From positions 2,728,001 to 2,792,000 of the forward strand of contig OX337237.1 of the NCBI GenBank assembly GCA_946965045.2: a stretch of DNA of 64,000 bases, given 5' to 3'. The notes under the pieces are model-generated. The model made no database searches and was not told the DNA's origin. It saw nothing but the letters and a program-made list of their open reading frames with translations. The position numbers and the translations under genes are program-made. Below are positions 1 through 64,000 of this stretch, piece after piece (position 1 is the stretch's first letter; the number at the start of each line of letters is the position of its first letter). Source of the stretch: Epithemia pelagica (Eukaryota > Protista > Bacillariophyta).

Positions 1-1
1 C

Positions 2-292
2 ATGTTTGGAGATAACCGCTCTGTCGTTATCAATAGCACCACACCACACTCAATCATCTCCAAGAGGCACCATCTCCTATCCTATCACCGAGTCCGTGAA
101 GCTATCGCTGCAAAGTACGTCGCATTCTACTGGAAAGATGGAAAGACAAACCCAGCTGATATCCTCAGTAAACATTGGGAATTCGCCGCAGTTTGGCCCA
201 TGCTCAGATCTTTGTTATTCTGGAGAGGAAAAATCCAGGAAAATGATGAGGGAATTGACAAGCCTCATTCGACGAATTGTGGGGAGTGTTAG
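2..292 (+). CDS. Copia (CoDi-like) pol C-terminus, RNase H fragment; 5' part lies outside the window
   Basis: FGDNRSVV...KRHHLLSYHRVREAIAA...NPADILSKHW matches the Ty1/Copia RNase H end. It is followed by a purine tract (GGGGAG, 281-286) and TG at 287. Confidence 0.9.
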   Translation: MFGDNRSVVINSTTPHSIISKRHHLLSYHRVREAIAAKYVAFYWKDGKTNPADILSKHWEFAAVWPMLRSLLFWRGKIQENDEGIDKPHSTNCGEC

Positions 293-1010
293 GATTCTCA
301 CCAAAAACTAGGTGGCGAAACCTACAACTCATCGAATGATGCTAGTATTTTATGGCATCCGATGACATTTTCCTAAAAAAAGTGAGAAAAGAATGTCGGC
401 ATGCTCGCGAAACTATAAATTTGGCCACGGCATGCTCGCAGTGCACGCGTTATCGGCGACCGCTCGGATATTAACTATGGCCCAACACGTGCGCGCCCAA
501 AACTATCAAGTGCGCGCCTCTACTATCCGAGTACGCGCATCCACGATTTGACCTAACGGTCTATGTAATCAAAGCACGAATCACGATCACGCGAGACCAT
601 ATCTCTGTTCCCACAAATCCAAGAATGCAAACAGCAACGCGCCCAGGACAAGACTTATACCACGACAAAGCAAGAGCTGTTGCATCCCATACATGTTATC
701 CATCACCCTATACATTCAATATACACCAATGCCGGTCTACTCCAACCAGTGAGGACCTATCACACCAGATCCATGGCCGTATGCAAGAGCCAGGACTTCG
801 GCACCGTCAACCACCTTAGTTAGTAATCGTCTCACAATCATTAATATCACCATTTTAACACTCATCTTAAGACTTACCTCTTATCAGTGGACCGACTGCC
901 CCCACCCACGGCGGACTTCGACTTGCAACTCTTCTCTGACCCGTGGAGGATTGTTGTATCGGTTGGTGATTCGATTGTCGGCTCAGCGAGCCTTTTACCT
1001 ATCCTAACTA
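287..1010 (+). mobile_element. 3' LTR of a Copia element (~724 bp, TGTTAGGAT...ATCCTAACTA)
   Basis: Starts directly after the PPT and aligns along its length with the TSD-bounded solo LTR at 56941-57649. Termini are imperfect inverted repeats. Confidence 0.8.
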
Positions 1011-1641
1011 TCTGTCTAACCCCTGTTGAATCGAGAGAAGTTTATCAGATAGGTCTACGTGAAATGTTCGGTCCTGCCAAGGGTCATGTGTCATAGGTTC
1101 TTGGCGGCAACAGGTTTGGAATAGTTGGAGTCGATTCATGTGATGTATATGACATGTATATGTGGGCGGATAACATATACAGGGTCAACAGCTCTTGCTT
1201 TGGGTTGGCATAGTTGTTTTCATGGCGCGCAGCTTGTTGACAATTTGGAGATTGTGGGAATGGAAATATGGTCTCGCGTGATCGTGTGTCGTGCTTGGGA
1301 TACTTAGACCGTTGGATCGGATAGATGCCGATAGCGCTCGGATGTCGCTTGGGCGCGCTCGATGATTTCGGGCGCGTACGCTTAGGGCGTTAGTATAATG
1401 TCCGAGCAACGGCCAAATTTATGTCCGTTGTAATACCGCACGACCCAGTTTAGTCTTGAGAGTGAGTTCGTCAATCTATTCTCACTTTTCATGATTTGCG
1501 AAGAAATATAGGTCGATATAGCGCGAAGCTAGGGAACATAGCTCGAAGCTAGATGGCATGATGCGATAGCACGAGGCTATGTGACATGGGGAATCGATGA
1601 GATGTAGAATCTAACCACCATAGACGGTGAGAATTCTAACA
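1011..1641 (-). mobile_element. Diverged LTR of the same family in opposite orientation, 3'-truncated
   Basis: The reverse complement starts TGTTAGAATTCTCACC at 1641 and shares blocks with LTR 287-1010 (CACGATCACGCGAGACCATAT, CAAAGCAAGAGCTGT, ACTCCAAC). Confidence 0.75.
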
Positions 1642-3953
1642 GGTATAACTGCGATGACAAACGTGGGCACGAGGACATCAATGACTGTGCCATTGATTTG
1701 ATGCTGGCAAGTGAGGCACCAAAAAGGGAATGCCAACGGATAGTCTTGACCAGCCGAATCCCAACAAATGGAACGCGAGTCCAAGTTCAATGCTGACAAG
1801 CTGATGTAACAGTGTCATGATGACGACGAGACTAGCTACAACGAAGATTTGTAGGTCTCAACCAAAGATGACCATGATGGTAAACAATTGGTGGAAATAC
1901 CGACTTGGACGATGAACGTCAGGAGAGATACTGATGATGAACATCGGTAAAATGACGGTACACTAATGGCCAAAATGATCCGCAAATGGCAAGTGTGGTC
2001 AATTGGTTTCAATGACTGATGCCAATGACTCCATGTCATTTCTACCTTGGCAACAAGCACATTGGTGGATTGTTGTCAGGATGAGGAGGTTGTGACCTCA
2101 GGTTTCACCTTGGTGATTCCCCGTGAGGTTCACAGCGACGCCAAATGTGATCGTAGCATGGAATTCGAGCATTTGTGTGTTTTGGAGTGGTGATGAGTCT
2201 GAGCCATGAAAAACCCAAATAATGACATTTTGGGAGTTTTCGACTTGGCACACCACAAATCAAGTTCTGACGAGGATTTGTGATGTTTTACGCTCTATTT
2301 TCCGCTGTGACCTTGGTGATTTTGGTGCACGAGACACGCAGCCAAGGCGGGAAACCGAGAAAAGCATGAGACTTTGTTGTCCTGAGCATTGTCTGCGTGA
2401 GGGGAGGAATGAACACCTCCATCACCAAATTTCTCAATTTTCATGATGATTCTGCAATTTCATCCATTCTGCGAAATAGTCCTACGAAATTGGAAGGTGG
2501 GAAACTGGCTCATTTCACGATGAAATGATGACATTGGGATTTTGTAGACGAGAAAATGACCGTTTGGAAATATCCGAGCATCCCGTCTTGGCCCAATGAA
2601 ATATTGATATGGAAACATGCCCAAATGCAAAATTGTATGAGGTATGCAACCTTGGGCCTTTCCATTGTCATGTGACCAGAGAGCGGTTTTGGGACAGAGA
2701 TGACAGTGCATCTTCGTGTTGCCTCCAACACTCGATGTTCTGGCCCAGATGCATGGGCAATCAGGGACAAGTGTTCCCGTGTCCTGGGATGGAGTAGGTG
2801 ATGATCACCGAGCAACTCCCATGTAAAGTGCAAGTGGATGTAACCATGATGGCGAACCACTGATGTTTTGGTAGTGGATGTAGCCATGAAGGCGAACCAC
2901 TATGTTTGCAATGGCGAATTGAAGGGAAATGTGTCCCTTTACCGATGTGAGCTTTGCATGACGGTAAAGCACACAAATTATAAGTTGAATGGTGGATGTA
3001 ACTACGACGGTGAACCACCACAGATGGAAGTGCGGAGTGGACTACACATTCATGTGGAACCACTTCGAGGGGAATGTGACGTGGTGTTGAGTGATTGTCA
3101 TAACGACACAGCACGAGTTGACGAGTGATCGAAAGAGGTGGATCATTTTGGTGGATGTAGCTATGACAGTGAACCACCAAGGAGCTCATTTTGTCCCAAG
3201 GTGGGGACAAAAGTCAGACATGTATCTGAGTGAATTCATGCGAGGAATGGAATGTGCACTTGGCACTGGACCCTCATGAGCAGGGTGTACGTAGATGGGA
3301 TGCAGCCGTCTGTACAGTGCTGAGATTTGATGGGATGAACCACCACATGCGAGCACATTCTCACATTTTGAGCAACGATTGGGCAAGTTGATCCCTCCAC
3401 GATGGCGGAACCAACTTGAGGGGAGTGATAAAATATGGCCCCTAAAATGCCCCAAGCACAAAAGTGTCGAACTGGCAGCCGAATTCGTCGCCGTTTCGAA
3501 CGATTTTGGCGAGTGCCATCAACAGCAAATTTACACAGTTACCTTGATAACAATCGTATAATTTCCTTGTTACCGATTTAGATGAGGGAATTTCAGCAAA
3601 TTCATTCAAAGAATTCGGGGATGAGTAATGGGAGTACTCCTCTAGGAGGTACTCCTAGGAGAGTACCTCCGGTTTGGCTACCGCTAGCTAGCTATGCTAG
3701 AGCAATCCAGTCCCAGGAAGCATCTGGCGGCACTTTTTCATCGTTAATCAGACGTTATATTATATGACACATTCAACATTGTCAGAGCTTTTGAACTCGA
3801 CGTCTCTGTTAAGTATATACCTTTTACCGTTAAATATGCCACATCGCCAGATGGTGACGCCAGCCGGCATTCCCTCTCTGATCACCCGCTCTTCACTAAA
3901 AGCTGAAAGCGATCCTTTGAGCGGACAGCGGAAGCAGAAAGCTGTTGCGCACA

Positions 3954-6345
3954 ATGTTGCCTGGATCTTCCGCCTCTTCGAGAACGGCATTTCGATTATG
4001 GGATCGAAGCAAGAATCATAGAGATCTATCTCAAAGAAGAAACGGAGAGGATGATGAAAGAGCAACCATCGGAGCGATGCATCACAAGGAAGGAGTCCAT
4101 GGTGCACCACAAATTGTGAAGCAGGTTCTGGTAGGTGAGCCGAGCATTCGTTCGGGAGAAGTTCGACCTATCCATGATCCCCAGCGCTCCTGCAGCTTCA
4201 TTCCTGTTGTATCCGTAGAAGACGAAGGTGCTTTGGAAAAAACTGAGCACAGGGACGACACTCAACATGACAACGATGGTTCTTTCCCCCAAAATCGTAT
4301 CAACAGTGGTGATGACACAGATTGCGGTCCTTTGTCGCCCAAACGCGAGGCTGCAGACGAACTTGATTATACGAGTCGTTGCACCAATGATGACATCACC
4401 CGAGTTATGGACGAAGGGCCACCAAAGAACATCAAGACTATTCGATATGTTATGGACCCAGGATCGGTCGTACCAACTCATCGCGCCACCACACTGGACG
4501 AATCCGACGAAGATATGGGATCGCGTCCTCTGTCCTCGTTTTCATCATCTTATGATGAGATTGAAAGTCTTCGTCGTTGTCGAAAACAGGAAAATCCTGG
4601 CGACTCATTGAGTGCGGAAAAGATTTCCGATTACGACGAAAATGGACAATCTATCAAGCAACCATTGTCTGCATCGGACGCCTCGTCCTCCAAATCCTTT
4701 CACACCGAATACGCATCGCGGAAGGAGCTAATTCATCGAATGGAATGGTTACAAGGACAGCTCGACCATGCCAAACATGTCTTGGCCAAAGAAAAGACGA
4801 ATCGCAAGCGCAAACAAAAGAGTTTGATCAAACTGGCAGATGAAATGATGAGACGACAACGAGAAAGAAGTGAATTACAGGCCTCTATCAAGGAGGTATG
4901 AACAGTCATGAGAATTTTCCGTGTATTTGATTTGTTCCATGGTCACCTGCAAACTGTCTCTCACCTAAATAGTTTCGTGTTCGTTTAATCGTTGCGAAGC
5001 TTTCCATTCAATTGCTACAAACAAAGACCAAACTGCTGCAATCCAACAATGACCGTGACAGTCTTGATCGTATGCTCAAACTAGGCTCGGGACAGATCAA
5101 AGCATCGTTGGAACAAGAGACAAATTCACGGACCACTGGCAACTCCCTTTCATTTAATGCGACAGTCATGGATACCGTTGACCAGTCTCTTCCAGCTGGA
5201 ATTGAGACGATCGAGAAAGAAGCAGTGAATGGACTGATGGTTTTACAGCAGCATTCTAGGAACAGCTCTACGGTTGGAAAGGGTGTATTCTGTACCTCAA
5301 ATTACTCGTCACTTGAGATCACGAGAGAAGAAGACGTGAGATTGAGCAATCGCAACCCCTCATCCCAAAACGACAACTACTACGCTCGGTCCGTGGCCAC
5401 CAAGACTGTATGCACTGGCGTTTTTGCCCATTCTGACAGTGTGGCCCCCAGTACTGATTCCGACACATATTTGCCGCAGTCACCACAGATTGTTGACTTT
5501 TCGGTTGTCATGTTGTCTTCGGAAACCATCCAGCGAGAAAATGTGATAAGGTTGAATTCCGAAACTCAGACCACAAACAATGGATACACCGTTGCGGCCA
5601 CCACAGAACCAACCAGTTCCCCGAGGAAAACCATCAAAAATCGACCACCGCAAGATGCTTTGTCGGCTTCATCAGGAACACTACCAATCCCCTCAACGAC
5701 TCGCTCAAAATTGTCCAACGCAGCACAATCTAGCGAATCCACGCAACAGGAAGCTCTCGCTCCGGGTGAATCTCGGCAAGAAGAAGGTAGATCTCGGGTT
5801 TCTAGACGCTACTTTCACAATGGCTTGTGTGCAGTTCTGATTGGTCTGTCGTTGCTGCTGACAGCGGCAGTCTTGTATCTATTGCACACTGACCTTTTTG
5901 AACTAAACGGGTGGTGTTCCCCTGTCATGCCTGGAATGACTGTGTCGCCAATGGATGAAATTGAATGTGTTATGATGCGCCCTGGTGGGTAGCCGATGAG
6001 TCCCTATGGAAAGCTCGAGCGTTTGAAATTCTCTGTGGAAGCATTCGTCCTCGAATTCGATTGCACTGGAACAACAGAGGAGGTTTGCTACTGACCGAAA
6101 TTGGTGGAAATACGACTCTGCCCCACACCAATTCATTCGACATCAATTACCGGCCTATCAACCCAGGATTGTACTATGATAGGCACCAAGCACGGAAACG
6201 TCTGTCTTCTGACATGAAGGAAGTTTCACTTGTGAAAAGTACCTTCCAAAATATCTCTATGGTGAACATTACCGCCAGGGCGCTATTCGTCCACGGTCAA
6301 ACACCAGATCTTCTGCAAGAAATCCCAGCTCCATGGGCACTCTGA
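3954..6345 (+). CDS. Uncharacterised coiled-coil protein with a C-terminal TM segment; intron 4896-4972; apparent frameshift near 5968
   Basis: ORFs 3945-4901 and 5012-5992 join in phase 0 across a GT..AG intron (4896-4972). TM-like LIGLSLLLTAAVLYLL. The overlapping ORF 5965-6345 continues with YDAPWW...AFEILCG. The start codon is uncertain. Confidence 0.55.
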
Positions 6346-6579
6346 ACTACTACCTTACGTGCTGCATCGCACTCGTATCGAGAGTTCCTGGCGCCGTATT
6401 ACATCATAGATTTGAGAGTTTGTCTTTATGTACACTAAAATGAACCTGTGAGATCACCAGATCAACTACCATGTTAACTAGTTGTCTATTCTCTCAAATT
6501 GTGCCAACCCATCTAATGAGCTGAGAAAGGACACCTGGAGAACTCGTACAGCCGACACTTGGAGAAGAGAGTTCAGAAT

Positions 6580-8982
6580 TTATCGCCAGGGACGACGTCT
6601 AAGAGCTGGTAGAACGTTGTTCGCGATTTGACGATAAAGCTGTGATCTAAATGGAGAACAAAATGCCAACCCTCTCGGAGAAAACGAGGGCTCGCGTAGA
6701 CACAGCGTAGAGGACAGTGTTGAAGTGGTTCTATCTGACTCCAGTTGCCTCGAAGCAGACCAGCTTGTGGTACAAAGACTTCTCACGGATGACAATGGTG
6801 ACGAGACCGTTGTTGGCGATACCGGGGATGGCGTGGTGGGTGGCAACCAGGTTGGTCGGCGGGAAGGATAGGTTCCTGTGATAGCTGCTTCGATGCAATC
6901 GGCCGTCGATGCGAATCGAAAGGGGCGATTGGTCAAACCTGGTCCATAATGCGCATATTTACCACTGTTTGTCAACGTTGCCGTTTGGGGTGTTGTGGGT
7001 ATGACTGGAGGGTCCAACAACATGCACCAGCAAGTGTCTTGGACAAACTCGACACCAAATTCTTGCAAGGGTTTGATGAAACCTTGTTTCTCAGCTTGAT
7101 TGAAGACATGTCTCGATATACAAGCCATGATGCGGACATTTTCATGTTTCCGTGTATTTGTAGTCGTCCATTCCTTTGAATGAGATGCCGGGGAGAAAAG
7201 TGGAGGTAATGGGGGCAGTTGTTCGTTCGTGGTCCCTAGCAACTTGCGACGCTTCAAGTGTCCGATCAATTCCTGGCATTCTGTCACCGACAAGTGCGGG
7301 TTTCCCAGGGCAATCAGTTCGACTGGTTGGTTACTTTCTCGATCTCGGTCCAGCAAGTCAAACGTTTCGGCCATCTGTTGCAACGTGACAGTGACCAATG
7401 AATCTTGCTTCAACAGTTCATTGAAGCCGATGTTCATGCGCCATTCTTCGTTCCATGTGGAGGGATCCGACGCTTCAGGCGTGACACCAGCAATGTGAAT
7501 CAGGGGTGATGTACCTGTGGTTCCAAACGCGGCGCAAAATGCCTTGAGATGATCATGGGTTATATCACCCGCCCAAGGTTCCAGACCGAGGAGCAAGGGT
7601 ACTTTGCCATCGGAAAGAGATCCACACAAATGTCCCAAGACCGGAAACAAAACATCCCAAGAAGCATCGCTAGTGGTATATCCGTTTCGAGGAGTCATGG
7701 AGGATGCTGTTACTTGCTGTACCAATTCACGGGCGTCCAATACAATACCTGGTACACGATTCTCATCCAAATGAACACATGTCTCCGGTACAAATCCAGC
7801 AATAGCACAGCAAATGTCCAAATAGTCAGCGTACTTGGTGGTGCGAGCACCCAAAACTGAGTTGGCAAATACCACTGCATTGCTCTCACCCCAACAAATG
7901 TGCTGTCCGCGCTTTGGAGGATTCTGTAATAGATAGGGTGCACAAGTAAAAGAGGATTGACATCCAAGTTTCAAGTAAAGGTCGCCCAATTGATTGGCAC
8001 TACAAGCATAGTCCTCTGGCACCCCTAGTTCTCGCCACTGTCGACGATCTGTTGAAACGGAATTCAGCGTAGTGGGAACCTTGACCTTTCCACCGGCTTG
8101 CACCAAGCTCTCGGCAAACCGGTACCCAGCGTGTCCAATATAGGTACAACCGTCAATATGGGCACTTTCAATCGATCGAAACGAAGGGCGCATGCAATAA
8201 ACGTCACCAGACAAACTGGAATCGGATTCCTTCTCCTGTTTTAGTTGCATGATTCTGGCATATCGGTATATAACCCGCATGGCCATATTTTCTGCCTTTG
8301 TTTGACAGCCTTTCAACGTATTTTCTTCCTCTGGCCTGTATATCAATTTCTTCGGATTCCAATCTGCATCGTCCTCCGACCAGTCTTCCAGTAGGTCTTG
8401 CTGATCCAGTGTCAAGGGTTCCCTGTCTATCCCAATCTGAATTTTTGGGAGGGGGTTTCCAAAGTGAGTTGCGTACAATTCACAATTTGCAGGTGTCGCT
8501 TGGATCCTTTGACGCAGTCTCTCAAAGTCATCTTTCCCCACCCAAATAATATCAGGGCATTGATGTTGAAGATCCAACACTTCTTGCGCCACTAGGGCTC
8601 CAACAGCTAACAAACCGTCGATGTCCCGAAGAAGAATGGCAAAGGGTGCCTTACGACGGTCGATCAATTCTAACAAGACTTGAGAGCCGGTGCAAGAGCC
8701 ACGCCCTGACGGCAAGCAAATAATTTTACCAGATATATTTTGTCCATGCCAAGGATGGTGGATATCAATAACAGTTCCAGATTTGGGATCGACCCCTCCC
8801 CAGAAGCTCAAGGGGACATCGGTAAACAAAAACCTAGTGGAATGAAATCCAGGAGGATAACGCCGGTGGAAGTTTAGCAAATTCTCCACTAAGTACGTTC
8901 CAAAGATATCATGGGGGTTGTCTTTTGTATTCTCTAGCGATGTCATGGGCTGATCGTTGTCAAAAAGGGGACTCTCTACCAT
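6580..8982 (-). CDS. acnX: Fused aconitase X (DUF126 swivel + DUF521), cis-3-hydroxy-L-proline dehydratase-like
   Basis: N-terminal SFWGGVDP..G..ID.HHP..GQ..SGKI..LPSGRGSCTGSQVLLELI. Catalytic-domain motifs HIDGCTY, PTTLNS, CAPYLL, WGESNAVVFANSVLGART, LGNPH and DTCWC. Uninterrupted ORF; first ATG at 8982. Confidence 0.9.
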   Translation of the reverse strand: MVESPLFDNDQPMTSLENTKDNPHDIFGTYLVENLLNFHRRYPPGFHSTRFLFTDVPLSFWGGVDPKSGTVIDIHHPWHGQNISGKIICLPSGRGSCTGSQVLLELIDRRKAPFAILLRDIDGLLAVGALVAQEVLDLQHQCPDIIWVGKDDFERLRQRIQATPANCELYATHFGNPLPKIQIGIDREPLTLDQQDLLEDWSEDDADWNPKKLIYRPEEENTLKGCQTKAENMAMRVIYRYARIMQLKQEKESDSSLSGDVYCMRPSFRSIESAHIDGCTYIGHAGYRFAESLVQAGGKVKVPTTLNSVSTDRRQWRELGVPEDYACSANQLGDLYLKLGCQSSFTCAPYLLQNPPKRGQHICWGESNAVVFANSVLGARTTKYADYLDICCAIAGFVPETCVHLDENRVPGIVLDARELVQQVTASSMTPRNGYTTSDASWDVLFPVLGHLCGSLSDGKVPLLLGLEPWAGDITHDHLKAFCAAFGTTGTSPLIHIAGVTPEASDPSTWNEEWRMNIGFNELLKQDSLVTVTLQQMAETFDLLDRDRESNQPVELIALGNPHLSVTECQELIGHLKRRKLLGTTNEQLPPLPPLFSPASHSKEWTTTNTRKHENVRIMACISRHVFNQAEKQGFIKPLQEFGVEFVQDTCWCMLLDPPVIPTTPQTATLTNSGKYAHYGPGLTNRPFRFASTADCIEAAITGTYPSRRPTWLPPTTPSPVSPTTVSSPLSSVRSLCTTSWSASRQLESDRTTSTLSSTLCLREPSFSPRGLAFCSPFRSQLYRQIANNVLPALRRRPWR

Positions 8983-9389
8983 GCAAAGCACCGACACTGA
9001 CACACACCAAAAGATACGATCTAGGTAGTGTAAACCTGTAAGAGAAAAAATGATAATGTCTGGCTCCGCGGACGGAGCACCAGAAGGAACCCTTGCCGCT
9101 ACCTCTCCTTATTTACAAGCGATAGCTCTCCTCTAGTGTTATTTAGTATAGCAGTTCATGTCTAATTCTCTCGGTACCCGTTACCTATATGACCGCCAAA
9201 GAAGCAAAAGATATAATATATAATATCCATATTCTCTCACATGATGGGGACAATGTCAAATTCCTCTCTTATGACTGGAATATATACTCGAAAACTTATT
9301 TCTCTAGGTCCGTGGTGAGAGGGCAAACAATTTGTCGTTGTCTCTCTCTCCCTCTCTTGTGGTGTGCCCTGAAAGTTTCTTCTTCCCAT

Positions 9390-9571
9390 CATTCAAAGAA
9401 CCCTGCGAATTGGTGGTAGACTCCCTGTCCCACACTAGACTGTCCCAATAACATTCATTAAGACTGCGCATGAAATTAGCGAAAGGTGATCATTCGAATA
9501 ACCCTGCGAATTGGTGGTAGACTCCCTGTCCCAATAACATTCATTAGGACTGCGCATGAAATTAGCGAAAG
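9390..9571. repeat. Tandem duplication of an ~85-bp unit
   Basis: ACCCTGCGAATTGGTGGTAGACTCCCTGTCCC...AATAACATTCATTA(A/G)GACTGCGCATGAAATTAGCGAAAG occurs at ~9400-9485 and ~9501-9571. The first copy has a 15-nt internal insertion. Confidence 0.9.
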
Positions 9572-11717
9572 ATAAGCCCCTTGACTCTCCTGGTAGTAAT
9601 GGTCGAGCCTACCACAACAATAAGTTGCATTTCGTATCTCGAGGTCTAGGTCGCTCGCTTGTCCAACAATATGACGTCAAGATTGTCAAAAAAGGAGCAG
9701 CCAAGTCGATACGAGCCACAGTCAAGAGGGTCATGAGTTCCACGTTTGGAGCAAGTAGCAGCCAAGCCCATGGACAGATATTCCATATGCCACGAGCACC
9801 TGATTAAAATTCGATCATAGTGTCATATGGCCTTGCTTGGTCACAGTCTTGATGTCCAGGATACAATGTCTGTTTCTTGTTGGAGAAAGCAAATCCACCA
9901 AGACTTCGAACTAGCCCGTGTAGAACGTGGTTGGTCGACCATGCAGAGGTGCTTGTCGAATGATCTTTTCCGACAGCTTTAGAGGTACATCATGTCCATA
10001 ATTCCTTTCCCAGGTAGTTACCAGTACCAGTACCAGTACCAAACACAATCATGCATGTGCCGTCGGAATACGTTCTTATTGCGTGTCGACTTGATATGTG
10101 TCTCATGGGCCGAGGTCCAAAAAGGATTCGATCGTCGTGGCAGCATTCGGTCCGTTGATGTCTCTCGGCAATCGGCACTCGACGTGGAGCTGCCTACGAA
10201 TCTCCTTCCACCAGAGGGAGAGCACGTGATGGCTGTGTGGCACTGCACATTCTCGTCGTGCGTATCCACTAGGAAAACTAAGGGCTGGGTAAGCCGATCC
10301 ATGTTCGGCTAGGTAGGTTCAGTACAAAAGCTACGTATTGTACATAAAATCCCATAGTACACGTCATACCTGAAATGGTTGGAAGTCCGAAAAAATGCAA
10401 AAACACTCCACGATGACGGCGAGATCCGGTGATGCCGTATGCATTCACTCATGCATCGCATCAACATCCGACTACTGTAAGTTGTTTGAGTTTGCTAGTA
10501 TTACTGCGTTCTGCAGCTACAGAAGATTTGTCGCGTTGGATCAAAAGGTATACTCATTTTTCTTTGGTGATGTATTCCAAAAACCTTCCTAACTTCATCA
10601 TTTCTCAACGGTGACTGAATCAAATTGAAAGCATAGTTGATCTAGTAGTAAAGAGTCTTATTCTAGAAGTGATTCAGTCAAGCCCAATTATCCAGGAAGT
10701 TATTGCCATGGGGGTGATGGCTTCGACCATTGTCTAATGGTGGCTTCCGGATTGCATTGTTTCTCGTGGCGACATGTTTTCGATTTGCGACTCGGTGTGA
10801 CCATCCGCCCCACTTGTTACAGTGATGAAAATAGTACTACGTAGCTTAATATACTGAACCTACCTAGCCGAACATGGATCGGCTTACCCAGCCCTTACCT
10901 ACTTGTTGGTCTGTATTATGCTCACTCCCTGGCTGACGTAGGCCCGCCTCTGGAGGAGATACTCCTACAATAATTATTTGGTTGGCGGATGGACGATCTG
11001 GGAACGCAAAACAAATTCCAGAGTTTCACGTCCCAAAAATTCTATTCTATTTTATTACAAAAATGGATTCAGAGTGCGGAGTAGTTGCTTTTTGTCGACG
11101 ACGTCACCGTAGGGTGAGTGTGTTTGTTCGCCTCCCATACAAAGGAGCCACAGTCAGTAGGCGCGCGGCTTTGGATCCATCGCGACGAGAGAGCGAAAGA
11201 GCACACAAACCAACCATCACCGACAAGAACGACCTATATCCATTCCATTCGAATCATTTAGCATTCACTCAAGGTAAGCGACCAGGAAACCAACCATGGG
11301 AATAGTCAGTCAGTGTCATCATTATACGAGCAGCAGGGCGGAGGAGGAGTGGTCGGAAATGACAGCAGACCGTGGTCTTCCTTTTCGACGAGCCTGTGAC
11401 TGGATGGTCATTGGTGAGGAATTGCAGCGACCGACGTACTGGATGACAGCTACGACTTGATATATTGCGGCAATTCATATGCAAGAAAGATGTTCGGGTG
11501 CACTCAAAGAAGAAGGAGCTTAGTGCACATGGGTTACTGAATGCGACATTAGTTTGTCGAACGCCCAAAAGATTTCTGGTCGACGCTGCATGGTTGCATT
11601 TGCGTTCCGCCATGAGTGGCTGCGAGCCGATGACTGGAGAATCTTTTTGTCGCAAATTGATATATGCGTGCAAACACTAGGTAGCTTACAGATTTGTCTT
11701 TGATTGTCCATGCACAG

Positions 11718-12739
11718 ATGTCCAGTTCAACCGAATTTATGATCAACTTTATGGCCGGTGGTGTCTCTGGTGCTGTCGCCAAAACTGTAAGTCGTCGTTG
11801 CGCAGTTTCTGCTATTCCCTTAATTATGGAGTGGCTCATGGGATTTGATCGACTCAATCTCTATGTTTCTCGTGAATTTTGCTATTTCGTCAGGCCACCG
11901 CTCCCATTGAGCGTGTCAAGCTTTTGATCCAAACCCAGGATGCCAACCCCAAGATTATCAGTGGAGAGGTGCCCCGATACACTGGTATCGTGGACTGCTT
12001 TGTCCGTGTGGCCCGCGAACAGGGTATTGGTGCTTTCTGGCGTGGTAACTTGACCAACATTATCCGTTACTTCCCCACACAAGCCTTCAACTTTGCCTTT
12101 AAGGACTCCATCAAGGCCTTGTTCCCCAAGGCTGACAAGAAGACTGAATTCGGCAAGTTCTTTGCCATCAACATGGCTTCTGGTGGTTTGGCTGGTGCCG
12201 GATCTTTGATGATTGTGTACCCCCTCGATTACGCCCGTACTCGTTTGGCTTCTGATGTCGGTGGTGGAAAGCAACAGTTCAATGGTCTCTTTGACTGTCT
12301 TGTCAAGACCGTCAAGGGTGGTGGTATTTCTGCCCTTTACAATGGTATTGGTGTGTCCATTGTTGGTATCATTCCTTACCGTGGTGTCTACTTTGGTTTG
12401 TTCGACACCCTCTCTGGTTACAACCCTTACCAGAAGGACGAAAACGGCCTCTACCGTGCCGCCTCCAAGTTTGTCTGCGCCCAAACTTCTGCCATCTCGG
12501 CCGGTTACGCCTCCTACCCCTTTGATACTGTCCGTCGTCGTTTGCAAATGCAATCGGAAAAGCCCAAGGAAGAATGGGTGTACAAGGGCACCATGGACTG
12601 CTTCTCCAAGATTATGGCCAACGAAGGTGTTGGTGCCTTGTTCAAGGGAGCCGGTGCCAATGCCTTGCGTACCGTTGGTGCCGCTCTCGTATTGGTCCTT
12701 TACTCGGAAATCACGGCCGCCTTTGCCCCCAAGAAGTAA
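11718..12739 (+). CDS. ANT: Mitochondrial ADP/ATP carrier (adenine nucleotide translocator)
   Basis: Exons 11718-11786 and 11894-12739 (GTAAG..CAG intron, phase 0) give [38 protein letters not shown]. Three carrier repeats (PIERVK, PLDYAR, PFDTVR) and RRRLQMQ, a variant of the RRRMMM signature. Confidence 0.97.
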
Positions 12740-13483
12740 ATCGAGTCGTCGTCGTTGTTCTTCCTTTACAGTCACTACTACTACATCACATCTTGCAGCA
12801 ACACTTTGCATATTATAAACAACGTTGTCTTCTTATCCAAAAGAATGGAGCACGTTTAACTACAATTGTTTACTTTTTGTGTGTTGTAGTTATTTTTCTG
12901 AAATTGGTCATGGGTATTTCTGGTTGGTACAGATTTATAGGATTCTGAGACAATTTAACAACACGACCTTGCTTGTTCATTCACTGACGCGCAGGTCCAT
13001 GGCATTTCGAGGAAGATCGCATCACTTTTCGGAAGTACTCTCTATGTTGGATGATTGATGGAAAGAAATATTGCGTTTCTTGGATGGTCGAGTGCGTTGA
13101 GACCTCAGCATTTACTAGACATGGCGGGCGGAGGTCTGTTCCCTGACTATGACTTACGGTAGTATTGTCCATGATTCCCCATAAGGTAGAGATGTAGAGA
13201 GAGGGCGGGACTGCTGTCCGTTCCAGTCGCGAAAACATTCCATGACATTCCCGGCAACCAAAAAACGCTGACAATGTGCGAGGTCGACAGACTAACAGTG
13301 TGGACAATGGCGGTTTGACTTTGACGTTGAGAGTTGAGAAAAGAAATTGAATAAATCGACAAGCACGCACTGATCATATTTCTTCCGTATATCTACGGCA
13401 AGATCGCAGCAACAGCGACAATTGACACTACAACGACATTTTCGACATGGAATTTCTTCCAAAATAATCGATAAGTCAAGATA

Positions 13484-15768
13484 ATGGATACAGCTTCTGA
13501 TGAAAAGAAGGGGACAAAGGATGAGAACAACGGCGAGATACAATCGGAAAGTCCTAAAAATGTGAGGGATCCTCGAAAACCTACCCATTATGAGTTGCAT
13601 CACAAGAAACGTGGTATGAAACCTCGATCACGTCGCAACCGCAAACGACCCAAATCGGAAGTCTTGTCCAACAATGAAGCTCTGCAGATTTCGTCGCGCA
13701 TTGTTCAAGTTCCGAGAGACTCTGGAGAGGTACCGGAGGGACAATCTCCTCTGTTTCTTCGTTTGTTGGATCCCTATCTATATACCTTTACCTCTCATGC
13801 CAAGGCTCGGTGGGTCGGAAGAAGTCTTTTGGATGTTTATGCCACCGAATTTGGTAGTTACCCGGAATCCTATTATCGTGCGGCCATTGACCAAGGAAGA
13901 ATTTTGGTGTCGGATCGCAAGGTGACACCCAGTTATTGTATTCAACGATCCGATGTCTTGTGTCATGTCGTTCATCGACACGAACCAGCCGTGGCCGTTT
14001 CCAGTCCAGAGGCACCCTTTATCTCCATTGTGGGAGAAACCTCCACGTTGTTGGCCGTTGACAAACCTGCCACTCTCCCTGTTCATCCCTGTGGAGGATA
14101 TCATCAGAATTCACTCATTCCTTTGTTGGAACGCAGTCTCGCCGTCGCCAATGAAAACAACAACAACAACCAGTCGGGCTCTTTTCAAAAGTTGTACACC
14201 ATTCACCGATTGGATCGATTGACGAGTGGATTAACGGTGTTGGCCAAGACCAGTCACGAAGCACAAGTGTGGGGCAAGGCCATTCAACAACGACACTTGT
14301 GTGAAAAGATTTATTTGGCACGTGTTCGAGGTAGATTTCCCCAGAACTGCCCCAACACTATTCCGCGCTTGAAACCACAAACCATCTCCCAGGCAAATGT
14401 CAACTTGATGGATGGGGATCATCACAAAGCCAACAAGGACAATGCTGTCAACCAAAGCGGAAATACACCTATTGAAGCTTGCTGGCCTTTGTATGGAGAG
14501 TGGATAGGAAGTGGTAACATGGCCACCGCCACGCTATCCAAATCACACCATAGCAAAGCGGATACACTGCCTTCGGTTGAAGAAGCTCGACAACGCAATG
14601 CCTACGGATATTGGATAGGCTCCAAAAATGCTCACGAAAAGCACGGCATGGAGAACGGAGAGGAAGAAGAACACGAATACTCTCTATCACAGATGGCATT
14701 CGAGGAGCATTCTGTGGATATGATTTTACAACGTGGCATTGCTGATGAATCAACACCCTCGACGACTACCAACATCAAAAAGACTGAAACAAACTATAGT
14801 CCTGAGACTGACACAGATTCTTATGCTGTGCATTGGCTACATTTTGCCTGTCCTGTAAGGATTGCCGAACCCAAACGGGGAGTTTGTGTAAGTAAGATGT
14901 GCTGGTACGAGCATGGATGAATCATGACGCTGTAGAACTTTTGTTCTCATCTCGCTTTGCCTTTTGTTTTCCCCTCTCACTCATTTGTCTCTGGTTGTAA
15001 CAATCTTCTGGATTGTATTTGGCATTACAGAAAAGTGGACGATTCGAAGATTTGGACAATGATCTCTATGCCAAAACGGTCAAACCAGCACAAACCTCGT
15101 TCACTGTCGTGGAATACAATGAAGAATCCGATTCGACTGTGGTTCTTTGTCGACCTTCCACTGGTCGAACCCACCAGATTCGATTGCATTTACAGCATCT
15201 TGGTCATCCCATTGCCAATGATCCCAATTATGGTGGAGAATTGTTCTTTGCAAATGACAAAGGCCGACGGGCGTGTGAAAACGCTCAAGAACAATTGACC
15301 AAAACAACAACAAGCAATGATGGTGAGAAAGCAGGAGCAGGCAAAGAAGAGTTAGAGGAAGAAGAATCAAAAGGAGGAGATGAGTCATTTAGCGACAACT
15401 GTAGTGGCAAGAGAAGGCAAGAAGACGATCATACTCAGTTACTGGTGAACAGCGATACTCCAGCCACTGCACAAGAAGTTTCTGAGGTGGAAACAGCGGA
15501 TCCATGGGATGAGACAAAGGAGTCATTGCACGAGTACATTGCCCGAACCTGCATATGGTGTGCTCGATGCAATGACCCAGTATTAGAATATCTGGTACGA
15601 AGTCCGGGAATTTGGTTGCATGCGTTGCAATACACCATTCGATCCGACCAGAACAAGCATGGCGACAACGTCAGCATCAGAAATGGGGAAAGTATTTCCT
15701 TTCGAACCGATCTCCCAGAATGGGCCATGCCAAACCGAAAGAAAAGAATGGTGGATGAAGAGGCATAG
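13484..15768 (+). CDS. RluA-family RNA pseudouridine synthase
   Basis: Exons 13484-14887 and 15031-15768 (intron 14888-15030, phase 0). Motifs [26 protein letters not shown] (catalytic Asp), [33 protein letters not shown] and IWLHALQY. Confidence 0.92.
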
Positions 15769-16296
15769 TCGGTGCCAACGAAGAGAGAACAGGAATGCTA
15801 CGGGCTTACCGCTTGTCCTGGTCGGGAATCAATCAACATGGGGCACTTTGACTCGAAGCTTGAATAGACCATGTTGAAGGAGGTTCACCCCCGGACATTC
15901 CACCTTCTAATGATGACTTTCTTCGCTCCACCTACTACTTGCTGCTTGTTGACATTGGCAGTTGACAGATCTACTCTATTCCCGGTTCCCGACTTCGGAG
16001 AATAAGTGATGGTGGCTTGGGTTGTTGGGGGAGAGGCACAAAATAGCCCTTGTGCGACTGCTGATTGCCGATGGTTGCTACGAGCTCCACCGCACGAAAG
16101 TTCTTCGCGCAGTAGCCCGTGCTTCACCAACTGATGAGACTTCCGCCCAACGAGATTCACTACACCATACATTTTCCAAGAGTAAAATGAATTGCCCCTC
16201 ATCCACGGTTGATTTTCTCGTAAGGTTACCTCGTACCGATGAAACCTCTCACCATGATACGAGTATGCGATTACCCTTCCTGTACGAGTGGTAAAA

Positions 16297-19038
16297 CAAC
16301 AATCATACTAGTGCAAAATGTACAAACCGCTTCCTAATGATAAGCCTATTTTATGTTACCACCACCACTGCTGCTTGTGGTCGTTGTTATAGGAGATTGT
16401 TGCATTCAGCCGAGACGAGGAGTTCATTGTTGAGTTTGGCCCCGTTGTCGTGGCACCGGATTGTCTCTTTCAGCCAAACCAAGGAGTTGATTGTTGCGCT
16501 TGTTGTAGAACCGTAGAACTGAGAGAGACAGAGATGGAGAGCAGCTGGTGATTGGTGTGTTTGTTGTCATTGTCATTATCGTGGCCCCGAAGTGTTTCAC
16601 TCGGCCGAACCAACCAGTTGATTGTTATGATGGGGACATGCACTGCCACGCGAGGCCAAAACCAATTGGTTACATGTACTTGGTTGTGTCTGTGGTCATG
16701 GTTGTGGGTGTCGTATCATCATCACCATCCGATGGCTCGGTCGTTGTGGTTGTTGGTTTTGTCGTCGTGATTCTCCATCCTGTTCTGGTTGTGGCGACAT
16801 CGGCCGAGGAGGCTGCCAAAAAGTGAAGGGAAGTCTCCCTCCATTGTTGCACCATAACACTACCTTTCAGTTGTTTATTGTTGTGTTCTTAGGTCCAGTA
16901 CAACCTCGCTGTTGTTGTTGTTGTTGTTTCCATCTGTGGTCCTGTCTTGGTCGTTGTCGCCGCTCATCAACTTGTCGAACCAAACAGTTTGCCGCTCCCA
17001 AGGCTCTTCGACCAAGGCCACCACAGCTCCACGGCGTCCACTCCTTCTTCTTCCTCTCGAACTCTGTTGTCGGAAGCAGCCGCACCACGGGCATCACCAT
17101 CCTTGATGGCAGTAGAAGCCCCTTCGACCCACGGTTGACACTTGTTTTGTTAGGACTAGTCAGGCTTTTGTTGCGTTAGAACCACCAACGGACGAGGCGC
17201 GCATTTGTTGTGTTCGGACCAATCGATGACGACGAGTTGATTGATGCGAGAAGAAAGATGCTGGATTCATTATATCGATTGCCATCCTCTTCTTTCCACG
17301 GTCACTTCCTTCGCTCCGGTTGCCAAAAATGGAAGGTCTTCCAAATCTTCCTGTAGCTCCACAGATTTTCACAGTTCATCCCTTCCCGTCCATTCCCTCA
17401 CGGTACACATGAAGATCAAGCTTCCTGGATGGTCGGCGGAGTGCTTGCACCTTTCGTTGGAGGTGCACACCGGCTTGAGTGTGCCATGGTGGTGTTATGC
17501 AGTGCAAAATGACCGTAATGCTCTTCCTACCAAGTTAGAATCACTATAGAAAAAACAGTGGAGGCCCTGAAAGCACGGATTACTGCGCGATGAACTTTCG
17601 TGCGGTGGAGCTCGTACTCCTTGCTACCCGCTCTCTACCTTTCTACGCATATCTGCATTGTACTCCCAGGGAGTACTGCCATTGTACTACTCCTTGTTTG
17701 CTGGTGTCTGTCGAAAGGTGTCCCAAACAATATACGGACTCCGGGGGCCGAAAAATTCCCCCACAGTTAGCCGTGCTTTTCATACTTGTACTCCATTGTC
17801 TATAGTTATCTGGGCCGGTGGTTTAGGAAACCACGGTCATGATACACAACATGGCAAACTCAAGCCGGTGTGCACCTCCAACTAAAGGTGCTAGCACTCG
17901 ACCACCACGGAGTCCTCAGAATCAAGTGTACTGTGACGGAATGAACGGGTGGCGATGGGTTGGCCATTTTGGTGGACCGAAGGCAAGGTTTTTAAGTCTT
18001 CCAAATCCTGGTGGGAAGGAAGCAACAAGATTACCAAGATTGGAGTCGGAGAATGATGTAATGAAGAAAGATTGCAATGAGGGACGACAATGGAAGCTCC
18101 TAAATGGATGGATGAGTCGTGGGAGAGCAGCGGCAAGGACACACGGCAATCAACTGGAGGATTCTCGTCTGAACAAAACAGTCGGCCGCAACAACGACAA
18201 CACCAACAACAGACTGTCTCTCAATGTTACGAGACCACAAGAACCCAGCAACAACCGGCCACCTTGTGGAAGTGAAGGGTCGAGTCCATCATCATGGCTG
18301 CAACAACCGCAACAACCTCAACCACAACAAAGACAGCGACTGATTTGTGGCACCACACGACGAGTTGGACGCGAAGTGAACCATTGTTTCCCAACGACGT
18401 GAAGCCCACGACCACAAAACCAACATCCACCACGACCATTCCATTGGATGGTACAAGACAATGGCACCAATGCATCATTCAACTACTCTAGACCTCCAAC
18501 AAAACCTAAATGCAACAATCCACTCCTCGTTTTGGCCACAACGACAACAACATCCAATGCAACAATCAAAAGCGGGAGGATCTTGACGACAAAACCAACA
18601 GCCACAGCGAGCGAGCCATCGGATGGTAATGATGATACGACACCCACAAACGTGACAACAGATACCACCAACCACACAACCAACTGGTTTTGGCCTCGCG
18701 TAGCATGCATGCCCCCATCGCAACAATCAACTCATCGTTTTGGCCGAACCAAACAATCCGGGGCCACGACAATGACAATGGCACCAAAAGCAACAATCAA
18801 CTGCTCTCCATCTCTGGTTCTTTCAGTTCCACAGTTCTACAACAAACACAACGATCAACGCCTTGTTTCGGCCGAACGAGACAATCCTGTGCCGCGACAA
18901 CGACAACAAATGCAACAACCAACTCCAAGTGAAACCATCACCTATACCCATGACAACAAGCAGCAGTGGTGGTGACTACATAATATAGGCTTATAATTAA
19001 TAAGTGGGTTGTATATTTTGCACTTGTATGATTGTTGT
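16297..19038. repeat. Long imperfect inverted repeat; arms ~16297-16800 and ~18560-19038
   Basis: CAACAATCATACTAGTGCAAAATGTACA... at 16297 is the reverse complement of ...TGTATATTTTGCACTTGTATGATTGTTG near 19038. The shared blocks CACCACCACTGCTGCTTG and CCATCCGATGGCTCG occur in inverted orientation. Confidence 0.8.
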
Positions 19039-19043
19039 AAATC

Positions 19044-19255
19044 TACTTTAATAGCCAGGTTGGGACGAGGAGGAGCTAGGGTGTGAGGAGTGGCTTAACT
19101 CCGAGAAGGGCAATAGCGACGAGGAGTGGACTGCCCCTGTGAGATCCGCGTAAGCGGATCGAGGGGGCAGTCCACGACGAGAAGCTATTGCCCGACGAGG
19201 AGTTAAGCCACGAGGAGCGCCCTGCGACGAGGAGTCCCCCGGGGCTATTAAAGTA
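19044..19255 (+). other. Rod-like nested hairpin (~212 nt) at the left end of element A
   Basis: Nested stems TACTTTAATAGC/GCTATTAAAGTA, GGGAC/GTCCC, GTGGCTTAACTCC/GGAGTTAAGCCAC, GGGCAATAGC/GCTATTGCCC, GTGGACTGCCCC/GGGGCAGTCCAC and GATCCGC-GTAA-GCGGATC, separated by purine-rich G..A loops. Confidence 0.95.
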
Positions 19256-20221
19256 TGTTAGCTTCCTTTGTCACGAGGAGTCGTGCGGGCGCACCCTAGG
19301 TAATTTTCGGTCTTCCTAAGTGATCGTTTATCTCTATCGATACTTAGTAATAGTTGGCCTATTTAGCTTTTTACATTCGCGCCGGTACAGTGTTAGTTAG
19401 GTATCTTGCTTGCGTGCTTGCGCACCTCATCCGATTGCTCGCGTTTCTCAATAAGCAACATACTGTCGTGCTTGCGCAACAAATCCGATGGCTCGCGTCT
19501 ATCAAATAGGTACATACGACAAGTCGTGTTGTTTACATAGGCGTGACACAGGAATACATAGGTAATGTCTATATATTACTTAGATCCCCCACCCCCCAAC
19601 GGACATTCCCACGATAATCTCTCACAGACGACACATTTTGTGCAACAACAATGCAACAACATGATGAGAAAAGGAAGACAACCGACCATGGTGACTCCTC
19701 CTCCTTCTGGTGGAGTTGCTCATGCTTCCAAACAGGTTGATTGTGGAGTCATAGACCTTTGCACCCCTCCTGATGTAATAGATCTTTGTAGTTCGTCTTC
19801 GTCGTCTAGTTGCTCATCAGACTCTTCGGGCGAAACTCTCGTCTTTGTCACCAAGGACAATGCAACAGACGAATGGGATGGCAATCTCTTTCGCCGCTCG
19901 GAACTCTACCACGACTGTACTGGGTCATCCGACGACTTCAGCACCTGTAGTTCCGACCCTTGGATCATGGAAATCCTACAGAGACGGTAAGTTTTCGCCG
20001 CGTTTCCCACCATTGTCGTGTGTTTTCGTTCCAGACGTCTTCCCAAAATTTCAAACCACCTGCCGTGCGCGCGCGCATGGTTGAGTCGCTGTTCTGTTTC
20101 CTACTGATTCCTACGTGTAACCTACGTGTCCGCACTTTCTCGCAAGTGTCACCGTCTTCACTTTCCTCACCCTCATTTTTCATTGTGCATCGTTTTTTCA
20201 TCGTCGTTTCACAGCCTGACC

Positions 20222-23200
20222 ATGGCGACTCGACAATCTCGCCGCCAACTGGAGCGGGCGGCCGCAAGAAACAATGTGGACGCCACAAACTCAACCAATA
20301 ACGTGAACCCGTACCGAAATCCCGGCCGCCCACCCAACAACCGTGCCAATCGTCCGCCATTAACGGAAGTGAACCTTCCTCCTTCCCGAAATCCTCGTCG
20401 ACAACCACAACAACAAGACAACATCCAAGCTACAGAGCAATCAAAGTAAGTGACAGTATGTTTTGTTTCTATTCTTATCTGTCTCATTCTAACCACCATG
20501 TTTCCTTTTTCCCTTCAGCAATGTTGCGAGGCCTGATCCTTCTTCCCGTCGTCACCAGATCGAAGGTCTCGATCTTCCCAATGGCGCCAACGACGCCCTT
20601 CTCAACGCCGCAACGGTTGTGGAATCTTGCAAAGTGGATACCAAGCTTGTATCCCAAGCTTTGGTCAAACGGAAGCATCTGACATGGGATGCCGAAAAGG
20701 GCTCCATGCGGATTGGTGAGGTCACCTTCAACCCGCCCACCATGAACTCTTCTCGTGCACGTTCGTTGGCCGCCTGGAGTCAATATTGTCGTCTGTCTCC
20801 AACCATATACGGCAACAACACCTTCACCATCCGTGACCTCACTGGATGCAAGGCGTCATACGACAAAGAAAAGGCCGCCTCCGTCAACAAATTTTTGGAG
20901 TGTCTTCAAAAGCATCACGAGATGCACTTTCTTCTTGAAATCGTCGAAGATATCGATGAACTGTCGGGTGGAGATACACCAACGCCGCTCCTCTTTCTTG
21001 CTCTCCGCGGAGTGAAGACTCCATCGAAATTGACATTGTTGAATAGTTGCGTAATGGTTTTTCTCGTGAACCATCGAATGCGGGGTTTCAATATGGAAAC
21101 GGATTCGGTGGAGGACCCCAAGTTTTTCTTCCAGCCCAACACAACAATGAAGATGCTGAACCATCTCTTTGCTCTTCTTAAAACACACGGGATCGTGATC
21201 GCTCAAAGTGATCTCAAACATGGGCTTGGCAATTACCATGCCTACCTTGCCGACATTTGGAACAAGGCAGCCCTCGTCCGACCCGAATTTGGCCGCCTAC
21301 CCAATCGTGCACCAACGGCATTCGACGACGAAGAAAAGATGCGGACATGCGAGCCGGAGCTTCGGCCGTTCGAAGACGGCGAGTATTCCACGGCTTTGAG
21401 CATGGGAGTCTACAAGACTTCCCGAGACTTCGGTCTCCGCGGCCCAGAAGTAAGTTGTTGTTTGTTGTTGTTGTATTTGTTGATTGTCGCCGTTGTTGTT
21501 GCTGCTGTTGTCTAACAGTTTGGTTGTTGCATGTTGTCTCCAGATAAGACTACTTAAAGTATCCGATTTAATTTTCAAGGCGTGTCTTGACAAATCGTAC
21601 GGAATGTTGGCTGGGCTTCCCGCGATTATTCTCAAAGAATCTGTGCTTGAGAAATCGTCGCACCTCGCGACGAACAATCTCGCCTTTGATCGAGTCGCCA
21701 ACGATACACAAGACTCGTCGCACATGATCATCGACAACCCAGATGATAAGTTTGCGACGTACAAGATCCTCTTGCACATCATGAAAGTGGCGCACCCGCC
21801 AGGATGGCAGGGTCTGCTGTTTCTAGAGCAGATACCCGCAAAACACCTCAAGGCCCGCAAGGATGGTGCGAAGCACCTCGGTTGGACTGAGCTCGTCCCC
21901 GAGACTTCACAGAATGACGCGGATGGATCTGGCTTCAAGTGTGCGGGTAGATTGGGCGTGAACTGGCCGTTGAGGAATGCCCGTCAACTTGCCATTCGTT
22001 GCAAGTTTGACAACGCCGAGAAGGTGACGTTCCGGACCGGCCGACGCACCGGAATCTCGAACGTTGCCAACTGTGGAGTACCACAGAAGTCGTCGAACTC
22101 CTTCGCCCGTCACAAGTCAAGTGAGGTCAACGTACTGTACCAGGACGTCTCGAAAGAAAATCATGTTCGGACCGTCACGGCCAACTGGTACCGTCCACCC
22201 GAAAAGAGCGACGAGGCCGACAAAGAAAACACGAAGAATGGTACGTAGACTCATTGCATGAATCACTCTTTATACTTTGTTACTAACTACTCTGCTATTA
22301 TGTTTAGATGAGGAGGGATCCAAGAAGAAAGAGTCAAAAACCGCTTCATCCCCCTCGTCCTCGTCGTCGTCCTCCACCGACATTGAGGCCTTTATGAAAA
22401 AGGCCAAGAAGAAGATTCGCCGTCGCAAGGCGTTGCAGCAGCTCAAGGCTGCCAAGAAACAGAATGACGATTCGTCCATCGAAGACGAGGATTCATTGGC
22501 GCGAATCCTTCGTCTCTTGGACGAAAAACCATCCAAGTCGTCCAAGTCGCAAACCCATGGTAAGTTGATTGTTGCTTTGTTGTTTTCTTGGTTGCATCGA
22601 TCTCATTCCGTCTTCTCTTGACCACAGACACCAAATCCAAGAAAAAACGCAAGAAGAAGAAGAAGAAGAAGAGTAAGTCGATCGCGGACTCATCATCATC
22701 GTCATCTTCATCGGATGGCATGCTTGAAGTTCTTTCCCGATGTCAAAAGAAAAAGAAAACTTCTCCGCCCTCTACCATCGTTGGTACGTAGATTGTTTTG
22801 TTTTGTTTTGTTTGATTGTTGCTTTATATGTTCTCACTGCCATTCCCTGTTTCATCACCTTCGTCCACTCCAGTGGCTTCTTCAAAGCCTCCTCCACCAC
22901 CTCCAGTCGAGCATGAAGCGCCACAACCGCCACCACCAGTCGTTGTACCACCACCACCACCAACAACAACAACCACGGTGGCCGTGCAACCACCACCAGC
23001 TACGTCAACAATGGACCAACATGCACCACCTCCAAACAGTGCAACAGTCCAAGCACCAACAACAACCACCGTAACAGCCATGAAACAACCTCCACTGCCA
23101 TCTACTGTTACGGCCACGCATCCACACCCAACAGCAACGACTGAGCAACAGCCACCACCACCACCACCACCAACCATTGCGACCACGGAACCAACGGTAT

Positions 23201-23715
23201 CCGCTGCAGCTCCACCAGCCATTGCGACCACATCAACGTCGCAACCACCTCCACCACCACCAACCATTGCAACCACGGAACTGCCACCACCACCCACAAA
23301 TGTGCCATCGTCAACGGCCCTTGTTCCGACGGAACACCACACCAGCCACCACAATCCCTCTCAGAATCATCACGGTGGATATCATCGCAATGACGGTAGT
23401 CGAGACCGCGGGGTTGATTGTCGTGTGGAGGAGCACCATCGTGTTGCTTATCATCGCAACAACTGGTACTCCCCACCTCCACCACCATCCGACTCGCCGC
23501 CATATCATCCTCATCATCATTCCCACCACCATTCTTCCCGAGGATACCACCACCGCCCGTACACTCCATCGCCACCACCCCCACCGTACTACCGTGACCA
23601 CATCCACCACCGTGGTGGTGGATACACTCCACCACCTCCACATCATCATCATCATCACCATCATCGTGGTTCGCGTTACCATGGCGGTAGCCATGGATAC
23701 GGCTACCACTATTGA
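20222..23715 (+). CDS. Tyrosine recombinase (Crypton-like) with a long low-complexity C-terminal tail, ~1033 aa, 6 exons
   Basis: Exons 20222-20445, 20519-21449, 21544-22240, 22308-22559, 22628-22783 and 22874-23715; all introns are GT..AG and phase-compatible (3102 nt). YR motifs FGLRGPE|IRLL..SD (Arg), EKSSH (Lys), FRTGRRTG (HxxR-like) and ARHKS...VLY (His, with Tyr at 22138). Confidence 0.8.
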
Positions 23716-24388
23716 AGTACCATAGTATTCGGTACGTTTGCTGTTGTTGTTGCATTCTTGTTGATTGCTGTATCATTGTTCTTACCCCTTTATTCACTCT
23801 TTTTGACAGATTGATGTCGCTATTGCTCTTTGCATGACCATTTGGGTGGTGGTCTCTAGCTTGACGTCTCGAAAGGTACGTGAGAATTAGATGATGACAC
23901 TTGTTCCGCGTTCCACTCCACGTTACGTACCAGTTTCTCACACGTTCACGATTTTTGTAATTCTGTCTTGGCATGAAATTTCGTGGTGCATCTCTTTGCT
24001 ACTGAATTTTCCGTGTCGTGTGAAAACTCGTCTGTGTCGTGTTTCAATTATTGCCTACATTTTGATTATTGTTTTTTGGTCTCTGTGTTTCCGTTGCTGT
24101 TGCTGGTGCTTGCTGCTTGATTCGTGTGGTGTTTGTTTGTTGTGCTCTTCTTTTTTCCGTTGGGTGCACCTCTTGTTCGCTTTGTGCTCTTTCCCGTATT
24201 CTCTCCCTGTGGATTTCCTGGGTGTACTACTTTTCTGGGTGTACTACTTTCCTGGGTGTACTACTTTTTCATTTTGGGCTATTCTAATTTTATACACTAA
24301 AATAAAAATCCAAGTACAGTAATTTTTAGGGCTTATGTAGTGTGGGTAGCGTTTTGGGAAAGGTACGACGACGAGTGGTGAAGGTAGT

Positions 24389-25396
24389 AAATCTACTTTA
24401 ATAGCTGAGGGTGGACGAGGAGGAGCTAGGGTGTGAGGAGTGGCTTAACTCCGAGAAGGGCAATAGCGACGAGGAGTGGACTGCCCCTGTGAGATCCGCG
24501 TAAGCGGATCGAGGGGGCAGTCCACGACGAGAAGCTATTGCCCGACGAGGAGTTAAGCCACGAGGAGCGCCCTGCGACGAGGAGTCCCACGGGGCTATTA
24601 AAGTATGTTAGCTTCCTTTGTCACAAGGAGTCGTGCCAGCGCACGCTAGGTAATTTTCAGTCTTCCTAAGTGATCGGCTCTCTCCTTCGATACTTAGGAG
24701 TCGAGAGCCAAATTATTATTATACAATTACGCTGACCCAACTTTTGATAGGGCACTAGGTAATCTTTAATTGTTTGTAAATAGCCATGTCACTTAAGTGA
24801 TCACATCCGATTACATCGGATGAATAATAACGGTTTATGCTTAAGTAACATTTGTCTTACATTTTTTGGAAGGCCAATCAAACTCCGAGGCGTGCCTCGT
24901 TTTTAAATAAGACAACAGAATACTTACGAGTAGAGTCAATGAATGTCCCCCATTACCCCCACGCCTCTTCTCTCCTTTCCCGTTCCCGACCCGACCCGAC
25001 CACGACCACTGAATAAACGACACAAACACAACAACAATGGGAAAGCTGACCAAGGTGAGTCCTCCTTCTCCGGGAGGATGGAGGATGTATCCATAATCCA
25101 TCCACCAACAAAAGCTCTACCAACTCCCAACTCACAATGATGGTGGATTGTTGCGAATTGCGAACCTCTGTCCATTGTCCATTCCTGGCCGTCTTTTGGT
25201 TTGTTTTTCGTTTCGGTGTTTGGGTGGTGCTACTTTTTGTTTCTTTTCCCGGGCTATTTTGCATGATTACACTAGAATAAAAAATCTACGTACAGTAATT
25301 TTAGGGGCTTAGGTAGTGTGAGTGTGGGGAGTGACTTACTCCTCAGTGAGTCCTCAGTGAGTGGGGAAGGGTAGGACGACGAGTGGTAAAGGTAGT
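24389..25396 (+). mobile_element. Non-autonomous copy 'B' (1008 bp) of the YR element, head-to-tail after A
   Basis: Same left end and hairpin (24394-24605) and same right end (...GACGACGAGTGGTAAAGGTAGT), with no long ORF. Collinear with the copy at 35877-37464. Confidence 0.85.
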
Positions 25397-25585
25397 ATTA
25401 ATACTTCCCGGTGTCGAGTCCTTTCAAGGAGGGACCGCCCGGCGCGGAGGGTAGAATGACGAGGAGGGCAATGGTCGAGGAGGGCGCACGCCCGACAAGA
25501 CAATTGCCCGTCGAGTCATTCTCCCGACAAGCCGGGCGCGCCCGACGCGAGAGGACGGCCAGACACAGGGAAGTAGTAAACTTAC
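25397..25585 (+). other. Divergent rod-like hairpin 'C', probably the left end of a related element
   Basis: Stems TTAATACTTCCC/GGGAAGTAGTAA, GTGTC/GACAC, GTCCT/AGGAC, CGCCCGGC/GCCGGGCG, GGGTAGAATGAC/GTCATTCTCCC, GGGCAAT/ATTGCCC and GGGC-GCAC-GCCC, with GAGGA/GACAA loops. It starts immediately after B's GTAGT end. Confidence 0.8.
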
Positions 25586-25804
25586 TCCCTATCAAGCTGT
25601 GTAGGTAGTGAGGATTTCCTGGAAGCCATGTCACAAAGTGTCACACAAGTGTCACACAAGTGTCACACACGAGAGGGAAACCGCGCGACTCGCACGAAAC
25701 TACTTTCCGGTCGTACAAAAATTCCTACTGTAGTATAAAAATGTGAGACGAACTACCTACACAGTCTGGTATGGAGTTAGTGGTGAACCTCCCGTCTCCC
25801 GTAC

Positions 25805-26370
25805 TACAACACTGGCTGTGTTTCCGTGGTCGTCGAAGAAGGCGGTAGGACAGTAGCGCTGGGGGAGATTGTTTCGACAACCCGACTGTCGAAGACACAC
25901 AATGGGTATGAGCAATCGGGACCACCGCAAAACAAAGTGCAAGAACCTGGAGAAGTTCTCCACTTGTCGTGGCCGCTGGTGGTTCCATAAACGCACCCTC
26001 CTTGTCCTCCTGCGGTTGGTTTTCCTTGCCGTCTCTTCTTCGAGATCGATATGCCCGACCGTGCTCCTGGAGGTCTTTCAGCAATAGGACGAGTACGTTC
26101 ACGATCTGCGTCAAACCCACGGAGAAGAAGTCCAATGGGAGATTCTGTGAGATACGACGACGCACCATCCTAACCAGACAAATCGTACTACGACAATGAC
26201 ACACTTCAACATGCAAGTACGATAGAGCAGGGATGAACGGTAGTCTTGAATCAACCAGAAGACAAAGCAATCGACAAATCGATGATGCCATTTGAGTGGA
26301 GGCATGGCGACTGGCGACAGTTTGATCTACAACTGTCTGAATCTTCGATTGAACCAGGAAATTCAATGGA
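25805..26370 (+). pseudogene. Internally deleted copy of the threonine aldolase gene
   Basis: 25850-26200 aligns with 46210-46560 (e.g. GAGTACGTTCACGATCTGCGTCAAAC) and joins directly to sequence matching the gene's 3' end, 47895-48030 (TAGAGCAGGGAT..., GTCGATGATGC, TGGCGACAGTTTG). It contains stops. Confidence 0.75.
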
Positions 26371-26769
26371 CCAGTTCGTGATGTATGAAGGATCAAAAGG
26401 AACCAGGATGGGCCAGCAGACAAAACAAGTCTGGTAACGAGTCCTACAAAAGTGTGTTTTAATATCCGAACTTGCATGGATTCTTTACGCATGGCTGCAT
26501 GCTCGGGGGACAAATCACTCATGGAATTTGTACAATACTTGTTACTACGATGGACTTTTACGGCAACGACGACGCAAAGCAACACCATTGACGAGAGATG
26601 TCTGAGTGTACAGGGGATACGGATACCACAAAAAGTCGGTGTTGTGTCAGTTGGTCATTGATAGTTTTTTCGAATGCCGAGCAGAGCTTGGGTTTGGGTG
26701 GTGTGTCGTTGTGTTGGCGTTTGAGGAGGCGCTCGCTTTGAGGGAGTTCGAAACGGTTTTAATGACCGT

Positions 26770-28695
26770 CGTCATCGCACACCGACACGCCGTTTCCCTG
26801 ACCCCGAACGACACGTTCGTTTTGAGTTGCCGTCGGAGGACAGTAGCTGGAGTACCCATTGTTTGCGTCGCCACACCACTTTTGCGCAGAACGCGTCCTT
26901 CTTTCTCTCAACGACCTCCGTCAACACCGACACCAACTCCTTTGCCACCATGGCAAATGCTCTCGACTGGACACATTGGAGCGACCCAGACTCAGGAGAA
27001 CCGTGCTACCTCGACGATCGATCCTTCTCGCTTCAAGCCACCACAGCACAACAGTTGATTGACGATTGGGACCCACGTTGTTTTGCCTCAAAATCGTTTG
27101 ATGCCGATAATCCTTCTTATTTTGATTTACCAAACATGACTCCCGAAGAGCAAGAAAAATGGTTCATCGCAATGGATCGGGAACTCGACGAACTGGAGGG
27201 CAAAGGAACATTCCGACTGGTGCCACGGAGCAACGCCCAAGGAAAGGAGATTGTCGACACTATGTGGACCCTCAAGAGAAAGCGTCTCCCCGATGGAACG
27301 ATCTCTCGCTACAAAGCACGTTTGGTGGTCCGCGGCGACCAACAAAAGGCCACGTTCGACAAAGAAGACACTTTCGCACCCGTAATTGATTGGCCCTCTG
27401 TTCGTTTATTGTTGATTCTGTCACTGCAACACAACTTGATCACTGCCTCCATTGATTTCAAGAACGCCTTCGTTCAATCCAGCTTGCCTGAACCCATTTA
27501 CGTCAACTTGCCATCAGGTTATGGAAAAGGCCACAACGATAAAGTTTTGGAAGTCAACAAGAGCCTGTACGGCGACTGCCGTGCACCACGTTTGTGGTAC
27601 GACTATTTGAAGGCCCGTCTGGAAACACTTGGTCTCACACCCGACGGAAACGATCCTTGCCTCTTCTGCAAGCCTGGATGCATCATGGTGACGTACGTGG
27701 ACGACGCCATCATCTGTGGAATCAATCAAACGGCAGTGGATGAGCTTCTGAACGGACTCACAAAATTAAAAATGGATTTTGACCACCTTGGCGACTTACC
27801 GACTTACTTGGGAGTTCAAATCACACGCTCCGACGACGGAAGCATGACTCTCACGCAACCACATCTCACTCGTAGCATCATCACAGCACTCGGCCTCACG
27901 GACAGTTCACCCAAGAAAACACCAGCAACACGAACACTCGGCAAGGACAAACACAAGCCTCCCTTCTCCGAAGACTTCAACTATCGCTCTGTTGTCGGAA
28001 TGTTACTCTACCTTGGGAACAACACTCGTCCAGACTGTGCCTTTGCAATCCATCAAGCCGCAAGATTCAGCAACGACCCGCGCGTTACACATGGAGAGGC
28101 ACTGAAACGCATCGGGCGGTATCTAAAGGGCACAAGTACACAAGGTTTGACACTTAAGCCCTCCAAAGATCTCACTTTGGACTGTTTCGTGGACGCAGAC
28201 TTCGCCGGTATATGGGGAAACGAAGATCCCCAGGATCCTTCTAGTGTACGATCACGTACTGGCTTTCTAATCTCTCTCGGCGGTTCCCCAGTGACATGGT
28301 CAAGCAAATTGCAAACGGAGATCGCACTTTCTACAATGGAAGCCGAATATATCGCCGCCAGCACCAGTATGCGGACACTACTTCCACTCCAACGACAACT
28401 ACGGAAAATGACTACCCATCTACGACTTGACAAACCTGGTGCAACCTCCATTACAACCATTTGGGAAGACAACCAAGCCGCATTGAAACTTGCCACAAAG
28501 GATCCCCCTCGAATGACACCGCGATCCAAACATATCGCTGTCAAATACCACTGGTTTCGCTCCAAACTCAATACCGGCCCAAACGGCATCCAAATGAAAC
28601 CGATTGCCACGGACGAACAACTCGGAGATTGTTTCACGAAACCTCTCGACACAACAATGTTTGAAACCTCCCGGAAGAAAATCATGGGATGGTAA
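26770..28695 (+). CDS. Copia reverse transcriptase + RNase H (inverted segment of pol)
   Basis: Motifs YKARLVVRGDQQ, IDFKNAFVQS, KSLYGDCRAPRLW, YVDD, DADFAG, WEDNQAA and KHIAVKYHW. The frame is open from 26770 and the PPT GAGGGCGAG precedes the LTR at 28716. Confidence 0.93.
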   Translation, partial: RHRTPTRRFPDPERHVRFELPSEDSSWSTHCLRRHTTFAQNASFFLSTTSVNTDTNSFATMANALDWTHWSDPDSGEPCYLDDRSFSLQATTAQQLIDDWDPRCFASKSFDADNPSYFDLPNMTPEEQEKWFIAMDRELDELEGKGTFRLVPRSNAQGKEIVDTMWTLKRKRLPDGTISRYKARLVVRGDQQKATFDKEDTFAPVIDWPSVRLLLILSLQHNLITASIDFKNAFVQSSLPEPIYVNLPSGYGKGHNDKVLEVNKSLYGDCRAPRLWYDYLKARLETLGLTPDGNDPCLFCKPGCIMVTYVDDAIICGINQTAVDELLNGLTKLKMDFDHLGDLPTYLGVQITRSDDGSMTLTQPHLTRSIITALGLTDSSPKKTPATRTLGKDKHKPPFSEDFNYRSVVGMLLYLGNNTRPDCAFAIHQAARFSNDPRVTHGEALKRIGRYLKGTSTQGLTLKPSKDLTLDCFVDADFAGIWGNEDPQDPSSVRSRTGFLISLGGSPVTWSSKLQTEIALSTMEAEYIAASTSMRTLLPLQRQLRKMTTHLRLDKPGATSITTIWEDNQAALKLATKDPPRMTPRSKHIAVKYHWFRSKLNTGPNGIQMKPIATDEQLGDCFTKPLDTTMFETSRKKIMGW

Positions 28696-28912
28696 GACGC
28701 CCGGTCGAGGGCGAGTGTCGAAGCAAACAACTGCCAACGAAAAACATCTGTCTCACATACAAAATTGACCTCAGCACTCACCATCACATTCTAGATCTAA
28801 TCGTAACACAATTCTGAAATTTACCAAAACGTACATCTACTTCCACCTACTCCCACTAGGACCAACCATGAACCTTCCAAACGAAAGATCCGACAATGAC
28901 CAACCCCAAGCG

Positions 28913-31831
28913 TGGTGCAGGATCCAACTCTGGCTCGCCCGGTTCATCTGCGAGTTCCAACTCTGGCTCGCCCGGTTCGTCTGCGAGTTCCAACTCTGGC
29001 TCGCCCGTTTCAGCTAAAGGTGAGGGTGGTGGTTCCAACTCTGGCTCGCCCAACTCCAATACGGAAGGTTCGGGCAAATCGGTTGTTTGTGGTCTTGGTT
29101 GTTGTCGATGCTCGCCCTCGACGGTTGGAGAGTCGGAACGAGGAGGCAAGGCGTCGATGTTAGAATCACCGGGAGGCAACCAAGAGGAATCCAAAGGTGG
29201 CAGGGGTCCATCAATAGAAGAGTCATGATCCTCCAGGTAGTGATCACGTGTGATGAAGTCCGGGAAGTCGCCACCGTCGGCAGGGGGTGTCCAGTCGCTT
29301 CGAACGGTGTTAAATAGCTCATCATGAACCACATGGAATTGGGGGCTGATGTGGCCGGTGGTGAGATTTCGAATCAACCCCACCGTTGTCGAATGTTGAC
29401 CGGAGAAACCCAAAAATTGTCCTTGGCGTGCACGAGAGTTCCACTTTGGAAGTTTCTTACCGTCTTGGAGACGAGGATCGAGGACATACGAAGGACAGCC
29501 CCAGACGCGAAGACGGCGAAGTTGGGTGCATGGTTCCTTTAAGCCGGTGAAGATTTCAAGAGGCGACAAAGCAGAGTCTGCGGTGGGAGTGTGGTTGTAA
29601 ATCCATGTGGCGTAGTCCAGAGCCATAGGCCACAACGTTGGGGAGAAACCATCAGGCCAGTGAAGATGGCAATGGATCATCATCGTCCGAGCCATGCTTG
29701 TCACTGTCTGAATGGCCCGTTCAGCGCCCCCGTTTTGATGGTGAGCGCCGACGCCCGAAACAGTATGAATAGGCGGTGGTGTTTGGACACGATCGGCACG
29801 CAAAGACTTCTCAAAGGCGGTGCTGGTAAGAATACCGTTGTCGGTGTGGTAGCGACGAACGGTCCGACCGACTTGGGAGGCTAGTGTTTCGAAGCTAAAC
29901 TTGGAGCGAATGGTGTCGCTTCCTCCGAGAGACACTTGTGGGTAAACGAAGATGGCTCGCGAAGCATGGTCGAAAAACAAGGTGCCGCCACAGAATCGAT
30001 GTTCAGGACGTTCCCGTCCTCTGGTGTTGTATAAACGGCCGCGTACGGATGATTCGAAGTGGTCAACAGACACCAATCCACCAGGTTCGAGTTTGCTACG
30101 GTCAGTTGGAATATGGCCTGCGTCCGGTCGAGGTTGTTTGACTGTGGTTTTGGACGGTCGACGACGTGCCTTTCCCAATAAGCAAGCATGGCATTTAGGA
30201 AGAGGACAGTTGAGGCAACTTGGAGTCCAAGGTTTCAAGCATGAGTCAGGACTGGTTTCTTGACAGTGGTATAGGTTTTGAATACGACGCATGCTCAAAT
30301 GTCCAAGGCGTTGATGATCCAACAAAAGATGTTTCTGGGCTGTTGTAAGGTTGCGGTTATTATCGGAAAATAACTCCGAAGGATGTTCTTGCTGCTGTTG
30401 AAAAGCTTCGGCTAAAGTTGCTGTTGAAGAAGATGTTTGTCGAAGAGGGCATCGGCACCAATTGGCATGTCCACATTTGCAACTTGGATCAGTGCTGTGA
30501 CTGGTAGTATTGAGAGGCTTGTGAACGTTCTTCGCCTTGACAAGAGGAAGGTTGGTCGAATGGTCAATAGGCACGGTTAGGCGGCCACCGATGGCGTCGG
30601 TCTTGATGCTTGCGAAGACATGGTTACTTTCGAAACTTGGAAAACGACGATCCAGATTCAAGTAATCGGCACAGACTTGGGGTGAACAAAGGCGTGTTCC
30701 GGCGGCCTTGCACAGGTTGGCTGGAAAGGTCCAGCGCAATAAGTCGCCGTTTTCGCTGATTGCGTCGTACGCAACAATGCCGGCACCGATGATAGGGAAC
30801 GTGTTTTCGTTGGCTGCTGTGGACATGGCTCCGAAGTTTCCGTATGTCAGTTCCACAAAATCGTCAGTGGACATGGTCAGTCCGTGGGAAGCTCCAGTAT
30901 CCAAAATAATCTGCAGTAAAGGGTCGTTTCCGCTGTTGCAAGAAGGATCGACGTGCATTGTGGGGTCTAGTCGTAGATTGAAGAGCTTGGAGTATGTTGT
31001 GGGTGTCATACAGTCAAAGCGAAAAAGGTTGCTAAAGTCTTCGCCAAGTTCGTGCAATTCTAAATCATCTGGATGTGGAATGATGATGTGTGGTGGCGGA
31101 CAGAAAGGTGCTTGTGTAAAGATGTGATCACGAAGAGTCTTGTCAAACACGTTGCCGAAACCTGTCAGGTGTAAGTATCTCGATTTGGGAACAAAAGGTT
31201 CCTGTTCAGTGTCGAAACCGAGAGAGTCAATCAAGGTAGTCCAACGTGAAGAATCCGAAACAAAGAAAGTCTCAAAAAGTTGACTTGCAACTTGTGTGTC
31301 CGTCAAAGAATCCACATAAGTCTCCCACATCTTGAAGCGTCGCTCGGCTCGGAGATGTTTGCGTCGGATCTCGCCCCAGAACCGAGGAGGTTGTCGAAGA
31401 ACTTGATGGCCTAGAGGGTATGTACTTGAAGCAAAACGGAGCTGGCGACGGTGAATGGCACAAGTAGAGCCGGGAGTGAGGACAATCGCATGATCAAGGA
31501 TCATCAGTCGAGAGTCAAAGCCACTGGGAGGAAAGGCGTAAGGGAGAAGGAAGTCCGAATCAAGCCGAGCCAAGTAAGGAGGAATCAAAGATACAGCCGT
31601 AGGAGCGAAGAAACCAGTTACACCAATCAACCAGGAGTCACAGACCGTTGAGACGAGGATCCAGAGGTAAAAAAGAGAGCCAAGTCGTCGTGCCCGAAAG
31701 GAACGGAACCACGTGTGGAGCAACGGAACCAACAATAAGACTGTCAGGGTGAGGATCAAAGGGCCGAACCAAGTCCAAAAATAGAGACTGGATAAGGACC
31801 AGAGGCCGTAACACCACGACAGAATCTCCAT
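28913..31831 (-). CDS. Copia protease + integrase (N-terminal part of pol)
   Basis: Motifs ILDTGASHG (aspartic protease), HQRLGHLS...C..C (HHCC), VSVDHF / HTDNG / QNGGAER (DDE) and RVWGCPSY (GKGY-like). 33-bp tandem repeats encode EPGEPELELAD near 28920-29010. Confidence 0.93.
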
Positions 31832-31878
31832 GTAAGTAAGAAAAGGGGCATGTGAGCACTGGAGAGATGCTCGCCCTG

Positions 31879-33324
31879 TTAAAAATCCCGGAGGCGAAGA
31901 GAGGATACCGACGCCGTAACACCATCTTGAGAGTTTGCAGTCGAAGGGGGCGTGCTATCGGAGGCATCGTTCGAAGAGTCGGTAGCAGTGGCGGTAGTAG
32001 CGGAGTTAGCCGTGGAGTCGGAGGTAGAAGCTTGAGGACGTCGAGCCTTGACTTTCGACGGATCATGTCGGGAAGTACTGTGGTTACCCCATCGACCTAA
32101 ACCGTCTTTGGTACCATTGGGACACAAACCACACCACCAAATCTTCTTGTCTTTGTTTAAGGGATGAGGGCGCCAATTGGGTTCGCCATCCTTGGGTGGC
32201 GTCGTATCGATCGGAAGGCAATTGCGACGACCAGAGTTGGAATCAGACGTTTTCTTGCTGTCAGACAATTTCTTGCTGGAGCTGGCGAAAGAAGAGCTAT
32301 CGTGACTACTAGTCGGCAACCACTTGTCGGCGAGTAAGAGATCGTTGTACTTGAGGATCACGCGTTCACGGAGCGCCACGAAGTCAAGAAGGATGGGGTC
32401 GTCGTTGTTCTCGAGACTATCAAGAAGGCTGAGAAACTTCGGAACGGTGCAAGTTTGGAGTTGCACAAAGAAAATGTTGGCGACATCCTTCGGTACGTGG
32501 CCACTCACGTTGAGGCGCATGATAGCGTTGTTAAACGTGGCACAAAAGTTAGGAATGTTCTCACCGGGATAGGCACTGACCGAGTGAGATTCCAAACGGC
32601 GAACGATGTGACGGGCGCCCTCGTGAGTAGTGGACATCATCTGATTAAGAATCATGTGGAGGATGAGTGGCCCACCTTGTTCGTTCTGTGGAATCGAGAC
32701 CAAACGGTGTTCAATATCGGAACAAAGCGAGGAGTCGCACGAGGCAAGTAGCAACTCTTGGGTCCAAGAAAGGTTCTGAGGATGAATCTTCTCACTGGTA
32801 TTTTCGGCGTACACTTGATTGCTGAGACGAATCTGGCCTTCTGAGAGAGTACAAGCAGACTCAAGTAGATTCGTAGTAGTCTTGGTGTCGTCAAGCGTGC
32901 CAGTAATCGGGTCGATAGGAAGAATTTGAAAGACGGACTGCATACAGTAGCTAGTCAAACGCCCTTTTAGGTTGAAAAGCTGCATCATCACCTTGTTGTT
33001 GTTCCCGAAGAAATCAGTGTCGTCCGTAATGCGAATGCTAGCTGTTTCCAAAGTAAAGGGAGGCGAAAGGGCAGACACTGCTTCGTTACGGAACTCGAAA
33101 AGGTTCTTCCCGCCCAGAGACTCGCAATACTTAGGTGTTACCGTGTCAGCGAAAGCGCCCAGCTCGAACTCACGACTTTTCTTGGCCGTAAACGTAATAC
33201 CGTTGATCGTAGCGGTGTCGCCATCCATGGTCGGCTTGGCGGCTTTCGTAGGCGTGGAGAAAGGAGAGTTAAGCTTCATCGTCGTTGACAGTAAGGGTTG
33301 CTTCAGAAAGTTTCCAGGTACCAA
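31879..33324 (-). CDS. Copia gag
   Basis: 481-aa ORF between the PBS and pol, with SWTQELLLASCDSSL, GGPLIL, YPGENI and a C-terminal WCGLC...WGNH zinc-knuckle-like motif. Confidence 0.8.
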   Translation of the reverse strand: MVPGNFLKQPLLSTTMKLNSPFSTPTKAAKPTMDGDTATINGITFTAKKSREFELGAFADTVTPKYCESLGGKNLFEFRNEAVSALSPPFTLETASIRITDDTDFFGNNNKVMMQLFNLKGRLTSYCMQSVFQILPIDPITGTLDDTKTTTNLLESACTLSEGQIRLSNQVYAENTSEKIHPQNLSWTQELLLASCDSSLCSDIEHRLVSIPQNEQGGPLILHMILNQMMSTTHEGARHIVRRLESHSVSAYPGENIPNFCATFNNAIMRLNVSGHVPKDVANIFFVQLQTCTVPKFLSLLDSLENNDDPILLDFVALRERVILKYNDLLLADKWLPTSSHDSSSFASSSKKLSDSKKTSDSNSGRRNCLPIDTTPPKDGEPNWRPHPLNKDKKIWWCGLCPNGTKDGLGRWGNHSTSRHDPSKVKARRPQASTSDSTANSATTATATDSSNDASDSTPPSTANSQDGVTASVSSLRLRDF

Positions 33325-34657
33325 ATATTGCTTTGGTTTTGCAATGAGGACGTCCAGTGAAAACCAATTTGTGAAGCGGTCGTGAAACTGTGGGAGTTGA
33401 ACGAATCTGAGACACAGTTCATCTTGAAAGGTAGCGGATGCAATCGGTTGGGAGTCAAGGGCTTTGTTTTCTTGAGTCTCTCCACGATTCGAGGGTTAAG
33501 TAAAGAAAGAGAACCTTGCATGTTCCAAAGCGAGTATGTAAGAAAGAGTATCAACACCCAGCGGTAGCGTTTGGGCTCATAACCTGTCGTTGTGTTGGCG
33601 TTTGAGGAGGCGCTCGCTTTGAGGGAGTTCGAAACGGTTTTAATGACCGTAACCGCTTGGGGTTGGTCATTGTCGGATCTTTCGTTTGGAAGGTTCATGG
33701 TTGGTCCTAGTGGGAGTAGGTGGAAGTAGATGTACGTTTTGGTAAATTTCAGAATTGTGTTACGATTAGATCTAGAATGTGATGGTGAGTGCTGAGGTCG
33801 ATTTTGTATGTGAGACAGATGTTTTTCGTTGGCAGTTGTTTGCTTCGACATGGTGTTTGTTTTCGTTCGGGGGTGGAGTTCTGAAAGACGATCGAACGAC
33901 ATGGAAGACAATGCCCAAGCTTGTAAACAACAGCAAGCCGTGTGTCACGTGTGTCCTCTAGGAAGCTCCTCCATCTCGTGACGAGGCAATCAATGAAACT
34001 TTCTCCACCGTCCGGACCCAACTATGAGCACAAGAAATGCGACTGGTTCAACGCAAGGAGAAAACGAAATTTATGTGTGCCTCGTGCCAGCCCCAAGATC
34101 CCACCACCCACCAAACACATGAATAAAGTGAAGTGAACCTCAAACCTCAACACTCGATTAGAACGACTGTTCGGAGATGCAACATGGAATAGTCTGGTTT
34201 ACGTTCGCGCTCTCCTTTCTGAAAATCTAATTGTCCCCTCTTTGGGGGATCACCCTGAACCCTGACGTCTGAGGTTGCGTGTTGCGTTGTTCGAATTTCG
34301 ACATCGCAATGAGACTACTCTACCCTTGACCGTTGACGTCCTGGATTCCCTCTTTTTGAAGTGCGTGAATCTCGATGTGGCCGCAAGGAGAAGTACGTTG
34401 TACGCTCGTCTGTTTGGAGTACTCGTTACTCGTACTACTCAGTGGATTGGAGTATTCGCACGAATGATTGTTTTCAATCCGAATATAGCATGGAGAACAG
34501 CTCACATAACAATACGAGCGATAAGGACATGAGGACACGATGTCGAAGTCCACAATAGGCACAAAACGTCATCATCGCATATATTTGGCTAGTCGCTGCA
34601 CTATCGACGGTCACAAGTGGGTATCTTGAATCTCTTTTTGCTTTGAAGAATAGCAGC

Positions 34658-35302
34658 ATGGACGAACGAGATCTACGAGGAGGTGGTGGTATAAGAGGTG
34701 GAAGAAGAGGTGGTGGTGGTGGTGGAAGAGCAGGAAGATTTGAAGGCAGAGGTGCAGGAAGAGGAAGGGGTAGAGGCAGGGGAAGGGGAACAGATGGAAC
34801 GGAAGGGGGGTCATTACGAGGGCTCAAGACGTCCATGAAGTTTGTTACCATTTCCTCCCTCAACGTGACGACGGACGCGAAATCCAAGTTGTCAGCAGCA
34901 TTTCTCAAGGCAGCCGCGAACCCCAGCAATGGGACAGTGCAGGTACGTATGATGCTCCGCAGGCTTTGGCGGATGCACTCCGCGCAATGTTGTTCATACA
35001 GGACTTAATCTTATGCTTTTGTCTTCAGAATTTGGTAAACGAAGTGAATAGAAACACAGCTATTGCATCTGAATGGTAAGTTCACCATGTATCATGAGCT
35101 ATTGACAGCGGTACTTGAGCACCGATTCCAACCTCACCACCGTTCCATTTTTCGTGGTTTCTACGTTAGGCACATTGTGGTTTCCGAAAGTCCAATTGGC
35201 TGCAATGCTACAAATTCGGAAGTGTTGTACGGCCATACCGAGACGGAGGATTGTTATTTTCTTGCGTTTCGATCGCGGAGTCGCTCTTCAGAGTCTGAAT
35301 AA
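34658..35302 (+). CDS. Possible small spliced gene with an RGG/GR-rich N-terminus
   Basis: GGRRGGGGGGRAGRFEGRGAGRGRGRGRGRG tract. Candidate introns 34943-35028 (phase 0) and from 35076 to an AG near 35169. No recognisable domain. Confidence 0.3.
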
Positions 35303-35629
35303 AGCAACACTCGCTGCAATGAGATAATGCCAAATATTGCATTCAACATGCATCTACCCCCCAGTTGGCATGATGATCAAGATGGTAGTAACCTGAAATA
35401 AGAGGCATGGAAACTCATTTAGGAGAGAATTGTTGACACAATTAACCTTTTGGACTCATGGGAGCGCGTTGTACTTTCTCATTGAGAGCTACCGCTTTGA
35501 CGAGACCCACGCCGATAACGCTGAATCCTCTTGACGAGACTCCAAACCCCCAAAAGCAGGGGCCCCAGCAGTAGTCGGGTCGCATTACCCCCCCGATGCC
35601 GATGGGTACTTCTAACCCCAAATCAGGAA

Positions 35630-35876
35630 CCGAACCCGGATGTTAGATATGTGATGTGAACGGAACATTGCGAATTTTTCTCCCATCATCTGTTGTTTCG
35701 TCGCTACCAAGAAATGTTCTGAAGTTCTTAGGAATGGTCGACACAACCAAAGCCCAGTTATGTGATTCCATCCACTGGTCTGAGAATCGTGGCATCACTT
35801 GAACAAGGATAGGAGGCGCATGGTGCATTTCTCTGTTTTTGGGCGCATGGTGGTGGTGTCATGGTATGGGTCTTGG
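35630..35876 (+). pseudogene. Decayed paralog of the threonine aldolase upstream/5' region; continues at 37465-37651 and 43833-43950
   Basis: Aligns with 45845-46075 (CCCGGATGTT.AGATATGTGATGTGAA, GGAATGGTCGACACAACCAAAGCCCA). Collinearity resumes after each TE insertion. Confidence 0.8.
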
Positions 35877-37464
35877 ACTACCTTTATCACTCGTCGTTCT
35901 ACCGTCGTCGTGCCCTTCCCCACTCACTGAGGAGTGGGTCACTCCCCACACTCACACTACCTAAGCCCCAAAAGTTACTGTACATGGATATTTCATTTTA
36001 GTGTAGTAATCTAGAATAGCCCGGGAAACGAAAAAGTAGGTGTTGGTTGTTGGTGCTGTGTTGTGTCTTGTGTTGTTGTATCAGTCGGAGTGGGAAATGG
36101 GGAACATTGACTATAAGTATTCTGTTGGAGTATTTAAAGAACAAGCACGCCTCGGAGTTTGATTGGCATGCGATAAATGTGGGACAAATGATACTTAGAC
36201 ATTGAGCGTTATAAGTCATCCGATATAGTTGTATGTAATCCCTTAAGTGACCAGGTTATTTACAAAGGATTAAAGATTACCTAGTGCGCCATCATGAGTA
36301 TGGCCAGCGTAAGTCTCTAAGACTAATTAGGCTCACGAGTACTAAGTATACATTAAGTGTACCGATCACTTAGGAAGACCGATAAATACCTAGAGCACGC
36401 TGGCATGACTCCTCGTGACAAAGGAAGCTAACATACTTTAATAGCCCCTGGGGACTCCTCGTCGCAGGGCGCTCCTCGTGGCTTAACTCCTCGTCGGGCA
36501 ATAGCTTCTCGTCGTGGACTGCCCCCTCGATCCGCTTACGCGGATCTCACAGGGGCAGTCCACTCCTCGTCGCTATTGCCCTTCTCGGAGTTAAGCCACT
36601 CCTCACACCCTAGCTCCTCCTCGTCCCACCCTGGCTATTAACGCCATACGTAAGGAACGCGTTTTAAGCCTAACGGATTAGCAAATAAACTACTCCCATA
36701 AAACTTTAGCGATATATGGTTTGTGTCCCATAAACTGCTCCCATCTTAACACGGTTTGAAAACTCCCAGTTTTAATTTCGAGTACAAATTTATTCATAGT
36801 GAGAATTTTTTGTCATTTTAGTCGCTTTTCTCGAACTTGAGCGGCCATCCGCGATGACCATGAGAGACAATGAGGGCGGACAATGAAAATGGCATGGATC
36901 ATCTTCCAATGATGCCAAACCAGGTCAGAATGGATGAAGGAAAGTCAATTGATCAAGACAGATGGTATGTGGAGGCGAAAGTTGACCAAGGAAAGGTTCA
37001 ATGTGTCGAAAAAGGGTCAATGCTGTGAAGCAGGCAAAAACATGGTCTGAGAGAGGGAATTGCCGAATGCTCAACAGAGGTGCTGTCAAATCACAAATAA
37101 AGACAAAGTCCTATAGTTCATATTATTTTACACCAGAATGGAAGGTCTTGACATTTGCTGTTGGAAATTGAGTGTGTGCGTACTGCTCAAAGTTGGGCCA
37201 TGGTCGATGGGATGAGAAAATCACAAAAATCATCCAAGTTTTGATACACGAAACGACTGTTATAATTTCAAAATCAGTGTAGACTATGATATATGAAAAT
37301 GTTCAAAATTCCACAAACTATTAGAATTACAAGTGAAAAAGACAATGACGTCTATATTCCAACTAGTAGATGTCTTCAAAGTTATGGGAGGAGTGTATAT
37401 ACTGCTCGAATTTATGGGATCAGTATATATACTGCTCCCTTACGTATGGCGTTAAAGTAGATTT
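35877..37464 (-). mobile_element. Non-autonomous copy of the YR element (~774 bp net), interrupted by a MITE
   Basis: The reverse complement has the same left end (AAATCTACTTTAA|TAGCC), the same hairpin (36434-36641) and the same right end (...GACGAGTGATAAAGGTAGT). Confidence 0.88.
36642..37451. mobile_element. 810-bp MITE with 14-bp TIRs and a TTAA duplication
   Basis: Perfect TIR CGCCATACGTAAGG at both ends, flanked by TTAA (36638-36641, 37452-37455). Removing it restores GGCTATTAAAGTAG, as in copies A and B. Subterminal TCCCATAAA repeats. Confidence 0.9.
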
Positions 37465-37948
37465 ACAACGTCCGGCTTCATGTTATAAAAGCATCTTGCA
37501 TCTCTACTCGACCGTGGAGATTTAGAGGTGTCATTGCATGTTCTGGACTGTCCATACCACAGCCGTAGCTGTGCTTCCTTGTTCATCAACACATATTGGA
37601 AAGCAGCGCTGGGGGAGAATGTTTTGACAGCCCGACTGTCGAGGACCAACGATAACAAATTACGCGTGTGATACCAAGTGAAAAACTAAAATAGTGAGCA
37701 TTAAGCTATGCGTCCCTCATGGGTTAGCTACTCGCCCAAAACTCGCTTAATATCAGTCGCCTTTCTTGGTCCCCTCACAATTGCTATGTCGGACCATCAC
37801 GATATAGTCACATTTTGCCAAATTCAGAATATCACATCAACATATATCTTCTTCCATCTCCTCCATACCTGCTTCTGAGCGCCCCTGTGTGGCGTGCAGG
37901 ACGTACCCAGTCCCCTTGGTCGGGCGGGAAACGTACTCCGGGGTTGAA

Positions 37949-40900
37949 TTAGAACAGAATCATTTGTGCCAACCTTGTTCGTTCCGGACCAGTCTGAATC
38001 TTAGTAAGCAAGTCCGCTAGATTCGTCTTGGAAGGCTCAAACGCAATCTTGCATGTCCCATTGGCAACGTTCTCACGTACAAAGTGATACGCAACTGAAT
38101 TGGACTTCTTGCGCAATGTCGACTCTGGTAAGGAACTGTTGTAGACGACCGACATGTTGTCTACTCTCACGTGTGCATGTCCGTCCAAAGGAATGTCCAT
38201 CATTCTCAATTTGTACCGTAATCCTTTCAGCATCTCCACACCAACCTTGAGAGCCATAAATTCAGAACCAAAAGTCTAAGTTTCGACACTGGTTTGCTTC
38301 TTGCTGTACCATGAGATCGGTGCTCTATTCAAATAGATAAGCACTCCTGTTCTGGATCGTCGTGTCAAGAGATCACCTGCATGGTCAGAGTCGACAAAGA
38401 CCGTCATCTGGACAGCCTTGCCTAAAGGTTCGGGTGCATCTGGAGGTACTTCTTCCGTGGCTCCAGGATAGAAGCCTGACCAGTCGCTTGTCGGTTCATC
38501 TCCAAGTTCAATATACGACAGGTCCATGATCAATCGTGAACGCTCATGTAGCTTGAGGTATGCAAAGAGGTGCAGCATTGCCTCCACATGACCTTCTCTG
38601 GGGCCGGCTAAAAATCCAGCCAACATTGAAACCTCTGCAGCGATGTCAATGCGTCCCAATTCAACTAGCCAACGGAGTACGCCCATCTGCTGCTGGTAGA
38701 ATGACATTAATTCAGGATCACAATATGGGGTTGTGTCCAACTCAGGACGATAGCCACTGGGCAAGACACTTGGAGCTCGCGTTTTCAGTTTACGATCTCG
38801 GTCTTCCAGCCATGATACAACATTTGTTATGGCAGCCTTTGCATATTTCTCTGAACTCAACGCCCAACATCGCTGTGAAGCGTCGTTATTGATATCAAAT
38901 GTTTGTACCTGGGATCCCAAATAATACTTCGGAACGCCAATCGAATCCGGTTTCAGTAAGTAATGGTGATCCAGCATTGTGAGCGACTCCTTTGGTTTGT
39001 GAGAGATGATCAATATATCGTCTGTATAGACGAATAGCATTTCATAATAACGCTCTCCATTGCCTTTTGTCGCTTTCCTCAAATAGCAGTCAGGATCAGC
39101 ACGGCATGGGAAATAGCCCAAGTCTTCTTGTAGGGTCGTGGACAGGAGATCACGCCACGCGTAGGCGCTAGTCTTTAGGCCGTAGAGTGCCTTTGTTATA
39201 ATCGCAATCCGACCTTGGTACTCGGTGCCGAATTCTAAACCACACCTTGTGCAGACCTTTTCAAGGCATGGAGCATTAAGATATGCACCAGCAATATCAG
39301 CCGCTTGAATCTCCAATCCATTTAGAGCCGCTAGCATAAATCCAATACGCACACTTTCACGACTGACGACGCTTGCGTATGTAGGCGCCTCAGGCTCTTC
39401 AGTTTTGTGTCCTCCGGCCACATATCTGGCCTTTCGGGTGAAATCCATCTTGACATCAAAGACGATGTGACAAGGGATTAGCTGATACCCCACTGGTTCA
39501 TTTACGCCGTCGTCCAAGATATTGACAGCAGGAAAAATCTTCGACATCTCCAGTTTCAAAGCTTTTCGCCAATAGTCCGTGCCATATCTTGTCATCTTGG
39601 CGGCTTTGATCAGCCTCGTTCTCCTTCGGAGGGTGAATGGTACCCACCATGCGAATGCTGGTTGTTTCTCGATCTTGTTCGCAACCGCATACTCAGCGAC
39701 TTCAATTGGATACGACTCCTTGAGATCCTTCAAGGCTTCCCAACTTGAAGAGCCATCTTTCCATTGCACGCATAAGGACCATCCTCTAGTGGTCTTCTTC
39801 TTATGCTTGCGACCATTCAATTCGAATTCTCCCTCTGAGAGAGGAACAGCCGTTTTATCAGACTTGTGATCTGTGATCTCTTCAACCATTCGATATAGAT
39901 TGCCCTCATCATCGAGCTGTTCGTAAATATTTTCAGCTATAATGTTGGCAGCATAGGATTGCACATGGCCATCATCGAATTCGACTTCGTAAAGTGTTGT
40001 GTCCAAGTATGGATTGGACGATGCGTGTCCGAGGACTCGACCTTCCGCGTCTCGTTTCCGTCTCCGAACAGTCCCCTTTCGTTGATCATCACCTAGGGGC
40101 AACATGACTTTTGCAGAGATGAGTTTATCGTATGCATCTGGTGCATAATCATCTGCTTCCGGCATGCGTACGTCCGGCTGTTCGTCGTCTTCATAGGCTT
40201 CGAACGTGGGTGTATCCGCATCATGGTCATCATCTGCATCGATCAGAATACCCGCCATTCTGTCACCAAGGGCCGCTTGTAAATTTTCCATATATGTGGT
40301 TTGTTGTGCTTTGTGAGCATCATCCATTTGTAGATCTCTGTTGATTGGCCAGACAGAAGTGCGGTGTACGATCTTGCCCTTTTCGGTCAGGACTTTTGCG
40401 CACATTGCCTGGCCCACAGTATGACTTGGACCCAACCAGCGTCCGAGTTTACGTCCCTCAAAACCAGGGTTACTATACCACACAAAATCGAACCATCGAT
40501 GCTCCACCAAATGGGAAATGTCTGGAGTATCTCCAGTGAGTTGCTGAATGGGCGGACCGTTGACATTACTTCCAAAGCTCGTATGGGAGCGTCGCTCCGC
40601 CATCAGCATGAGACAGTGGTCCCAGAGTACTGCTGGCGCATTGCTGCGTCTCATTTCTCTGCGGTAGAGGCGCTTTAATTCTCTAATATTGGCCTCAGCC
40701 AGGTTTTGGTTGGGCGTCCATGCTTCCACTGGTTTTATCCGGCACCCGTACTTGTGGGCTACCTTCCGAAATTCTTGCGAGGTTAGTTCTGGTGCATTGT
40801 CTGGAATAATATGGTTGAAGATGCCATAGCTGTCAAAGACAGCTGGCAACGTTGTCGGTGCTTCACTTTTCTTTCTCATAGGGATAAAATGCACCCAACC

Positions 40901-41851
40901 AAAGTCCGTAGCGAATATTTGCCCGCATGTATTTTGATAAAGAGACTTGGTCTCTGAGAACAGAGTGTCAGTGTACACATCTGCTCGTAATCGACGATGT
41001 CGCAATTGGTATGCGGTATGTTTCAAACGTCGACTGCCGCCTCGATCGGTGAATTCACGGACACCAAGTTGTGTCGTCTGATTGAACGTCCGTTCTGCAC
41101 TGGGGAGTCCAATATTCCATCGTTGTGCCAATTCATTCGGACGTACTGTCCCCTTTCGCCTATGTCCAATGTCTGAGACGTGGACATGGATGGCGCGATT
41201 GTTGACTCGGAGAGTCTTGGTCATTGCGAGATTGATCGTCCGCTCACGTGTTGCATTTACTACGTTCGATTGTATCGATTCCCTGAGTGTTCTTTCATCA
41301 ACATCTGGTGTTGAGTCATTCGGTTGCCACTCGGGTCGTTCATTCGTCATATCAATACGACAGGAAGGATCGATTGAATCAATCTCCTCCTTCGTGGGCT
41401 TGCGTGTGCGAAATTGGCTTAAGACACCGATTAGGTCGAGAGGGATTCGCAATTCTTCCATTTCTGTATCCCTTGCAATGATGCTGTGGGATCTTTCATT
41501 TCGGTCCCCTGGTTTCAAGTACTTCAAGGGGATATCATTAACTTCAATCCCGGCCTCCCGCATTTGATTCGGATTAAGAAGGCACTTGTCTTTTAATTGC
41601 GGCAAGTGTAGCGCTTGGTGGAAATAAAGGAGGAACGTTTGGCCAGTCTCTGGATCATCATATGCCAAAACACCAGTGATGACGCTGGCCTCTTTAATCT
41701 TACCCAGACTCTCAACAAAACCACTGACATCAGCCGTATCAGTCTGATACAGCACGTAACAGTTGCCCAGACAGCAAGTGTCGGCATGACTGTCGAGCTC
41801 ACACCGGATTAAGGGAACCGAAATCTCACGAGAAGTTGTTGCAGACATCAC
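37949..41851 (-). pseudogene. Copia pol (protease, integrase, chromo-like segment, RT, RNase H) with a premature stop
   Basis: Motifs ELDSHADTCC, YTDTLF / PDNAPEL / NQNLAE, DVKMDFTRKARYVAGGH, DIAGAYLNA, VYTDD and DSDHAGD. An in-frame TAG at 38276-38278 interrupts SVET*TFGSEF. Confidence 0.9.
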
Positions 41852-41857
41852 ATTGTG

Positions 41858-43273
41858 TCAAACACTTCTCTTCTTACGTTGGCTCATGATAGCGCCGACA
41901 CCCTTTGTGTCGTTATCATGACCATCAGACGATTGATCCGAAATGTCGGGTGTTTTGTCTCCATTGGTACGCGGTTTCTTGTTGGATTTGCTTGAGATTG
42001 CTCCAACTCCACGCCTCTTGTCACGCTTCTCTCTTGCGTCTCGTACCCTTTGACGCTCTTCTCCGCTTAACTTAGCCCATTCATTGGGTTTATAATAGCG
42101 ATCAGTGACTTCTCTCTCTTTCTTCGTTTCATTCTTCTTTCCACTTCCTTTATTCTGTTTAGAAGTCGATACTCCAGAGATTCTTGCTTGTTTCCTACTT
42201 GCTGCGCTGTAGGATACCTTGCTGTCTAATACTTCTGCAAGGAAATTAGATGCGTTCTCGAAGGTTGAACGTAAGAATGGCGTCGCCAAGATTTGGTTCT
42301 TAGCGCTTTCAAGCCGAGAATCTGAGGTACCAGTCATCAAGATTCTAACCTTTCTTTCCTCACTGACGTTTTCGCCTGTGGATTCGAGATCCGTAAAGGC
42401 ACGTTGCAATGTTTCGATATATCGTTCATATGTGAAGTTGCGCTTGGAACCGTCAAAGTAGGTGCTTTCCAAGATCTGATCGGCTTTGGCTCGGAGACGA
42501 GACTGAAAGACGTCACCTAGGTAGTGCGTCTTAAGGGCCAAGTATGCAGCACGTCCATTGCGGGTGCGGGCGAAGGACATCACCCATCCCCAGCCAGGAC
42601 CGTCATGAGTGATATGTCGGATTACTTCCCATACGGCAACCATGTCAGTGGTTGCTGTAGGGCCTTGATGCGATGCGCGCCGAATCATTTCAGCTAAAAT
42701 AGTTGGGGTGCCAAACCCATTTGGATCTGTCGTTTCCGGTTGGACGTCGGGATTTTCTCTCACATAGGCAGCAAGGGGAATTCCAGTTGCTCCACGCTTG
42801 CGCTCCAAATAGTTATCCAAATCTTCAAGAACAACTCGAATATTATCAACGCTGCTGAGTTTCGCAGGTAGTTCAACTTCGTTATCATACTCGTCTTCAG
42901 CTTCTTTGAACCGATACAACAGGGTCAAGTCATTCATCCTAGGTGGAACTGCAGCGAAGGTGCGATTGATTTTCCCAATGTGAACGATGTAGTAACGGAG
43001 CATCTTGAGTTTCTTTTCAACCAGGTGCCCGATGAGGACTCCTGGATTAGCTATCATTGCTGGTACTCCAGCCGGATCAGGGTTGGGGATGAGGCCACCA
43101 GGTTTACGAGCGTTGGTACAAATTTCGGCGACGTCTGCCTCGCTGAGGGCTTCAAAGTCATAGACGGAGGTTAGGCCTTGACCATTGAGAGCAGTACGAA
43201 CTGCTGGATCGTTAATCTGCAGGACGACATCCAGATACACGTTCAGTAGTTGCATAGGATTCGGTGCTGCCAT
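41858..43273 (-). CDS. Copia gag
   Basis: 471-aa ORF downstream of the 5' LTR, with NGRAAYLALKTHYLG, YFDGSKRNFTYERY and RYYKPNEWAKLS as in diatom Copia Gag; in frame with pol. Confidence 0.85.
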   Translation of the reverse strand: MAAPNPMQLLNVYLDVVLQINDPAVRTALNGQGLTSVYDFEALSEADVAEICTNARKPGGLIPNPDPAGVPAMIANPGVLIGHLVEKKLKMLRYYIVHIGKINRTFAAVPPRMNDLTLLYRFKEAEDEYDNEVELPAKLSSVDNIRVVLEDLDNYLERKRGATGIPLAAYVRENPDVQPETTDPNGFGTPTILAEMIRRASHQGPTATTDMVAVWEVIRHITHDGPGWGWVMSFARTRNGRAAYLALKTHYLGDVFQSRLRAKADQILESTYFDGSKRNFTYERYIETLQRAFTDLESTGENVSEERKVRILMTGTSDSRLESAKNQILATPFLRSTFENASNFLAEVLDSKVSYSAASRKQARISGVSTSKQNKGSGKKNETKKEREVTDRYYKPNEWAKLSGEERQRVRDAREKRDKRRGVGAISSKSNKKPRTNGDKTPDISDQSSDGHDNDTKGVGAIMSQRKKRSV

Positions 43274-46258
43274 GGTTGCGATAGTTCTTCTTTTTCGGAC
43301 TTGTTCGGACTTTCCAGCGAAGTGAGCTTCATTAGTTTTGGGGGAATTTCCACGTCATGGTCTGAATTCTACTTGCGAGCGAGCGGTAGAATCGGAGTTG
43401 GAGTGCTTGCATAAGGTGCTAGGACGGCGCACGCCATTTAAGTAATGAACATGTCCGTATAGCGGCATCCTTCAACGGCAGGATGTGCGGCGCGTCCGCC
43501 ATTGCCCAGTGTGTGCGCATACGCTGACCACACACCACAATCATCCATCTCGAGCCCCGTTGCAGGCGAGATATTAGTGAGATGAAAGGGAGTACAGGTA
43601 TCCAACCTAGGGCAGTCATTCTTCCAAGCGAATGATCTAGATATTTCGCGACCTTCCCAGGCCATGGTAGTGTAACATCTCCTTCATCGGTTGATGCATT
43701 TGGGTCTGATAAACCAAATTACGCGTGTGATACCAAGTGAAAAACTAAAATAGTGAGCATTAAGCTATGCGTCCCTCATGGGTTAGCTACTCGCCCAAAA
43801 CTCGCTTAATATCAGTCGCCTTTCTTGATAACGATGGGTAGGAGCACCACCAACAACCACCCAAGAACCTAAAGAAGCTTTCCCTTGTCACGGCCGCTGG
43901 TGGTGCCATAAACGCTCTTTCCTCGTCGTCCTTCGGTTGGTTCTCACCCACGGAATTGAAACAATACTTGTTGCTACGAGGGAGTTTTACGGCAACAACG
44001 ACGCAAAGCAACACCATTTATTAGAAATGTCTGAATGTACAGGGTATACGGATGCCACGAAAAATTCGGTGTTGTATCAGTTGGTTATGGATGTTGTTGC
44101 AGTTTTTCAAATGCTGAGCGGATCTAGGGCGTTGTCAGAACTCAATCTGAAAGACGATCGAACGACATGGAAGACGATGCCTTGAAACCGTGTTTCACGT
44201 GTGTCCTCTCTGGGAAGCTCGTGACTGGGCAAGATCAATTTGCTTTGAGAAAACTTTCTCCGCCGAAGGCACCCAACTCGATGTATCAGGGGACCCAAGA
44301 AATGCGACTGGTGTGGTTCAACAAGGAGAAAACGAAATTTATGTTATGCGCCTCCTGCCTCCTGCCAGCCCCACCAAAAACATGAATAAAGTGAAGTGAA
44401 CATCAAACCTCAACACTTGATTAGAACGACCATTCGGAAATGCAACATGGAACTGAATACTCGTATTCGTAGGGTCTGGTTTCTGGTTTACGCGTTCCGC
44501 TCTCCTTTCTGAAAATCTCTTGACAAAAGACAAGAGTCAAATTCCCTCTTCTTTGGGGGATCTTCGGGTCGTTGCGTTGTTCGAATTCGCAATCTCTCGA
44601 CTACTTTGCCTTTGACTTCTTGGATTCCCTTACTCCTCGACCCTCGACATGGTAAACCTTGGGTTTCTGGTTGACATCTTGTCGTCCGTTGTGGTTAACC
44701 CAGGAACTCGCCATAGCCGAGCCGAACCGCTTGTTGATCTTCGGTGAAACTTACCAATCAAACGGTCCCGTGTCCCTTGCCCCCTCCATTCTCGGTAACG
44801 AATTGATCTTCAACTATACAATTGCTGATGAGCCATGCATAGCGCATACAGATTTTGTATTCATTGGGCATGAGCAAAACTCAAAGCAAACAGGGGTAGG
44901 GGATGTGAATTACTTCAAGCAAGATTCCCAGAGGCCAATCGCATTCTCATCACGGCAGCCAAGCCATGAACCGCCATGTATGCATACAGGCTTATGCTCT
45001 TCTTGACAAGGGTTGTCTTGATTTGTGGGGAATCATTGCATAAATCCAAAAACAAGGATTCTTTTTCGTATTCTCTTGAATTGATCTCTAATCTCGACGC
45101 AGAAGATGGTTCGTTTTGTTTGGTTCCCCCTCATGATGGTCCTTTGGCTTGGTGACGGCTTGGACCCTGACATGGTCCCGGACTCTCTGCGAGTTGCGTC
45201 TGCGAAAAAAGATTGGTCCGTGGGTCGGAACGCTGATAAAGTGGACCAAGAACTCGAGGAAGACAAAGTACTTTCCGCTCAGGCGACAAGCCAAGCCCTT
45301 CGTGGATCAGAACCGCTTGTGCATGAACCAAGCAGCAGTGACACAAAAGTCTGGAAGCGTCCAAAGATTGTTGTGGCAGCGGGAGTTGTCAGGAAGACCA
45401 ACTCTATCAGGAATGTCGGACACAGGGAATTGCCGGGCAAGCCGAAGGCGGCCAAGAAGGCGGCCAAGAAGGCGGCAGCGGCGAAAGCAGCTGGTACCAT
45501 GGCAGTCAAAAAAGCAGAACCAGTCATGAAGGCTGCTCCTGCTCCGTGAGAATTCAGGCAGTTCAGATAGTTACGACTTTTTATCCAATGATATGATGAC
45601 TGACTAAAGCGGAGAGGTATAATCTTCTGCCCTGGACGGCGAAAAAAAGACCAGAAGAAAGAAAGATAGTGTCCTGACAATCGTCATGCTTTGTTTCGAG
45701 CATTTCATGGTAGTTCCATTGCATAGCACCATTTCAACGATCCACCTTTCGTTTTTGAATACTGAACCTCTAGCACATACATCCGGCGATTCTCTACCTA
45801 CAATTAGATAGGTCATAAGATGCGGAGAGGGAATGAGCACAGAACCCGGACCCGGATGTTCAGATATGTGATGTGAATGTGAACGGAGTTTATTCTCGTC
45901 GCTGCCAAAAGTTCATGTTGGAAGTTTTGGAATGGTCGACACAACCAAAGCCCATTTATGTTATTCCATCCACTGGTCTGAGAATAGCGGCATCAAGAGA
46001 ACAAGGGTAGTAGGCGCATGGTGCATCTCCCTGTCTATCGCCTCATGGTGGTGGCGTCATGGTATGGTTGTTGGACAACGTCCGGCTTCCCGCTCTACAA
46101 GCATCTATGATAGACCTCGAAGCTTTCGACGTGTCATTGCATGTTTGTTCTGGACTTCCCATGCCACAGCGCTAGCTGTGTTTCCTTGTTCATCAACAAT
46201 TACGGGAAAGCAGCGCTGGGGGAGATTGTTTCGACAACCCGACTGCCGAGGACAAGCG

Positions 46259-48076
46259 ATGGGTAGGAGCACTACAACCACACCTAGTGCAAGAACCTGG
46301 AGAAGATCTCCCCTTGTCGTGGCCGCTGGTGGTACCATAAACGCACCCTCCTTCTCGAGTTGGTTTTCCTTGTCGTCTCTGCTTCAAGATCCACAGGCCC
46401 GACCGTCTCATCCCGAAGAGGTCTTGCAGCAATTGGCCGAGTACGTTCACGATCTGCGTCAAACTCATGGAGAAGAAGTGCAATGGGATGTCTATGGAGA
46501 TTTTCTGGGCTACGGAGGCGTATCATCCAATCTGACGAATGGTACGACTACAACAATGACACCATCATTTTTGCGTCGTTTTGAACAAGAATTGGCCGAG
46601 GAACTGGGTATGGAGGATGCCGTTTTTATGCCCTCCGGTGTCATGGCACAATCCATTGCTCTGCTGATTCATCGAGACAATCACCCGTTGTTTAAGATGC
46701 AAGACAGTATCAAGGACAATCAAGTTGATAGTAATGACAAGGACCACATGACATCTGCATCACACTGGTCGTTTCGTCCTGCTCGCTTCCTGTGTCATGA
46801 ATCCAGTCACTTGCTGTTGCACGAACAAGATGGATATCGGCACTTGTTGCACATGGAGCCGGTAGTGGTTTCCACCAAATACGACTCCACCGTGCAAGAC
46901 ACGAACGGGCCTTTGGGAGCTACATTTTCTTCGATTCCACCCCTGTCGACATTACGTGTTCAAGAGACGTGGGAACAGCTTCCACCAACCAACGACTCAG
47001 ACAGCAACAACGACCACGGCCCCCTGATTGCCATGATTGTAGAACTTCCACATCGAGAGTTGGGTGGCAAAACAACATCATGGGAAGACTTGGTACAATT
47101 GCAAGACTTTTGCCATTCTCATGACATGGCCTTTCATTGCGATGGTGCTCGCCTTTTGGAAGCCACAGCGGCCTACGATAACAAGGACAATGCGACGGAT
47201 GCGACCGCGACATTGCGAAAACTCACGTCCCTTTTTGATTCCGTGTACTTGTCATGTTACAAGGGTATGGGTGGATCCTTGTCGGGTGGTGTCTTGTTAG
47301 GAACCACCCAATTTTGTGCCAGTGCACGAATCTGGTTGCGACGGTTTGGTGGGAATTTGTACACCTTGTTGCCCATGGTCGTGGCGGCCCGAAAAGGATA
47401 CGAACAAGAATGGAGACAACCATTGCTATCACAGCAGCAGAAAGAACAGCAACATCCAGAAGAACAACGATACAGTGGTAATCCGGACGATACGACATTC
47501 CTATCACGGCCAAGGCTCTTGTCCTTTCGCGACAAGAAGGATAAATTGGTTCGATTGGTAGGGCAGTTGCAATCGCAACCCAGCCTTGCGAACATATTGG
47601 CCTTTGATCCACCAGTACCAGAAACGAATATGGTCCATGTATATCTCCGGAATTGTACGTTGGAGCGCTGTCAAACGGTTGCAGATCAGACACATATTAC
47701 AGTAGAACTTTCCACTGACAAGGAAGACAGGGACAGCCACACGTCGAACGGCGGTGATGATTCACACATTGTCCAGTGGTGGGTGGAATCCAAGGGAGAC
47801 CCAACGACCACTTTAGGTTCGCCAACGTCAAACTCTACCAGACGTGTTTCCTTTCCCTTGATTCGACGATTGCGAGCAGTCGATCCACTGCAACATCCAC
47901 GTGCGGTAGAGCAGGGATATACGGTCATGTTTGAATGGACCATGGGACAAGCCAATGGACAAGTCGATGATGCGATTTACGTGGAGGCCTGGCGACAGTT
48001 TGGTCTACATCTGTCTGTAGCCTCGATTGAGACAACCAATCCAGTCGACGATACCGACTCGACCGACAGCCTGTGA
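46259..48076 (+). CDS. Low-specificity L-threonine aldolase (PLP, beta-eliminating lyase family)
   Basis: Motifs DVYG, AVFMPSGVMAQSIAL, SHLLLHEQDGY, VELPHRELGG, HCDGARLLEA, SCYKGMGG (PLP Lys) and LRRFGGNL. The ORF is open from 45932 and the true start is uncertain. Confidence 0.88.
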   Translation: MGRSTTTTPSARTWRRSPLVVAAGGTINAPSFSSWFSLSSLLQDPQARPSHPEEVLQQLAEYVHDLRQTHGEEVQWDVYGDFLGYGGVSSNLTNGTTTTMTPSFLRRFEQELAEELGMEDAVFMPSGVMAQSIALLIHRDNHPLFKMQDSIKDNQVDSNDKDHMTSASHWSFRPARFLCHESSHLLLHEQDGYRHLLHMEPVVVSTKYDSTVQDTNGPLGATFSSIPPLSTLRVQETWEQLPPTNDSDSNNDHGPLIAMIVELPHRELGGKTTSWEDLVQLQDFCHSHDMAFHCDGARLLEATAAYDNKDNATDATATLRKLTSLFDSVYLSCYKGMGGSLSGGVLLGTTQFCASARIWLRRFGGNLYTLLPMVVAARKGYEQEWRQPLLSQQQKEQQHPEEQRYSGNPDDTTFLSRPRLLSFRDKKDKLVRLVGQLQSQPSLANILAFDPPVPETNMVHVYLRNCTLERCQTVADQTHITVELSTDKEDRDSHTSNGGDDSHIVQWWVESKGDPTTTLGSPTSNSTRRVSFPLIRRLRAVDPLQHPRAVEQGYTVMFEWTMGQANGQVDDAIYVEAWRQFGLHLSVASIETTNPVDDTDSTDSL

Positions 48077-48355
48077 CGACGGATGCTTCCTGGCTTGGAT
48101 CGGGATTCACGAAGCTCAATCTATTCAATCAGTGACCAATGCTCACAGCGCGTTTCGTACATCTGGTTTCAAGAACAGATCCTCTGTAAAGCTCAACAAC
48201 ACAACATCCGAGAGCAAGATGTATGCTTATTCCGAGCTACCCTTTCATTTAACTAACTATTTCTCATTGAGTTCGACAAACCTACCATGAGTTTGGAGTG
48301 CCCACGAAAACACCATCTTCCACAGCTTTCCTGGGACAAGCATCAATCATTGTCA

Positions 48356-51300
48356 CTACAGCAGATCGGCACCGACGGAGGAGACCTTTGTATTCTCAAT
48401 TGTGAATGGCACCAATTTATCCTGTTCTTCTTCCACTGCTGCTTCTGCTTGTTGGTTGTGTTCTTCGTCTGCCGTTATCATCTGTTGTGATACCTCAAAC
48501 TTTGAAATCATGGCAGCCACCACTTCCTGACCACGATTCTCCCATTCCTCACGGTTCTTCATGGCATAACTCAAATACTCATCACTCGAAACACCAAACA
48601 CACCACAATCACTCAACTTCTTGGCCAACGGAATAATGTAAAAGTCAAAAAAGCCGATTTCGCCCTTGTACCAAAACTCGGCCGGGTTCTTTTCGGCGCG
48701 GCCGTTTTTGTACGCGACGTACATTTCAGAGAACAAGCGTTCATTCCACTTGCGGAAAATGTGCCAATGCTGCATGGTATGAGCTACATCAGAAGCCTGG
48801 ATTAAATGTTCAATGACAATGGTGGCCTTGCGGTTGGTGTTGACAATGACAGATTCACCAAGACGACTTCCCTCCGAAAATGCCTTGTCCCACCGCTGGT
48901 TACGCAACTGTTTAAGATCCTTGTCCATGATATCCGTCGCCATGACTCCTGCGAGTATTAGTAGGAAGCATAAACAGAAATCATGGTTGAGAGATTCTGG
49001 TCGATGTGAACACACGTTAAGAAATTGGGGAAGATCGCAAAAACTTACCGTTGACGACAAGTTGGCGGAAACGAGCCATTTCGAATTGGGTTGATCCAAT
49101 AACCGTACGGAGATCTTCAAACTGGTCTTCCATTAGAAGCCCCCACGAAATATCCACAGAGTTTTGCTCGGCCAAACTTTTACCATTGTACCGTTCCACA
49201 AGCTCAGAACTTTCCTTGATGAGTTGACTATTGGGGACGCCAGGATGCTCCACATCGTGAATAAGTGCCGAGAAAACACAGGCAAACTGGGTCAATGGAT
49301 CGGACGTGATTCCATAAGTATGATCGTGAAGTGTCGACTCAAGAACTCCCTTTGTCTCCTCGGTAGTTTGAATGACCCGATCCGATGGTGCAACAATTCG
49401 ACTCATGAGCTTGACTACCGACATTGTCACATGGGAGGCATGTTCAAAATTGTGGAAGGGGTTATCAGGGTACATGTTTGCAATATGGGACACATACTCG
49501 AGAAGCTGGGTCATCACGTTGTTGCTCAAAGGAACCGACGTTTTACCTCGAGAAAGTTTGGCCGAGACAGGATCGAACTCTGGGAGCATAATAACCTCCC
49601 TGACTTCGTCCAACACAGTGTGGGATTTTGGTGAGGTTGCCGAACCAATATCGTCGAGAATGCTTTCATTCTTCACGGTACCTCGGCGGCGAGAGGTTTT
49701 CTCTTTTGCTTCTCGTCGAGATACGATCTGTTTCAACAATTTGGCGAGGATCTCAACGTTCCAGTCGACAAGTCGTCTGGTCTTCTCGTCCATGGACTGA
49801 ATGGGCAGATCCTTGTCTTCACTTCCTGCTCCCGCTCCTACACGCATGGTGGGCTCCACCCAGTATGTTTGGATCTTTCCCTTTCCTTTGGCATCAATTA
49901 CCCCATCGCGCTTCGTGACCCAGTGCGACTTTCCAGCTTTGATCAACATATCGACTGTAGTTTGACTGATGTGAATCTTCGAAACTTGACCAGTACTCTC
50001 CATTCGTGCAGCTGTGTTGACCGTGTCTCCAAAAAGTTGGAATCGAGACCGTTCACCTCGTAGAACGCCTGCAGTCACGGGCCCTGAGTTGAGACCAATA
50101 CGAATTTCGAGATCGGCTGTATCGGGACCCAAAGTTCTTCCCAGTTTTTTCACTAGCTCGCTCGTCTTCTCGCGTACATCTCGAGCGAATTTTGTCATTA
50201 CGACCGCATGGTCGGCTCTTGGCTCGGGAAGCCCCGCAACAGCAACGTACGAGTCACCGATCGTTTCAACCTTGAAGACCCCACGGCGAGCAGCAAGTTT
50301 GTCGTATGAGCCATACAGTGTTTCTAGCAACGTAAATACCTGAGCTGGCTCACGGACAGAGCTCCATGCTGTGAAATTGGCAATATCCACAAACACTGTC
50401 GAAGGAGGTTTGCCGAACAAAAGGCGTAAGCTGTGTAAGCGTTATGAACCAACACCAAGAAGACAGAGAAAGAAGAATGCATCTGAGACTTACTAACGGT
50501 TGTTTCCGAGAAAAGCTCAGCAATGGGGACATTGTCATCACTTTTCACAACAGGAGACGTGATTTCGTCCTTTTCGTCGTCGCTACGAAGAAACTGTTGC
50601 AGACGAAGCTTGGCGGTGGATATGCGCTCTTTTGGGTTGGATGAGTCTTGGGAGGGAAAAATCCTGTCTCGAACAACCTGTGGAAAAAGGTTCGACACCA
50701 CAGCCCTTGACTGCAGTGCAACCGATAAAACCTTCTTTTGTCGTCTTTCACTCACGCAATCGTACACCAAGAAAAACAACGAAGTGAAGATGAAAATTGC
50801 AACGGTCACGAGGGTGAAAATGAGCGGATCGTTTGATTCGTGTTCATCTCTCATCTTGTCTGAAGGATACAGGCGGATCCAGTACGGACAATAGTCTTCT
50901 ATCAACTGAAATCCGGTGTACTGGCGCTCTCTCAATCCCTTCAATCCCAGTGTGGCCATGTATGAAAACTTCTCGTAACTGTCATAGTCCGAGTCATGCA
51001 GATCGCCTTCGCCAAGATAGATGACATCAGGACCGTTAATCTTGAAGGTCAGAGTTTGGTTACAATCGTTTCCAATCACTGCAATAAGACCTTGAGAGCC
51101 TGGTCCCAGAAGATTATCAAAAATCTTGCGCCAAAAGATGGTCATGGCAATCACTCCAACCACTGGGTGGTTTTCAGCGTCGAGATTGGACGCTCCGAGA
51201 ACATCTGTTGCATTCGCAACGATTGGGTAGTAGAATGGGAAAAGCGGCTCGGACGGATCAACGTCGGTGCCAATGAGATCAGCCACCCAGTTGATGGTAC

Positions 51301-52234
51301 CCTCGGTAGGGGGTAGATTTAGGGTCTTTCCCATCACGACAAGTCGTCGTTCTTCCATGACATCCAATTCCTCTGAATATTCTCTGTACAAATCCCAGCC
51401 CCAAGCTGATGAAGACTCGTGTGAGATGATTTAGCTATCAGTCGAGCTTTGAAAACAGGATTACTTACCTCCCCACCGAGGCACAATAGGAGAGGCTTGC
51501 CACGTTGGAAAGTACATGGAATTGTTTGGCGATATTCCGTCGTTGGTATGAATGTGGGGGTAATCGTAGTAGCTGTCCAAGTTGGTGCCCTTGAAGAATG
51601 GATTGCTTTTCTGAATCACCAGACTTTCATCGACCCATCCTTGGTTCTCGAAACCATACTGTTCCCAGGCTGCTCGGTCTTCATGCATTACTTTGGGATA
51701 GACGGCGATAATGGATGCCCTCGAAAGAGTCAAAATCTTCTGGGCCTTGACAGCAAAGTCCGGGATTGTTACAAAAGGCCATGTGGTGTTGCTATACTTT
51801 TGATGAGACACGGCACTCCCCATGAGGTCATCGTTGGCCCCGAGACATTGATCGAACACACTACCAATCGAATCAAAGGCCTTGTCACTACTGTCTCGAA
51901 AGTCGTCTTCAAATGAGCTCGTCTCGGAGTTGCTTACATAAAAGAAGACTCCAATCGCCACACACGCAGTCACCGAGATCAAAAGAAAGACCACGAGAAT
52001 TCGGACAAGCCGGACGGCCATTGATTCATGCTGGGCAATACTATCTTGTGGGCTCGTTGCCTCTGCCACATCTTGCTCCTCCTTCGATCGAACAGATATG
52101 TCGACCCCCTCGCTCACATCGTCATCTTCGAAGAGAGACACATCGTTATCTTCTGAAGGAGACATGCTCAGTCTATTTTGTGATTTACCCCTGGCCCAAA
52201 TAGATGGCAAAGAAAATTTTGACAAGAGCGACAT
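48356..52234 (-). CDS. Receptor-type adenylate/guanylate cyclase fused to an HD-type phosphodiesterase domain (~1205 aa)
   Basis: Exons 52234-51469, 51405-50494, 50395-49049 and 48948-48356 (3618 nt, in frame). Two TM segments flank a CHASE-like region. Cyclase motifs TVMFVDIANFTAW, KVETIGDSY and FQLFGDTVNTAARMES; PDE motifs FHNFEHASH, HDVEHPG and ASDVAHTMQHW. Confidence 0.92.
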
Positions 52235-52830
52235 AAAACCGTTGTAGCTTACTCCAATCCATACAAGTATTTTTTGTTCGCCCCGTACCCAGTAACGATC
52301 GGACGCAAGACGCAGAATTGTGAATTATTGTGAAAGTGAATTAATTGTGAGGACTCATGTTTTTGTGTCGTTCGAGATATATAATATATTACTCCTATAT
52401 GGGTATAATCATCTTCGAAGAGAGACACATCGTTATCTTCTGAAGGAGACATGCTCAGTCTATTTTGTGATTTACCCATGGCCCGCATCGTACCGCCCCG
52501 GTCAAGAAGGGACCGACGGACGAACGATGAAGAGGACATCGATCCCAGTGAGATCTCAAGAGCAAGAAGTGGTTGGGACGGTCATTCCTATGACCGTCCC
52601 AACAAAAGTTCAGCAATCATAAATTGTTGGAAAGAAGAAGAGCACAGTCTTCAAGGATTTGATCACCCATTGGTTCTGTGTATTCGCGAAGGTGTCGGTG
52701 TCCTCAGAAGAGAGAGGAACTAGTACCAAATAGATGGCAAAGAAAATTATGACAAGATACCGGATCTCGACCTCAGACTCATGTTTTTGTGTCGTTCGAG
52801 ATATATGATATATTACTCCTATATGGGTAT
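52120..52830. repeat. Scrambled partial duplications of the cyclase start/upstream region
   Basis: A ~70-bp block at 52123-52190 repeats at 52411-52478. CAAATAGATGGCAAAGAAAATT occurs at ~52197 and ~52727. GACTCATGTTTTTGTGTCGTTCGAGATAT...GGGTATAAT occurs at ~52352 and ~52777. Confidence 0.85.
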
Positions 52831-53128
52831 AATTATAATAGGTTTCATTAGGCCCAATAGAGAATCATTTGAATAATTCTAGACTGTGAAGAACGTCTTT
52901 TCCCCGAAAGAGAAGGGTACTGGGTAGGAGCACTGGTACTGCCCCCGAAATATTATTTTATCCGTAGGAGTATTACTATATATTGGAACTCTACTGTAAC
53001 TCATAACCCCCAAGTCCTACAATATAACCTGTCGGTTGAGAATTACACATCCATTTAAGACGAAATTTGTCCGAGGGTAGGCCCCGGCTCATGAACTCTC
53101 GACACAAACCTATTCTCAGTCCGTATAT

Positions 53129-55763
53129 CGGACTCTATACACCCTTTTTGACTGAATTCAGTCTGGATTTGAAACCTCATCACTCCACGAATATTACGAA
53201 TCAAGAGAAATGGTTGATTCCATCGTGTAGACCTCGAAAAGAGCTTTCTAAGTAGTAGTAATGTTATTCACAAATTCCTGTAACAAAAAAAGATACGAGC
53301 TTCTGGAATGGGTAGTCGATGGGGGTGATTTTTCCGGCTGATTTCAGCTCGGTGTTGAAAGATTGTTTTCTCTTGATGAAAGATGATACCCAAAACATTC
53401 ACTGCATCTATACACTCCTGGAGTGCATGAGCAGTAGGTACGCACCCTCTTGTCGCAGCCAGAGCATTTGTGTTGTGGATAATCTGATACTGCATTCACA
53501 ATTCTCACCCCAGAAAATTTTTTTCCCTTCGGCAACGTGGTGAGAGTGTGACCTTGTTCTCGTGATCTTCTCCTCTTCAAATCAGGTGTCATGTCCTCCT
53601 CTTCTTGAAAATAATCATTGAAGATGAGTTGCCCTGCAAGCTGCTTCCTGAATTCAATCTGTCCAATTTTATCATACTTGGCAAAATACTGGAGGCCCAG
53701 GTTTACGTTCACTTCTGTCACGGCCAAAAGGAATGCAAACACACGGTTTGGCCACCACTTTGTTCCCCATGTTTCTTCTATGCTGATTGGGGAGTGTCTC
53801 TTATTGTTGTGGTCATCTACTGAGTGTCTGTAGAGGAAGTGATTTCCAACAACTTCCGGATACTGAAAAGACTTTTGCTGCTTTGTACCACTCTCAACCC
53901 AGTCTCGACGAGTTGTCTTCCCTGTCCGCTGATTAGTGCCATATGTAGACATTAATGACATCACATAATCAGGTTCCTTCATAGCATACACATGGAAATC
54001 AACTTCATCCATGCATCCTTTCCAAGCATCACAATCTCCAACAGACTTGTCGTTGAAATGGTCCTTGATGTCGTCTCCACGAATGAATTTTGGCCAGTAG
54101 CGACGCTTCTTGATAAGGGCTGATGCAAAAACACCCCTTTTCTTCAGCTCAACAATCCCTTTGAGAACACAAAAGCCACTGTCCAGAATTACAACACAGG
54201 CATAGCCAAAAATTGGAGCAAGTATTCGCAACAATAAGCCAACGGTATTGCCCAGATTTTGGTGCAGAGGTTGTGGCCGTTGTCGTGGTGCATCCTTCCC
54301 TTCGACCAATTCTAATCCCCACAGAATACCAGAGAGAGAGCAACACACTGTGTGATATTCATTTCCAAATGGATGTGGCTTCCGTGGGACAAACATCCAT
54401 CCCGGACATGTGTACTTGTTTGTCCACACTGACATCGATTCATCAAGACAATTTACCCAGCTTGGAGTAAATTGTTGCTCCATGTTTTTATTCCACATTT
54501 CAAGCATTTGCCGAACCTCCCAGAAGCGGTCACTATAGGGGGGTGGTGCATTGTTTGTGTAGTAGATGGCGCGCAATATTGCATCAAATCGCTTTCTGGA
54601 CATGATGTCGTTCAAACGCCATGGAGCACCCTTGAATCTATTGATCTCCCCCAATGACCAGAATGAGTTACGATCAGGGCCATGGATTGTTGACATGAGA
54701 AGCCAAACACCTATCCATCGCAAGAACTCTCCGTACGACATGCTCCTCTGACCCAGATTTGTAAGACGCTTGTTGGTCTCAACAATTATGACTTCCTTGA
54801 CGAAGGATGTAAAAAAAAACATTTCCCACACGACAAATAATGTTGGAGTTGCAGAACTGGGAAAATTGAGTCGAGCTGGGAGCTTTCTTCCTCCCTCCAT
54901 GGAGCGGTAGCAGCTACCTGAATGCTCCCAAGCTGAGAAGATGCCATCCGTGTTCTCGTTCGGAAGTGGAACATTTTCAGGTGCCGGTTGATTGTCGTCG
55001 TCAATCATATCAGGCACCATATTCCGTACAACAGCTGTATCATCAACAGAAAGATTTCTTCCACCAGAGGCATCAATGAGATCCTGAATCTCATTGGGAA
55101 TTTCGTGGCCATTGTCTTCCCTTTCGCCATTCGATTGACCGGTGTTGCTCGTCTGCTGCTCTGTGGTGGCGGTTGTGTTTGCAGTACTTGAAGAGGTGGC
55201 CGTGCTACCACTTTGATGTATTCCTGCTTCTTGTTCATTAGCAAAAACACCTTCTGGATTGCCTTCTTCTGTCACATGAACAAAGCGATGGATCGCCCAA
55301 CATTCAAACGGTTCGGCAAAATCACCGCGTGCTGGGTGCTGGAACACAACAACTCTCTTCTCTTCTCTACGGATTTTCCTCATTGCCTCTTCCACCACAA
55401 TCAACCCACTTGCCCTGTCATCTTTAGTGGAATTAGGATAGGCCTTGGCAATTTGATCCTTTGGATGCAGCCTTGAAACAAGGACAGCTCCTTTTGCACC
55501 ACTGCCGAGACGAAGTCTCATTTTTCTGTGTTTGGGCGCACAATACACACACCAAAAATTTTGGAGCAACCAATGTGGATCGAATGCTCAACAGCCAACA
55601 ATCAAACAACTTTCTCCTTTTGCACTAGTCCTCTCAAGTAAGTAAACAACAAGTATCTAAAATGCCATTGCCATTGAGTTTGATTGTCGTGCTCTAGCAA
55701 CTTTCTACGATTGACTGAATTCAGCCCATGCGGCTGAATTCAGCCAGGGGTGGAGAATATCCG
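53129..55763 (-). mobile_element. piggyBac-like DNA transposon (2635 bp) flanked by ATAT
   Basis: Ends read CGGA-N7-CACCC-N3-5-GRCTGAATTCAGYC in inverted orientation. ATAT at 53125-53128 and 55764-55767. Confidence 0.75.
53344..55521 (-). CDS. piggyBac-family (DDE_Tnp_1_7-like) transposase, uninterrupted
   Basis: Motifs CLDESM, RKPHPFGNEYH, ILDSGF and YRHSVDDHNNKR, plus a C-terminal Cys-rich CSGC...CSC...CSECFGYH domain. First ATG at 55521. Confidence 0.9.
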   Translation of the reverse strand: MRLRLGSGAKGAVLVSRLHPKDQIAKAYPNSTKDDRASGLIVVEEAMRKIRREEKRVVVFQHPARGDFAEPFECWAIHRFVHVTEEGNPEGVFANEQEAGIHQSGSTATSSSTANTTATTEQQTSNTGQSNGEREDNGHEIPNEIQDLIDASGGRNLSVDDTAVVRNMVPDMIDDDNQPAPENVPLPNENTDGIFSAWEHSGSCYRSMEGGRKLPARLNFPSSATPTLFVVWEMFFFTSFVKEVIIVETNKRLTNLGQRSMSYGEFLRWIGVWLLMSTIHGPDRNSFWSLGEINRFKGAPWRLNDIMSRKRFDAILRAIYYTNNAPPPYSDRFWEVRQMLEMWNKNMEQQFTPSWVNCLDESMSVWTNKYTCPGWMFVPRKPHPFGNEYHTVCCSLSGILWGLELVEGKDAPRQRPQPLHQNLGNTVGLLLRILAPIFGYACVVILDSGFCVLKGIVELKKRGVFASALIKKRRYWPKFIRGDDIKDHFNDKSVGDCDAWKGCMDEVDFHVYAMKEPDYVMSLMSTYGTNQRTGKTTRRDWVESGTKQQKSFQYPEVVGNHFLYRHSVDDHNNKRHSPISIEETWGTKWWPNRVFAFLLAVTEVNVNLGLQYFAKYDKIGQIEFRKQLAGQLIFNDYFQEEEDMTPDLKRRRSREQGHTLTTLPKGKKFSGVRIVNAVSDYPQHKCSGCDKRVRTYCSCTPGVYRCSECFGYHLSSRENNLSTPS

Positions 55764-55933
55764 ATATATATATATATGTCCATACATGTGTATGATATAT
55801 CACCCCCCATAGAGGAAGGAAAAAGCTCCTCTCGTTCTCTAGCTCTACCGCTCCTCGTCTTCTCTCTCCTTGGCCTTTCACCTGCGCCCTCTCTCTCCCT
55901 CTCTCTTCTTGTCCTTTCACCCGCGTCCTGACC

Positions 55934-57994
55934 ATGGCCAACAATCTGGGAAAGGAGATGGAGAAAGCCTTTGCTGAAGTTGAGGCCGGGTTGGCCCGAA
56001 ACGATGACTCCAGCTCAGAGGAAGACGTCCCAACCCAGGTCCCAACGCCACCTCAAGCCATCACTCAGGGACCTCAGGACTTGTCCATTCAATTGAATGT
56101 AACGAAGTCCAACATCCCTCCCTCACCCAAAGCAACTACAAGCGTTCCACCTGTACGGCGTGAGTCACCTCGACTCCACCTCCAGAGACTCAAGGAAGAA
56201 CAGAAGCAACAGAAGAAAGCAGCACCAAAAAAGAAAAGCAAGACGTCGCCCACCCTTCCTCCTAAAGCCTCCAATAAAACAACAACAACGTCTAACACAA
56301 CAACCAAAGGAAACAAAGGAAAAGCACCCAAAACAACAAAGGGGAATGGAGGACCAGGTCGATTTCGAGGGAGAAACTTCACAGAGGACGAGACTTGGTA
56401 CCTTCTGGACATCATTTTGGCGGTCGAACCTGCTGGGCAACACGATTGGGACAGGGTCACCGAAGCATACAACGAACACTTCAACGACCCTGAGCGCATG
56501 AGAGACCGGGAATCACTGAAGCGCCATTTTGGAGCGCTTCATGGGAGGAAGATCCCCACAGGAGACCCTGACTGTCCAAAAGAAGTCAAGGCAGCAAAGC
56601 GTATTTTAATCGAAATACAACAACGGTGCAACGTGGGAGAAAAGCCAGGAAAGAGAGACTTGGGGTTCGACTCCTCGTCTACAGACGAGAGCCTACAAGA
56701 CGGAGATGCTGACTATGGAGAAGACGATGATGAAGAGGAAGAAGACAACCATGGAGAAAAACAAGACAAACGAGACAAACAAGACAATCTCGAGACACCG
56801 AGAACAAGTCTCTCGAAGCCACTTCGCTCGGCTACGAAGAAGCGTCGCAAACATGCGACGGAGAATGAAGACGGAACTGATGCCATCATGAAATACATGA
56901 TGGTATCACAACAACAACGCCAAGAAGCCGACGAAAAGGATGGCAGAATTCTCACCAACAACTAGGTTGTGGTGGAATCTACAACTCATCGACTGATGCT
57001 TGTATTTTATGGCATCCGATGACATTTTTGTAAAATTGAGAAAAGAATGACGGCATGCTCGCAGACCTTTTAATTACGGCCAAGGCATGCTCACAATGCA
57101 CGCGTTATGAGCGACCGATCGGATATTAATTATGGCCCAACACGTGCGCGCCCATTATTCTCAAGCGTGCGCAATCAATATCCGAGTACGCACCTCCATG
57201 ACTTAGCCCAACGGCCTAAGTAACCGAAGCACGAATCACGATCACGCGAGACCATATCTCTATTCCCACAAATCAAAGAATGCAAACAGCAACGCGCCAA
57301 GGAAACTACCTATATCATGACAAAGCAAGAGCTGTTGGCATTGGTATATGATATACAAGTGCATATACTTCCAATATACAATATCCATGTCTACTCCAAC
57401 CATACCAGTCCTGTCAGCGCCATGAATATATCAGTCATGCACCCTGACCAGACCTGCACACCCACACACACACCGTAGTCCTAAAGCTCACAATCATTAA
57501 CATTACCATATCATCACGTCCTCAGTGTCCTGACTATCCCTACAATAGAGCCCTTGGGTTTCCTTTGTTCTCTGACCCGTGGAGAACCTTGGTATCAGTT
57601 GGTAATCGATTGTGGCTCTTCTAGAGTGTGTATTGACGGAATTCTACTAAAGGAAAGGGCCTTTCGTCGAGAGAAAGAAGACGAGCGACGAGAAAGAGAG
57701 GACGCACGTGCACAGCAGGCAATGGCGATGCAACAATCAATGTTTCAGATGATGATGCAGCAGCAGACCAACATGCTGATGCTGCTGGCGCCCAGGGGAC
57801 AACAGTTCCAACAACAACAGGTCCAACCACAGCAGCTCCAACACGAACTGGTCCAACCACAACCACAGCAGCTCCAACACGAACTGGTCCAACCACAAAA
57901 CATAACGGCGGAGCCAGCAACCCACGAAGACCACGCTAGGACTACGAGCGACGATACAAACAACAACAAGAACATGGAAGAACATGAAGATTAG
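55934..57994 (+). pseudogene. PIF/Harbinger Myb/SANT-like accessory gene split by a solo LTR
   Basis: RGRNFTEDE..LLD.....P.G...W..V...YN...R..ESLKRHF..L...KIPTGDPDCP. Joining 55934-56940 to 57655-57994 gives 449 in-frame codons (...EADEK-ERAFRREKE...). Confidence 0.8.
56941..57649 (+). mobile_element. Solo Copia LTR (709 bp)
   Basis: AAGGA TSD (56936-56940, 57650-57654). Termini TGGCAGAATTC...GAATTCTACTA. Homologous to LTR 287-1010. Confidence 0.9.
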
Positions 57995-58067
57995 ATTAAG
58001 GATTATAGTAGTACTACAATTGATACCCATGTTGGCTCGTAAGAAATAGAGACGGATAAAAAGTAGT

Positions 58068-59191
58068 TCAAATCTGGTTGAAGCCCACACACGAAGCCCT
58101 GTAGTTGTATAGAAGGACTATTAGCGAGATGAAAATTTTCCTTTCCCCAAACTCTTCGTACTTGATTCGATCCTTTAAGCAAGGGAAGGAGGCTTGCAAG
58201 CCTCTCATCCCCCACTCTGACAGTTGCCTGACCGAAGTGGCGGCCTTGTGCATCTCCCTTGTGTTTCTGACTCGACCTTGCCTGTCCAGGTTGTTCTGGT
58301 GAGACTTCAAAAGGCTCGGACGAGACTCTGACCCAAATGCAGAGTCAACTACAACCCGTCCGCCACCACGTCGTTGTTCTCGGTTATGCACCAAGTCCAA
58401 CTTCTCGTATGTCTTCGAATAGTGGGCAAGGGTGGAATCACGCCATGATCCGGGCGCGTTGATGTAACACGCCCGGATCTTTCCGTCGGGAGAAAAAACG
58501 AAAAGGTTAGAAATATAATGATCGCACTTCCACCCATTATAAAAAATATTCTCGAGATCGGGGTTGGCTTCGATGAGGACTTTCAGTCCATCCATCGCTC
58601 CCCACACATTCTTGAGGACCGGATACTTAGCGTCTATTACCTCCTTGAAGCTCGCAACTTCAGCTTTCGTAGGTAGTCTGATCTCTGCATCTGGGTGTTC
58701 CTGCAGAACCTTCACGAGAAGACGACGTCCGAAGCGCAACCAAACGGAAGCTGGGTTAGCAGTTAGCCCAAAGATGATCTGTAAGGGCACTGTTGAACTC
58801 CGAGTACGCGTCCACGCGAGGACTAATCCTAGACATATCGTTGCAGTAACTTGTCGTTTGCGTCCTGTCCTCCCAGTCTGTCGGACGTTCTCATGTGGAA
58901 TTCGCCATTAGCCATCTGTGGATAGGGACTCCACTGGAGAAAGAATGGAGTAAACATTTCTGGCAAACTGTTGAAGGACGCATGATCAAACCCATACAAA
59001 GCTATTAACGAGGGGTCGTCGCCGCTATTATACGGCTTCATGAACGAAGAGTACTTTGGATGAAGCAGAGCTGCACGACTAATCCCTCCCGAACGATTGC
59101 GAATACGCTGTCGTTCGATAAGACGACGAAAGCGCTTTTTCTTCTTCTCCTGTAGGAGAAGAAGGATCAGCGCTGTGTCATTTTCATCCAT
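58068..59191 (-). pseudogene. PIF/Harbinger DDE transposase with a frameshift near 58865
   Basis: The N-terminal ORF 59191-58829 shifts into GRKRQVTATICLGLVLAWTRTR. Motifs GAMDGLK, YNGWKCDH, NAPGSWRDS, VVDSAF and RQLSEWGMRGLQASF. It converges with the Myb-like gene as in two-gene Harbingers; element ends were not resolved. Confidence 0.85.
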
Positions 59192-59491
59192 GGTGCAACG
59201 AAGGTGCAGGTACGACTATTGACTATAGGTTAGACAGACGGAAGGAGGAATACGAAAGGCGTCTCGAAGTGGAAATGCAAATGTCAAGGTGGAGGGAGTC
59301 TCATTGGGGGGAAATGGCGGGACGGGCCAATGTACATATATAGTTGCGTATATCATATAACGTGCGTTGGATTGTCGAGCAAATCACACTGGTTAGGTTT
59401 AACGAATTACAGTACCACTCGCCATCTTATACTTAAAGCGTATCTTCCAGACATAAATGTAAGATTTATGGTTTTTTGAGATTATGACTTA

Positions 59492-60373
59492 CAGTAGAGG
59501 CCCATTATTTGTCATTTGGTACTTCGCTAGCTCTAGATTCTCTAGATGGCAACTTCGGTAGCCACACCCCCTAGCGGGGGTGTTTTTGAGGATGTAATTT
59601 CGTTGAAACACCCCCATCTCTCTGGTAGAAAAATAACCTGTTTCTAGTCGGCAGGCATATCTCATTCCATCCATCGCGATAACAACACGGACCTCGGTGT
59701 TGCACCTGTTGTTGTGCACTTATTTTGACACTTGGTACCTGTCGGGCGAGTCATAGGCCTCTAACCAATAGCGTAGGATACATCTGCATGGCCAAAATAT
59801 GAAGGTTGAGTCTATTGTGGAGCTGGTTCACAGGCACCATGCCTCGTGGCACGGTCATACGGAAGCAACGCCTCACCATTGCGAACGAAGCATCTCAGAG
59901 GGATGTATGGCTCTTATCATTCATTGTTTCGACACCTAATGGTACACAATATACATAACAGTAGTAACGGAGTATATCGACAGCAGGACCTCTATTCCCA
60001 TGTGTTTTTGGGGCCATCATGGTCTCGTGTCGTGCCATAATGCTGGCCCACTATTTTCATCCTTGCCTAGAGTGACCCTCATGCACTGTGCCGCTCACAA
60101 TGCACTACCATGGTACTAATATGAATTACACGATGGTCGGATCATGATGGGGTGATCATAGGAGGTCACCAGCAACAACAAAGTTTGATTGTCGTGTTGT
60201 TATCGTGGTTGTGAAAAGATATGCCTGCCGACTAGACCGGACACCAGAGAGATGGGGGTGGCTACACGAAATTAAACCCTCTTAGCCACCCCCGCTAGGG
60301 GGTGCGGTAGCCATTAGCCAAAGAGCTCTACTACCTAGAGAAGTACGATATTTTTGAGTCTCTATGTCTACTG
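59492..60373. mobile_element. Non-coding foldback element/MITE with ~200-bp imperfect TIRs
   Basis: Inverted matching blocks CACCCCCTAGCGGGGGTG, TAATTTCGT..CACCCCCATCTCTCTGGT, CTAGTCGGCAGGCATATCT and CGATAACAACACG. The outer CAGTAGA/TCTACTG boundaries are tentative. Confidence 0.75.
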
Positions 60374-60518
60374 TCTACAGCGCACTTTAGGTAAGGTTAG
60401 GAGTACTTCTCTCTTCGTTGAGTCTCTACCTACTACCTACCTAGAACCTAGACACACTAGCTAGAGGAGAGAGGTAGTTAGAGTTCGGGGAGCTACTGCT
60501 TCCGCCGTTTATTGTTAT

Positions 60519-60552
60519 GTGGAGTGTGGAGTGTGTGGAGTGTGGAGTGTGG
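60519..60552. repeat. (GGAGTGT)n microsatellite
   Basis: TGGAGTGTGGAGTGTGTGGAGTGTGGAGTGTGG read directly. Confidence 0.8.
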
Positions 60553-61152
60553 ACAGCTCAATCTTTTCAGCGACCAAATTCCCCCGAAAACAAAAGAAAA
60601 AATCGCATGATACAGACCCAGCAAGAATACTGTCGGTCTTGTGTCTTGTTCATTGTTGGATCTTCTTGCCTCTTGTCACAGGGTTTGGAAGTTGTAAATT
60701 CACTTTTTTTCCAATTTGTACGAATTTTAGCACAAATTAGCCAATTTGGCCAAAATGAACTCAATTTTCTTTATTTTTCAACGCAAATTGACTCCAAAAA
60801 CTCCATTTTCTCTCTTTTTCAATCAAATTTCCATGTCACATTCAATTTTGTACCATTCTAATTCCAAATTAAATACGTAAGTTGATTCGCAGAGATTTAA
60901 AAATGAATTTTAACTTCAAACTCAATTCACCGTTCTTTATTATACGAATTCTATCACCAACTCAACTCGTTGTCTTCTAAGACAAAATTCGAATTCACAA
61001 ATTTAACCATCATTTTCAACATTATTATATCACACGATGCACGGTACTCTATCGTATTTGAGTGACCATAACATACTTGAAACTTAACATATCTCTTTAC
61101 CTTTTCTTGTCTTCTTGTTACCTCCTATCTTCTTACTACAATTCTCCATTCG

Positions 61153-64000
61153 ATGCATTGCAACTATCTCATACAGATATCTGACTCCCCAACCACAGCC
61201 ACATCTTCCCTGTCTCCCGATACTTCTTTCTCTATGTCTTCCACAGCAGGAGCGGTGCAAGGCACCTCTGCAGACGACGACAATATTCAACAAGAACAAG
61301 AACAAGAACAAGCAGACGAAGCTCCTCCTTCAAATGAGAATGAGAACAACGCATCCAACCATATCAATACCTCAATCAATAAAAAGATCCCACCCCTCTC
61401 CGAAGAAGCACGAGCCTTAGTCAAGGAAGAAAAAGAAGCCATTCTTTTCCGTCCACCTCCCAGGAAACACTTCAAGAACCTTACCACTCTTTGGGGTAGT
61501 GTCGAGCATCTTGATTGGGACAGGGTGGCACGTTATCGAGAGAATATCCTTGATAAGAGCAAACTGAAGAAAAATCAATACCCTGGACTCATTCAGTGCT
61601 ACGAGGTGTTAGATGACGCCACCGACAACGACAAGAACAAGGATGACTACGCTTCTCTTGTCAGACGTCTTGTCATTTGCCCCAGATGTTTCAAAAATCC
61701 TGACGCTCCACTGAAGATATCAGTACTTGGATGTGGAAAGAAAGAGCAAAATTCTTCCAATATTTCACAACACAACCGGAAATTTCACCAGGAACTGGTC
61801 AAGAAGAAGGACACTCAGCAACTTGCACTGGAACAACAAGGCCAAACACTAATGACCTCTTTCGCCACCCCTCTTTCGCGGCAAGAAGCGAAGATTAAGT
61901 TTCAAACGGCAGTATACCGTTGTGTAAATGACCTGGGGTTTCCTGCCTCCACTGTAGAGAAACCAATTTTCCGAGACATGCTGAAAATGACCATGTCCAT
62001 GGCCTCCAAGCTCTCGTCCAAGGACATCAACATGAGCAACAAAGCTGTGATGGAACTGAGGATTCAGTCACACAACCAGCTACTGCAAAAAGTTTCTATG
62101 ATTGGAACCAAGATTCGTGGCAAATATTTGCATTTATGTGGTCAGTCAATTCCTTTTTCCTCTATCTGCCACGATATATGGCAGGGACCAAAGACCGACA
62201 TTCTTGGAATTGTTCTTGTATTCACAGACCCCCGCAATTGCCACCATTACAAAATTCCGATCGGTCTTCTTCAGACAAAGGGTCATACGGCATCACAAGT
62301 TGCCCGTCACACAGAGGGTTTGCTAAACACAGTTGGCTTTACCAAGGATGATTTGTTGGCATCGGTAAACGACAACACCAACTCTGCGGTTCTTGCAGGG
62401 AAATACATCATAGGTCAAGATCGGGCAGGCAAATGTGAAATGCACAAGGCTGAATTGATTATTAAGCACGCCACTGGTCTTGCCCGGCGCAAGAAAGGCG
62501 GCAAAGTGACCGATGAGTTTCCAGAGTTTGTGGACGTCTACAAGAAGTTTCATAAGTTTGCTTCTTGGTTGATGTCAAGCAAGGCCCGGTCTCGTTTTGA
62601 TGATTTTCGAAAGTACGCCCAAAGCATCAACATGGTCGTCATTGAGATCCCTCTTCCCAATCTTACAAGGGTGGGAGGATGTGTCATCCTTTTCCAAGCC
62701 CTTTTGCGACTCAGATTTGTATTCGAATTGTATGTCAGACATGCATCATGTCCTGAAGATTTCAAGAAGCTGTATCCCAACAGTAACTACTGGAATGCCA
62801 TGGCTCAATTTGAGGCAATTCTCCTGCCGCTGAAAACTTGCGCTATGAGTTTGCAGTCTGATGAACCATCTTCCAACTCTGCTTCACTGGTTGAGATTTA
62901 CATGTCCAAGACATTCATCAAAAAAATGAGAGACAATGGCGTCCCAGCTCTTCGAGTGACTTCGCATGCCAACCAACCTGTGACAAAGCAGTGAGATGCC
63001 AGTAAAACCATGACACAGCTTGAAAAGAATCGCAAATTGATTGCCTTTGATAAGTGTTTGGTCAGTTCCAAGACACTCATCAATCGTCTATTGAAAGAAT
63101 ATGATCATTATATGCGAGATGGTCCTGACGTCGAGGCAGAAAATGCTATGCTTGCAAACCCCCTTTTGTATACCATTGGAACAAGCTTATTCCAAAAACT
63201 TGGAGTGTATTTGGCAGTGGATATTGCAAGACTGGGGCAGCAGTATGTCACAGATATGGTTTCAAGATTTTCCAAGAAGAAACAGCAGAGCTTCGATGGA
63301 CCATCTGCTCCATCTGGTTCGACTGCTGCCTCTACTAACGACACTGGAGATGCAGATGCAGATGACGATGAAGACTCAGATGCTGGGGAGATTGGCGATC
63401 TACTGGGTTCCACAAGTCTATTTGGCCAGGTGGAACGAGACAGAGAAATAGTACAACGTGCCCTCATTCAGAACAGTCGTGGGAACACTACTGGTAATAC
63501 AGAGAATGTGGCCACACAGAACAATAATGAAGCGGAAATCCAGACACAGCAGAACTTTTTCCGGCGATGTGAAGAAGAACTGGCAGGCTACAAACGGTAC
63601 TGTGAGAGAGAGGTGCACCCGAATTGGGAGGCAGTAATCAAGAAATTCCCTACGGACAAATACAAGATGGAGTCTGAAAAGTGGACCGAGCGAGAAAAAA
63701 GGTTGTTTTCCTTTCGATGTGGGCAGAAAGATTTCCCGACAGTAGGCAAATACTTTGATTGTCTCCAGTGGTGGCAGCTGAACAAGGGAACATTCCACCG
63801 CATGTTTCCAACAGCCATGCTCTGGTTGAGTAAACCCTCCACCAATGCGTTTGCTGAGAGGGTGTTTTCCATGGCTTCCTGGTTCGCATCGAACCGACGA
63901 ATGAATCGACAGGGTAGCAAGGTTTTTGAGATGAGAACCCTGGATTGCATCAACAGGAAAGTTTTGGAAAGCATTTGGGTTGCCGAACAAGAGTTGGTTG
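61153..64000 (+). pseudogene. hAT transposase with one in-frame TGA; runs off the window end
   Basis: BED-like CPRC...QHNRKFH, SICHDIW, DNTNSA and CEMH (CxxH). After the TGA at 62992-62994 the same frame stays open to 64000 and contains WWQ...PSTNAFAERVFS (hATC dimerisation domain, catalytic Glu). Confidence 0.88.

Follow-up and report, generated by a model that had tools for sequence, protein, structure and literature searches.

Cryptons (Goodwin et al., 2003; Kojima and Jurka, 2011, PMC3212892) are among the closest described systems to the element analyzed here, with CryptonS as the stramenopile group. Their movement via an excised circle has been proposed and never shown. According to the 2011 survey (PMC3212892), Crypton transposition has never been studied. 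The same source describes Cryptons as lacking conserved non-coding sequences and makes no mention of a hairpin. TATGG is the prevailing CryptonS terminus, with terminal repeats of 5-6 bp, and the only diatom Crypton listed, CryptonS-1_PTri from Phaeodactylum tricornutum, is 4,671 bp long with CTGTAAG termini. QRICH1 is a Crypton-derived protein (PMC3212892). The searchable literature yielded no account of a structured Crypton end, as the sequence-only reading that preceded this analysis had presumed, and ends that jointly form a long rod around the joining point were found described only for bacterial recombinase systems.

The locus lies in a 64,000-nt stretch of the genome of the diatom Epithemia pelagica (the window). 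We interpret it as a member of a Crypton-type DNA transposon lineage with a structured recombination site and several families in one diatom genome, a reading to which we assign a probability of roughly 70% from sequence comparison. The initial proposal of a Crypton-like tyrosine-recombinase transposon has held up well, given a Cre-like fold, shared ends, the lack of a second enzyme, Crypton-like termini and insertion without target-site duplication.

A tyrosine recombinase gene and the copies that share the element's ends

The element boundaries were set as TA...GTAG, giving a length of 5,350 bp in agreement with the 5.35-kb unit originally proposed, whose coordinates (19039-24388) are displaced by a circular shift of 1 nt. 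The sole gene encodes an intact tyrosine recombinase in seven exons with six GT-AG introns, where an intact gene of six exons and five introns had been read before. Its coding sequence of 3,444 nt corresponds to 1,147 codons plus stop (phases checked by arithmetic alone).

19038-24387, plus strand: autonomous element, family A copy 1; start TAAATCTAC, end GGTAG, left flank GTTG
19652-19986, plus strand: exon 1; ATG at 19652, 99% conserved in locus L004, phase read from sequence
20215-20445, plus strand: exon 2; open frame, GT-AG borders
20519-21449, plus strand: exon 3; N-terminal core-binding-like domain and first catalytic Arg (GLRGPE, codon 21438-21440)
21544-22240, plus strand: exon 4; remaining catalytic domain with K37, R164-x-x-R167, H190 and Y199 (exon numbering)
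22308-22559, plus strand: exon 5; Lys/Ser-rich, frame and borders from sequence, 95% identity in locus L001
22628-22783, plus strand: exon 6; poly-Lys, Ser-rich, frame and borders from sequence
22874-23715, plus strand: exon 7; Pro/His-rich low-complexity tail up to the stop codon

The R, K, xxR, H and Y motifs recognized earlier are thus distributed over two exons, the first Arg in exon 3 and the others in exon 4, and K37, R164, R167, H190 and Y199 are nearly invariant among 11-43 relatives. The first His of the HxxR motif is replaced by Arg in the window recombinase (RxxR), and the family profile aligns RxxR, H and Y with HxxR, H and Y of XerA. A homologue, the Entomoneis paludosa transcript product P0016, is colinear with the window gene across the exon 3/4 boundary (exon 3 against P0016 residues 238-501: 25% identity, E = 4e-21) and likewise carries a Pro-rich repeat tail, the C-terminus of the window recombinase being a low-complexity tail rich in Pro, His and Lys. 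An AlphaFold model of P0016 (pLDDT 76) matches Cre over both domains (probability 1.0, E = 7e-4, target TM ~0.5), with further matches to QRICH1, XerH, XerA, Flp and IntI; Tn1549 integrase structures were also present. Structure prediction, which had been suggested as a check, returned for this homologue a two-domain Cre-like tyrosine recombinase fold with the catalytic residues kept. Window exon 4 modelled alone gave non-significant fold matches, the best being QRICH1, Cre and SSV1 integrase. The presence of the Crypton-derived QRICH1 in both sets of matches is a hint of kinship with Crypton recombinases.

Judged from its substitution pattern, the recombinase gene is under selection (exon 4 dN/dS = 0.12 at dS = 0.71, window against L001). 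The exon 3/4 intron occurs at the same position in all six families, which argues for DNA rather than RNA transfer. In the Pfam scan neither DUF3504 nor Phage_integrase scored on the window exons, DUF3504 did not score in 10 relatives, and other scanned ORFs of at least 100 aa on either strand of the element gave no match. By Pfam, the exons and tested ORFs of the element contain no RT, DDE, Rep or other transposition enzyme, in line with the initial statement that no RT, DDE or Rep/helicase gene is present, and the 10 relatives showed no second transposition enzyme either. The window recombinase also has no GCR1_C domain, as had been noted.

Both ends recur in the window in the two non-autonomous copies to which they had been attributed, and a further short element follows in the same row.

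24253-24387, plus strand: right subterminal region, common to the short copies
24388-25395, plus strand: non-autonomous family A copy 2; 1,008 bp, head to tail directly after copy 1
25396-25780, plus strand: mini-element X; 385 bp, head to tail after copy 2, start TATTAATAC, end GTTAG
35878-37465, minus strand: non-autonomous family A copy 3; left flank GTTG, left terminus split by a TIR element

Copy 2 is 95% identical to copy 1 over the left 309 nt, and at the right end 75% identical over ~100 nt, plus 91% over the last 33 nt. The left terminus of copy 3 is interrupted by an 810-bp TIR element (36642-37451, TTAA duplication). Elsewhere, full-length family A relatives with identical ends lie at L004:6798-12114 (98.3%) and L001:8481-14049 (84%); the worry that no other copies might share both ends is dispelled by these and the short copies, which share both at different loci. 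Mini-element X, the third element in the row, had escaped the sequence-only reading. It has a 97% identical copy with different flanks at L006:15445-15830, and near-identical copies at different loci are also found for family A (98.3%) and family F (98.7%). A nearby Copia RT is an unrelated insertion.

The left-end rod and its continuation across the joining point

The left end of the element folds into a long, regularly interrupted hairpin (the rod), followed by a stretch that pairs with the opposite end.

19044-19255, plus strand: main rod; seven stems, symmetric internal loops, GTAA tetraloop
19256-19286, plus strand: post-rod stretch, TGTTAG CTTCC TTTGTCAC GAGGAG TCGTGC; pairs with the right end of the element

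Folded as DNA, the 212-nt rod, first described as a rod-like hairpin of ~200 nt, reaches -71 kcal/mol vs -34.7 +/- 3 for shuffles (z = -12). The motif CGA(G/C)(G/A)AG recurs on both arms of every internal loop, at a spacing of 12-21 nt, and ACGAGGAG occurs 24 times in the window vs 1.9 expected. A similar rod lies upstream of the recombinase gene, always on the same strand, in five autonomous E. pelagica families (30-52% protein identity). The same design stands at the head of mini-element X, whose rod is of the family D type and differs in sequence from that of family A, and a smaller rod was found in an unrelated environmental contig. Rod z-scores across constructs range from -3.4 to -12. 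No rod was seen within 4.5 kb upstream of the gene in one relative (L008) or in the 1.7 kb present of a further environmental contig (L014).

Stem sequence varies among families and pairing is kept: 22 of 76 pairs are compensated, a value reached by 0 of 500 shuffles, with the covariation of the family A rod seen against families B and C. For the D/X set, compensation affects 8 of 67 pairs, with pairing in 98% of cells. These alignments, in which nearly all loci come from one assembly of one species, indicate that covariation keeps the rod conserved in six families or more. The rod core is invariant in four copies and unchanged in copies whose exon 4 dS is 0.7, a near-identity between divergent copies to which a recent exchange of all 950 nt at the left may have contributed.

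The last 26 nt of family A copy 1 (24362-24387, GGTACGAC GACGAG TGGTGAAGGTAG) pair with the post-rod stretch, such that a circle or tandem junction would lengthen the rod across the joining point. This pairing is present at the natural junction of copies 1 and 2, the last 30 nt of mini-element X pair with the stretch following its own rod, and a junction-spanning rod is found in all families. Right-end pairing is family-specific (cognate -20 to -34 vs non-cognate -5 to -12 kcal/mol), and the terminal pairing GTAG/CTTCC becomes GTCG/CGTCC in family F. In the window copy this pairing is weak when taken alone (-11 kcal/mol, z = -0.7; three G.T wobbles needed). The joining point lies beside an unpaired bubble, with a conserved T.T mismatch three nt 5' of the junction. 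Folding favours the top over the bottom strand in all 11 constructs, much of the energy gap stemming from the purine-rich loops; four isolated G.T against zero A.C pairs, both treated alike, are thin evidence of a strand asymmetry. The rod's covariation, its continuation over the junction of right and left ends and the recurrence of that junction among families (below) go beyond what was first appreciated.

Insertion sites and a proposed route of movement

The left junction reads GTNG|TA in 14 of 14 cases and the right terminus is GTAG, TTAG or GTCG, i.e., (G/T)TNG, so that flank and terminus together form a 4-bp GTNG direct repeat, imperfect at its third position. Flank comparison revealed no other shared repeat, and element comparisons revealed no long terminal repeats; the reported lack of TIRs and LTRs stands, with GTNG the only repeat at the boundaries. 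The GTAG-N5-CTAC sequence predicted for a circle junction recurs as circle or tandem junction in families A, B and C. Empty sites resemble GTNG-N4-CNAC and fit a 4-bp inverted repeat at spacer 4 (24 of 32 positions vs ~8 expected). At a paralogous empty site, removal of the family D element from L006 leaves sequence colinear with the host TIR element as it occurs in the window, i.e., insertion was precise and without target duplication. Elements of this lineage adjoin head to tail, junctions that are indirect evidence of movement through a circle, and the nucleotides beside their ends are constant within a family.

With Cryptons the lineage shares a tyrosine recombinase with its catalytic residues as sole enzyme, genes with introns, the lack of TIRs, LTRs and target duplication, a short 4-bp direct repeat formed by flank and terminus, short non-autonomous derivatives, the absence of a GCR1_C domain and, with CryptonS, a stramenopile host. 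It differs from Cryptons in its conserved structured junction of 210-300 nt, its head-to-tail arrays and its palindromic pseudo-site targets. Its termini (TA...GTAG/TTAG/GTCG with 4-bp GTNG) set it apart by description from CryptonS, being neither TATGG nor CTGTAAG and lacking a 5-6-bp terminal repeat.

We propose that the recombinase would release the element in circular form through exchange of the GTNG in the flank with the GTAG at the terminus, and that excision would rebuild the full rod of ~270-300 nt. Partners for the circle could then be either a pseudo-site in the genome or the left junction of an element already in place; recombination with such a junction would give rise to tandem arrays. 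The cis-acting site for recombination would be the rod itself. Its CGA(G/C)(G/A)AG loops, 8-10 in number and regularly spaced, probably act as accessory binding sites, and its paired stems would hold loops and crossover point in a fixed geometry.

More speculatively, the folded top strand could itself be the substrate for a single strand exchange, comparable to integron attC sites and CTX-phage integration; use of a folded single-strand site would explain why sequence 3' of the crossover is not shared by element and target. Integron attC/IntI and CTX-phage attP/XerCD have in common with the lineage a tyrosine recombinase and an imperfect hairpin conserved in structure rather than in stem sequence, unpaired bases near the crossover, a crossover inside the folded site with one end carrying most of the site and the other little, head-to-tail arrays, and sequence 3' of the crossover that need not match the target. 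Covariation, the junction-spanning rod, cognate end pairing and the T.T mismatch mark the window lineage, too, as having a structure-conserved hairpin with the crossover inside. The lineage differs in being eukaryotic and nuclear with an intron-bearing gene, in a rod 3-4 times longer with a repeated purine-rich loop motif, and in carrying its own recombinase without an attI platform. We regard as tentative, and on balance doubtful, the stronger version in which the recombinase would act on a folded single-stranded DNA rod built from both ends, which would make the lineage the nuclear equivalent of integron cassettes and CTX-phage integration: one exchange of the top strand after GTNG and insertion beside resident copies would yield cassette-like head-to-tail arrays, with 385-bp mini-circles little more than the rod. 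Tn916/Tn1549-type integrases share circle-based transposition by a tyrosine recombinase, many target sites and tolerance of non-identical crossover regions, but have variable coupling sequences derived from earlier flanks, in contrast to the constant nucleotides beside the ends seen here.

Other explanations of the rod and what the lineage offers

The rod might instead act as RNA, which we consider unlikely; it could be a leader with a regulatory role, a panhandle that joins the 5' and 3' ends of a full-length or read-through transcript, or a precursor of small RNAs that control the element. Its stabler strand is the gene's sense strand in all 11 constructs, with a larger gap under RNA parameters, it always lies upstream of the gene on the same strand, and in the right-end helix L001 differs from the window at three positions, each by a transition that retains G.U-type pairing. 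However, a start 6 nt from the element end and a span over the joining point fit a recombination site and not a leader, and the mobile 385-bp mini-element keeps the whole rod with no gene to regulate. The Entomoneis-like transcript has a 53-nt 5' UTR without a rod, Rfam holds no match for the rod, and bulged rods with 6-9-nt loops are poor Dicer substrates.

Less probable still is an integrated episome or virus-like replicon, in which the rod would be an origin or a hairpin telomere-like end, as in parvovirus and poxvirus ends or protelomerase substrates, and the recombinase would only integrate it or resolve multimers. The L004 copy, with its rod centre inverted, recalls flip/flop viral hairpin ends, head-to-tail multimers occur, and a final 'c' in the name of the 25.9-kb contig that bears one family B copy may stand for circular. 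Against this, no Rep, polymerase or capsid gene was found, and IMG/VR holds nothing that matches the conserved core of the rod. Six spliceosomal introns interrupt the gene, one being shared among families, and precise-ended copies sit at many chromosomal loci; the loops remain mismatched, which implies that the arms are not routinely copied from one another. Helitrons, Replitrons and IS200/IS605 resemble the lineage, as do the viral flip/flop hairpins, in a structured end on one strand without TIRs or target duplication. The window element differs from HUH elements in having no Rep/HUH endonuclease or helicase gene, and Helitron and Replitron hairpins measure 11-20 bp vs the 210-nt rod. Replitrons have not been found in diatoms (PMC10288648).

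We give even less credence to a functionless rod, a quasi-palindrome that would owe its shape to template-switch repair and travel with the element end. Quasi-palindromes undergo correction by template switching, and L004 shows such an event, in which inversion was accompanied by the conversion of one loop into perfect duplex. Yet such correction would erase the mismatched loops, and the loop motif is kept on both arms across recombinases of 30-52% identity and in the separate environmental contig, with an invariant core despite the exon 4 divergence given above. A derivative of a DIRS/Ngaro/PAT-type retroelement that has shed its RT and depends on an RT in trans for copying through RNA is scarcely credible: DIRS-like elements combine a tyrosine recombinase with ends complementary to internal regions, as the lineage does, but DIRS, Ngaro, PAT and VIPER have RT, RNase H and terminal repeats, whereas none of the six families has RT or RNase H, introns are retained in all copies and terminal repeats are lacking.

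Read as a Crypton-type transposon, the lineage supplies Cryptons with a defined candidate cis-acting site, consisting of the rod and its loop motif, an exact joining point and a target motif. With the near-identical recent copies, the 385-bp mini-element and the defined site, direct tests of the mechanism are within reach, either in vitro or in a diatom. The compact pair of recombinase and site might serve as a genetic tool for diatoms, and, if the folded-DNA reading is true, a strategy thought to be bacterial would extend to eukaryotic nuclear genomes.

The element, its neighbours and its recombinase

The autonomous family A element (copy 1) is 5,350 bp long, begins with TAAATCTAC and ends with GGTAG. 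The sequence-only reading had placed this unit at 19039-24388; the unit is real, with coordinates that were off by one base, and the two non-autonomous copies that it reported were likewise recovered.

Elements of the recombinase families in the window
19038-24387, plus strand: copy 1, autonomous family A element
24388-25395: copy 2, non-autonomous family A derivative, 1,008 bp, abutting copy 1 directly
25396-25780: mini-element X, 385 bp, with a left-end hairpin (rod) of the family D type
35878-37465, minus strand: copy 3, non-autonomous family A derivative

Copy 1, copy 2 and X form a contiguous head-to-tail series. The first 309 nt of copy 2 share 95% identity with the left end of copy 1, and similarity to the right end of copy 1 is 75% over ~100 nt and 91% over the final 33 nt. 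A second copy of X (L006:15445-15830) is 97% identical, with flanks that differ on either side. The interiors of copies 2 and 3 are alike at ~87%, and the two were therefore assigned to one non-autonomous subfamily. The left tip of copy 3 is interrupted by a TIR element of 810 bp (TIR, terminal inverted repeat; CGCCATACGTAAGG... at each end) with a TTAA duplication (36642-37451). Left truncation of copy 3 was rejected, its tip being split by this insertion, and the adjacent sequence was rejected as the terminus of a further family since it belongs to the TIR element. A ~80% identical copy of the TIR element at locus L006 (7765-8525 and 12891-12940) is itself interrupted by a family D element.

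The area between and past the elements is repeat-rich. Copia-type retrotransposon pieces occupy 26827-33850 in an odd arrangement, with a reverse transcriptase ORF on the plus strand (26827-28695, RVT_2, E = 2e-41), gag and integrase ORFs on the minus strand (28856-33324), and 197-nt arms (28716-28912 and 33654-33850; 99% complementary) that are inverted rather than direct. A 2.7-kb structure at 16296-19038 has inverted arms of ~500 bp (80-83% complementary) and stops exactly where copy 1 begins; neither of the ORFs within it (17839-18402 and 18448-18975) had a Pfam match. Further dispersed repeats (D3-D8; 83-154 nt, 86-100% identity) lie within 34107-46356.

Following the reading frames exon by exon by hand predicted seven exons, all with GT-AG borders, instead of the six exons and five introns proposed from sequence alone, with a total of 3,444 nt (1,147 codons and a stop).

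Predicted exons of the recombinase gene of copy 1
19652-19986: exon 1
20215-20445: exon 2
20519-21449: exon 3
21544-22240: exon 4
22308-22559: exon 5
22628-22783: exon 6
22874-23715: exon 7

Pfam gave no family match for the exons or for the other scanned ORFs of at least 100 aa on both strands, in line with the earlier claim that RT, DDE and Rep genes are lacking, and with no such genes found, mechanisms based on Rep/HUH, DDE or RT were discarded. A PDB sequence search with individual window exons found no match, word-indexed protein searches returned close paralogues only, and the sole match of a profile search was the profile's own first sequence. When exon 4 was searched exhaustively with phmmer, 86 relatives were recovered among 1.84 billion representatives, with Entomoneis paludosa (P0016, a 1,027-aa transcriptome protein) and Cylindrotheca fusiformis, both raphid pennate diatoms, as named sources. 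A diatom host is indicated by these relatives and by the Copia-type elements. The diatom plasmids pCf1 and pCf2 were considered as tyrosine-recombinase relatives and rejected, as they are published as encoding serine recombinases. Residues 238-501 of P0016 align to exon 3 and residues 508-716 to exon 4, so that this protein confirms the exon 3/4 splice.

The tyrosine-recombinase fold anticipated from the sequence was borne out by structure prediction on this homologue. An AlphaFold model of P0016:225-735 (pLDDT 76) matched Cre across both domains (probability 1.0, E = 7e-4, target TM ~0.5), with further matches to QRICH1, XerH, XerA, Brujita integrase, Tn1549 integrase, Flp and IntI. The model of window exon 4 alone (pLDDT 80) gave only non-significant Foldseek matches, headed by QRICH1, Cre and SSV1 integrase. 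The family profile RSxRRT...RH...Y aligned to HVLRHT...GH...Y of XerA, and exon 4 residues K37, R164, R167, H190 and Y199 hardly vary among the relatives, which upholds the K, xxR, H and Y motifs noted previously. H190 and Y199 lie nine residues apart, a distance typical of Cre, lambda Int and XerD. Between the window and locus L001, exon 4 shows a dN/dS of 0.12 (dS = 0.71).

Recombinase families and their insertion sites

The genomic loci retrieved for comparison (L001-L010) all belong to a single ENA assembly, ERZ21939226, which is taken to be of the same species as the window because it carries the window's exon 4 ORF. Nearly all comparisons are within one species.

Homologous loci and identity to the window's element
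Family A, L004:6798-12114: 98.3% nucleotide identity, flanks differ
Family A, L001:8481-14049: 84% nucleotide identity, exon 3 frameshift
Family B, L002 and L003: 47-48% exon 4 protein identity
Family C, L005: 50% exon 4 protein identity
Family D, L006 and L007: 36-39%
Family F, L009 and L010: ~43%; the two are 98.7% identical and at separate loci

Element length is 4.0-5.2 kb in families B, C, D and F, and the exon 3/4 intron position is common to all families. Identity between the L001 copy and copy 1 changes along the element: it is 92-99% in the leftmost 950 nt, falls to 74-75% across exons 2-3, rises to 84% for exon 4 and 95% for exon 5, and is 80-88% toward the right end; such a mosaic suggests recombination between element lineages. 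At L008:8915-11322, a paralogue (P0013; exon 4 identity 39%) is flanked by ordinary host genes, and the 4.5 kb upstream of it contain no rod; this copy may have decayed or been domesticated. L002 is a 25,936-bp contig (ctg905c) that carries a family B copy and a Copia element, and its Copia-bearing part resembles window 37956-43575. The suffix 'c' denotes a circular path in some assemblers, and the contig may represent either extrachromosomal DNA or an artefact of tandem repeats.

GTNG|TA is the sequence at each of the 14 left junctions, with left-flank tetranucleotides GTAG (7), GTCG (3), GTTG (3) and GTGG (1). The other left flanks ending in GTAG hint at additional head-to-tail cases. On the right, families A, B and C end in GGTAG, D and X in GTTAG, and F in GGTCG. 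The circle junction GTAG-N5-CTAC predicted by the sequence-only reading holds for the ends of family A, and the same junction is predicted for B and C. Reconstructed empty sites resemble GTNG-N4-CNAC; across eight simple insertions, a spacer of 4 gave matches at 24/32 positions, compared with 0-1 of 4 per site for other spacers. Excision in silico of the family D element from the L006 TIR copy restored colinearity with the TIR copy of the window, and this insertion therefore occurred exactly after GAGTAG, without duplication or loss.

The rod at the left end

The structured left end described earlier is evident in folding: as DNA, the rod (19044-19255) has an energy of -71 kcal/mol against -35 for shuffles (z = -12). 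It consists of seven stems of 5-13 bp with symmetric internal loops between them, and the loops carry CGA(G/C)(G/A)AG on each arm, which therefore forms a direct repeat in duplex DNA (spacing 12-21 nt). Every family has a rod, starting 3-8 nt inside the left end, and on two environmental contigs a smaller rod of the same design precedes a 935-aa relative (30% identity) that has no introns. Exact matches to the rod core were absent from JGI metagenomes and IMG/VR.

Stem sequences vary by family with pairing retained. Covariation was analyzed in two sets, because joint MAFFT alignment of all rod families misaligned D and X. In the A/B/C alignment, compensatory changes occurred in 22/76 pairs (slid controls 2-8, shuffle mean 11), a number reached by 0/500 shuffles; in the D/X alignment 8/67 pairs were compensated and 98% of cells were paired. 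That the rod is a functionless quasi-palindrome is less likely.

Four family A copies have the same rod core. The window and L001 differ at only 1/222 core positions, yet exon 3 is just 75% identical; recent exchange between lineages probably contributes to this near-identity alongside constraint, because identity to L001 is 92-99% throughout the left 950 nt. In L004 the rod centre (6850-6971) is reverse-complemented relative to every other family A copy, in a flip/flop-like manner, and one internal loop is now perfectly paired, so that the fold contains an unbroken helix of 28 bp. This inversion could reflect a template switch, a recombination event or an assembly artefact.

Pairing across the junction and comparison with known systems

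Where copy 1 naturally abuts copy 2, the final 26 nt of copy 1 and the first nucleotides of copy 2 pair with the segment immediately 3' of the copy 2 rod. In scripted junctions of right and left ends, the minimum-energy fold carried the rod across the junction in 10/10 constructs, and duplex energies of the last 40 nt with the 50 nt after the rod were -20 to -34 kcal/mol for cognate and -5 to -12 kcal/mol for non-cognate ends. End pairing is weak in the window's own copy (-11 kcal/mol, z = -0.7), which has three G.T wobbles in place of three Watson-Crick pairs of the L001 end helix. CTTCC is the pairing partner of the terminal GGTAG, with a T.T mismatch that is retained in every family; in family F the terminus GGTCG faces CGTCC, a compensated change. 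The joining point lies between the end helix and a ~6 x 6 nt bubble 5' of the rod basal stem. The top strand outfolds the bottom strand in 11/11 constructs; with G.T and A.C scored alike, isolated mismatches numbered just 4 vs 0.

We propose that the rod would be the recombination site of an excised circle, with its loop motif as putative accessory binding sites. The main rival is that the rod acts as RNA; in every family it lies on the same strand as the gene, 1.5-2.5 kb upstream of exon 4. Scans of the window against Rfam and for tRNAs gave no hits. An episome or origin structure is a less likely explanation of the rod.

For a recombination site, precedents exist in integron attC and CTX-phage sites, at which tyrosine recombinases work on a folded single strand, and the features of the rod recall these sites by analogy. 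In both, structure is kept rather than stem sequence and a bubble and mismatch lie beside the crossover; as with the element, nothing 3' of the crossover is in common with the target, and units occur in head-to-tail arrays.

The element fits a Crypton type, as judged from described Crypton features rather than Crypton sequences, because the recombinase is its sole enzyme, introns are present, terminal repeats and target duplication are absent, and a short repeat is shared by flank and terminus. Kojima and Jurka (PMC3212892) describe Cryptons as lacking conserved non-coding sequence and report no hairpin; CryptonS termini are mostly TATGG, and the sole diatom entry is 4,671 bp long with CTGTAAG termini. 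The full-text literature searched held nothing comparable on hairpins or palindromes in tyrosine-recombinase transposons, in agreement with the earlier statement that no 200-nt rod-like terminal hairpin is known to be described in Cryptons. The structured junction of the window's lineage is the feature absent from these descriptions of Cryptons.

Follow-up and report, generated by a model that had tools for sequence, protein, structure and literature searches.

The hairpin at 19044-19255 (+) is a conserved, strand-specific end structure of diatom elements that carry a Cre-like tyrosine recombinase. It lies in a window of 64,000 nucleotides of Epithemia pelagica, which is the whole stretch of DNA analysed here, and belongs to a full-length, recombinase-encoding element of 5,350 bp (element 1; 19038-24387, +), where it begins 6 nt inside the left element end (19038). 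The elements of this family fit the definition of Cryptons by content and boundaries. Positioned exactly at the junction between element and target, the rod is a possible eukaryotic equivalent of the folded sites of bacterial integrons. The reading tentatively preferred here, a serious possibility rather than a settled matter, is that the rod is a cis-acting recombination site which is used as folded sense strand, in the manner of attC, and that the family represents Crypton-like DNA transposons of raphid diatoms.

Measured from foot to foot, the 212-nt rod of element 1 consists of seven to eight nested stems with a GTAA loop at the apex and a foot helix of 13 bp. With RNA parameters, the plus strand folds at -139.9 kcal/mol, while shuffles of the same stretch give -69.1 +/- 4.5 kcal/mol (z -15.8) and 0/200 of them reach the native fold. 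The minus strand is predicted at -114.3 kcal/mol, i.e., the plus strand is favoured by 25 kcal/mol; under DNA parameters, the plus strand reaches -66.3 and the minus strand -60.3 kcal/mol. The interior loops are of the types GAGGA/GAGGA, GA/GA, AA/GA, GA/AA, and GTGA/GA, with purines accounting for 52 of the 56 loop bases, and the stems contain three G.T wobbles, each of which is A.C on the opposite strand. A preliminary description of this DNA had proposed nested stems closed by a GTAA loop, internal-loop strands starting with G and ending with A, and T.G wobbles pairing on this strand only, and had suggested folding both strands; every one of these features is recovered, the loops being mostly of the GA/GA type and the plus strand folding better under either parameter set. 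A structured noncoding RNA had been among its options and Rfam among its proposed searches. Here, no family was matched at gathering score in the whole 64-kb window, and the sole match within 18950-19400 is a chance-level miRNA outside the rod (E 3.2), which leaves the noncoding RNA option with no match to a known family.

The apical 46 nt of the rod are found exactly at three sites of the window, 19128 (+), 24478 (+), and 36516 (-), the expected number being 0. The corresponding rods R1, R2, and R3 share an invariant core (19063-19238, +) with 0/176 differences in all three pairwise comparisons, while the adjacent 92 nt (19256-19347) differ at 10-16 positions (11-17%). At these flank rates, the probability of an unchanged core is 2e-9 to 2e-15. 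Both the identity of the core in the copies at 19k, 24k, and 36k and the divergence of the adjacent sequence had been noticed by eye in the preliminary description, which was right on the three copies and overlooked a fourth rod of another subfamily (25396-25581). Even in the related element on contig L002 of the ENA assembly ERZ21939226, the core differs at only 1/176 positions, although that element is no more than 83% identical overall. Across the window copies and L002, 0-1/176 differences in the core thus stand against 8-17% in the flanks.

Besides the L002 copy, element 1 has a 98.3% identical copy at L001:6797-12114, likewise on another contig of ERZ21939226; the flanks of both are unrelated to those in the window. 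Alignment of the ends in five copies revealed no terminal inverted repeat (TIR), no long terminal repeat (LTR), and no target-site duplication in element 1. A candidate 8-bp target duplication (AATCTACT) was rejected, as every copy has these same bases as its conserved left terminus. Directly downstream of element 1, two further elements follow head-to-tail. Element 2 (24388-25395, +; rod at 24394-24605) is a gene-less copy of 1,008 bp that has only the left ~310 nt and the right ~140 nt in common with element 1, while element 3 (25396-25781, +; rod at 25396-25581) is a 386-bp miniature of the other subfamily, 97.7% identical to L006:15445-15830. An additional gene-less copy, element R3, lies in opposite orientation at 35878-36641 (-), with its rod at 36434-36641; it matches element 2 at 87% identity over 530 nt and has the identical core. 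Elements 2 and R3 as well as the 386-bp miniature have retained the rod and the right end. LTRs might be suspected behind the R1/R2 direct repeat of 5,350 nt, but were rejected: in L001 and L002, the full-length copies carry a rod at the left only, and their right end is followed by unrelated DNA. What repeats is the start of the next element in the tandem. At the left boundary of R3 (36641-36655, -), the usual first ~10 nt are absent or atypical, the flank is not G-T-N-G, and the foot helix comprises 9 bp instead of 13.

The only enzyme encoded by element 1 is a tyrosine recombinase; neither a reverse transcriptase (RT), RNase H, Rep/HUH protein, helicase, or DDE transposase nor any other domain was found among its ORFs by Pfam. 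The recombinase gene (20493-22248, +) is composed of exon B (20493-21449), a 94-nt GT..AG segment (21450-21543), and the catalytic exon C (21544-22245 plus stop), with the start located further upstream. Removal of the 94-nt segment restores the reading frame, there are no in-frame stops inside either exon, and the Entomoneis protein P0012, which derives from a transcript, has the two exons directly next to each other (residues 501 and 508). The low-complexity tail is in another frame than in the longer ORF of L002, which reflects either one change or a second intron. The two exons were used separately as queries. Exon C defines a family of 86 representative proteins among 1.8 billion, whose named members come from diatoms only, and which conserves R-x-x-R, a histidine 23 residues on, and a tyrosine 9 residues further, a spacing that we take to be that of box II in lambda Int, XerD, and Cre. 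By sequence alone, known families are matched below threshold only: there is no above-threshold match to Pfam DUF3504 or Phage_integrase, the latter being sub-threshold in 5/38 family members (best E 7e-4); the PDB search arrives at XerA with a sub-threshold E of 0.19; a fold search with exon C alone gives nothing significant; and a profile word search finds no further named relatives. The AlphaFold model of the relative P0095 (581 residues), by contrast, matches Cre over both domains (E 3.5e-4, probability 1.0, TM 0.58 (target)), followed by XerH, Tn1549 Int, IntI, XerA, and the Crypton-derived domain of QRICH1. The matches to the QRICH1 domain (9hjt_H, E 4.9e-3) and to IntI (2a3v, E 0.039, rank 36, behind Cre) are weak. 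Judged from this model, the enzyme of these elements is a Cre-like tyrosine recombinase, with R-x-x-R, H, and Y as its assigned residues. The model of P0095 (L006:10001-11746) also contains a low-confidence insert (residues 315-345) exactly at the position of the 94-nt GT..AG segment, which is probably an in-frame intron read through by the gene caller.

Some further observations concern the surroundings of the elements. The window contains ORFs of Copia type (RVT_2) and for a pseudouridine synthase; the named relatives of the synthase are all from raphid pennate diatoms, the best being from Entomoneis/Amphiprora (50%). The Copia-type ORFs (RVT_2, gag_pre-integrase, SH3_retrovirus) at 26600-33950 and 38279-43273 are nested between the recombinase elements as separate insertions outside element 1, and an inverted pair of 99% identity (28716-28912 and 33654-33850) is found in the Copia-type region. 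In another inverted repeat pair (16296-16776 and 18575-19038; 80%), which has no match in the other loci compared, the right arm stops precisely where element 1 begins. Just upstream of the rods of two subfamilies, a sequence of ~720 nt is shared between the window (36736-37451, -) and L006:7765-8479 with 80% identity; it is probably the tail of another element type in tandem. Within element 1, two direct repeats of ~30 nt, 60 nt apart, lie between rod and recombinase gene (19400-19500), and downstream of the gene there is a Pro/His/Thr-rich ORF of 299 codons (22816-23712, +) in a region of strong C-over-G skew (-0.23), for which Pfam gave no match.

The structure is conserved far beyond the copies in the window. 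Thirteen rods were compared, all near relatives originating from the single raphid-diatom assembly ERZ21939226, where seven subfamilies possess a rod; one environmental relative (L011/L012, from two metagenomes) adds to these. The rods of L002, L003, L004/L005, L006, L007, and L014 are 159-213 nt long and precede the recombinase gene, in the same orientation as the gene. The recombinases of L003, L004/L005, L006, L007, and L014 are 39-52% identical to that of the window, and even in the L011/L012 relative, with an identity of 26-30%, the rod is present in the same placement, ending in L012 only ~110 nt before the recombinase ORF. In 12/12 unrearranged rods, the sense strand folds better than its complement, by 8-27 kcal/mol. 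Among 117 interior loops from nine distinct rods, 52 are 2x2 loops of the GA/GA type, 8 are GA/AA, 3 are AA/GA, and 5 are GAGGA/GAGGA, a typical arrangement being a single G-C pair between two GA/GA loops. Half of the GA steps in these nine rods stand in a C-GA-G context, which is favourable to sheared tandem G.A pairs in DNA as well as in RNA. On the sense strand, GA/GA loops can close as tandem G.A pairs; the complement carries C.T/T.C in their place, so that only the sense strand folds well.

The stems of the rods, too, bear the marks of selection. In an alignment of six sequences, 89.4% of the stem cells are paired, and double, compensatory changes are found in 19/68 pairs, compared with 11.4 +/- 1.9 in shuffles (0/500) and with 2-6 in slid-register controls; the inner stems are conserved in sequence, while the outer stems co-vary. 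The preliminary description had concluded that selection acts on a folded single strand, had proposed covariation across genomic copies as a check, and would have given up its view if genome-wide copies mutated stems and loops at the flank rate without compensation and the recombinase showed no preference for the folded strand. On the first of these points, the opposite is observed in the rods compared: the core is nearly unchanged next to diverged flanks, the stems are compensated, and purine loops are kept on the same strand in diverged subfamilies, all of which supports the proposed selection. No rod was seen in the 0.8-1.2 kb of upstream sequence present on the short contigs of the distant relatives L008-L010, L013, and L015, exact scans of metagenome and viral contigs for the conserved inner stems gave 0 matches, and the metagenome contigs L011/L012 exhibit no circular overlap.

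One of the thirteen rods departs from the strand rule. In the rod of the 98% identical element copy in L001 (L001:6804-7015), the apical ~100 nt are inverted: the sequence runs direct to the fifth stem, is replaced by its exact reverse complement from there until well into the opposite arm, and then is direct again, whereby one GA-type loop has become fully paired. The strand rule is, therefore, not absolute. Being non-reciprocal, the change is what a template switch inside the quasi-palindrome would leave behind, rather than a programmed flip/flop. A flip/flop of the parvovirus type was rejected on the grounds that 12/13 rods have one and the same orientation and that the L001 variant is partial and non-reciprocal.

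Most insertion sites share a short motif. Directly 5' of element 1, the flank ends in the tetranucleotide G-T-T-G (19034-19037, +), and G-T-N-G makes up the four bases before the left end in 12/13 insertions. The elements themselves terminate similarly, with G-T-A-G or G-T-C-G in subfamily 1 and L004/L005 and with T-T-A-G in the L006 subfamily. In 4/13 insertions, the left flank is the right end of another element, arranged head-to-tail. These data fit a conservative exchange at a short shared motif, and exchange at G-T-N-G, shared between targets and element ends, would explain the head-to-tail arrays.

The pairing of the element end with the flank of the rod is a new observation of this analysis. 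The segment immediately following the rod of element 1 (19256-19300, +) is complementary to the right end of the element (24343-24387, +), at which the homology among the five copies stops and which contains the CGACGAG motif known from the rod loops and the terminal G-T-A-G. Two-strand duplex prediction gives -36.3 kcal/mol for these two segments, and, likewise from unjoined sequences, right-end pairing in every copy with known ends. The natural tandem junction (24320-24700) folds accordingly: there, the stretch immediately behind the rod of element 2 takes the right end of element 1 as its partner, which extends the rod by ~35 pairs and further GA loops. The pairing of right end and post-rod segment was examined in six subfamilies. 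As a predictive test, the best partner of the post-rod segment was sought within 9 kb downstream in L003 (z -6.5), L004 (z -6.0), L007 (z -4.1), L014 (z -5.0), and L006 (z -9.4); these partners differ in sequence from one another, and the 3' end of each is the element terminus (...TAG or ...TCG). The right end of element 3 is the best partner of its own post-rod segment (z -4.5), and element 2 behaves alike; in element 1 (subfamily 1), the right end ranks third (z -3.5). Where the 10-bp right-end helix of element 1 has three G.T pairs, elements 2 and R3 have A-T. From this pairing it follows that, in the joined form, the crossover (...G|TA...) would be positioned in the 5' arm of a rod of ~290 nt, in a partly paired stretch with the 10-bp helix on one side and the 13-bp foot on the other.

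These features can be combined into a scenario in which the folded sense strand is the substrate. Upon joining of the ends, either in an excised circle or in a head-to-tail pair, the sense strand would fold into the ~290-nt rod, as single-stranded DNA or as an extruded arm. The 3' arm would pair with both ends of the element, with the left end through the 13-bp foot and with the right end through the 10-bp helix and its GA modules, so that the crossover would come to lie in a partly paired centre between two helices, which is the layout of a tyrosine-recombinase core made from one strand. The GA/GA tandem mismatches would hold the sense strand in its fold, whereas the complement with its CT/TC mismatches and the double-stranded palindrome would be left far less prone to folding or extrusion. 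In this way, the G.A modules would determine strand choice and orientation, and the genome would be spared a perfect long palindrome. Finally, the recombinase would exchange the site with G-T-N-G targets, including the terminal G-T-A-G of other elements, giving rise to head-to-tail arrays. We infer two things here: the folded form would be DNA, and it would be the substrate of the recombinase. Of the options raised in the preliminary description, the attC- or CTX-like substrate gains most, through the rod adjacent to the crossover, the pairing of the right end with the 3' flank, and the Cre-like fold. Taken as a whole, with a Cre-like enzyme, G.A modules that set the strand, both ends on one splint, and cassette-like arrays, integron- or CTX-type single-strand recombination in a eukaryote, the diatoms, is a more speculative proposal and somewhat doubtful.

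Several points count against the folded-strand reading. A source of the single strand was not found among the ORFs of element 1 (no Rep/HUH, helicase, or RT by Pfam), and three G.T pairs within one 10-bp helix suit RNA better than DNA. The third rank of the right end in subfamily 1, the inverted apex of L001, the rodless distant relatives, and the short double-strand core that is legible at the junction also weigh against it.

The alternative that survives best, although it is rather unlikely, places the selection on a structured sense RNA, which would be either the leader of the recombinase mRNA or a transcript across the junction of right end and left end, with roles in protein binding, stability, export, or control of recombinase expression. 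The rod is always upstream of the gene and on its strand, at a distance of ~110 nt from the ORF in L012; G.U-type wobbles and tandem G.A pairs are common in RNA, where three wobbles in the 10-bp right-end helix would be mild; and the strand asymmetry of 25 kcal/mol calculated with RNA parameters is large. Yet only 6 nt separate the rod from the end of the element, too little for a single integrated copy to hold an upstream promoter of its own, the right-end pairing requires a junction-spanning or full-length transcript, and Rfam has no match. That the gene-less and the 386-bp copies keep the rod indicates a role in mobility rather than in expression.

Less probable still is a conventional double-strand DNA site, with the recombinase using a short core at the circle junction and the long imperfect palindrome being an accessory, such as a binding array of CGA(G/C)GAG direct repeats, a cruciform-forming architectural element, or a replication origin of the circle. 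At the double-stranded junction, a short conventional core site with inverted arms of ~7-9 bp around the crossover is legible, and CGACGAG recurs on one strand in both arms and in the right end, reminiscent of iterons. Cryptons are, moreover, generally assumed to move as double-strand circles (PMC3212892), which favours this alternative and counts against the folded-strand reading. A binding array, however, needs neither palindromic spacers nor co-variation, and nothing in a double-strand site calls for G.T replacing A-T on one strand only or for complementarity between right end and post-rod segment in every subfamily; a replication gene was not found in the element.

A splint of the DIRS kind appears very unlikely. 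It would require a single-stranded copy made by an enzyme supplied in trans, and, for circularisation, the 3' arm of the rod would hold the 5' and 3' ends of this copy side by side. Both sense-strand termini indeed pair with this arm, a role proposed in DIRS1 for the internal complementary region, which can pair with either terminus, and DIRS elements also use a tyrosine recombinase. The present elements, however, have neither RT nor RNase H; inverted terminal repeats, split direct repeats, and other terminal repeats of the DIRS/Ngaro/PAT type were not found in element 1; and the part of the complementary segment is taken by the 3' arm of a rod at the element end.

That the rod has no function is hardly credible. 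It would then be a quasi-palindrome kept up by copying, gene conversion, and template switching, with its conservation reflecting recent amplification; the window copies are young, and L001 demonstrates template switching on the palindrome. Template switching, however, raises the complementarity of the arms, as seen in L001, yet the GA/GA loops persist across recombinases of 26-52% identity; in addition, the unchanged core amid diverged flanks and the compensated stems are at odds with such an origin. A guide-type (bridge- or omega-like) RNA was rejected, with the same GA loop motifs in all subfamilies, a target motif of four bases, and no ORF of TnpB/Fanzor size.

Compared with known systems, the folded-strand rod would behave most like integron attC and CTX attP(+) and would insert like IS200/IS605, while being a member of none of these groups. 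With attC it has in common the imperfect palindrome whose structure is conserved above its sequence, the better-folding strand that bears the non-Watson-Crick marks, the crossover in one arm at a G|T step, a linear unit whose two ends divide the site unequally, one holding the bulk and the other a small piece, the head-to-tail accumulation of units, and the tyrosine recombinase. It differs in its eukaryotic host, in the intron of spliceosomal type within the gene, in the length of the site (210-290 nt versus ~60-140 nt for attC), and in the nature of the strand marks, which are symmetric tandem G.A modules here and extrahelical bases in attC; single-base bulges in the rods are few and not conserved, and the attC layout of R''/L''-L'/R' boxes with strand-marking extrahelical bases is not found. 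Furthermore, the rod is 5' of the gene, each autonomous unit possesses its own recombinase, element 1 lacks an IntI-type integrase at a platform (intI, attI, Pc), and the fold of P0095 matches Cre better than IntI. The forked hairpin of CTX-phi attP(+), which is used by XerCD, resembles the joined rod in having two half-sites folded from a single strand with an imperfectly paired centre, whereas here there is no phage, no single-stranded DNA genome, and no dif-like target, and the rod is far longer, with regular G.A modules. With IS200/IS605 elements such as IS608, the diatom elements share the lack of TIRs and of target duplication, the oriented insertion 3' of a tetranucleotide, a similar tetranucleotide at the end of the element, and strand-specific folded ends. 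The hairpins of IS200/IS605 are, however, only ~20 nt long, are present at both ends, and are bacterial, and those elements employ an HUH Y1 transposase in place of a Cre-like tyrosine recombinase; element 1 has no ORF or Pfam match for such an enzyme.

Among eukaryotic elements, the Cryptons resemble them in content; the CryptonS group of stramenopiles is known from a diatom, and Cryptons have a tyrosine recombinase only and no TIRs or LTRs (PMC3212892). These properties, together with short direct repeats at the boundaries and non-autonomous derivatives, are shared by the elements described here. The ends of CryptonS, however, mostly share TATGG, while G-T-N-G is found here, and the paper in question reports no conserved noncoding sequence and never mentions a hairpin (PMC3212892).

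The rod family represents a large, sharply defined, and testable cis element for Crypton-like elements. To our knowledge, almost nothing is known about how Cryptons recognize their own ends, and we know of no conserved cis sequences for them in the literature. Equally, folded-strand recombination is so far known to us only from bacteria, in attC, CTX phage, and IS200/IS605. The structural grammar of the rods, helices punctuated by GA-(G/C)-GA modules, is unusual, and tandem G.A modules are a device of which we know no example from any recombination site. If the folded-strand reading is true, the use of folded strands by tyrosine recombinases would be either convergent or ancient across the domains of life; orientation-specific insertion without target duplication and the tandem arrays would find an explanation; and the rod would provide a structural signature for the detection of such elements in algal genomes.

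Follow-up and report, generated by a model that had tools for sequence, protein, structure and literature searches.

Seamless arrays of probable Crypton-like transposons with a self-renewing insertion site in Epithemia pelagica

In this study, three mobile elements of the diatom Epithemia pelagica, A, B and C, were found to adjoin base to base and head-to-tail, at the junctions GTAG^TAAAT-CTAC and GTAG^TATTA-ATAC (the caret marks the point of joining). They lie in the window, the whole stretch of 64,000 nucleotides that was analyzed (C10:2728001-2792000), which belongs to an assembly of 60.5 Mb in 23 contigs. A, B and C are probably Crypton-like tyrosine-recombinase transposons, and their target-rebuilding right ends would give seamless arrays. 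The analysis establishes where the elements end, which rule their targets follow, that no duplications are made, that the tandem junctions are in excess and arose independently, and what fold and motifs the recombinase has.

Layout of the array and the families of its members

All features described here lie on the + strand of the window. The preliminary description placed the array at 24380-25410; its junctions were correct and its extents were not, as A begins at 19038 and C ends at 25780. What had been taken for A is the right-hand 95 nt of an element of 5350 bp (19038-24387), whose left and right end motifs pair and which is the autonomous member, a probable Crypton-like transposon. The left end of A (19038-19300) consists of TAAAT-CTAC followed by a multi-stem palindrome of ~200 nt and is >95% conserved across subfamilies; its right end (24293-24387), recognized by comparison with other copies, terminates in ...GACGAGTGGTGAAGGTAG. 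The core of the A-B junction, AAGGTAG^TAAAT-CTACTTT, is present at 24381-24399 as previously reported, and the text around it (24377-24405) reads ...GGTGAAGGTAG followed directly by TAAATCTACTTTAATAGC... Element B (24388-25395; 1008 bp), the long form of an apparently non-autonomous type, has the first ~315 nt and the last ~100 nt of A, and the first 300 nt of A are 94% identical to its start. B is probably a non-autonomous derivative with A's ends. The core of the B-C junction, AAGGTAG^TATTA-ATAC, lies at 25389-25404 in the text ...GGTAAAGGTAG followed directly by TATTAATACTTCCC... (25385-25409), and contains the previously claimed GTAG-TATTA-ATAC at 25392-25404. Element C (25396-25780) is a copy of a 385-bp family, which appears to be a second non-autonomous one. 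Its left-end hairpin (25396-25590) is unlike that of A and B in sequence and like it in architecture, and an internal GGTAG (25604-25608) is used elsewhere as the alternative right end of a 213-bp short form (L121). A composite pattern, AAGGTAGTANNNMTAC, occurs twice in the window, at the two junctions only, versus 0.03 occurrences expected from shuffles.

No target DNA had been seen between the members, and limits fixed independently from other genomic copies agree: A ends with G 24387 and B starts with T 24388, while B ends with G 25395 and C starts with T 25396. On the outside, the array is bounded by the left and right remnants of the original target, GTTG (19034-19037), with which an unrelated repeat (Y) ends, and TGGTGAAC (25781-25788; TGGTGA-AC, with AC at +7 and +8). 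The left flank belongs to a repeat with ~40 copies; the right one is nearly unique. Together, GTTG and TGGTGAAC combine into one GTNG^N6AC target, as at solitary copies. As far as a genome search through both flanks extended, it found no empty paralogue of the array site.

A whole-genome search with 24270-24650 returned at least 40 copies, in which similarity begins at 24384-24388. An end-motif scan of the genome revealed 42 left ends and 51 right ends of the A/B family, which give 38 paired complete elements. Eleven of the 38 measure 5.3-6.7 kb; the others are 0.2-3.4 kb long with the same ends: two measure ~3 kb, four ~1008 bp and about twenty 711-782 bp, and there are single elements of 933 and 213 bp. 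Four copies of A are 98.6-99.6% identical and three are ~83% identical; solitary A copies lie, for example, at C7:3615656 and C11:1009119. The C family, with copies of ~385 bp, has at least 97 left ends genome-wide, most of them 95-99% identical. No conserved ORF was found in B or C.

Each left end starts with TNNNN-(N)TAC, after which comes a long imperfect palindrome. The predicted fold reaches -71.5 kcal/mol (z -9.3) for the left end of B preceded by the right end of A, and -53.2 kcal/mol (z -4.7) for the left end of C. The 263-nt left end of A is >95% conserved between subfamilies whose coding dS is ≥0.7, that is, whose silent sites are saturated; this indicates that the left end is cis-acting. 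The copies of the A/B left-end hairpin are too alike to reveal covariation. No comparable end hairpins were found in the metagenomic contigs of distant homologues (L197-L200), which are probably incomplete.

Target rule and tandem junctions

Compiled genome-wide from the flanks of solitary copies (38 left and 44 right), the target of the A/B family is G-T-N-G^N6-A-C. The left flank has G at -4 in 36 of 38 cases, T at -3 in all 38 and G at -1 in 37, with any base at -2 (A16, C12, T7, G3); in the right flank, six unconstrained bases are followed by A at +7 (41/44) and C at +8 (33/44). The C-family target is D-T-A-G^T...A(+7)C(+8), with T at -3 in 70 of 74 left flanks, A at -2 and G at -1 in 73 of 74 each, T at +1 in 50 of 62 right flanks and A at +7 in 41 of 62. 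The elements themselves end in GTAG or TTAG, and 50 of the 51 right ends of the A/B family have GTAG as their terminal tetranucleotide. No target-site duplication was found at these sites; the flanks are unrelated apart from the GTNG/GTAG microhomology. Because the base at -2 varies among 99.5%-identical copies, GTNG is target DNA, and because the terminal GTAG is constant, GTAG belongs to the element. Together with the lack of duplication, this places the crossover at the G before the caret. The five bases TAAAT or TAAGT invariably remain attached to the left end; what follows the right end is in every case sequence of the target.

The right junction of an inserted copy thus reads GTAG^N6AC, a perfect target of the commonest form, which bears out the proposal that right ends regenerate the target. 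As the final GTAG is the insertion motif of the group, each insertion leaves a new landing site behind. The inverted arms around a 5-bp spacer that were described for the junctions exist as sequence, and the symmetric picture drawn from them is incomplete: AC is one base nearer in targets, at +7 and +8, than in the own left ends of both families, at +8 and +9. Owing to this unequal spacing, a simple symmetric core for two monomers with equal spacers does not fit both partners.

An introner reading was also considered, its motive being the left junction G/TAAGT and the right end ...AAAG/GTAG. It was not supported: when the empty sites of 51 solitary C copies were reconstructed, a 180-nt open frame was present in 24% in sense and 35% in antisense, versus 46% of random windows, a weak test that revealed no sense bias.

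Tandem and solitary copies were counted genome-wide, as the preliminary description had suggested, and precise tandems proved to be ~100-fold or more above motif-based chance. In the A/B family, 3 of 41 left ends directly follow a right end of the family, and in the C family tandem junctions account for 11 of 85 left ends; the chance expectation is 0.02-0.04 such junctions per family, based on the motif density of the window, which corresponds to ~125,000 GTNG-N6-AC and ~227,000 DTAGT sites genome-wide. None of the tandem junctions shows the duplication or deletion that would betray another mechanism. The three A-B tandems are formed by different partners: in the window, B is of the 1008-bp subtype; at C1:373326, an A copy of 99.6% identity is followed by the 762-bp form of B; and at C17:2060126, a ~80%-diverged long element is followed by the 933-bp form. 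The flanks of these three loci are mutually unrelated. Junctions of a B-type element with C exist at two loci, the window and C10:3416672. Heterotypic junctions thus have independent origins, three for A-B and two for B-C; the loci are unrelated and the B subtypes differ. Among the 85 left ends of the C family, there are also eight C-C junctions and one tandem of the 213-bp short form, and in four or five cases the sequence after a C right end resembles the left-end start of another family (L132, L149, L153, L196). Overall, arrays occur at no fewer than 14 dispersed loci, most without a nearby recombinase gene. The A/B-family tandems are all long-then-short (3 of 11 long right ends versus 0 of 40 others), which is not predicted by the model, and A-A or B-B tandems were absent among the A/B-family left ends.

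Arrays of this kind might also be produced by homologous recombination, through a circle or dimeric circle recombining with a resident copy or through unequal crossing-over, with the same seamless junction as the product. This explanation draws on the eight homotypic C-C tandems, on the ~315 nt at the left and ~100 nt at the right that A and B have in common and that could yield an A-B junction, and on a tandem excess far above the motif-frequency prediction. However, B and C have only GTAG in common, yet a B-type-C junction formed twice; C right ends also precede the left-end-like starts of other families; and the A-A and B-B tandems that homology would favor most are missing. A tail-to-tail pair at C3:2335288/2335293, GTAG-CTTA-CTAC with a gap of 4 nt, is likewise beyond the reach of homologous recombination. 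Read on the other strand, the target rule places an inverted newcomer four bases from a resident right end, which is what this pair displays. We consider homologous recombination unlikely to be the source of the arrays; both the heterotypic junctions and the tail-to-tail pair point to site-specific insertion as the main route. The serial integration claimed in the preliminary description is thus upheld, as site-specific serial insertion best explains the heterotypic junctions (A-B three times, B-C twice). Since the excess goes beyond the motif prediction, either a resident end must attract insertions far better than the bare motif does or a second route is also at work; the additional factor could lie in binding to the arm of the resident copy or in a circle recombining with that copy.

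The adjacency could, in principle, be a coincidence or an assembly artefact, and no read bridges either junction. In the Logan DNA contigs of the source organism (four runs), which break at repeats, neither bridging pieces nor empty alleles were found; these contigs neither favor nor contradict the array. Nevertheless, base-exact junctions at 14 or more places on many contigs, against an expectation of <0.1, and junction members that differ in subtype make an artefact scarcely credible. Moreover, with 23 contigs for 60.5 Mb, units of 0.4-5 kb presumably lie well inside single long reads. Neither a circle junction nor an excision footprint was observed in the same short-read DNA contigs, which stop at repeats. 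A tandem junction would mimic a circle junction.

The tyrosine recombinase of A

A is the autonomous element and encodes a tyrosine recombinase. The putative gene comprises exon 1 (20493-21449), whose frame is open from 20493 and which ends in Box I (...FGLRGPE); an intron of 94 nt (21450-21543; GTAAGT...CTAAC...CAG), an insert that is missing in the transcript-derived homologues P0012 and P0033; and exon 2 (21544-22248), which contains IRLLKVSDL..., TFRTGRRTG and ARHKS...Y and includes the stop codon. The two overlapping open frames of A align to the single 600-codon frame of the ~83%-identical copies, and the intron position is read through in homologues. Joined together, the end of exon 1 (...FGLRGPE) and the start of exon 2 (IRLLKVSDL) form the Box I motif of tyrosine recombinases, which runs without interruption in homologues derived from transcripts of the diatoms Entomoneis paludosa and Cylindrotheca fusiformis. 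The recombinase frames are open in all four young copies of A. Searches used the separate exons or a paralogous copy (L036/P0153) whose intron is open, so that one natural ORF reads through it; the alignment-based fold was predicted from this ORF.

An exhaustive HMMER search retrieved ~210 relatives, none with a functional name; the few with a taxon are diatoms. A word-index protein search with the A recombinase gave no matches. No Pfam domain scored above threshold in the ten relatives scanned, one of which had a sub-threshold Phage_integrase match. Across 30-39 homologues, Box I (GLRGPE-I..LKVSDL) and R...R-x-x-R-R...R-H...(9 residues)...Y are near-invariant. Compared with the catalytic set R...(H/R)xxR...(H/W)...Y, the first histidine is replaced by arginine. 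In a PDB profile search with the recombinase alignment, the sole match was XerA (E 0.076), aligned over the catalytic motifs.

The alignment-based AF2 model reached pLDDT 80.8 and pTM 0.81; single-sequence AF2 of exon 2 gave pLDDT 31. The model matches the catalytic domain of Cre (Z 11.4, 165 residues, rmsd 3.9), followed by XerA, XerH, phage integrases, IntI (2a3v, Z 8.4), Tn1549 Int, Flp, topoisomerase IB and QRICH1, whose DUF3504 domain is Crypton-derived (PMC3212892). Foldseek E-values were weak (best 0.09), and the fold assignment therefore rests on the VIA Z-scores and on the uniformity of the match list. Atlas neighbors include eukaryotic integrase, Tyr-recombinase, NDC10_II and DUF3504 clusters. 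Between subfamilies, dN/dS of the recombinase is 0.06-0.12; it is under purifying selection.

No Pfam family was found at E≤0.01, and thus no RT, Rep, helicase or DDE domain, in 16 scanned ORFs of A, taken from a list of 24 (≥80 aa, both strands of 18900-24500). An Rfam scan found nothing relevant. These results bear on rolling-circle or single-strand transposons (Helitron, IS91 or IS200/IS605-like), in which read-through of the terminator makes tandems. With such elements, ours share the lack of TIRs and TSDs, insertion 3' of a fixed tetranucleotide together with a similar tetranucleotide at the element's end, large subterminal hairpins, and a single crossover point ever seen. However, the sole conserved gene is a tyrosine recombinase under purifying selection, and no Rep, HUH or helicase domain is present in the 16 ORFs. 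The ends, TAAAT...GGTAG, are not 5'-TC...CTRR-3', the target GTNG^N6AC is not A^T or T^T, and read-through of one template cannot give heterotypic arrays. A rolling-circle origin is therefore very improbable.

Proposed mechanism and comparison with known systems

Under the preferred explanation, insertion by a tyrosine recombinase, the enzyme from A would move the whole A, B and C group. The end-to-end junction of an element, ...AAGGTAG^TAAAT-CTACTTT..., presumably offered on an excised circle, would be joined to a short, loosely palindromic genomic G-T-N-G^N6-A-C, with crossing-over at the G directly before the caret. After insertion, the left junction would keep the target's GTNG, and the right junction would consist of the element's GTAG and the untouched right half of the target. 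This right junction would be a full target again, with the addition of the element's own putative recombinase-binding arm (AAGGTAG), and would receive the next insertion at exactly this point, whether by a member of the same family or of a sister family. In this way, A, then B, then C may have accumulated at one original site, GTTG^TGGTGAAC. The two grounds for proposing circular intermediates are the tyrosine-recombinase gene and the Crypton model. We also infer which enzyme acts on C, in what order the members arrived, how many strands are exchanged and by what chemistry.

A staggered two-strand exchange across a non-homologous spacer predicts two products, and only one was ever seen. It is conceivable, if rather doubtful, that the left-end palindrome of 200-260 nt folds, as one strand or as a cruciform, into the actual substrate, that one strand pair is exchanged at GTAG^ and that replication finishes the process, by analogy with integron cassettes and CTX phage. 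If true, this would explain the single crossover point, the unequal spacing in the two partners and the extreme conservation of the hairpin, and it would represent a eukaryotic counterpart of the folded-site tyrosine recombination that builds cassette-like arrays.

To our knowledge, no class of eukaryotic DNA transposons is less well understood than the Cryptons, reportedly going back to Goodwin et al. 2003, with no biochemistry, limits that are hard to define and target rules given only as "microhomology". The present family is young and apparently active, as its four autonomous copies are 98.6-99.6% identical and its recombinase is under purifying selection. It offers autonomous and non-autonomous partners, exact limits, a sharp target logo (GTNG^N6AC) and one unambiguous crossover point. 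Since the element finishes with the four-base target motif, insertions pile up one behind another in seamless arrays of mixed composition; these have not been described for Cryptons, and we found no report of seamless tandem Crypton arrays in the literature. Such arrays create local insertion hot spots, and annotation software could mistake them for single composite repeats. As the relatives have no functional names and the ten scanned have no Pfam domain, the recombinase family is invisible to standard annotation. The short, defined sites of a eukaryotic tyrosine recombinase could also serve as tools for diatom genome engineering.

The present elements fit the definition of Cryptons. A tyrosine recombinase is the sole enzyme, with no other transposase and no RT in the 16 scanned ORFs of A, unlike DIRS, Ngaro, PAT and VIPER; there are no TIRs or LTRs, and the short direct repeats at the limits are target microhomology without a true duplication. 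Cryptons with 4-6 bp of microhomology and with non-autonomous derivatives are known from stramenopiles, including a diatom (CryptonS-1_PTri of Phaeodactylum tricornutum; Kojima & Jurka 2011, PMC3212892; PMC13465315). There are also differences. The CryptonS alignment shows the motifs H-S-x-R-R-G ... G-G-W ... Y (PMC3212892), whereas those of the A family are R-x-x-R-R ... R-H ... Y, and the recombinase of A has no Pfam match, including DUF3504 and GCR1_C. CryptonS microhomology is TATGG in oomycetes and CTGTAAG in the Phaeodactylum element (PMC3212892), whereas that of the A/B family is GT(N)G/GTAG. The conserved, hairpin-forming left end of ~260 nt in A and B and the distal A-C needed in the targets of A/B and C further set the group apart. 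As to the Crypton clades (CryptonF, S, A and I), the motifs are unlike the printed CryptonS ones, and the structural and Atlas neighbors include the CryptonA-derived DUF3504/QRICH1, yet there is no Pfam match to DUF3504.

The resemblance to integrons noted in the preliminary description holds as an analogy. Both have a tyrosine recombinase, serial insertion at a site that is recreated each time, a folded, imperfectly palindromic site on the mobile partner and a single apparent crossover point. Membership does not follow: there is no integrase gene/attI/promoter platform and there are no gene cassettes. Instead of a fixed platform (intI-attI-Pc), any resident copy can start an array, transposons take the place of promoterless gene cassettes as units, and the host is eukaryotic.

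Bacterial integrative elements, such as CTX, RS1 and TLC at dif, islands at tRNA genes and the circles of Tn916 and Tn1549, also integrate by a tyrosine recombinase beside a resident element and rebuild att at one junction. They use one chromosomal att or AT-rich targets with heteroduplex coupling sequences, whereas in the present elements the spacer of the left junction is always the element's and that of the right junction always the target's. IS200/IS605 and Helitron elements share insertion 3' of a short motif, no duplication, a target-like right end, subterminal hairpins and known tandems, but they use an HUH/Rep enzyme instead of a tyrosine recombinase, and their end sequences differ. 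In sum, we regard A, B and C as a previously unnamed group of Crypton-type transposons with a self-renewing insertion site.

Order and composition of tandem arrays

Genome-wide, the tandems of the A/B family, which includes the autonomous Crypton-like element A and its non-autonomous derivative B, consisted of a long element followed by a short element in all three cases. A short element was found after 3 of the 11 long right ends vs. 0 of the remaining 40 (post-hoc p of about 0.008). Junctions of the A/A, B/B, or B/A type were not seen among the A/B-family ends of the genome. The starts adjoining the right ends of four copies of C, the second non-autonomous family (L132, L149, L153, and L196), include TGTTC-TAC-TTCCCGCTCGC, TAAGA-CTAC-TTCACGG, and TGATA-TTAA-TTTCCGGTGTC. 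These starts look like the left ends of more sister families, and mixed arrays are therefore probably more frequent than the count gives.

Another C-family locus, L121 (C1:461544-462357), carries a tandem pair of a 213-bp short form of C. The short form ends at a GGTAG that is internal to C (window 25604-25608); thus, an internal GTAG can take the place of the usual right end, and C may consist of two modules joined together.

Internal sequences of A and B

An ATG of the diverged subfamily (MAEVLPN...) corresponds to IEGLDLPN in the young A subfamily, which lacks an ATG there (window 20493-20700 vs. L036:1764-1900, L036 being a diverged copy of A), and the earliest in-frame ATG of A lies about 70 codons downstream of IEGLDLPN. 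The true start of A's recombinase gene may be located in an exon further upstream, one candidate being the ORF at 19565-19990. Pro/Thr/His-rich, low-complexity sequence that is open on both strands (22816-23715 on the forward strand and 23108-23974 on the reverse strand) makes up the 3' third of A; it had no Pfam match and is weakly conserved between subfamilies, with an alignment gap at A 4030-4340. Immediately inside the right end of A, 17-nt units (TTTCCTGGGTGTACTAC) occur three in tandem (24214-24268), and a single related unit is found in B at about 25228. The internal part of B that is not derived from A contains ATGGGAAAGCTGACCAAG directly followed by GTGAGT (25038-25062), which resembles a first exon with its splice donor; this may be a captured host fragment.

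Repeat Y and a further B-type copy

In addition to the B of the array, the window contains a B-type copy at 35878-36641 on the reverse strand. Its right end is complete (GTAG^TCCAAGAC, where the caret marks the element limit), and about 10 nt are missing from the start of its left end (TAAATCTACT).

The insertion point of A is the exact end of repeat Y (...TATGATTGTTG), of which about 40 copies exist in the genome. This Y copy and another in inverted orientation, ending at 16296, form a 2.7-kb inverted pair (16296-19037). Outside the end of the inverted copy lies TTTACCACTCGT, a 12-nt exact match to the A/B right end in reverse complement. Y may itself belong to the A/B/C element class, with GTTG as its right end, in which case the array would read Y-A-B-C.

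Follow-up and report, generated by a model that had tools for sequence, protein, structure and literature searches.

The window analysed here, that is, the whole stretch of 64,000 nucleotides from the diatom Epithemia pelagica, contains an array of three elements, A, B and C, in which the GGTAGT end of A is followed by B and the GGTAGT end of B by C, next to a duplicated host region. Its main features are:

19039-24388, plus strand: element A, autonomous, with its hairpin at 19039-19262
24389-25396, plus strand: element B, a 1-kb non-autonomous derivative of A (hairpin 94-95% identical, 3' end about 85%)
25391-25396, plus strand: GGTAGT, the 3' terminus of B and target or putative crossover sequence for C
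25397-25781, plus strand: element C, 385 bp, non-coding and non-autonomous, of a Crypton-like family (ATTAATACTTCCC...CTGGTATGGAGTTAGT)
25397-25585, plus strand: rod-like hairpin of C, about 71-95 pairs, with four double tandem-GA modules and the apical loop GCAC
25580-25609, plus strand: IR-L, a 30-nt inverted copy of the 3' end of C, with an internal GGTAGT at 25604-25609
25636-25669, plus strand: three tandem 11-nt repeats (AAGTGTCACAC), whose number differs among C copies
25752-25781, plus strand: IR-R, the 3' end of C, which would pair with IR-L in a circle or head-to-tail junction and so extend the hairpin stem
35877-37464, minus strand: element B', a second short A-type element besides B, in opposite orientation and within a paralogous host-repeat copy
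25782-26703 with 33651-35881, 37465-37655 with 43828-46079, and 46080-48076: three tandem copies, of about 3 kb, of a host segment

The interpretation of the last of these as a transposon ("R") was rejected, as it is a tandemly duplicated host region carrying a beta-eliminating-lyase gene (ORF 45932-48076, Pfam E-value 2.9e-24). The assignment of 25752-25781 to the end of this repeat was likewise rejected, since comparison of the flanks of 20 copies identified this segment as the 3' end of C itself. One host copy is interrupted by a Copia element and another by a 6-kb insertion bordered by repeats of 113-120 bp (37651-37768 and 43708-43827); an RVT_2 match at 26827-28695 belongs to a separate Copia insertion and not to A, B or C. 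The empty site corresponding to B' lies between positions 46079 and 46080, in a paralogous copy of the duplicated host region, and the filled and empty sites share only GT. Two host copies each carry a recombinase-element insertion at nearly the same point (within 4 nt), in opposite orientations. The left flank of A (19026-19038, GTATGATTGTTG followed by T) and the host insertion point (46064-46075, GTATGGTTGTTG followed by G) have 12 nt in common and are otherwise unrelated, and this 12-nt match of the A flank to the host repeat is no better than that obtained with shuffled sequence. Both sequences resemble the 3' end of C (GGTATGGAGTTAGT), and an extended target preference is conceivable. 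A piggyBac-type MITE of 810 bp (36642-37451), with inverted termini CGCCATACGTAAGG... and a TTAA target duplication at 36638-36641 and 37452-37455, sits inside the left end of B'. An inverted repeat of 480 bp (arms 80% identical, 16296-16776 and 18575-19038) has a right arm that stops exactly at the left boundary of A. The host gene adjoining the duplicated region encodes guanylate/adenylate cyclase and phosphodiesterase domains (49017-50420 and 48356-49120, both on the minus strand).

Element C forms a separate repeat unit of 385 bp that is sharply delimited, exists in at least 82 nearly identical copies and also occurs in head-to-tail arrays, whose spacing is 375-386 bp. Its ends were set by the point at which the flanks of 20 genomic copies diverge, and the contigs of an independent run (X4) break at matching positions (25393-25394 and 25780-25781). 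Searching the 189-nt hairpin against the organism's own 60.5-Mb assembly yielded 41 scored matches at 99-100% identity out of 161 candidates, and a 42-nt apical probe detected 82 genomic copies (61 of them exact, 41 on each strand), while the reversed 42-nt control probe had no match in the same genome. Depth of k-mers over C reached about 100-380 times that of its flank in two runs of the same organism. C has no ORF of its own and is entered only by the tail of a flanking 287-aa minus-strand ORF (25725-26588), without Pfam match, whose 3' end overlaps 25725-25781. The internal GGTAGT of IR-L (the equivalent of 25604-25609) serves elsewhere as an alternative right end of mini-units of 213 bp. 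We observed such units in tandem at G000:C1:461855-462256 (L018/L019), where they consist of the hairpin and IR-L alone and terminate at that internal GGTAGT; their existence suggests that the hairpin plus one GGTAGT is sufficient for recombination.

The plus strand of segment 25380-25600 folds into a single long imperfect hairpin (-52.0 kcal/mol with DNA parameters), and none of 200 shuffled sequences (mean -33.4, standard deviation 3.6; z-score -5.15) had an equal or better fold. Its outermost stem pairs GGTAGTATTAATACTTCCC with GGGAAGTAGTAAACTTAC, thereby spanning the junction between B and C, and this pairing is kept in all five aligned C-type sequences (alignment columns 1-19 with 179-201). 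The energetic difference between strands depends on the parameter set. With DNA parameters the minus strand of the hairpin region is nearly equal to the plus strand (-49.1 kcal/mol), whereas with RNA parameters a 219-nt hairpin segment gives -123.0 kcal/mol on the plus strand versus -102.9 on the minus strand, and the plus strand is favoured by 10-36 kcal/mol in each of the 12 hairpin sequences tested. Because the DNA parameters give near-equal strands, any argument for the use of one strand rests on the GA/GA motif and on the known behaviour of sheared G.A pairs. The Rfam 15 covariance models had no match in 24200-26000 at E-values up to 1, and a scan for sigma-70 promoters and terminators, not relevant to a eukaryote, found nothing of note.

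The 5' arms and hairpins of the A and C types could not be coherently aligned with MAFFT, so the two groups were analysed separately, without a joint covariance model. Despite this divergence they follow a common design, in which stems of 4-13 pairs separate modules where C-GA-G-GA-G faces C-GA-C-GA-G. Among the 86 internal loops of two by two nucleotides found in ten representative hairpins, 57 have GA opposite GA and 13 more GA/AA or AA/GA. Read antiparallel, the GA/GA loops are 5'-GA-3'/3'-AG-5' in a C...G context, the classic setting of tandem sheared G.A pairs, and are so on the coding strand only; the complementary strand would have C.T/T.C mismatches. Compensatory double changes affect 9 of 71 pairs in the C-type group (five sequences) and 12 of 69 in the A-type group (six sequences); sliding the partners gave only 1-4 such changes, and the observed counts were reached in none of 500 column shuffles. 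Even if the covariation rests on these five and six sequences alone, it shows that structure is kept without conservation of sequence: the stems covary and the GA/GA modules remain constant. The initial annotation, made from sequence alone, had described at 25397-25585 a second hairpin whose stems differ from those of A in sequence and repeat their nested design, with GAGGA, GACAA and GTCGA loops and a 3' arm able to pair back across the junction, and had argued that such conservation of structure without sequence speaks for a function. The description was confirmed, all three loops being present, and so did the structural part of the argument, given the compensatory changes and the 82 copies; the function itself is inferred.

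These regularities could also be explained by a site that acts only as a double strand. In this alternative, which remains possible, the arms of the palindrome would be recombinase-binding arms and the CGA(G/C)GAG heptamers, 16-18 bp apart, would be accessory sites similar to the arm-type sites of lambda, with no single-stranded fold. In its favour, the modules are direct repeats at regular spacing on both arms, folding with DNA parameters reveals little strand asymmetry, and Crypton models assume double-stranded circles (PMC3212892). Against it, binding sites alone leave unexplained the compensatory complementarity of the spacers between heptamers, the fact that the heptamers always face each other as 5'-GA/3'-AG, and the stable apex of 3-5 nt (GTAA, GCAC).

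The reading that we prefer, in which the hairpin is a structured transposon end, was examined in the recombinase-encoding relatives. The ORF of A at 21484-22248 has 38 paralogs in the genome, with 38-100% identity, that form about eleven subfamilies. A C-type autonomous unit of 4.4 kb (G000:C8, from 1441567 to 1437141, minus strand), whose recombinase is 48% identical to that of A, starts with a hairpin 80.6% identical to that of C with compensatory stem changes (for example, GGCAATTG/CAATTGCC in C becomes GGCACGTG/CACGTGCC), has a matching 3' end, and terminates in GGTATGGAGTTAGG, followed by two tandem C copies. C-type hairpins lie about 1.5 kb upstream of the recombinase genes in this unit and in subfamilies S7 and S8. 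Six further subfamilies (S2-S5, S7 and S8) each have a coding-strand rod of 200-240 nt (-115 to -160 kcal/mol), located about 1.5 kb upstream of the N-terminal domain and starting directly after (G)TAGT, GTTGT or TCGT. Such a rod was present in all nine recombinase subfamilies examined (about eleven exist; S9-S11 were left out), whose autonomous elements measure 4.4-5.4 kb, six of them shown to start right after a (G)TAGT-like junction. Distant homologues with 28% (P0029) and 23% (P0071) identity to the query in alignment A5 are encoded on two metagenome contigs, L073 and L074, and both contigs carry a rod with CGACGAG/CGAGGAG modules on the coding strand upstream of the gene (L073, 97-260, z-score -4.6; L074, 2520-2790, -114.8 versus -84 kcal/mol). 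In L074, the segment behind the hairpin and the contig end form an inverted repeat of 37 nt, which reproduces the arrangement of IR-L and IR-R. The hairpin design is retained over recombinases from 100% to about 23% identity and also occurs in at least two further sources. No recombinase gene is preceded by one of the 82 C copies within 3 kb, so C appears to be purely non-autonomous with an unidentified helper; since the apical stems of its autonomous relatives are not those of C, these relatives do not reveal the mobilising enzyme either.

The constant position of the hairpin raises the possibility that it works as RNA, namely as the coding-strand leader of the recombinase transcript, where it could serve for regulation, for protein binding or as a substrate of Dicer and so adjust expression of the element itself, and that short elements carry it merely as their terminal part. 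Several observations agree with this: the hairpin invariably occupies the coding strand and precedes the ORF by 0.1-1.5 kb, RNA parameters give a strong asymmetry between the strands, and a homologue was found in a diatom transcriptome; moreover, CGAG tandem G.A is a classic RNA motif. We consider this explanation unlikely, as the hairpin starts at the first bases of the element, which would place the promoter outside it, the non-coding C family has preserved a hairpin of 99-100% identity throughout its 82 copies, and units of 213 bp that contain little other than the hairpin still multiply. In addition, no Rfam family matches, and the single RNA run examined covers the flank and not C.

A role as a transposon end agrees better with the insertion sites of C. 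In 18 independent insertions, the six bases preceding C are G (10), G (13), T (17), A (17), G (18) and T (18), so that xxxAGT is found in 18 of 18 and TAGT in 17 of 18, with a target profile GGTAGT followed by A; the first base after C is A in 11 of 16 insertions. The same GGTAGT terminus ends A (24383-24388) and B', and the element ends have corresponding phasing (AAATCTAC...AAGGTAGT for A/B, ATTAATAC...GAGTTAGT for C). C begins with A and ends in GTTAGT, hence TAGT is found at both junctions without any further duplication, as expected if a joined-end site crosses over with a genomic site that resembles it. An environmental RNA contig spanning the end of the array reads CATGG-TAGT-GGTGAACC, with a single TAGT. 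The alternative that C is there by chance, or is an unrelated fold-back MITE of a cut-and-paste (TIR) family that landed beside B, finds some support in C being short, non-coding and multi-copy. It is all but excluded, as the ends of C are not inverted repeats of each other, only the shared TAGT is duplicated, and the hairpin, IR-L and IR-R are also found on recombinase-encoding elements.

With regard to these data, the initial annotation had inferred a sister family using the same target rule, which is supported by the end phasing and the 18 insertions. It had stated that it would be refuted if C-type hairpins never occurred together with tyrosine recombinase (YR) genes or with its GTWG-N5 junctions, and the hairpins found about 1.5 kb upstream of such genes (G000:C8, S7, S8) do not fulfil this condition. 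The right end of C, which it had proposed to locate, is at 25781; the copy at this locus is accordingly a 385-bp non-autonomous element and not the head of a long one. The junction "GTAG-N5-YTAC" had to be refined and is better described as a TAGT crossover inside the base of a palindrome.

The enzyme of the A family is encoded in several parts:

21432-21452, plus strand: box I (GLRGPEV), at the end of the upstream ORF, ahead of an intron
22033-22140, plus strand: RTGRRTG...RHK...Y, after the intron
22816-23715, plus strand: Pro/His-rich tail ORF of A

The Pro/His-rich ORF resembles the low-complexity C-termini of homologues of 900-1000 aa (P0012/P0029), and both end in ...GSHY. From this likeness, the recombinase of A is probably one protein of about 1000 aa made from several exons. 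The catalytic set, composed of R (GLRGPE), K (EK(S/T)), RTGRRTG, RH(K) and Y, is invariant in 10 paralogs and at least 90% conserved in 59 homologues. Pfam searches with ORFs of at least 70-100 aa from A and the C-type autonomous element returned no match and no reverse transcriptase, a blank that is no proof of absence; a word-based protein search with the 580-aa ORF and a PDB profile search with the 10 paralogs also had no match. An exhaustive profile search retrieved 196 cluster representatives, including a transcript of Entomoneis paludosa (1027 aa) and a protein of Cylindrotheca fusiformis, both uncharacterised. Distant members have the canonical HxxR...H...Y and weak Pfam matches to DUF3504 and Phage_integrase; one of them, P0143, matches DUF3504 at an E-value of 1.9e-4, below the Pfam cut-off, and the window's own protein has no Pfam match. 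When the PDB profile search was done with the 59-sequence alignment, seven of the eight best matches were tyrosine recombinases (XerA, Int, XerD), aligned on RRtg..RH..Y, with weak support at the sequence level (best E-value 0.011, for XerA).

An AlphaFold model based on the 59-sequence alignment reached pLDDT 81 and pTM 0.81; the one based on 10 sequences was unusable (pLDDT 42) and was discarded. The input was the in-frame 600-aa ORF of a 90%-identical copy (L033), the two exons of A being left unjoined. The top Foldseek matches of the model were almost entirely Cre, Xer, Int, Flp and IntI, plus QRICH1 and topoisomerase IB. In the comparison designated VIA, Z was 13.6 to Cre residues 130-341, with 170-196 residues aligned at 2.9-5.0 A; QRICH1, a DUF3504 protein, aligned at Z 10.2. 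The recombinase of the A family is therefore predicted by the model to have a tyrosine-recombinase fold. Protelomerases, which are relatives of tyrosine recombinases, act on long palindromes, and a recombinase-like enzyme could be imagined to cut at the dyad of the hairpin and seal hairpin ends on a linear intermediate. Such telomere resolution is very unlikely here, considering that the centre is an asymmetric loop of 3-5 nt and not a perfect dyad, that the 18 insertions place the element boundary at the stem base instead of the centre, and that the model is structurally closest to Cre, Xer and Int.

Taken as a whole, C is probably a small non-autonomous transposon with the hairpin as its cis-acting left end, and a diatom tyrosine recombinase of the Crypton kind probably moves it in trans. 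The identity of the feature, a cis-acting end of a non-autonomous Crypton-like element, is well supported, and we hold it to be likely; the mechanism is inferred and not shown. IR-L and IR-R are 83% complementary over 30 nt, the autonomous relative at G000:C8 keeps the pair with covarying bases (GTGTAGGTAGT in C versus ATGCAGGTAGT), and, across the A/B junction, the segment behind the hairpin of B likewise pairs with the 3' end of A. Owing to this complementarity, once the ends were joined in a circle or tandem junction, IR-R, hairpin and IR-L would combine into a single palindrome, about 250 nt long, whose base contains the TAGT crossover. The recombinase would excise the element as a circle, and integration would be a crossover between the joined-end junction and a genomic GGTAGT. 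No circle or excision footprint was observed; the reads were assessed only as contigs, without information on strand, start or circularity, and tandem junctions mimic circle junctions. As GGTAGT ends would be preferred crossover targets, elements would land on the ends of each other, which may explain the A-B-C array. The recombinase would also recognise, at least in part, the folded top strand, either extruded or single-stranded, a step that is again inferred, without any observed contact between recombinase and DNA. Recognition of the top strand is favoured by the modules, which give tandem G.A pairs on the coding strand only, and that of a folded strand by the maintenance of complementarity, module register and loop-like apices together with the multiplication of short hairpin cassettes. 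A bolder version of this model would be a clade of eukaryotic YR transposons that recombines via a folded single strand, with the tandem-G.A rod as a strand-specific site and cassettes of 213-385 bp spreading in trans; on present evidence we lean slightly against it.

Of all classes of eukaryotic DNA transposons, Cryptons are understood least, with ends that have been called featureless and recombination sites that are unknown. They have been described as lacking TIRs, with ends that are hard to define and terminal repeats of 4-6 bp, TATGG in the case of CryptonS (PMC3212892). The elements studied here resemble Crypton and CryptonS of oomycetes and Phaeodactylum (Goodwin 2003; Kojima and Jurka 2011, PMC3212892) in that a tyrosine recombinase is all that they encode, without reverse transcriptase, in their short terminal direct repeats, which are the assumed crossover, in their presumed circular intermediate, and in their stramenopile host; non-autonomous derivatives of Cryptons are also known (CryptonI-1N1_RPro). 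Accordingly, the A- and C-type elements have the YR catalytic residues, no reverse transcriptase or second transposase was found in them, and their short terminal direct repeat is not accompanied by other duplication. By contrast, the diatom elements possess a covarying rod of 190-240 nt and a split inverted repeat, their recombinase has RxxR instead of HxxR and escapes the Pfam models DUF3504 and Phage_integrase, and the termini of C are TAGT and not TATGG, although a TATGG sits 9 nt inside its 3' end (GGTATGGAGTTAGT). The rod and IR-L/IR-R violate the absence of structured ends in Cryptons, which is a descriptive trait of the known members rather than a mechanistic requirement. The main Crypton survey (PMC3212892) mentions no hairpin or palindrome, and structured Crypton ends are undescribed in the full-text literature that we searched. 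In the diatom elements, what we infer to be the recombination site is visible as a long, covarying, purine-zipped palindrome that is whole only when the ends are joined. It offers a testable enzyme substrate in three candidate forms (duplex, cruciform and folded single strand) and an annotation rule for such elements and their abundant short derivatives in diatom genomes, and may point to a compact pair of recombinase and hairpin site working in a eukaryotic nucleus.

Other mobile elements share parts of this organization. YR retrotransposons of the DIRS1 type (DIRS, Ngaro, PAT) also have termini complementary to an internal segment and ends brought together before recombination, but they encode reverse transcriptase and RNase H, none of which was found in A or the C-type autonomous element. 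IS200/IS605, Helitrons and Replitrons have strand-specific imperfect end hairpins and a single-strand logic, whereas their hairpins are short and their enzymes are HUH endonucleases, unlike the diatom enzyme with its predicted tyrosine-recombinase fold. The closest parallel is with bacterial sites: integron attC, recognised by integron integrases, and, likewise, the attP of CTX phage are folded single-stranded substrates of tyrosine recombinases. As in C, these are imperfect hairpins that conserve structure and not sequence, with strand-specific non-Watson-Crick features and a crossover in the base of the stem. They differ in being bacterial, 60-150 nt long and marked by extrahelical bases, while C is eukaryotic, with about 71-95 pairs and regular tandem G.A modules. 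C thus presents the attC-like combination of a conserved imperfect hairpin of variable sequence beside its TAGT crossover, its use as a single strand being inferred and not shown; if the bolder model were true, the diatom hairpins would be the eukaryotic counterpart of integron attC or CTX attP.

Follow-up and report, generated by a model that had tools for sequence, protein, structure and literature searches.

The insertion B, located in the 64,000-nt stretch of the Epithemia pelagica genome analysed here (the window), is probably a non-autonomous member of a Crypton-type DNA transposon family of this diatom, moved by the tyrosine recombinase of another element of the window, element A. Of all eukaryotic DNA transposons, Cryptons are the class about which least is understood, and it is usually difficult to delimit them and to define their targets. 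The three sister families described below, all found in one diatom genome, have unambiguous ends and follow a clear target rule, GTNG-N4-CNAC. Recombinase-mediated insertion in the absence of a target site duplication (TSD) is already known; the exact target rule and the conserved hairpin region are the new details. The features of the window are listed in Table 1.

Table 1. Features of the window, with positions counted from its first nucleotide
Feature	Position	Strand	Remarks
Element A, autonomous, Crypton-like	19038..24387	+	5350 bp; ends as in B
Subterminal imperfect palindrome of A with CGAGGAG-type direct repeats	19090..19211	+	Equivalents at 24440-24561 (S) and 36478-36599 (B)
Recombinase exon 1, open frame	20493..21449	+	Ends in candidate box-I Arg motif
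Intron, GT..AG, phase 0	21450..21543	+	94 nt; same position in family 3 (L002, L003)
Recombinase exon 2	21544..22248	+	R..R-H..Y catalytic box and Tyr nucleophile
Donor-type core GTAG-N5-CTAC at the A/S junction	24384..24396	+	Equals the predicted circle junction
Unit S, non-autonomous, homolog of B	24388..25395	+	1008 bp; head-to-tail with A
Two further donor-type cores	25392-25404; 25573-25585	+	Tandem junctions
Unit X, mini-unit of a further related family	25396..25577	+	182 bp; donor-type junction on both sides
Host paralog segment left of B	35728..35877	+	Homologous to 45926-46075; D4, 86%
Target right flank TCCA-AGAC-C	35869..35877	-	4-nt spacer and partial inverted arm
Element B, non-autonomous Crypton-like unit	35878..37465	-	1588 bp including nested insertion
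Nested TIR element inside B	36642..37451	.	810 bp; 14-bp perfect inverted ends; TTAA duplication at flanks
Target left half-site GTTG	37466..37469	-	Found in filled and empty copy alike
Host paralog segment right of B	37466..37653	+	Homologous to 46076-46260; D8, D20; end is the copia insertion
Paralogous empty site	46067..46079	.	Inside ORF 45932-48076

The flanks of B match a paralogous stretch of the window (45926-46260) at 78-86% identity, within the repeat families D4, D8 and D20. In the flank alignment, the 1588 bp of B are placed exactly between positions 46075 and 46076 of this paralog, with no base duplicated and none lost; the boundary is ambiguous by a single nucleotide, a common G. 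This exact gap confirms the proposal of the initial annotation that B was inserted without a true TSD, the empty site being here not an allele but a paralog of about 86% identity, and the sole one compared. Read on its own (minus) strand, B starts with 5' TAAAT-CTAC and stops with GGTAG 3', and these ends are also those of A. On the same element strand, the left junction of the filled site is GTTG/TAAAT-CTAC (37469..37457) and the right junction is GGTAG/TCCAA (35882..35873); the empty paralog reads GTTG-TTGGA-CAAC on the plus strand. All the letters previously quoted for the filled, empty and element A sites are present in the sequence, and the left flank of A, GTTG/T (19034-19038), is the same as that of B, as had been reported. 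The far arm is GACC in the filled copy whereas it is CAAC in the paralog, and the 4+5+4 palindrome exists only in the latter. A single palindrome of this kind could arise by chance (about 1/256 per position).

Two neighbouring insertions provide internal controls for this comparison. The TIR element nested in B, at the same locus, is flanked by a 4-bp TTAA duplication; it separates the first 14 nt of B, at its 5' end, from the remainder, and a single TTAA is found at the corresponding point in A, S and the loci L001-L005. The second control is a Ty1/copia element, located 190 bp away, with a 5-bp duplication. Since both duplications are detectable at this locus, the lack of a duplication around B is no artefact of the divergence of the paralogs.

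The ORF 45932-48076 of the paralog shows a match to the Pfam domain Beta_elim_lyase and is threonine-aldolase-like; diatoms are the source of all its nearest named homologs. B interrupts a copy of this predicted threonine-aldolase-like gene. There is also a hint of a second contig bearing the aldolase-like protein of the window.

Element A has copies 98-99% identical at two other loci (L001 and L004). In the window it is followed head-to-tail by unit S, which is 95% identical to the first 310 nt of A (24388-24697 against 19038-19347) and has a similar 3' end (25221-25395 against 24253-24387). Unit S is in turn 81-87% identical to B over most of the length of B. Because S and B share their ends and 5' region with A, they can be regarded as non-autonomous relatives of this element. 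The array continues beyond S with unit X and a further short unit, for a total of four units in the order A, S, X and short unit. The pattern GTAG-TANNN-NTAC is matched three times in the window, against 0.17 expected, and all three matches are inside this array. No homolog of unit X was found in the 16 loci fetched for comparison. The possibility that the A array occupies the same site of a third paralog (25797-26588) was also considered and rejected, as the homology to the empty paralog begins only at 25797.

The only recognisable gene of A is predicted to encode a divergent tyrosine recombinase. This assignment is based on several tests, each of them statistically marginal, which agree with one another. 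The proteins of L002 and L003 are about 50% identical to that of A and share its intron position, and three more distant relatives (P0023, P0045 and P0017) have one uninterrupted ORF that is colinear with the two exons. From this colinearity and the common intron position, the gene of A is judged to be intact. The two exons of A were searched separately. An exhaustive profile search for relatives of the recombinase produced only 135 representatives, which indicates a rare family, and a word-indexed protein search with an alignment of 37 sequences returned two proteins only. In this alignment of 37 relatives, two Arg residues are invariant and the His and Tyr residues nearly so; exon 2 of the window retains Arg, His and Tyr, and the box-I Arg is predicted at the end of exon 1. 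In a profile search of the PDB, XerA and an integrase come first and align at the R..H..Y box (E about 0.05). The AlphaFold model of P0023, a relative 31-38% identical to the protein of the window, has a pLDDT of 79, and its top Foldseek matches are Cre, Tn1549 Int, FLP, QRICH1, lambda Int and Xer (E about 0.02). Among the same 37 relatives, Pfam Phage_integrase gives weak matches for four (best E 7e-4) and Pfam DUF3504 a match for one (E 0.012). Exon 2 of A found no match in the PDB with phmmer, and no Pfam match at all was obtained for the ORFs of A, scanned on both strands down to a length of about 110 aa. In particular, RT, RNase H, DDE and HUH/Rep domains were found by Pfam in no ORF of A on either strand. 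The concordance of the matches and the conservation of the catalytic residues nevertheless argue for a tyrosine recombinase, whose gene is the only one conserved across the three families.

Further insertions were collected from one ENA assembly by exact look-ups of cluster members, for a total of 16 loci. L002, L006 and L014 represent the same insertion and were counted once. The elements fall into three families distinguished by their ends: 5' TAAAT-CTAC and 3' GGTAG for family A, 5' TAGTT-CTAC and 3' GGTAG for family 3, and 5' TAATA-TTAC and 3' GGTCG for family 5. Copies of one family that occupy unrelated loci have 98.3-99.8% identity, a sign of recent activity. The flanks of these insertions are given in Table 2.

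Table 2. Flanks of the insertions on the element strand (nine bases shown on the right)
Family	Site	Left flank	Right flank
A	B	GTTG	TCCAAGACC
A	A-array	GTTG	next unit
A	L001	GTCG	CAGCCGACT
A	L004	GTCG	TGGGCGACC
A	L005	GTTG	ACGAAAACA
3	L002	GTCG	TCGCCGACT
3	L003	GTAG	ATCTCTACC
3	L007	GTTG	ATCACTACA
3	L008	GTAG	CCGACTACC
3	L009	GTAG	TAACCTACC
3	L010	GTAG	Without motif; 3' terminus departs from family
3	L013	GTCG	TCAACTACT
5	L011	GTGG	CACACAACA
5	L012	GTTG	TCGTATACA
5	L015	GTGG	TGCTCGACC
5	L016	None (5'-truncated copy)	TCCTCAACA

The target of these elements is a small palindrome, GTNG-N4-CNAC, which resembles the joined ends of the element itself. Flank statistics are per-column counts of host DNA, and the left flank was counted over 15 sites, all from one assembly. 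GTNG is present on the left in 15/15 sites, position 3 being occupied by all four bases. With an expectation of about 0.014 per site from base composition, this cannot be due to chance. The GTTG of B is in addition found in the empty paralog and belongs therefore to the target. The left half-site preference suggested by the initial annotation is thus real, and it became overwhelming only with the addition of 14 further insertions to B. The GTNG of the left flank mimics the 3' end of the element, GTAG or GTCG. On the right, CNAC is found at +5 to +8 in 11 of the 15 sites and AC at +7 and +8 in 14 of them. Position 3 of the left arm is complementary to +6 in 7 of the 13 sites checked, against about three expected, and several sites have 5-bp inverted arms. 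The initially suggested logo, GTWG-N5-CWAC, has to be corrected in two respects, as the W is replaced by any of the four bases and the inverted arm comes after 4 nt instead of five. The spacer is 5 nt long in the donor cores versus 4 nt in the targets. The GTAG left flanks of family 3 could have been mistaken for the ends of neighbouring units; this reading was rejected and these flanks were counted as genuine targets because no second palindrome-bearing unit exists in those loci.

A second conserved feature is the subterminal palindrome, a module of about 122-130 bp situated about 50 nt from the 5' end. Its sequence is about 80% conserved from one family to another, against an identity of about 50% for the proteins, and the rest of the DNA cannot be aligned between these families. 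Compensatory double changes are observed in four stem pairs, none of which is broken in any copy. As single-stranded DNA, the palindrome folds at -47.7 kcal/mol (z = -12.9). Superimposed on it, a CGAGGAG-type heptamer occurs about nine times in direct orientation, mostly at intervals of 15-18 nt. The copy at L001 is a flip/flop variant that has an exact inversion of the inner part of the palindrome and a conversion of one outer bubble. When the conserved core was sought as an exact pattern in JGI metagenome contigs, there was no match. As a guess, this module could be an accessory binding array.

The tyrosine recombinase predicted in A, the autonomous relative of B, bears out the recombinase-type integration first proposed for this site. 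As also proposed, the crossover is at the edge of a spacer without homology between element and target, in this case the left edge, and it can be placed between position 3 of GTNG and the first base of the spacer. In 15/15 sites, the left junction combines the third base of the target with the spacer of the element, and the right junction combines the tetranucleotide of the element with the spacer of the target. This polarity is invariant, and the reciprocal arrangement was found at none of the 15 sites.

According to the proposed mechanism, the two ends of the element, 3' GGTAG and 5' TAAAT-CTAC, would join to form a recombinase core with imperfect inverted arms and a 5-nt spacer. Such a core is visible at the tandem junctions and would also exist in a circular intermediate. 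It would then recombine with its chromosomal look-alikes, GTNG-N4-CNAC. With a crossover immediately 3' of GTNG, the left arm of the target would meet the spacer of the element and the left arm of the element would meet the spacer of the target. S and B would be mobilised in trans by the recombinase of A. The integrated left junction is nearly identical to the donor core, which predicts insertions beside resident copies, and the array of four units is consistent with this prediction.

Several routes could lead from this core to the integrated state. The exchange of one strand pair at the GTNG arm, with the junction completed afterwards by replication or host enzymes, fits best and is put forward tentatively, a resolution by replication having already been suggested in the initial annotation, as the invariant polarity and the unequal spacers point towards a single ordered strand exchange. 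In the classical Crypton model (Goodwin), which is possible and rather doubtful here, both strands are exchanged within the tetranucleotide GTNG common to circle and target, and the direct repeat is a microhomology. The left-flank GTNG does mirror the GTAG/GTCG 3' end of the element in 15/15 sites, and Cryptons have been described with 4-6-bp direct repeats reflecting target microhomology (PMC3212892, PMC13465315). However, in 10 of the 15 sites element and target do not have the same base at position 3 of the tetranucleotide, and this base is never exchanged. The model would therefore need both exchanges to occur within one or two phosphodiester bonds; known tyrosine recombinases have a stagger of 6-8 nt between exchanges. 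The initial annotation had drawn an analogy with the coupling sequences of Tn916. Staggered cuts of the Tn916/Tn1549 type around a heterologous spacer, giving a heteroduplex joint and coupling sequences from the previous site, would agree with the non-homologous spacers of element and target, and the Tn1549 integrase is among the best structural matches. The analogy fails on the 5-nt spacer of the 5' arm, for which each family has its own fixed sequence (TAAAT, TAGTT or TAATA) in 15/15 left junctions, on the missing reciprocal arrangement and on the unequal spacer lengths of donor and target. Spacers should vary under a Tn916-type reaction, and both types of junction should occur if a heteroduplex had segregated; neither was observed, which argues against both, and this route is improbable.

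Two further explanations call into question the nature of the element itself. The 95% identical 5' repeats and the similar 3' ends of A and S mimic the split direct repeats (A1..B1A2..B2) of a DIRS/Ngaro/PAT-type retroelement, of which B would be a solo derivative, integration being the work of the retrotransposon's recombinase. This is very improbable, because no RT or RNase H domain was found in any frame, because L001, L004 and L005 stop at the first GGTAG and are devoid of the A2-B2 part, and because the array goes on with two more units, as expected from a tandem array and not from a split repeat. Least credible of all is an HUH-type insertion by a single-strand or rolling-circle route 3' of the tetranucleotide, with hairpins like those of IS200/IS605 or Helitrons and a recombinase gene that would be only a passenger. 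Such a route would account for an oriented insertion 3' of a fixed tetranucleotide without TSD or TIRs, for the strong folding of the subterminal palindrome and for the flip/flop variant seen in one copy. However, no HUH or Rep domain was found in the ORFs of A, the presumed passenger is the sole gene conserved across the three families, and the target is a dyad-symmetric duplex-type site resembling the end-joint, as expected of a recombinase binding as a dimer.

Single-strand exchange at the GTNG arm can be pushed one step further. These elements might form an undescribed lineage of eukaryotic tyrosine-recombinase transposons with one-sided integration, the recombinase carrying out no second exchange, in which the flippable, hairpin-forming palindrome with its iterons would act as an accessory or folded-DNA site in recombination or replication. 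This extended proposal is unlikely as it stands; if true, a one-sided reaction would explain the 5-nt versus 4-nt spacers together with the invariant polarity. Besides their ends and target rule, the diatom families show a target-mimicking core at the joined ends, non-autonomous partners, tandem arrays and a conserved palindrome in cis. The model of Crypton recombination becomes in this way testable by sequence data alone, through the polarity of the junctions, the fate of the spacers and the empty alleles. Together these features also constitute a signature for annotators seeking such elements in diatoms.

The comparison with known systems places these elements closest to Cryptons. Membership of the Starships was rejected, there being no DUF3435 match in an element of 5.35 kb without cargo, as was membership of the Helitron, IS200-IS605 or IS91 types, no HUH Rep endonuclease being found in the ORFs of A. 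DIRS/Ngaro/PAT elements have in common with the diatom element a tyrosine recombinase and TSD-less insertion, and A+S resembles their split direct repeats; the diatom element differs by the lack of RT/RNase H, and its split-repeat appearance is due to a tandem insertion absent from other copies. With the Tn916/Tn1549 integrases it shares non-homologous spacers, loosely defined targets and a fold similarity that is concordant and statistically marginal. In Tn916-type elements the coupling sequence travels between sites and is variable, whereas the diatom spacer is the element's own, is fixed across sites and occurs in only one junction arrangement. In the integron attC x attI and CTX-phage/XerCD systems, folded single-stranded substrates undergo a one-strand exchange that is completed by replication. 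The diatom elements recall these systems by a crossover fixed at one arm, by an invariant polarity and by a spacer for which homology is not needed; the diatom core is an end-joint and not a hairpin, and the resemblance is an analogy only.

On sequence grounds, the element agrees with a Crypton in the broad sense for each feature examined, namely a predicted tyrosine recombinase, no RT or other transposase, and no TIRs, LTRs or true TSD. A further Crypton trait is excision as an extrachromosomal circle; in the diatom elements, joined ends are seen at tandem junctions only. Assignment to CryptonA was rejected, as DUF3504 is matched by only one of the 37 relatives and QRICH1 is a fold match only. 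CryptonS elements have 5-6-bp terminal direct repeats, mostly TATGG, and a conserved C-terminal region (PMC3212892); the termini of the diatom element differ from TATGG and also from the CTGTAAG of the sole diatom Crypton listed. TSD-less insertion at a short microhomology is a described hallmark of Cryptons (PMC3212892, PMC13465315), a point that the initial annotation had left unmentioned. As in these transposons (Goodwin et al. 2003; Kojima and Jurka 2011), the tyrosine recombinase is the sole enzyme, RT, TIRs and LTRs are lacking, a short sequence is common to one element end and the target in the absence of a true TSD, copies are few, the gene has an intron and there are non-autonomous derivatives. 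The diatom elements differ from them by a tetranucleotide match with the target that is imperfect, by a 12-14-bp palindrome-like target, by a subterminal palindrome with phased direct repeats that is conserved across families, and by the formation of tandem arrays.

The subterminal palindrome shared by the autonomous Crypton-like element A, its non-autonomous relatives B and S, and related loci of the same assembly is about 80% conserved among the three families of elements, and compensatory changes are found at four of its stem pairs. Overlaid on it are about nine direct, phased heptamers of the CGAGGAG type. For CGAGGAG itself, the window contains 33 occurrences where 6.2 would be expected, and 19 of these copies lie inside the elements. 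In the copy at one related locus, L001, the inner part of the palindrome (whole palindrome at L001 6850-6971) is exactly inverted, in a flip/flop manner, relative to that of A, the copy being otherwise 98% identical; in addition, one outer bubble of the L001 palindrome has been converted so that it pairs with its partner. Together, the inversion and the bubble conversion suggest either recombination between the palindrome arms or hairpin-templated copying.

Features of the window discussed in this section
Feature	Position	Strand	Remarks
Head-to-tail array	19038-25609		At least four units: A, S, the mini-unit X, and a very short unit from 25578
Subterminal imperfect palindrome	19090-19211 (A); 24440-24561 (S); 36478-36599 (B)		Also in the 5' regions of L001-L015
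Threonine-aldolase-like paralogs (three)	25797-26588; 35728-44063; 45926-48076		Within 22 kb
TIR element, 810 bp	36642-37451		Non-coding; inside B, 14 nt from its 5' end
Ty1/copia LTR retrotransposon	~37654-43830	minus	Pfam RVT_2 in ORF 38276-41851

In every family the recombinase exons are followed downstream by a long low-complexity tract (window 22262-23722; L002 8700-9260; L003 10690-11170). It contains CAA-type repeats and is rich in Pro, Thr and His in one frame. Similar tails are fused to the recombinase in some distant relatives (P0074, P0017), and the gene may have a further exon.

The three aldolase-like paralogs are diverged (77-86% identity), and only the third retains an uninterrupted ORF. 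The Ty1/copia element, with short, identical LTRs of about 115 bp and a 5-bp duplication, is inserted in the aldolase-like gene copy that also harbours B, at a distance of 190 bp from B. This copy has thus been hit independently by two elements, and it also contains a nested insertion, the TIR element, which has perfect 14-bp inverted ends and a flanking TTAA duplication, a piggyBac-like hallmark. No further copy of it was found in the window or the 16 related loci. The database record of the window's aldolase-like protein (P0152) places it on a contig of 775,818 bp, whereas that of the window's recombinase exon gives a contig of 2,059,682 bp; the difference may mean that there is a second haplotype or that the region is duplicated, and allelic empty sites could lie there.

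The units of the head-to-tail array are linked through donor-type cores, the GTAG-N5-CTAC-like joints of element 3' and 5' ends, and the array, as it stands in the window, resembles the Ngaro-type arrangement of split direct repeats.
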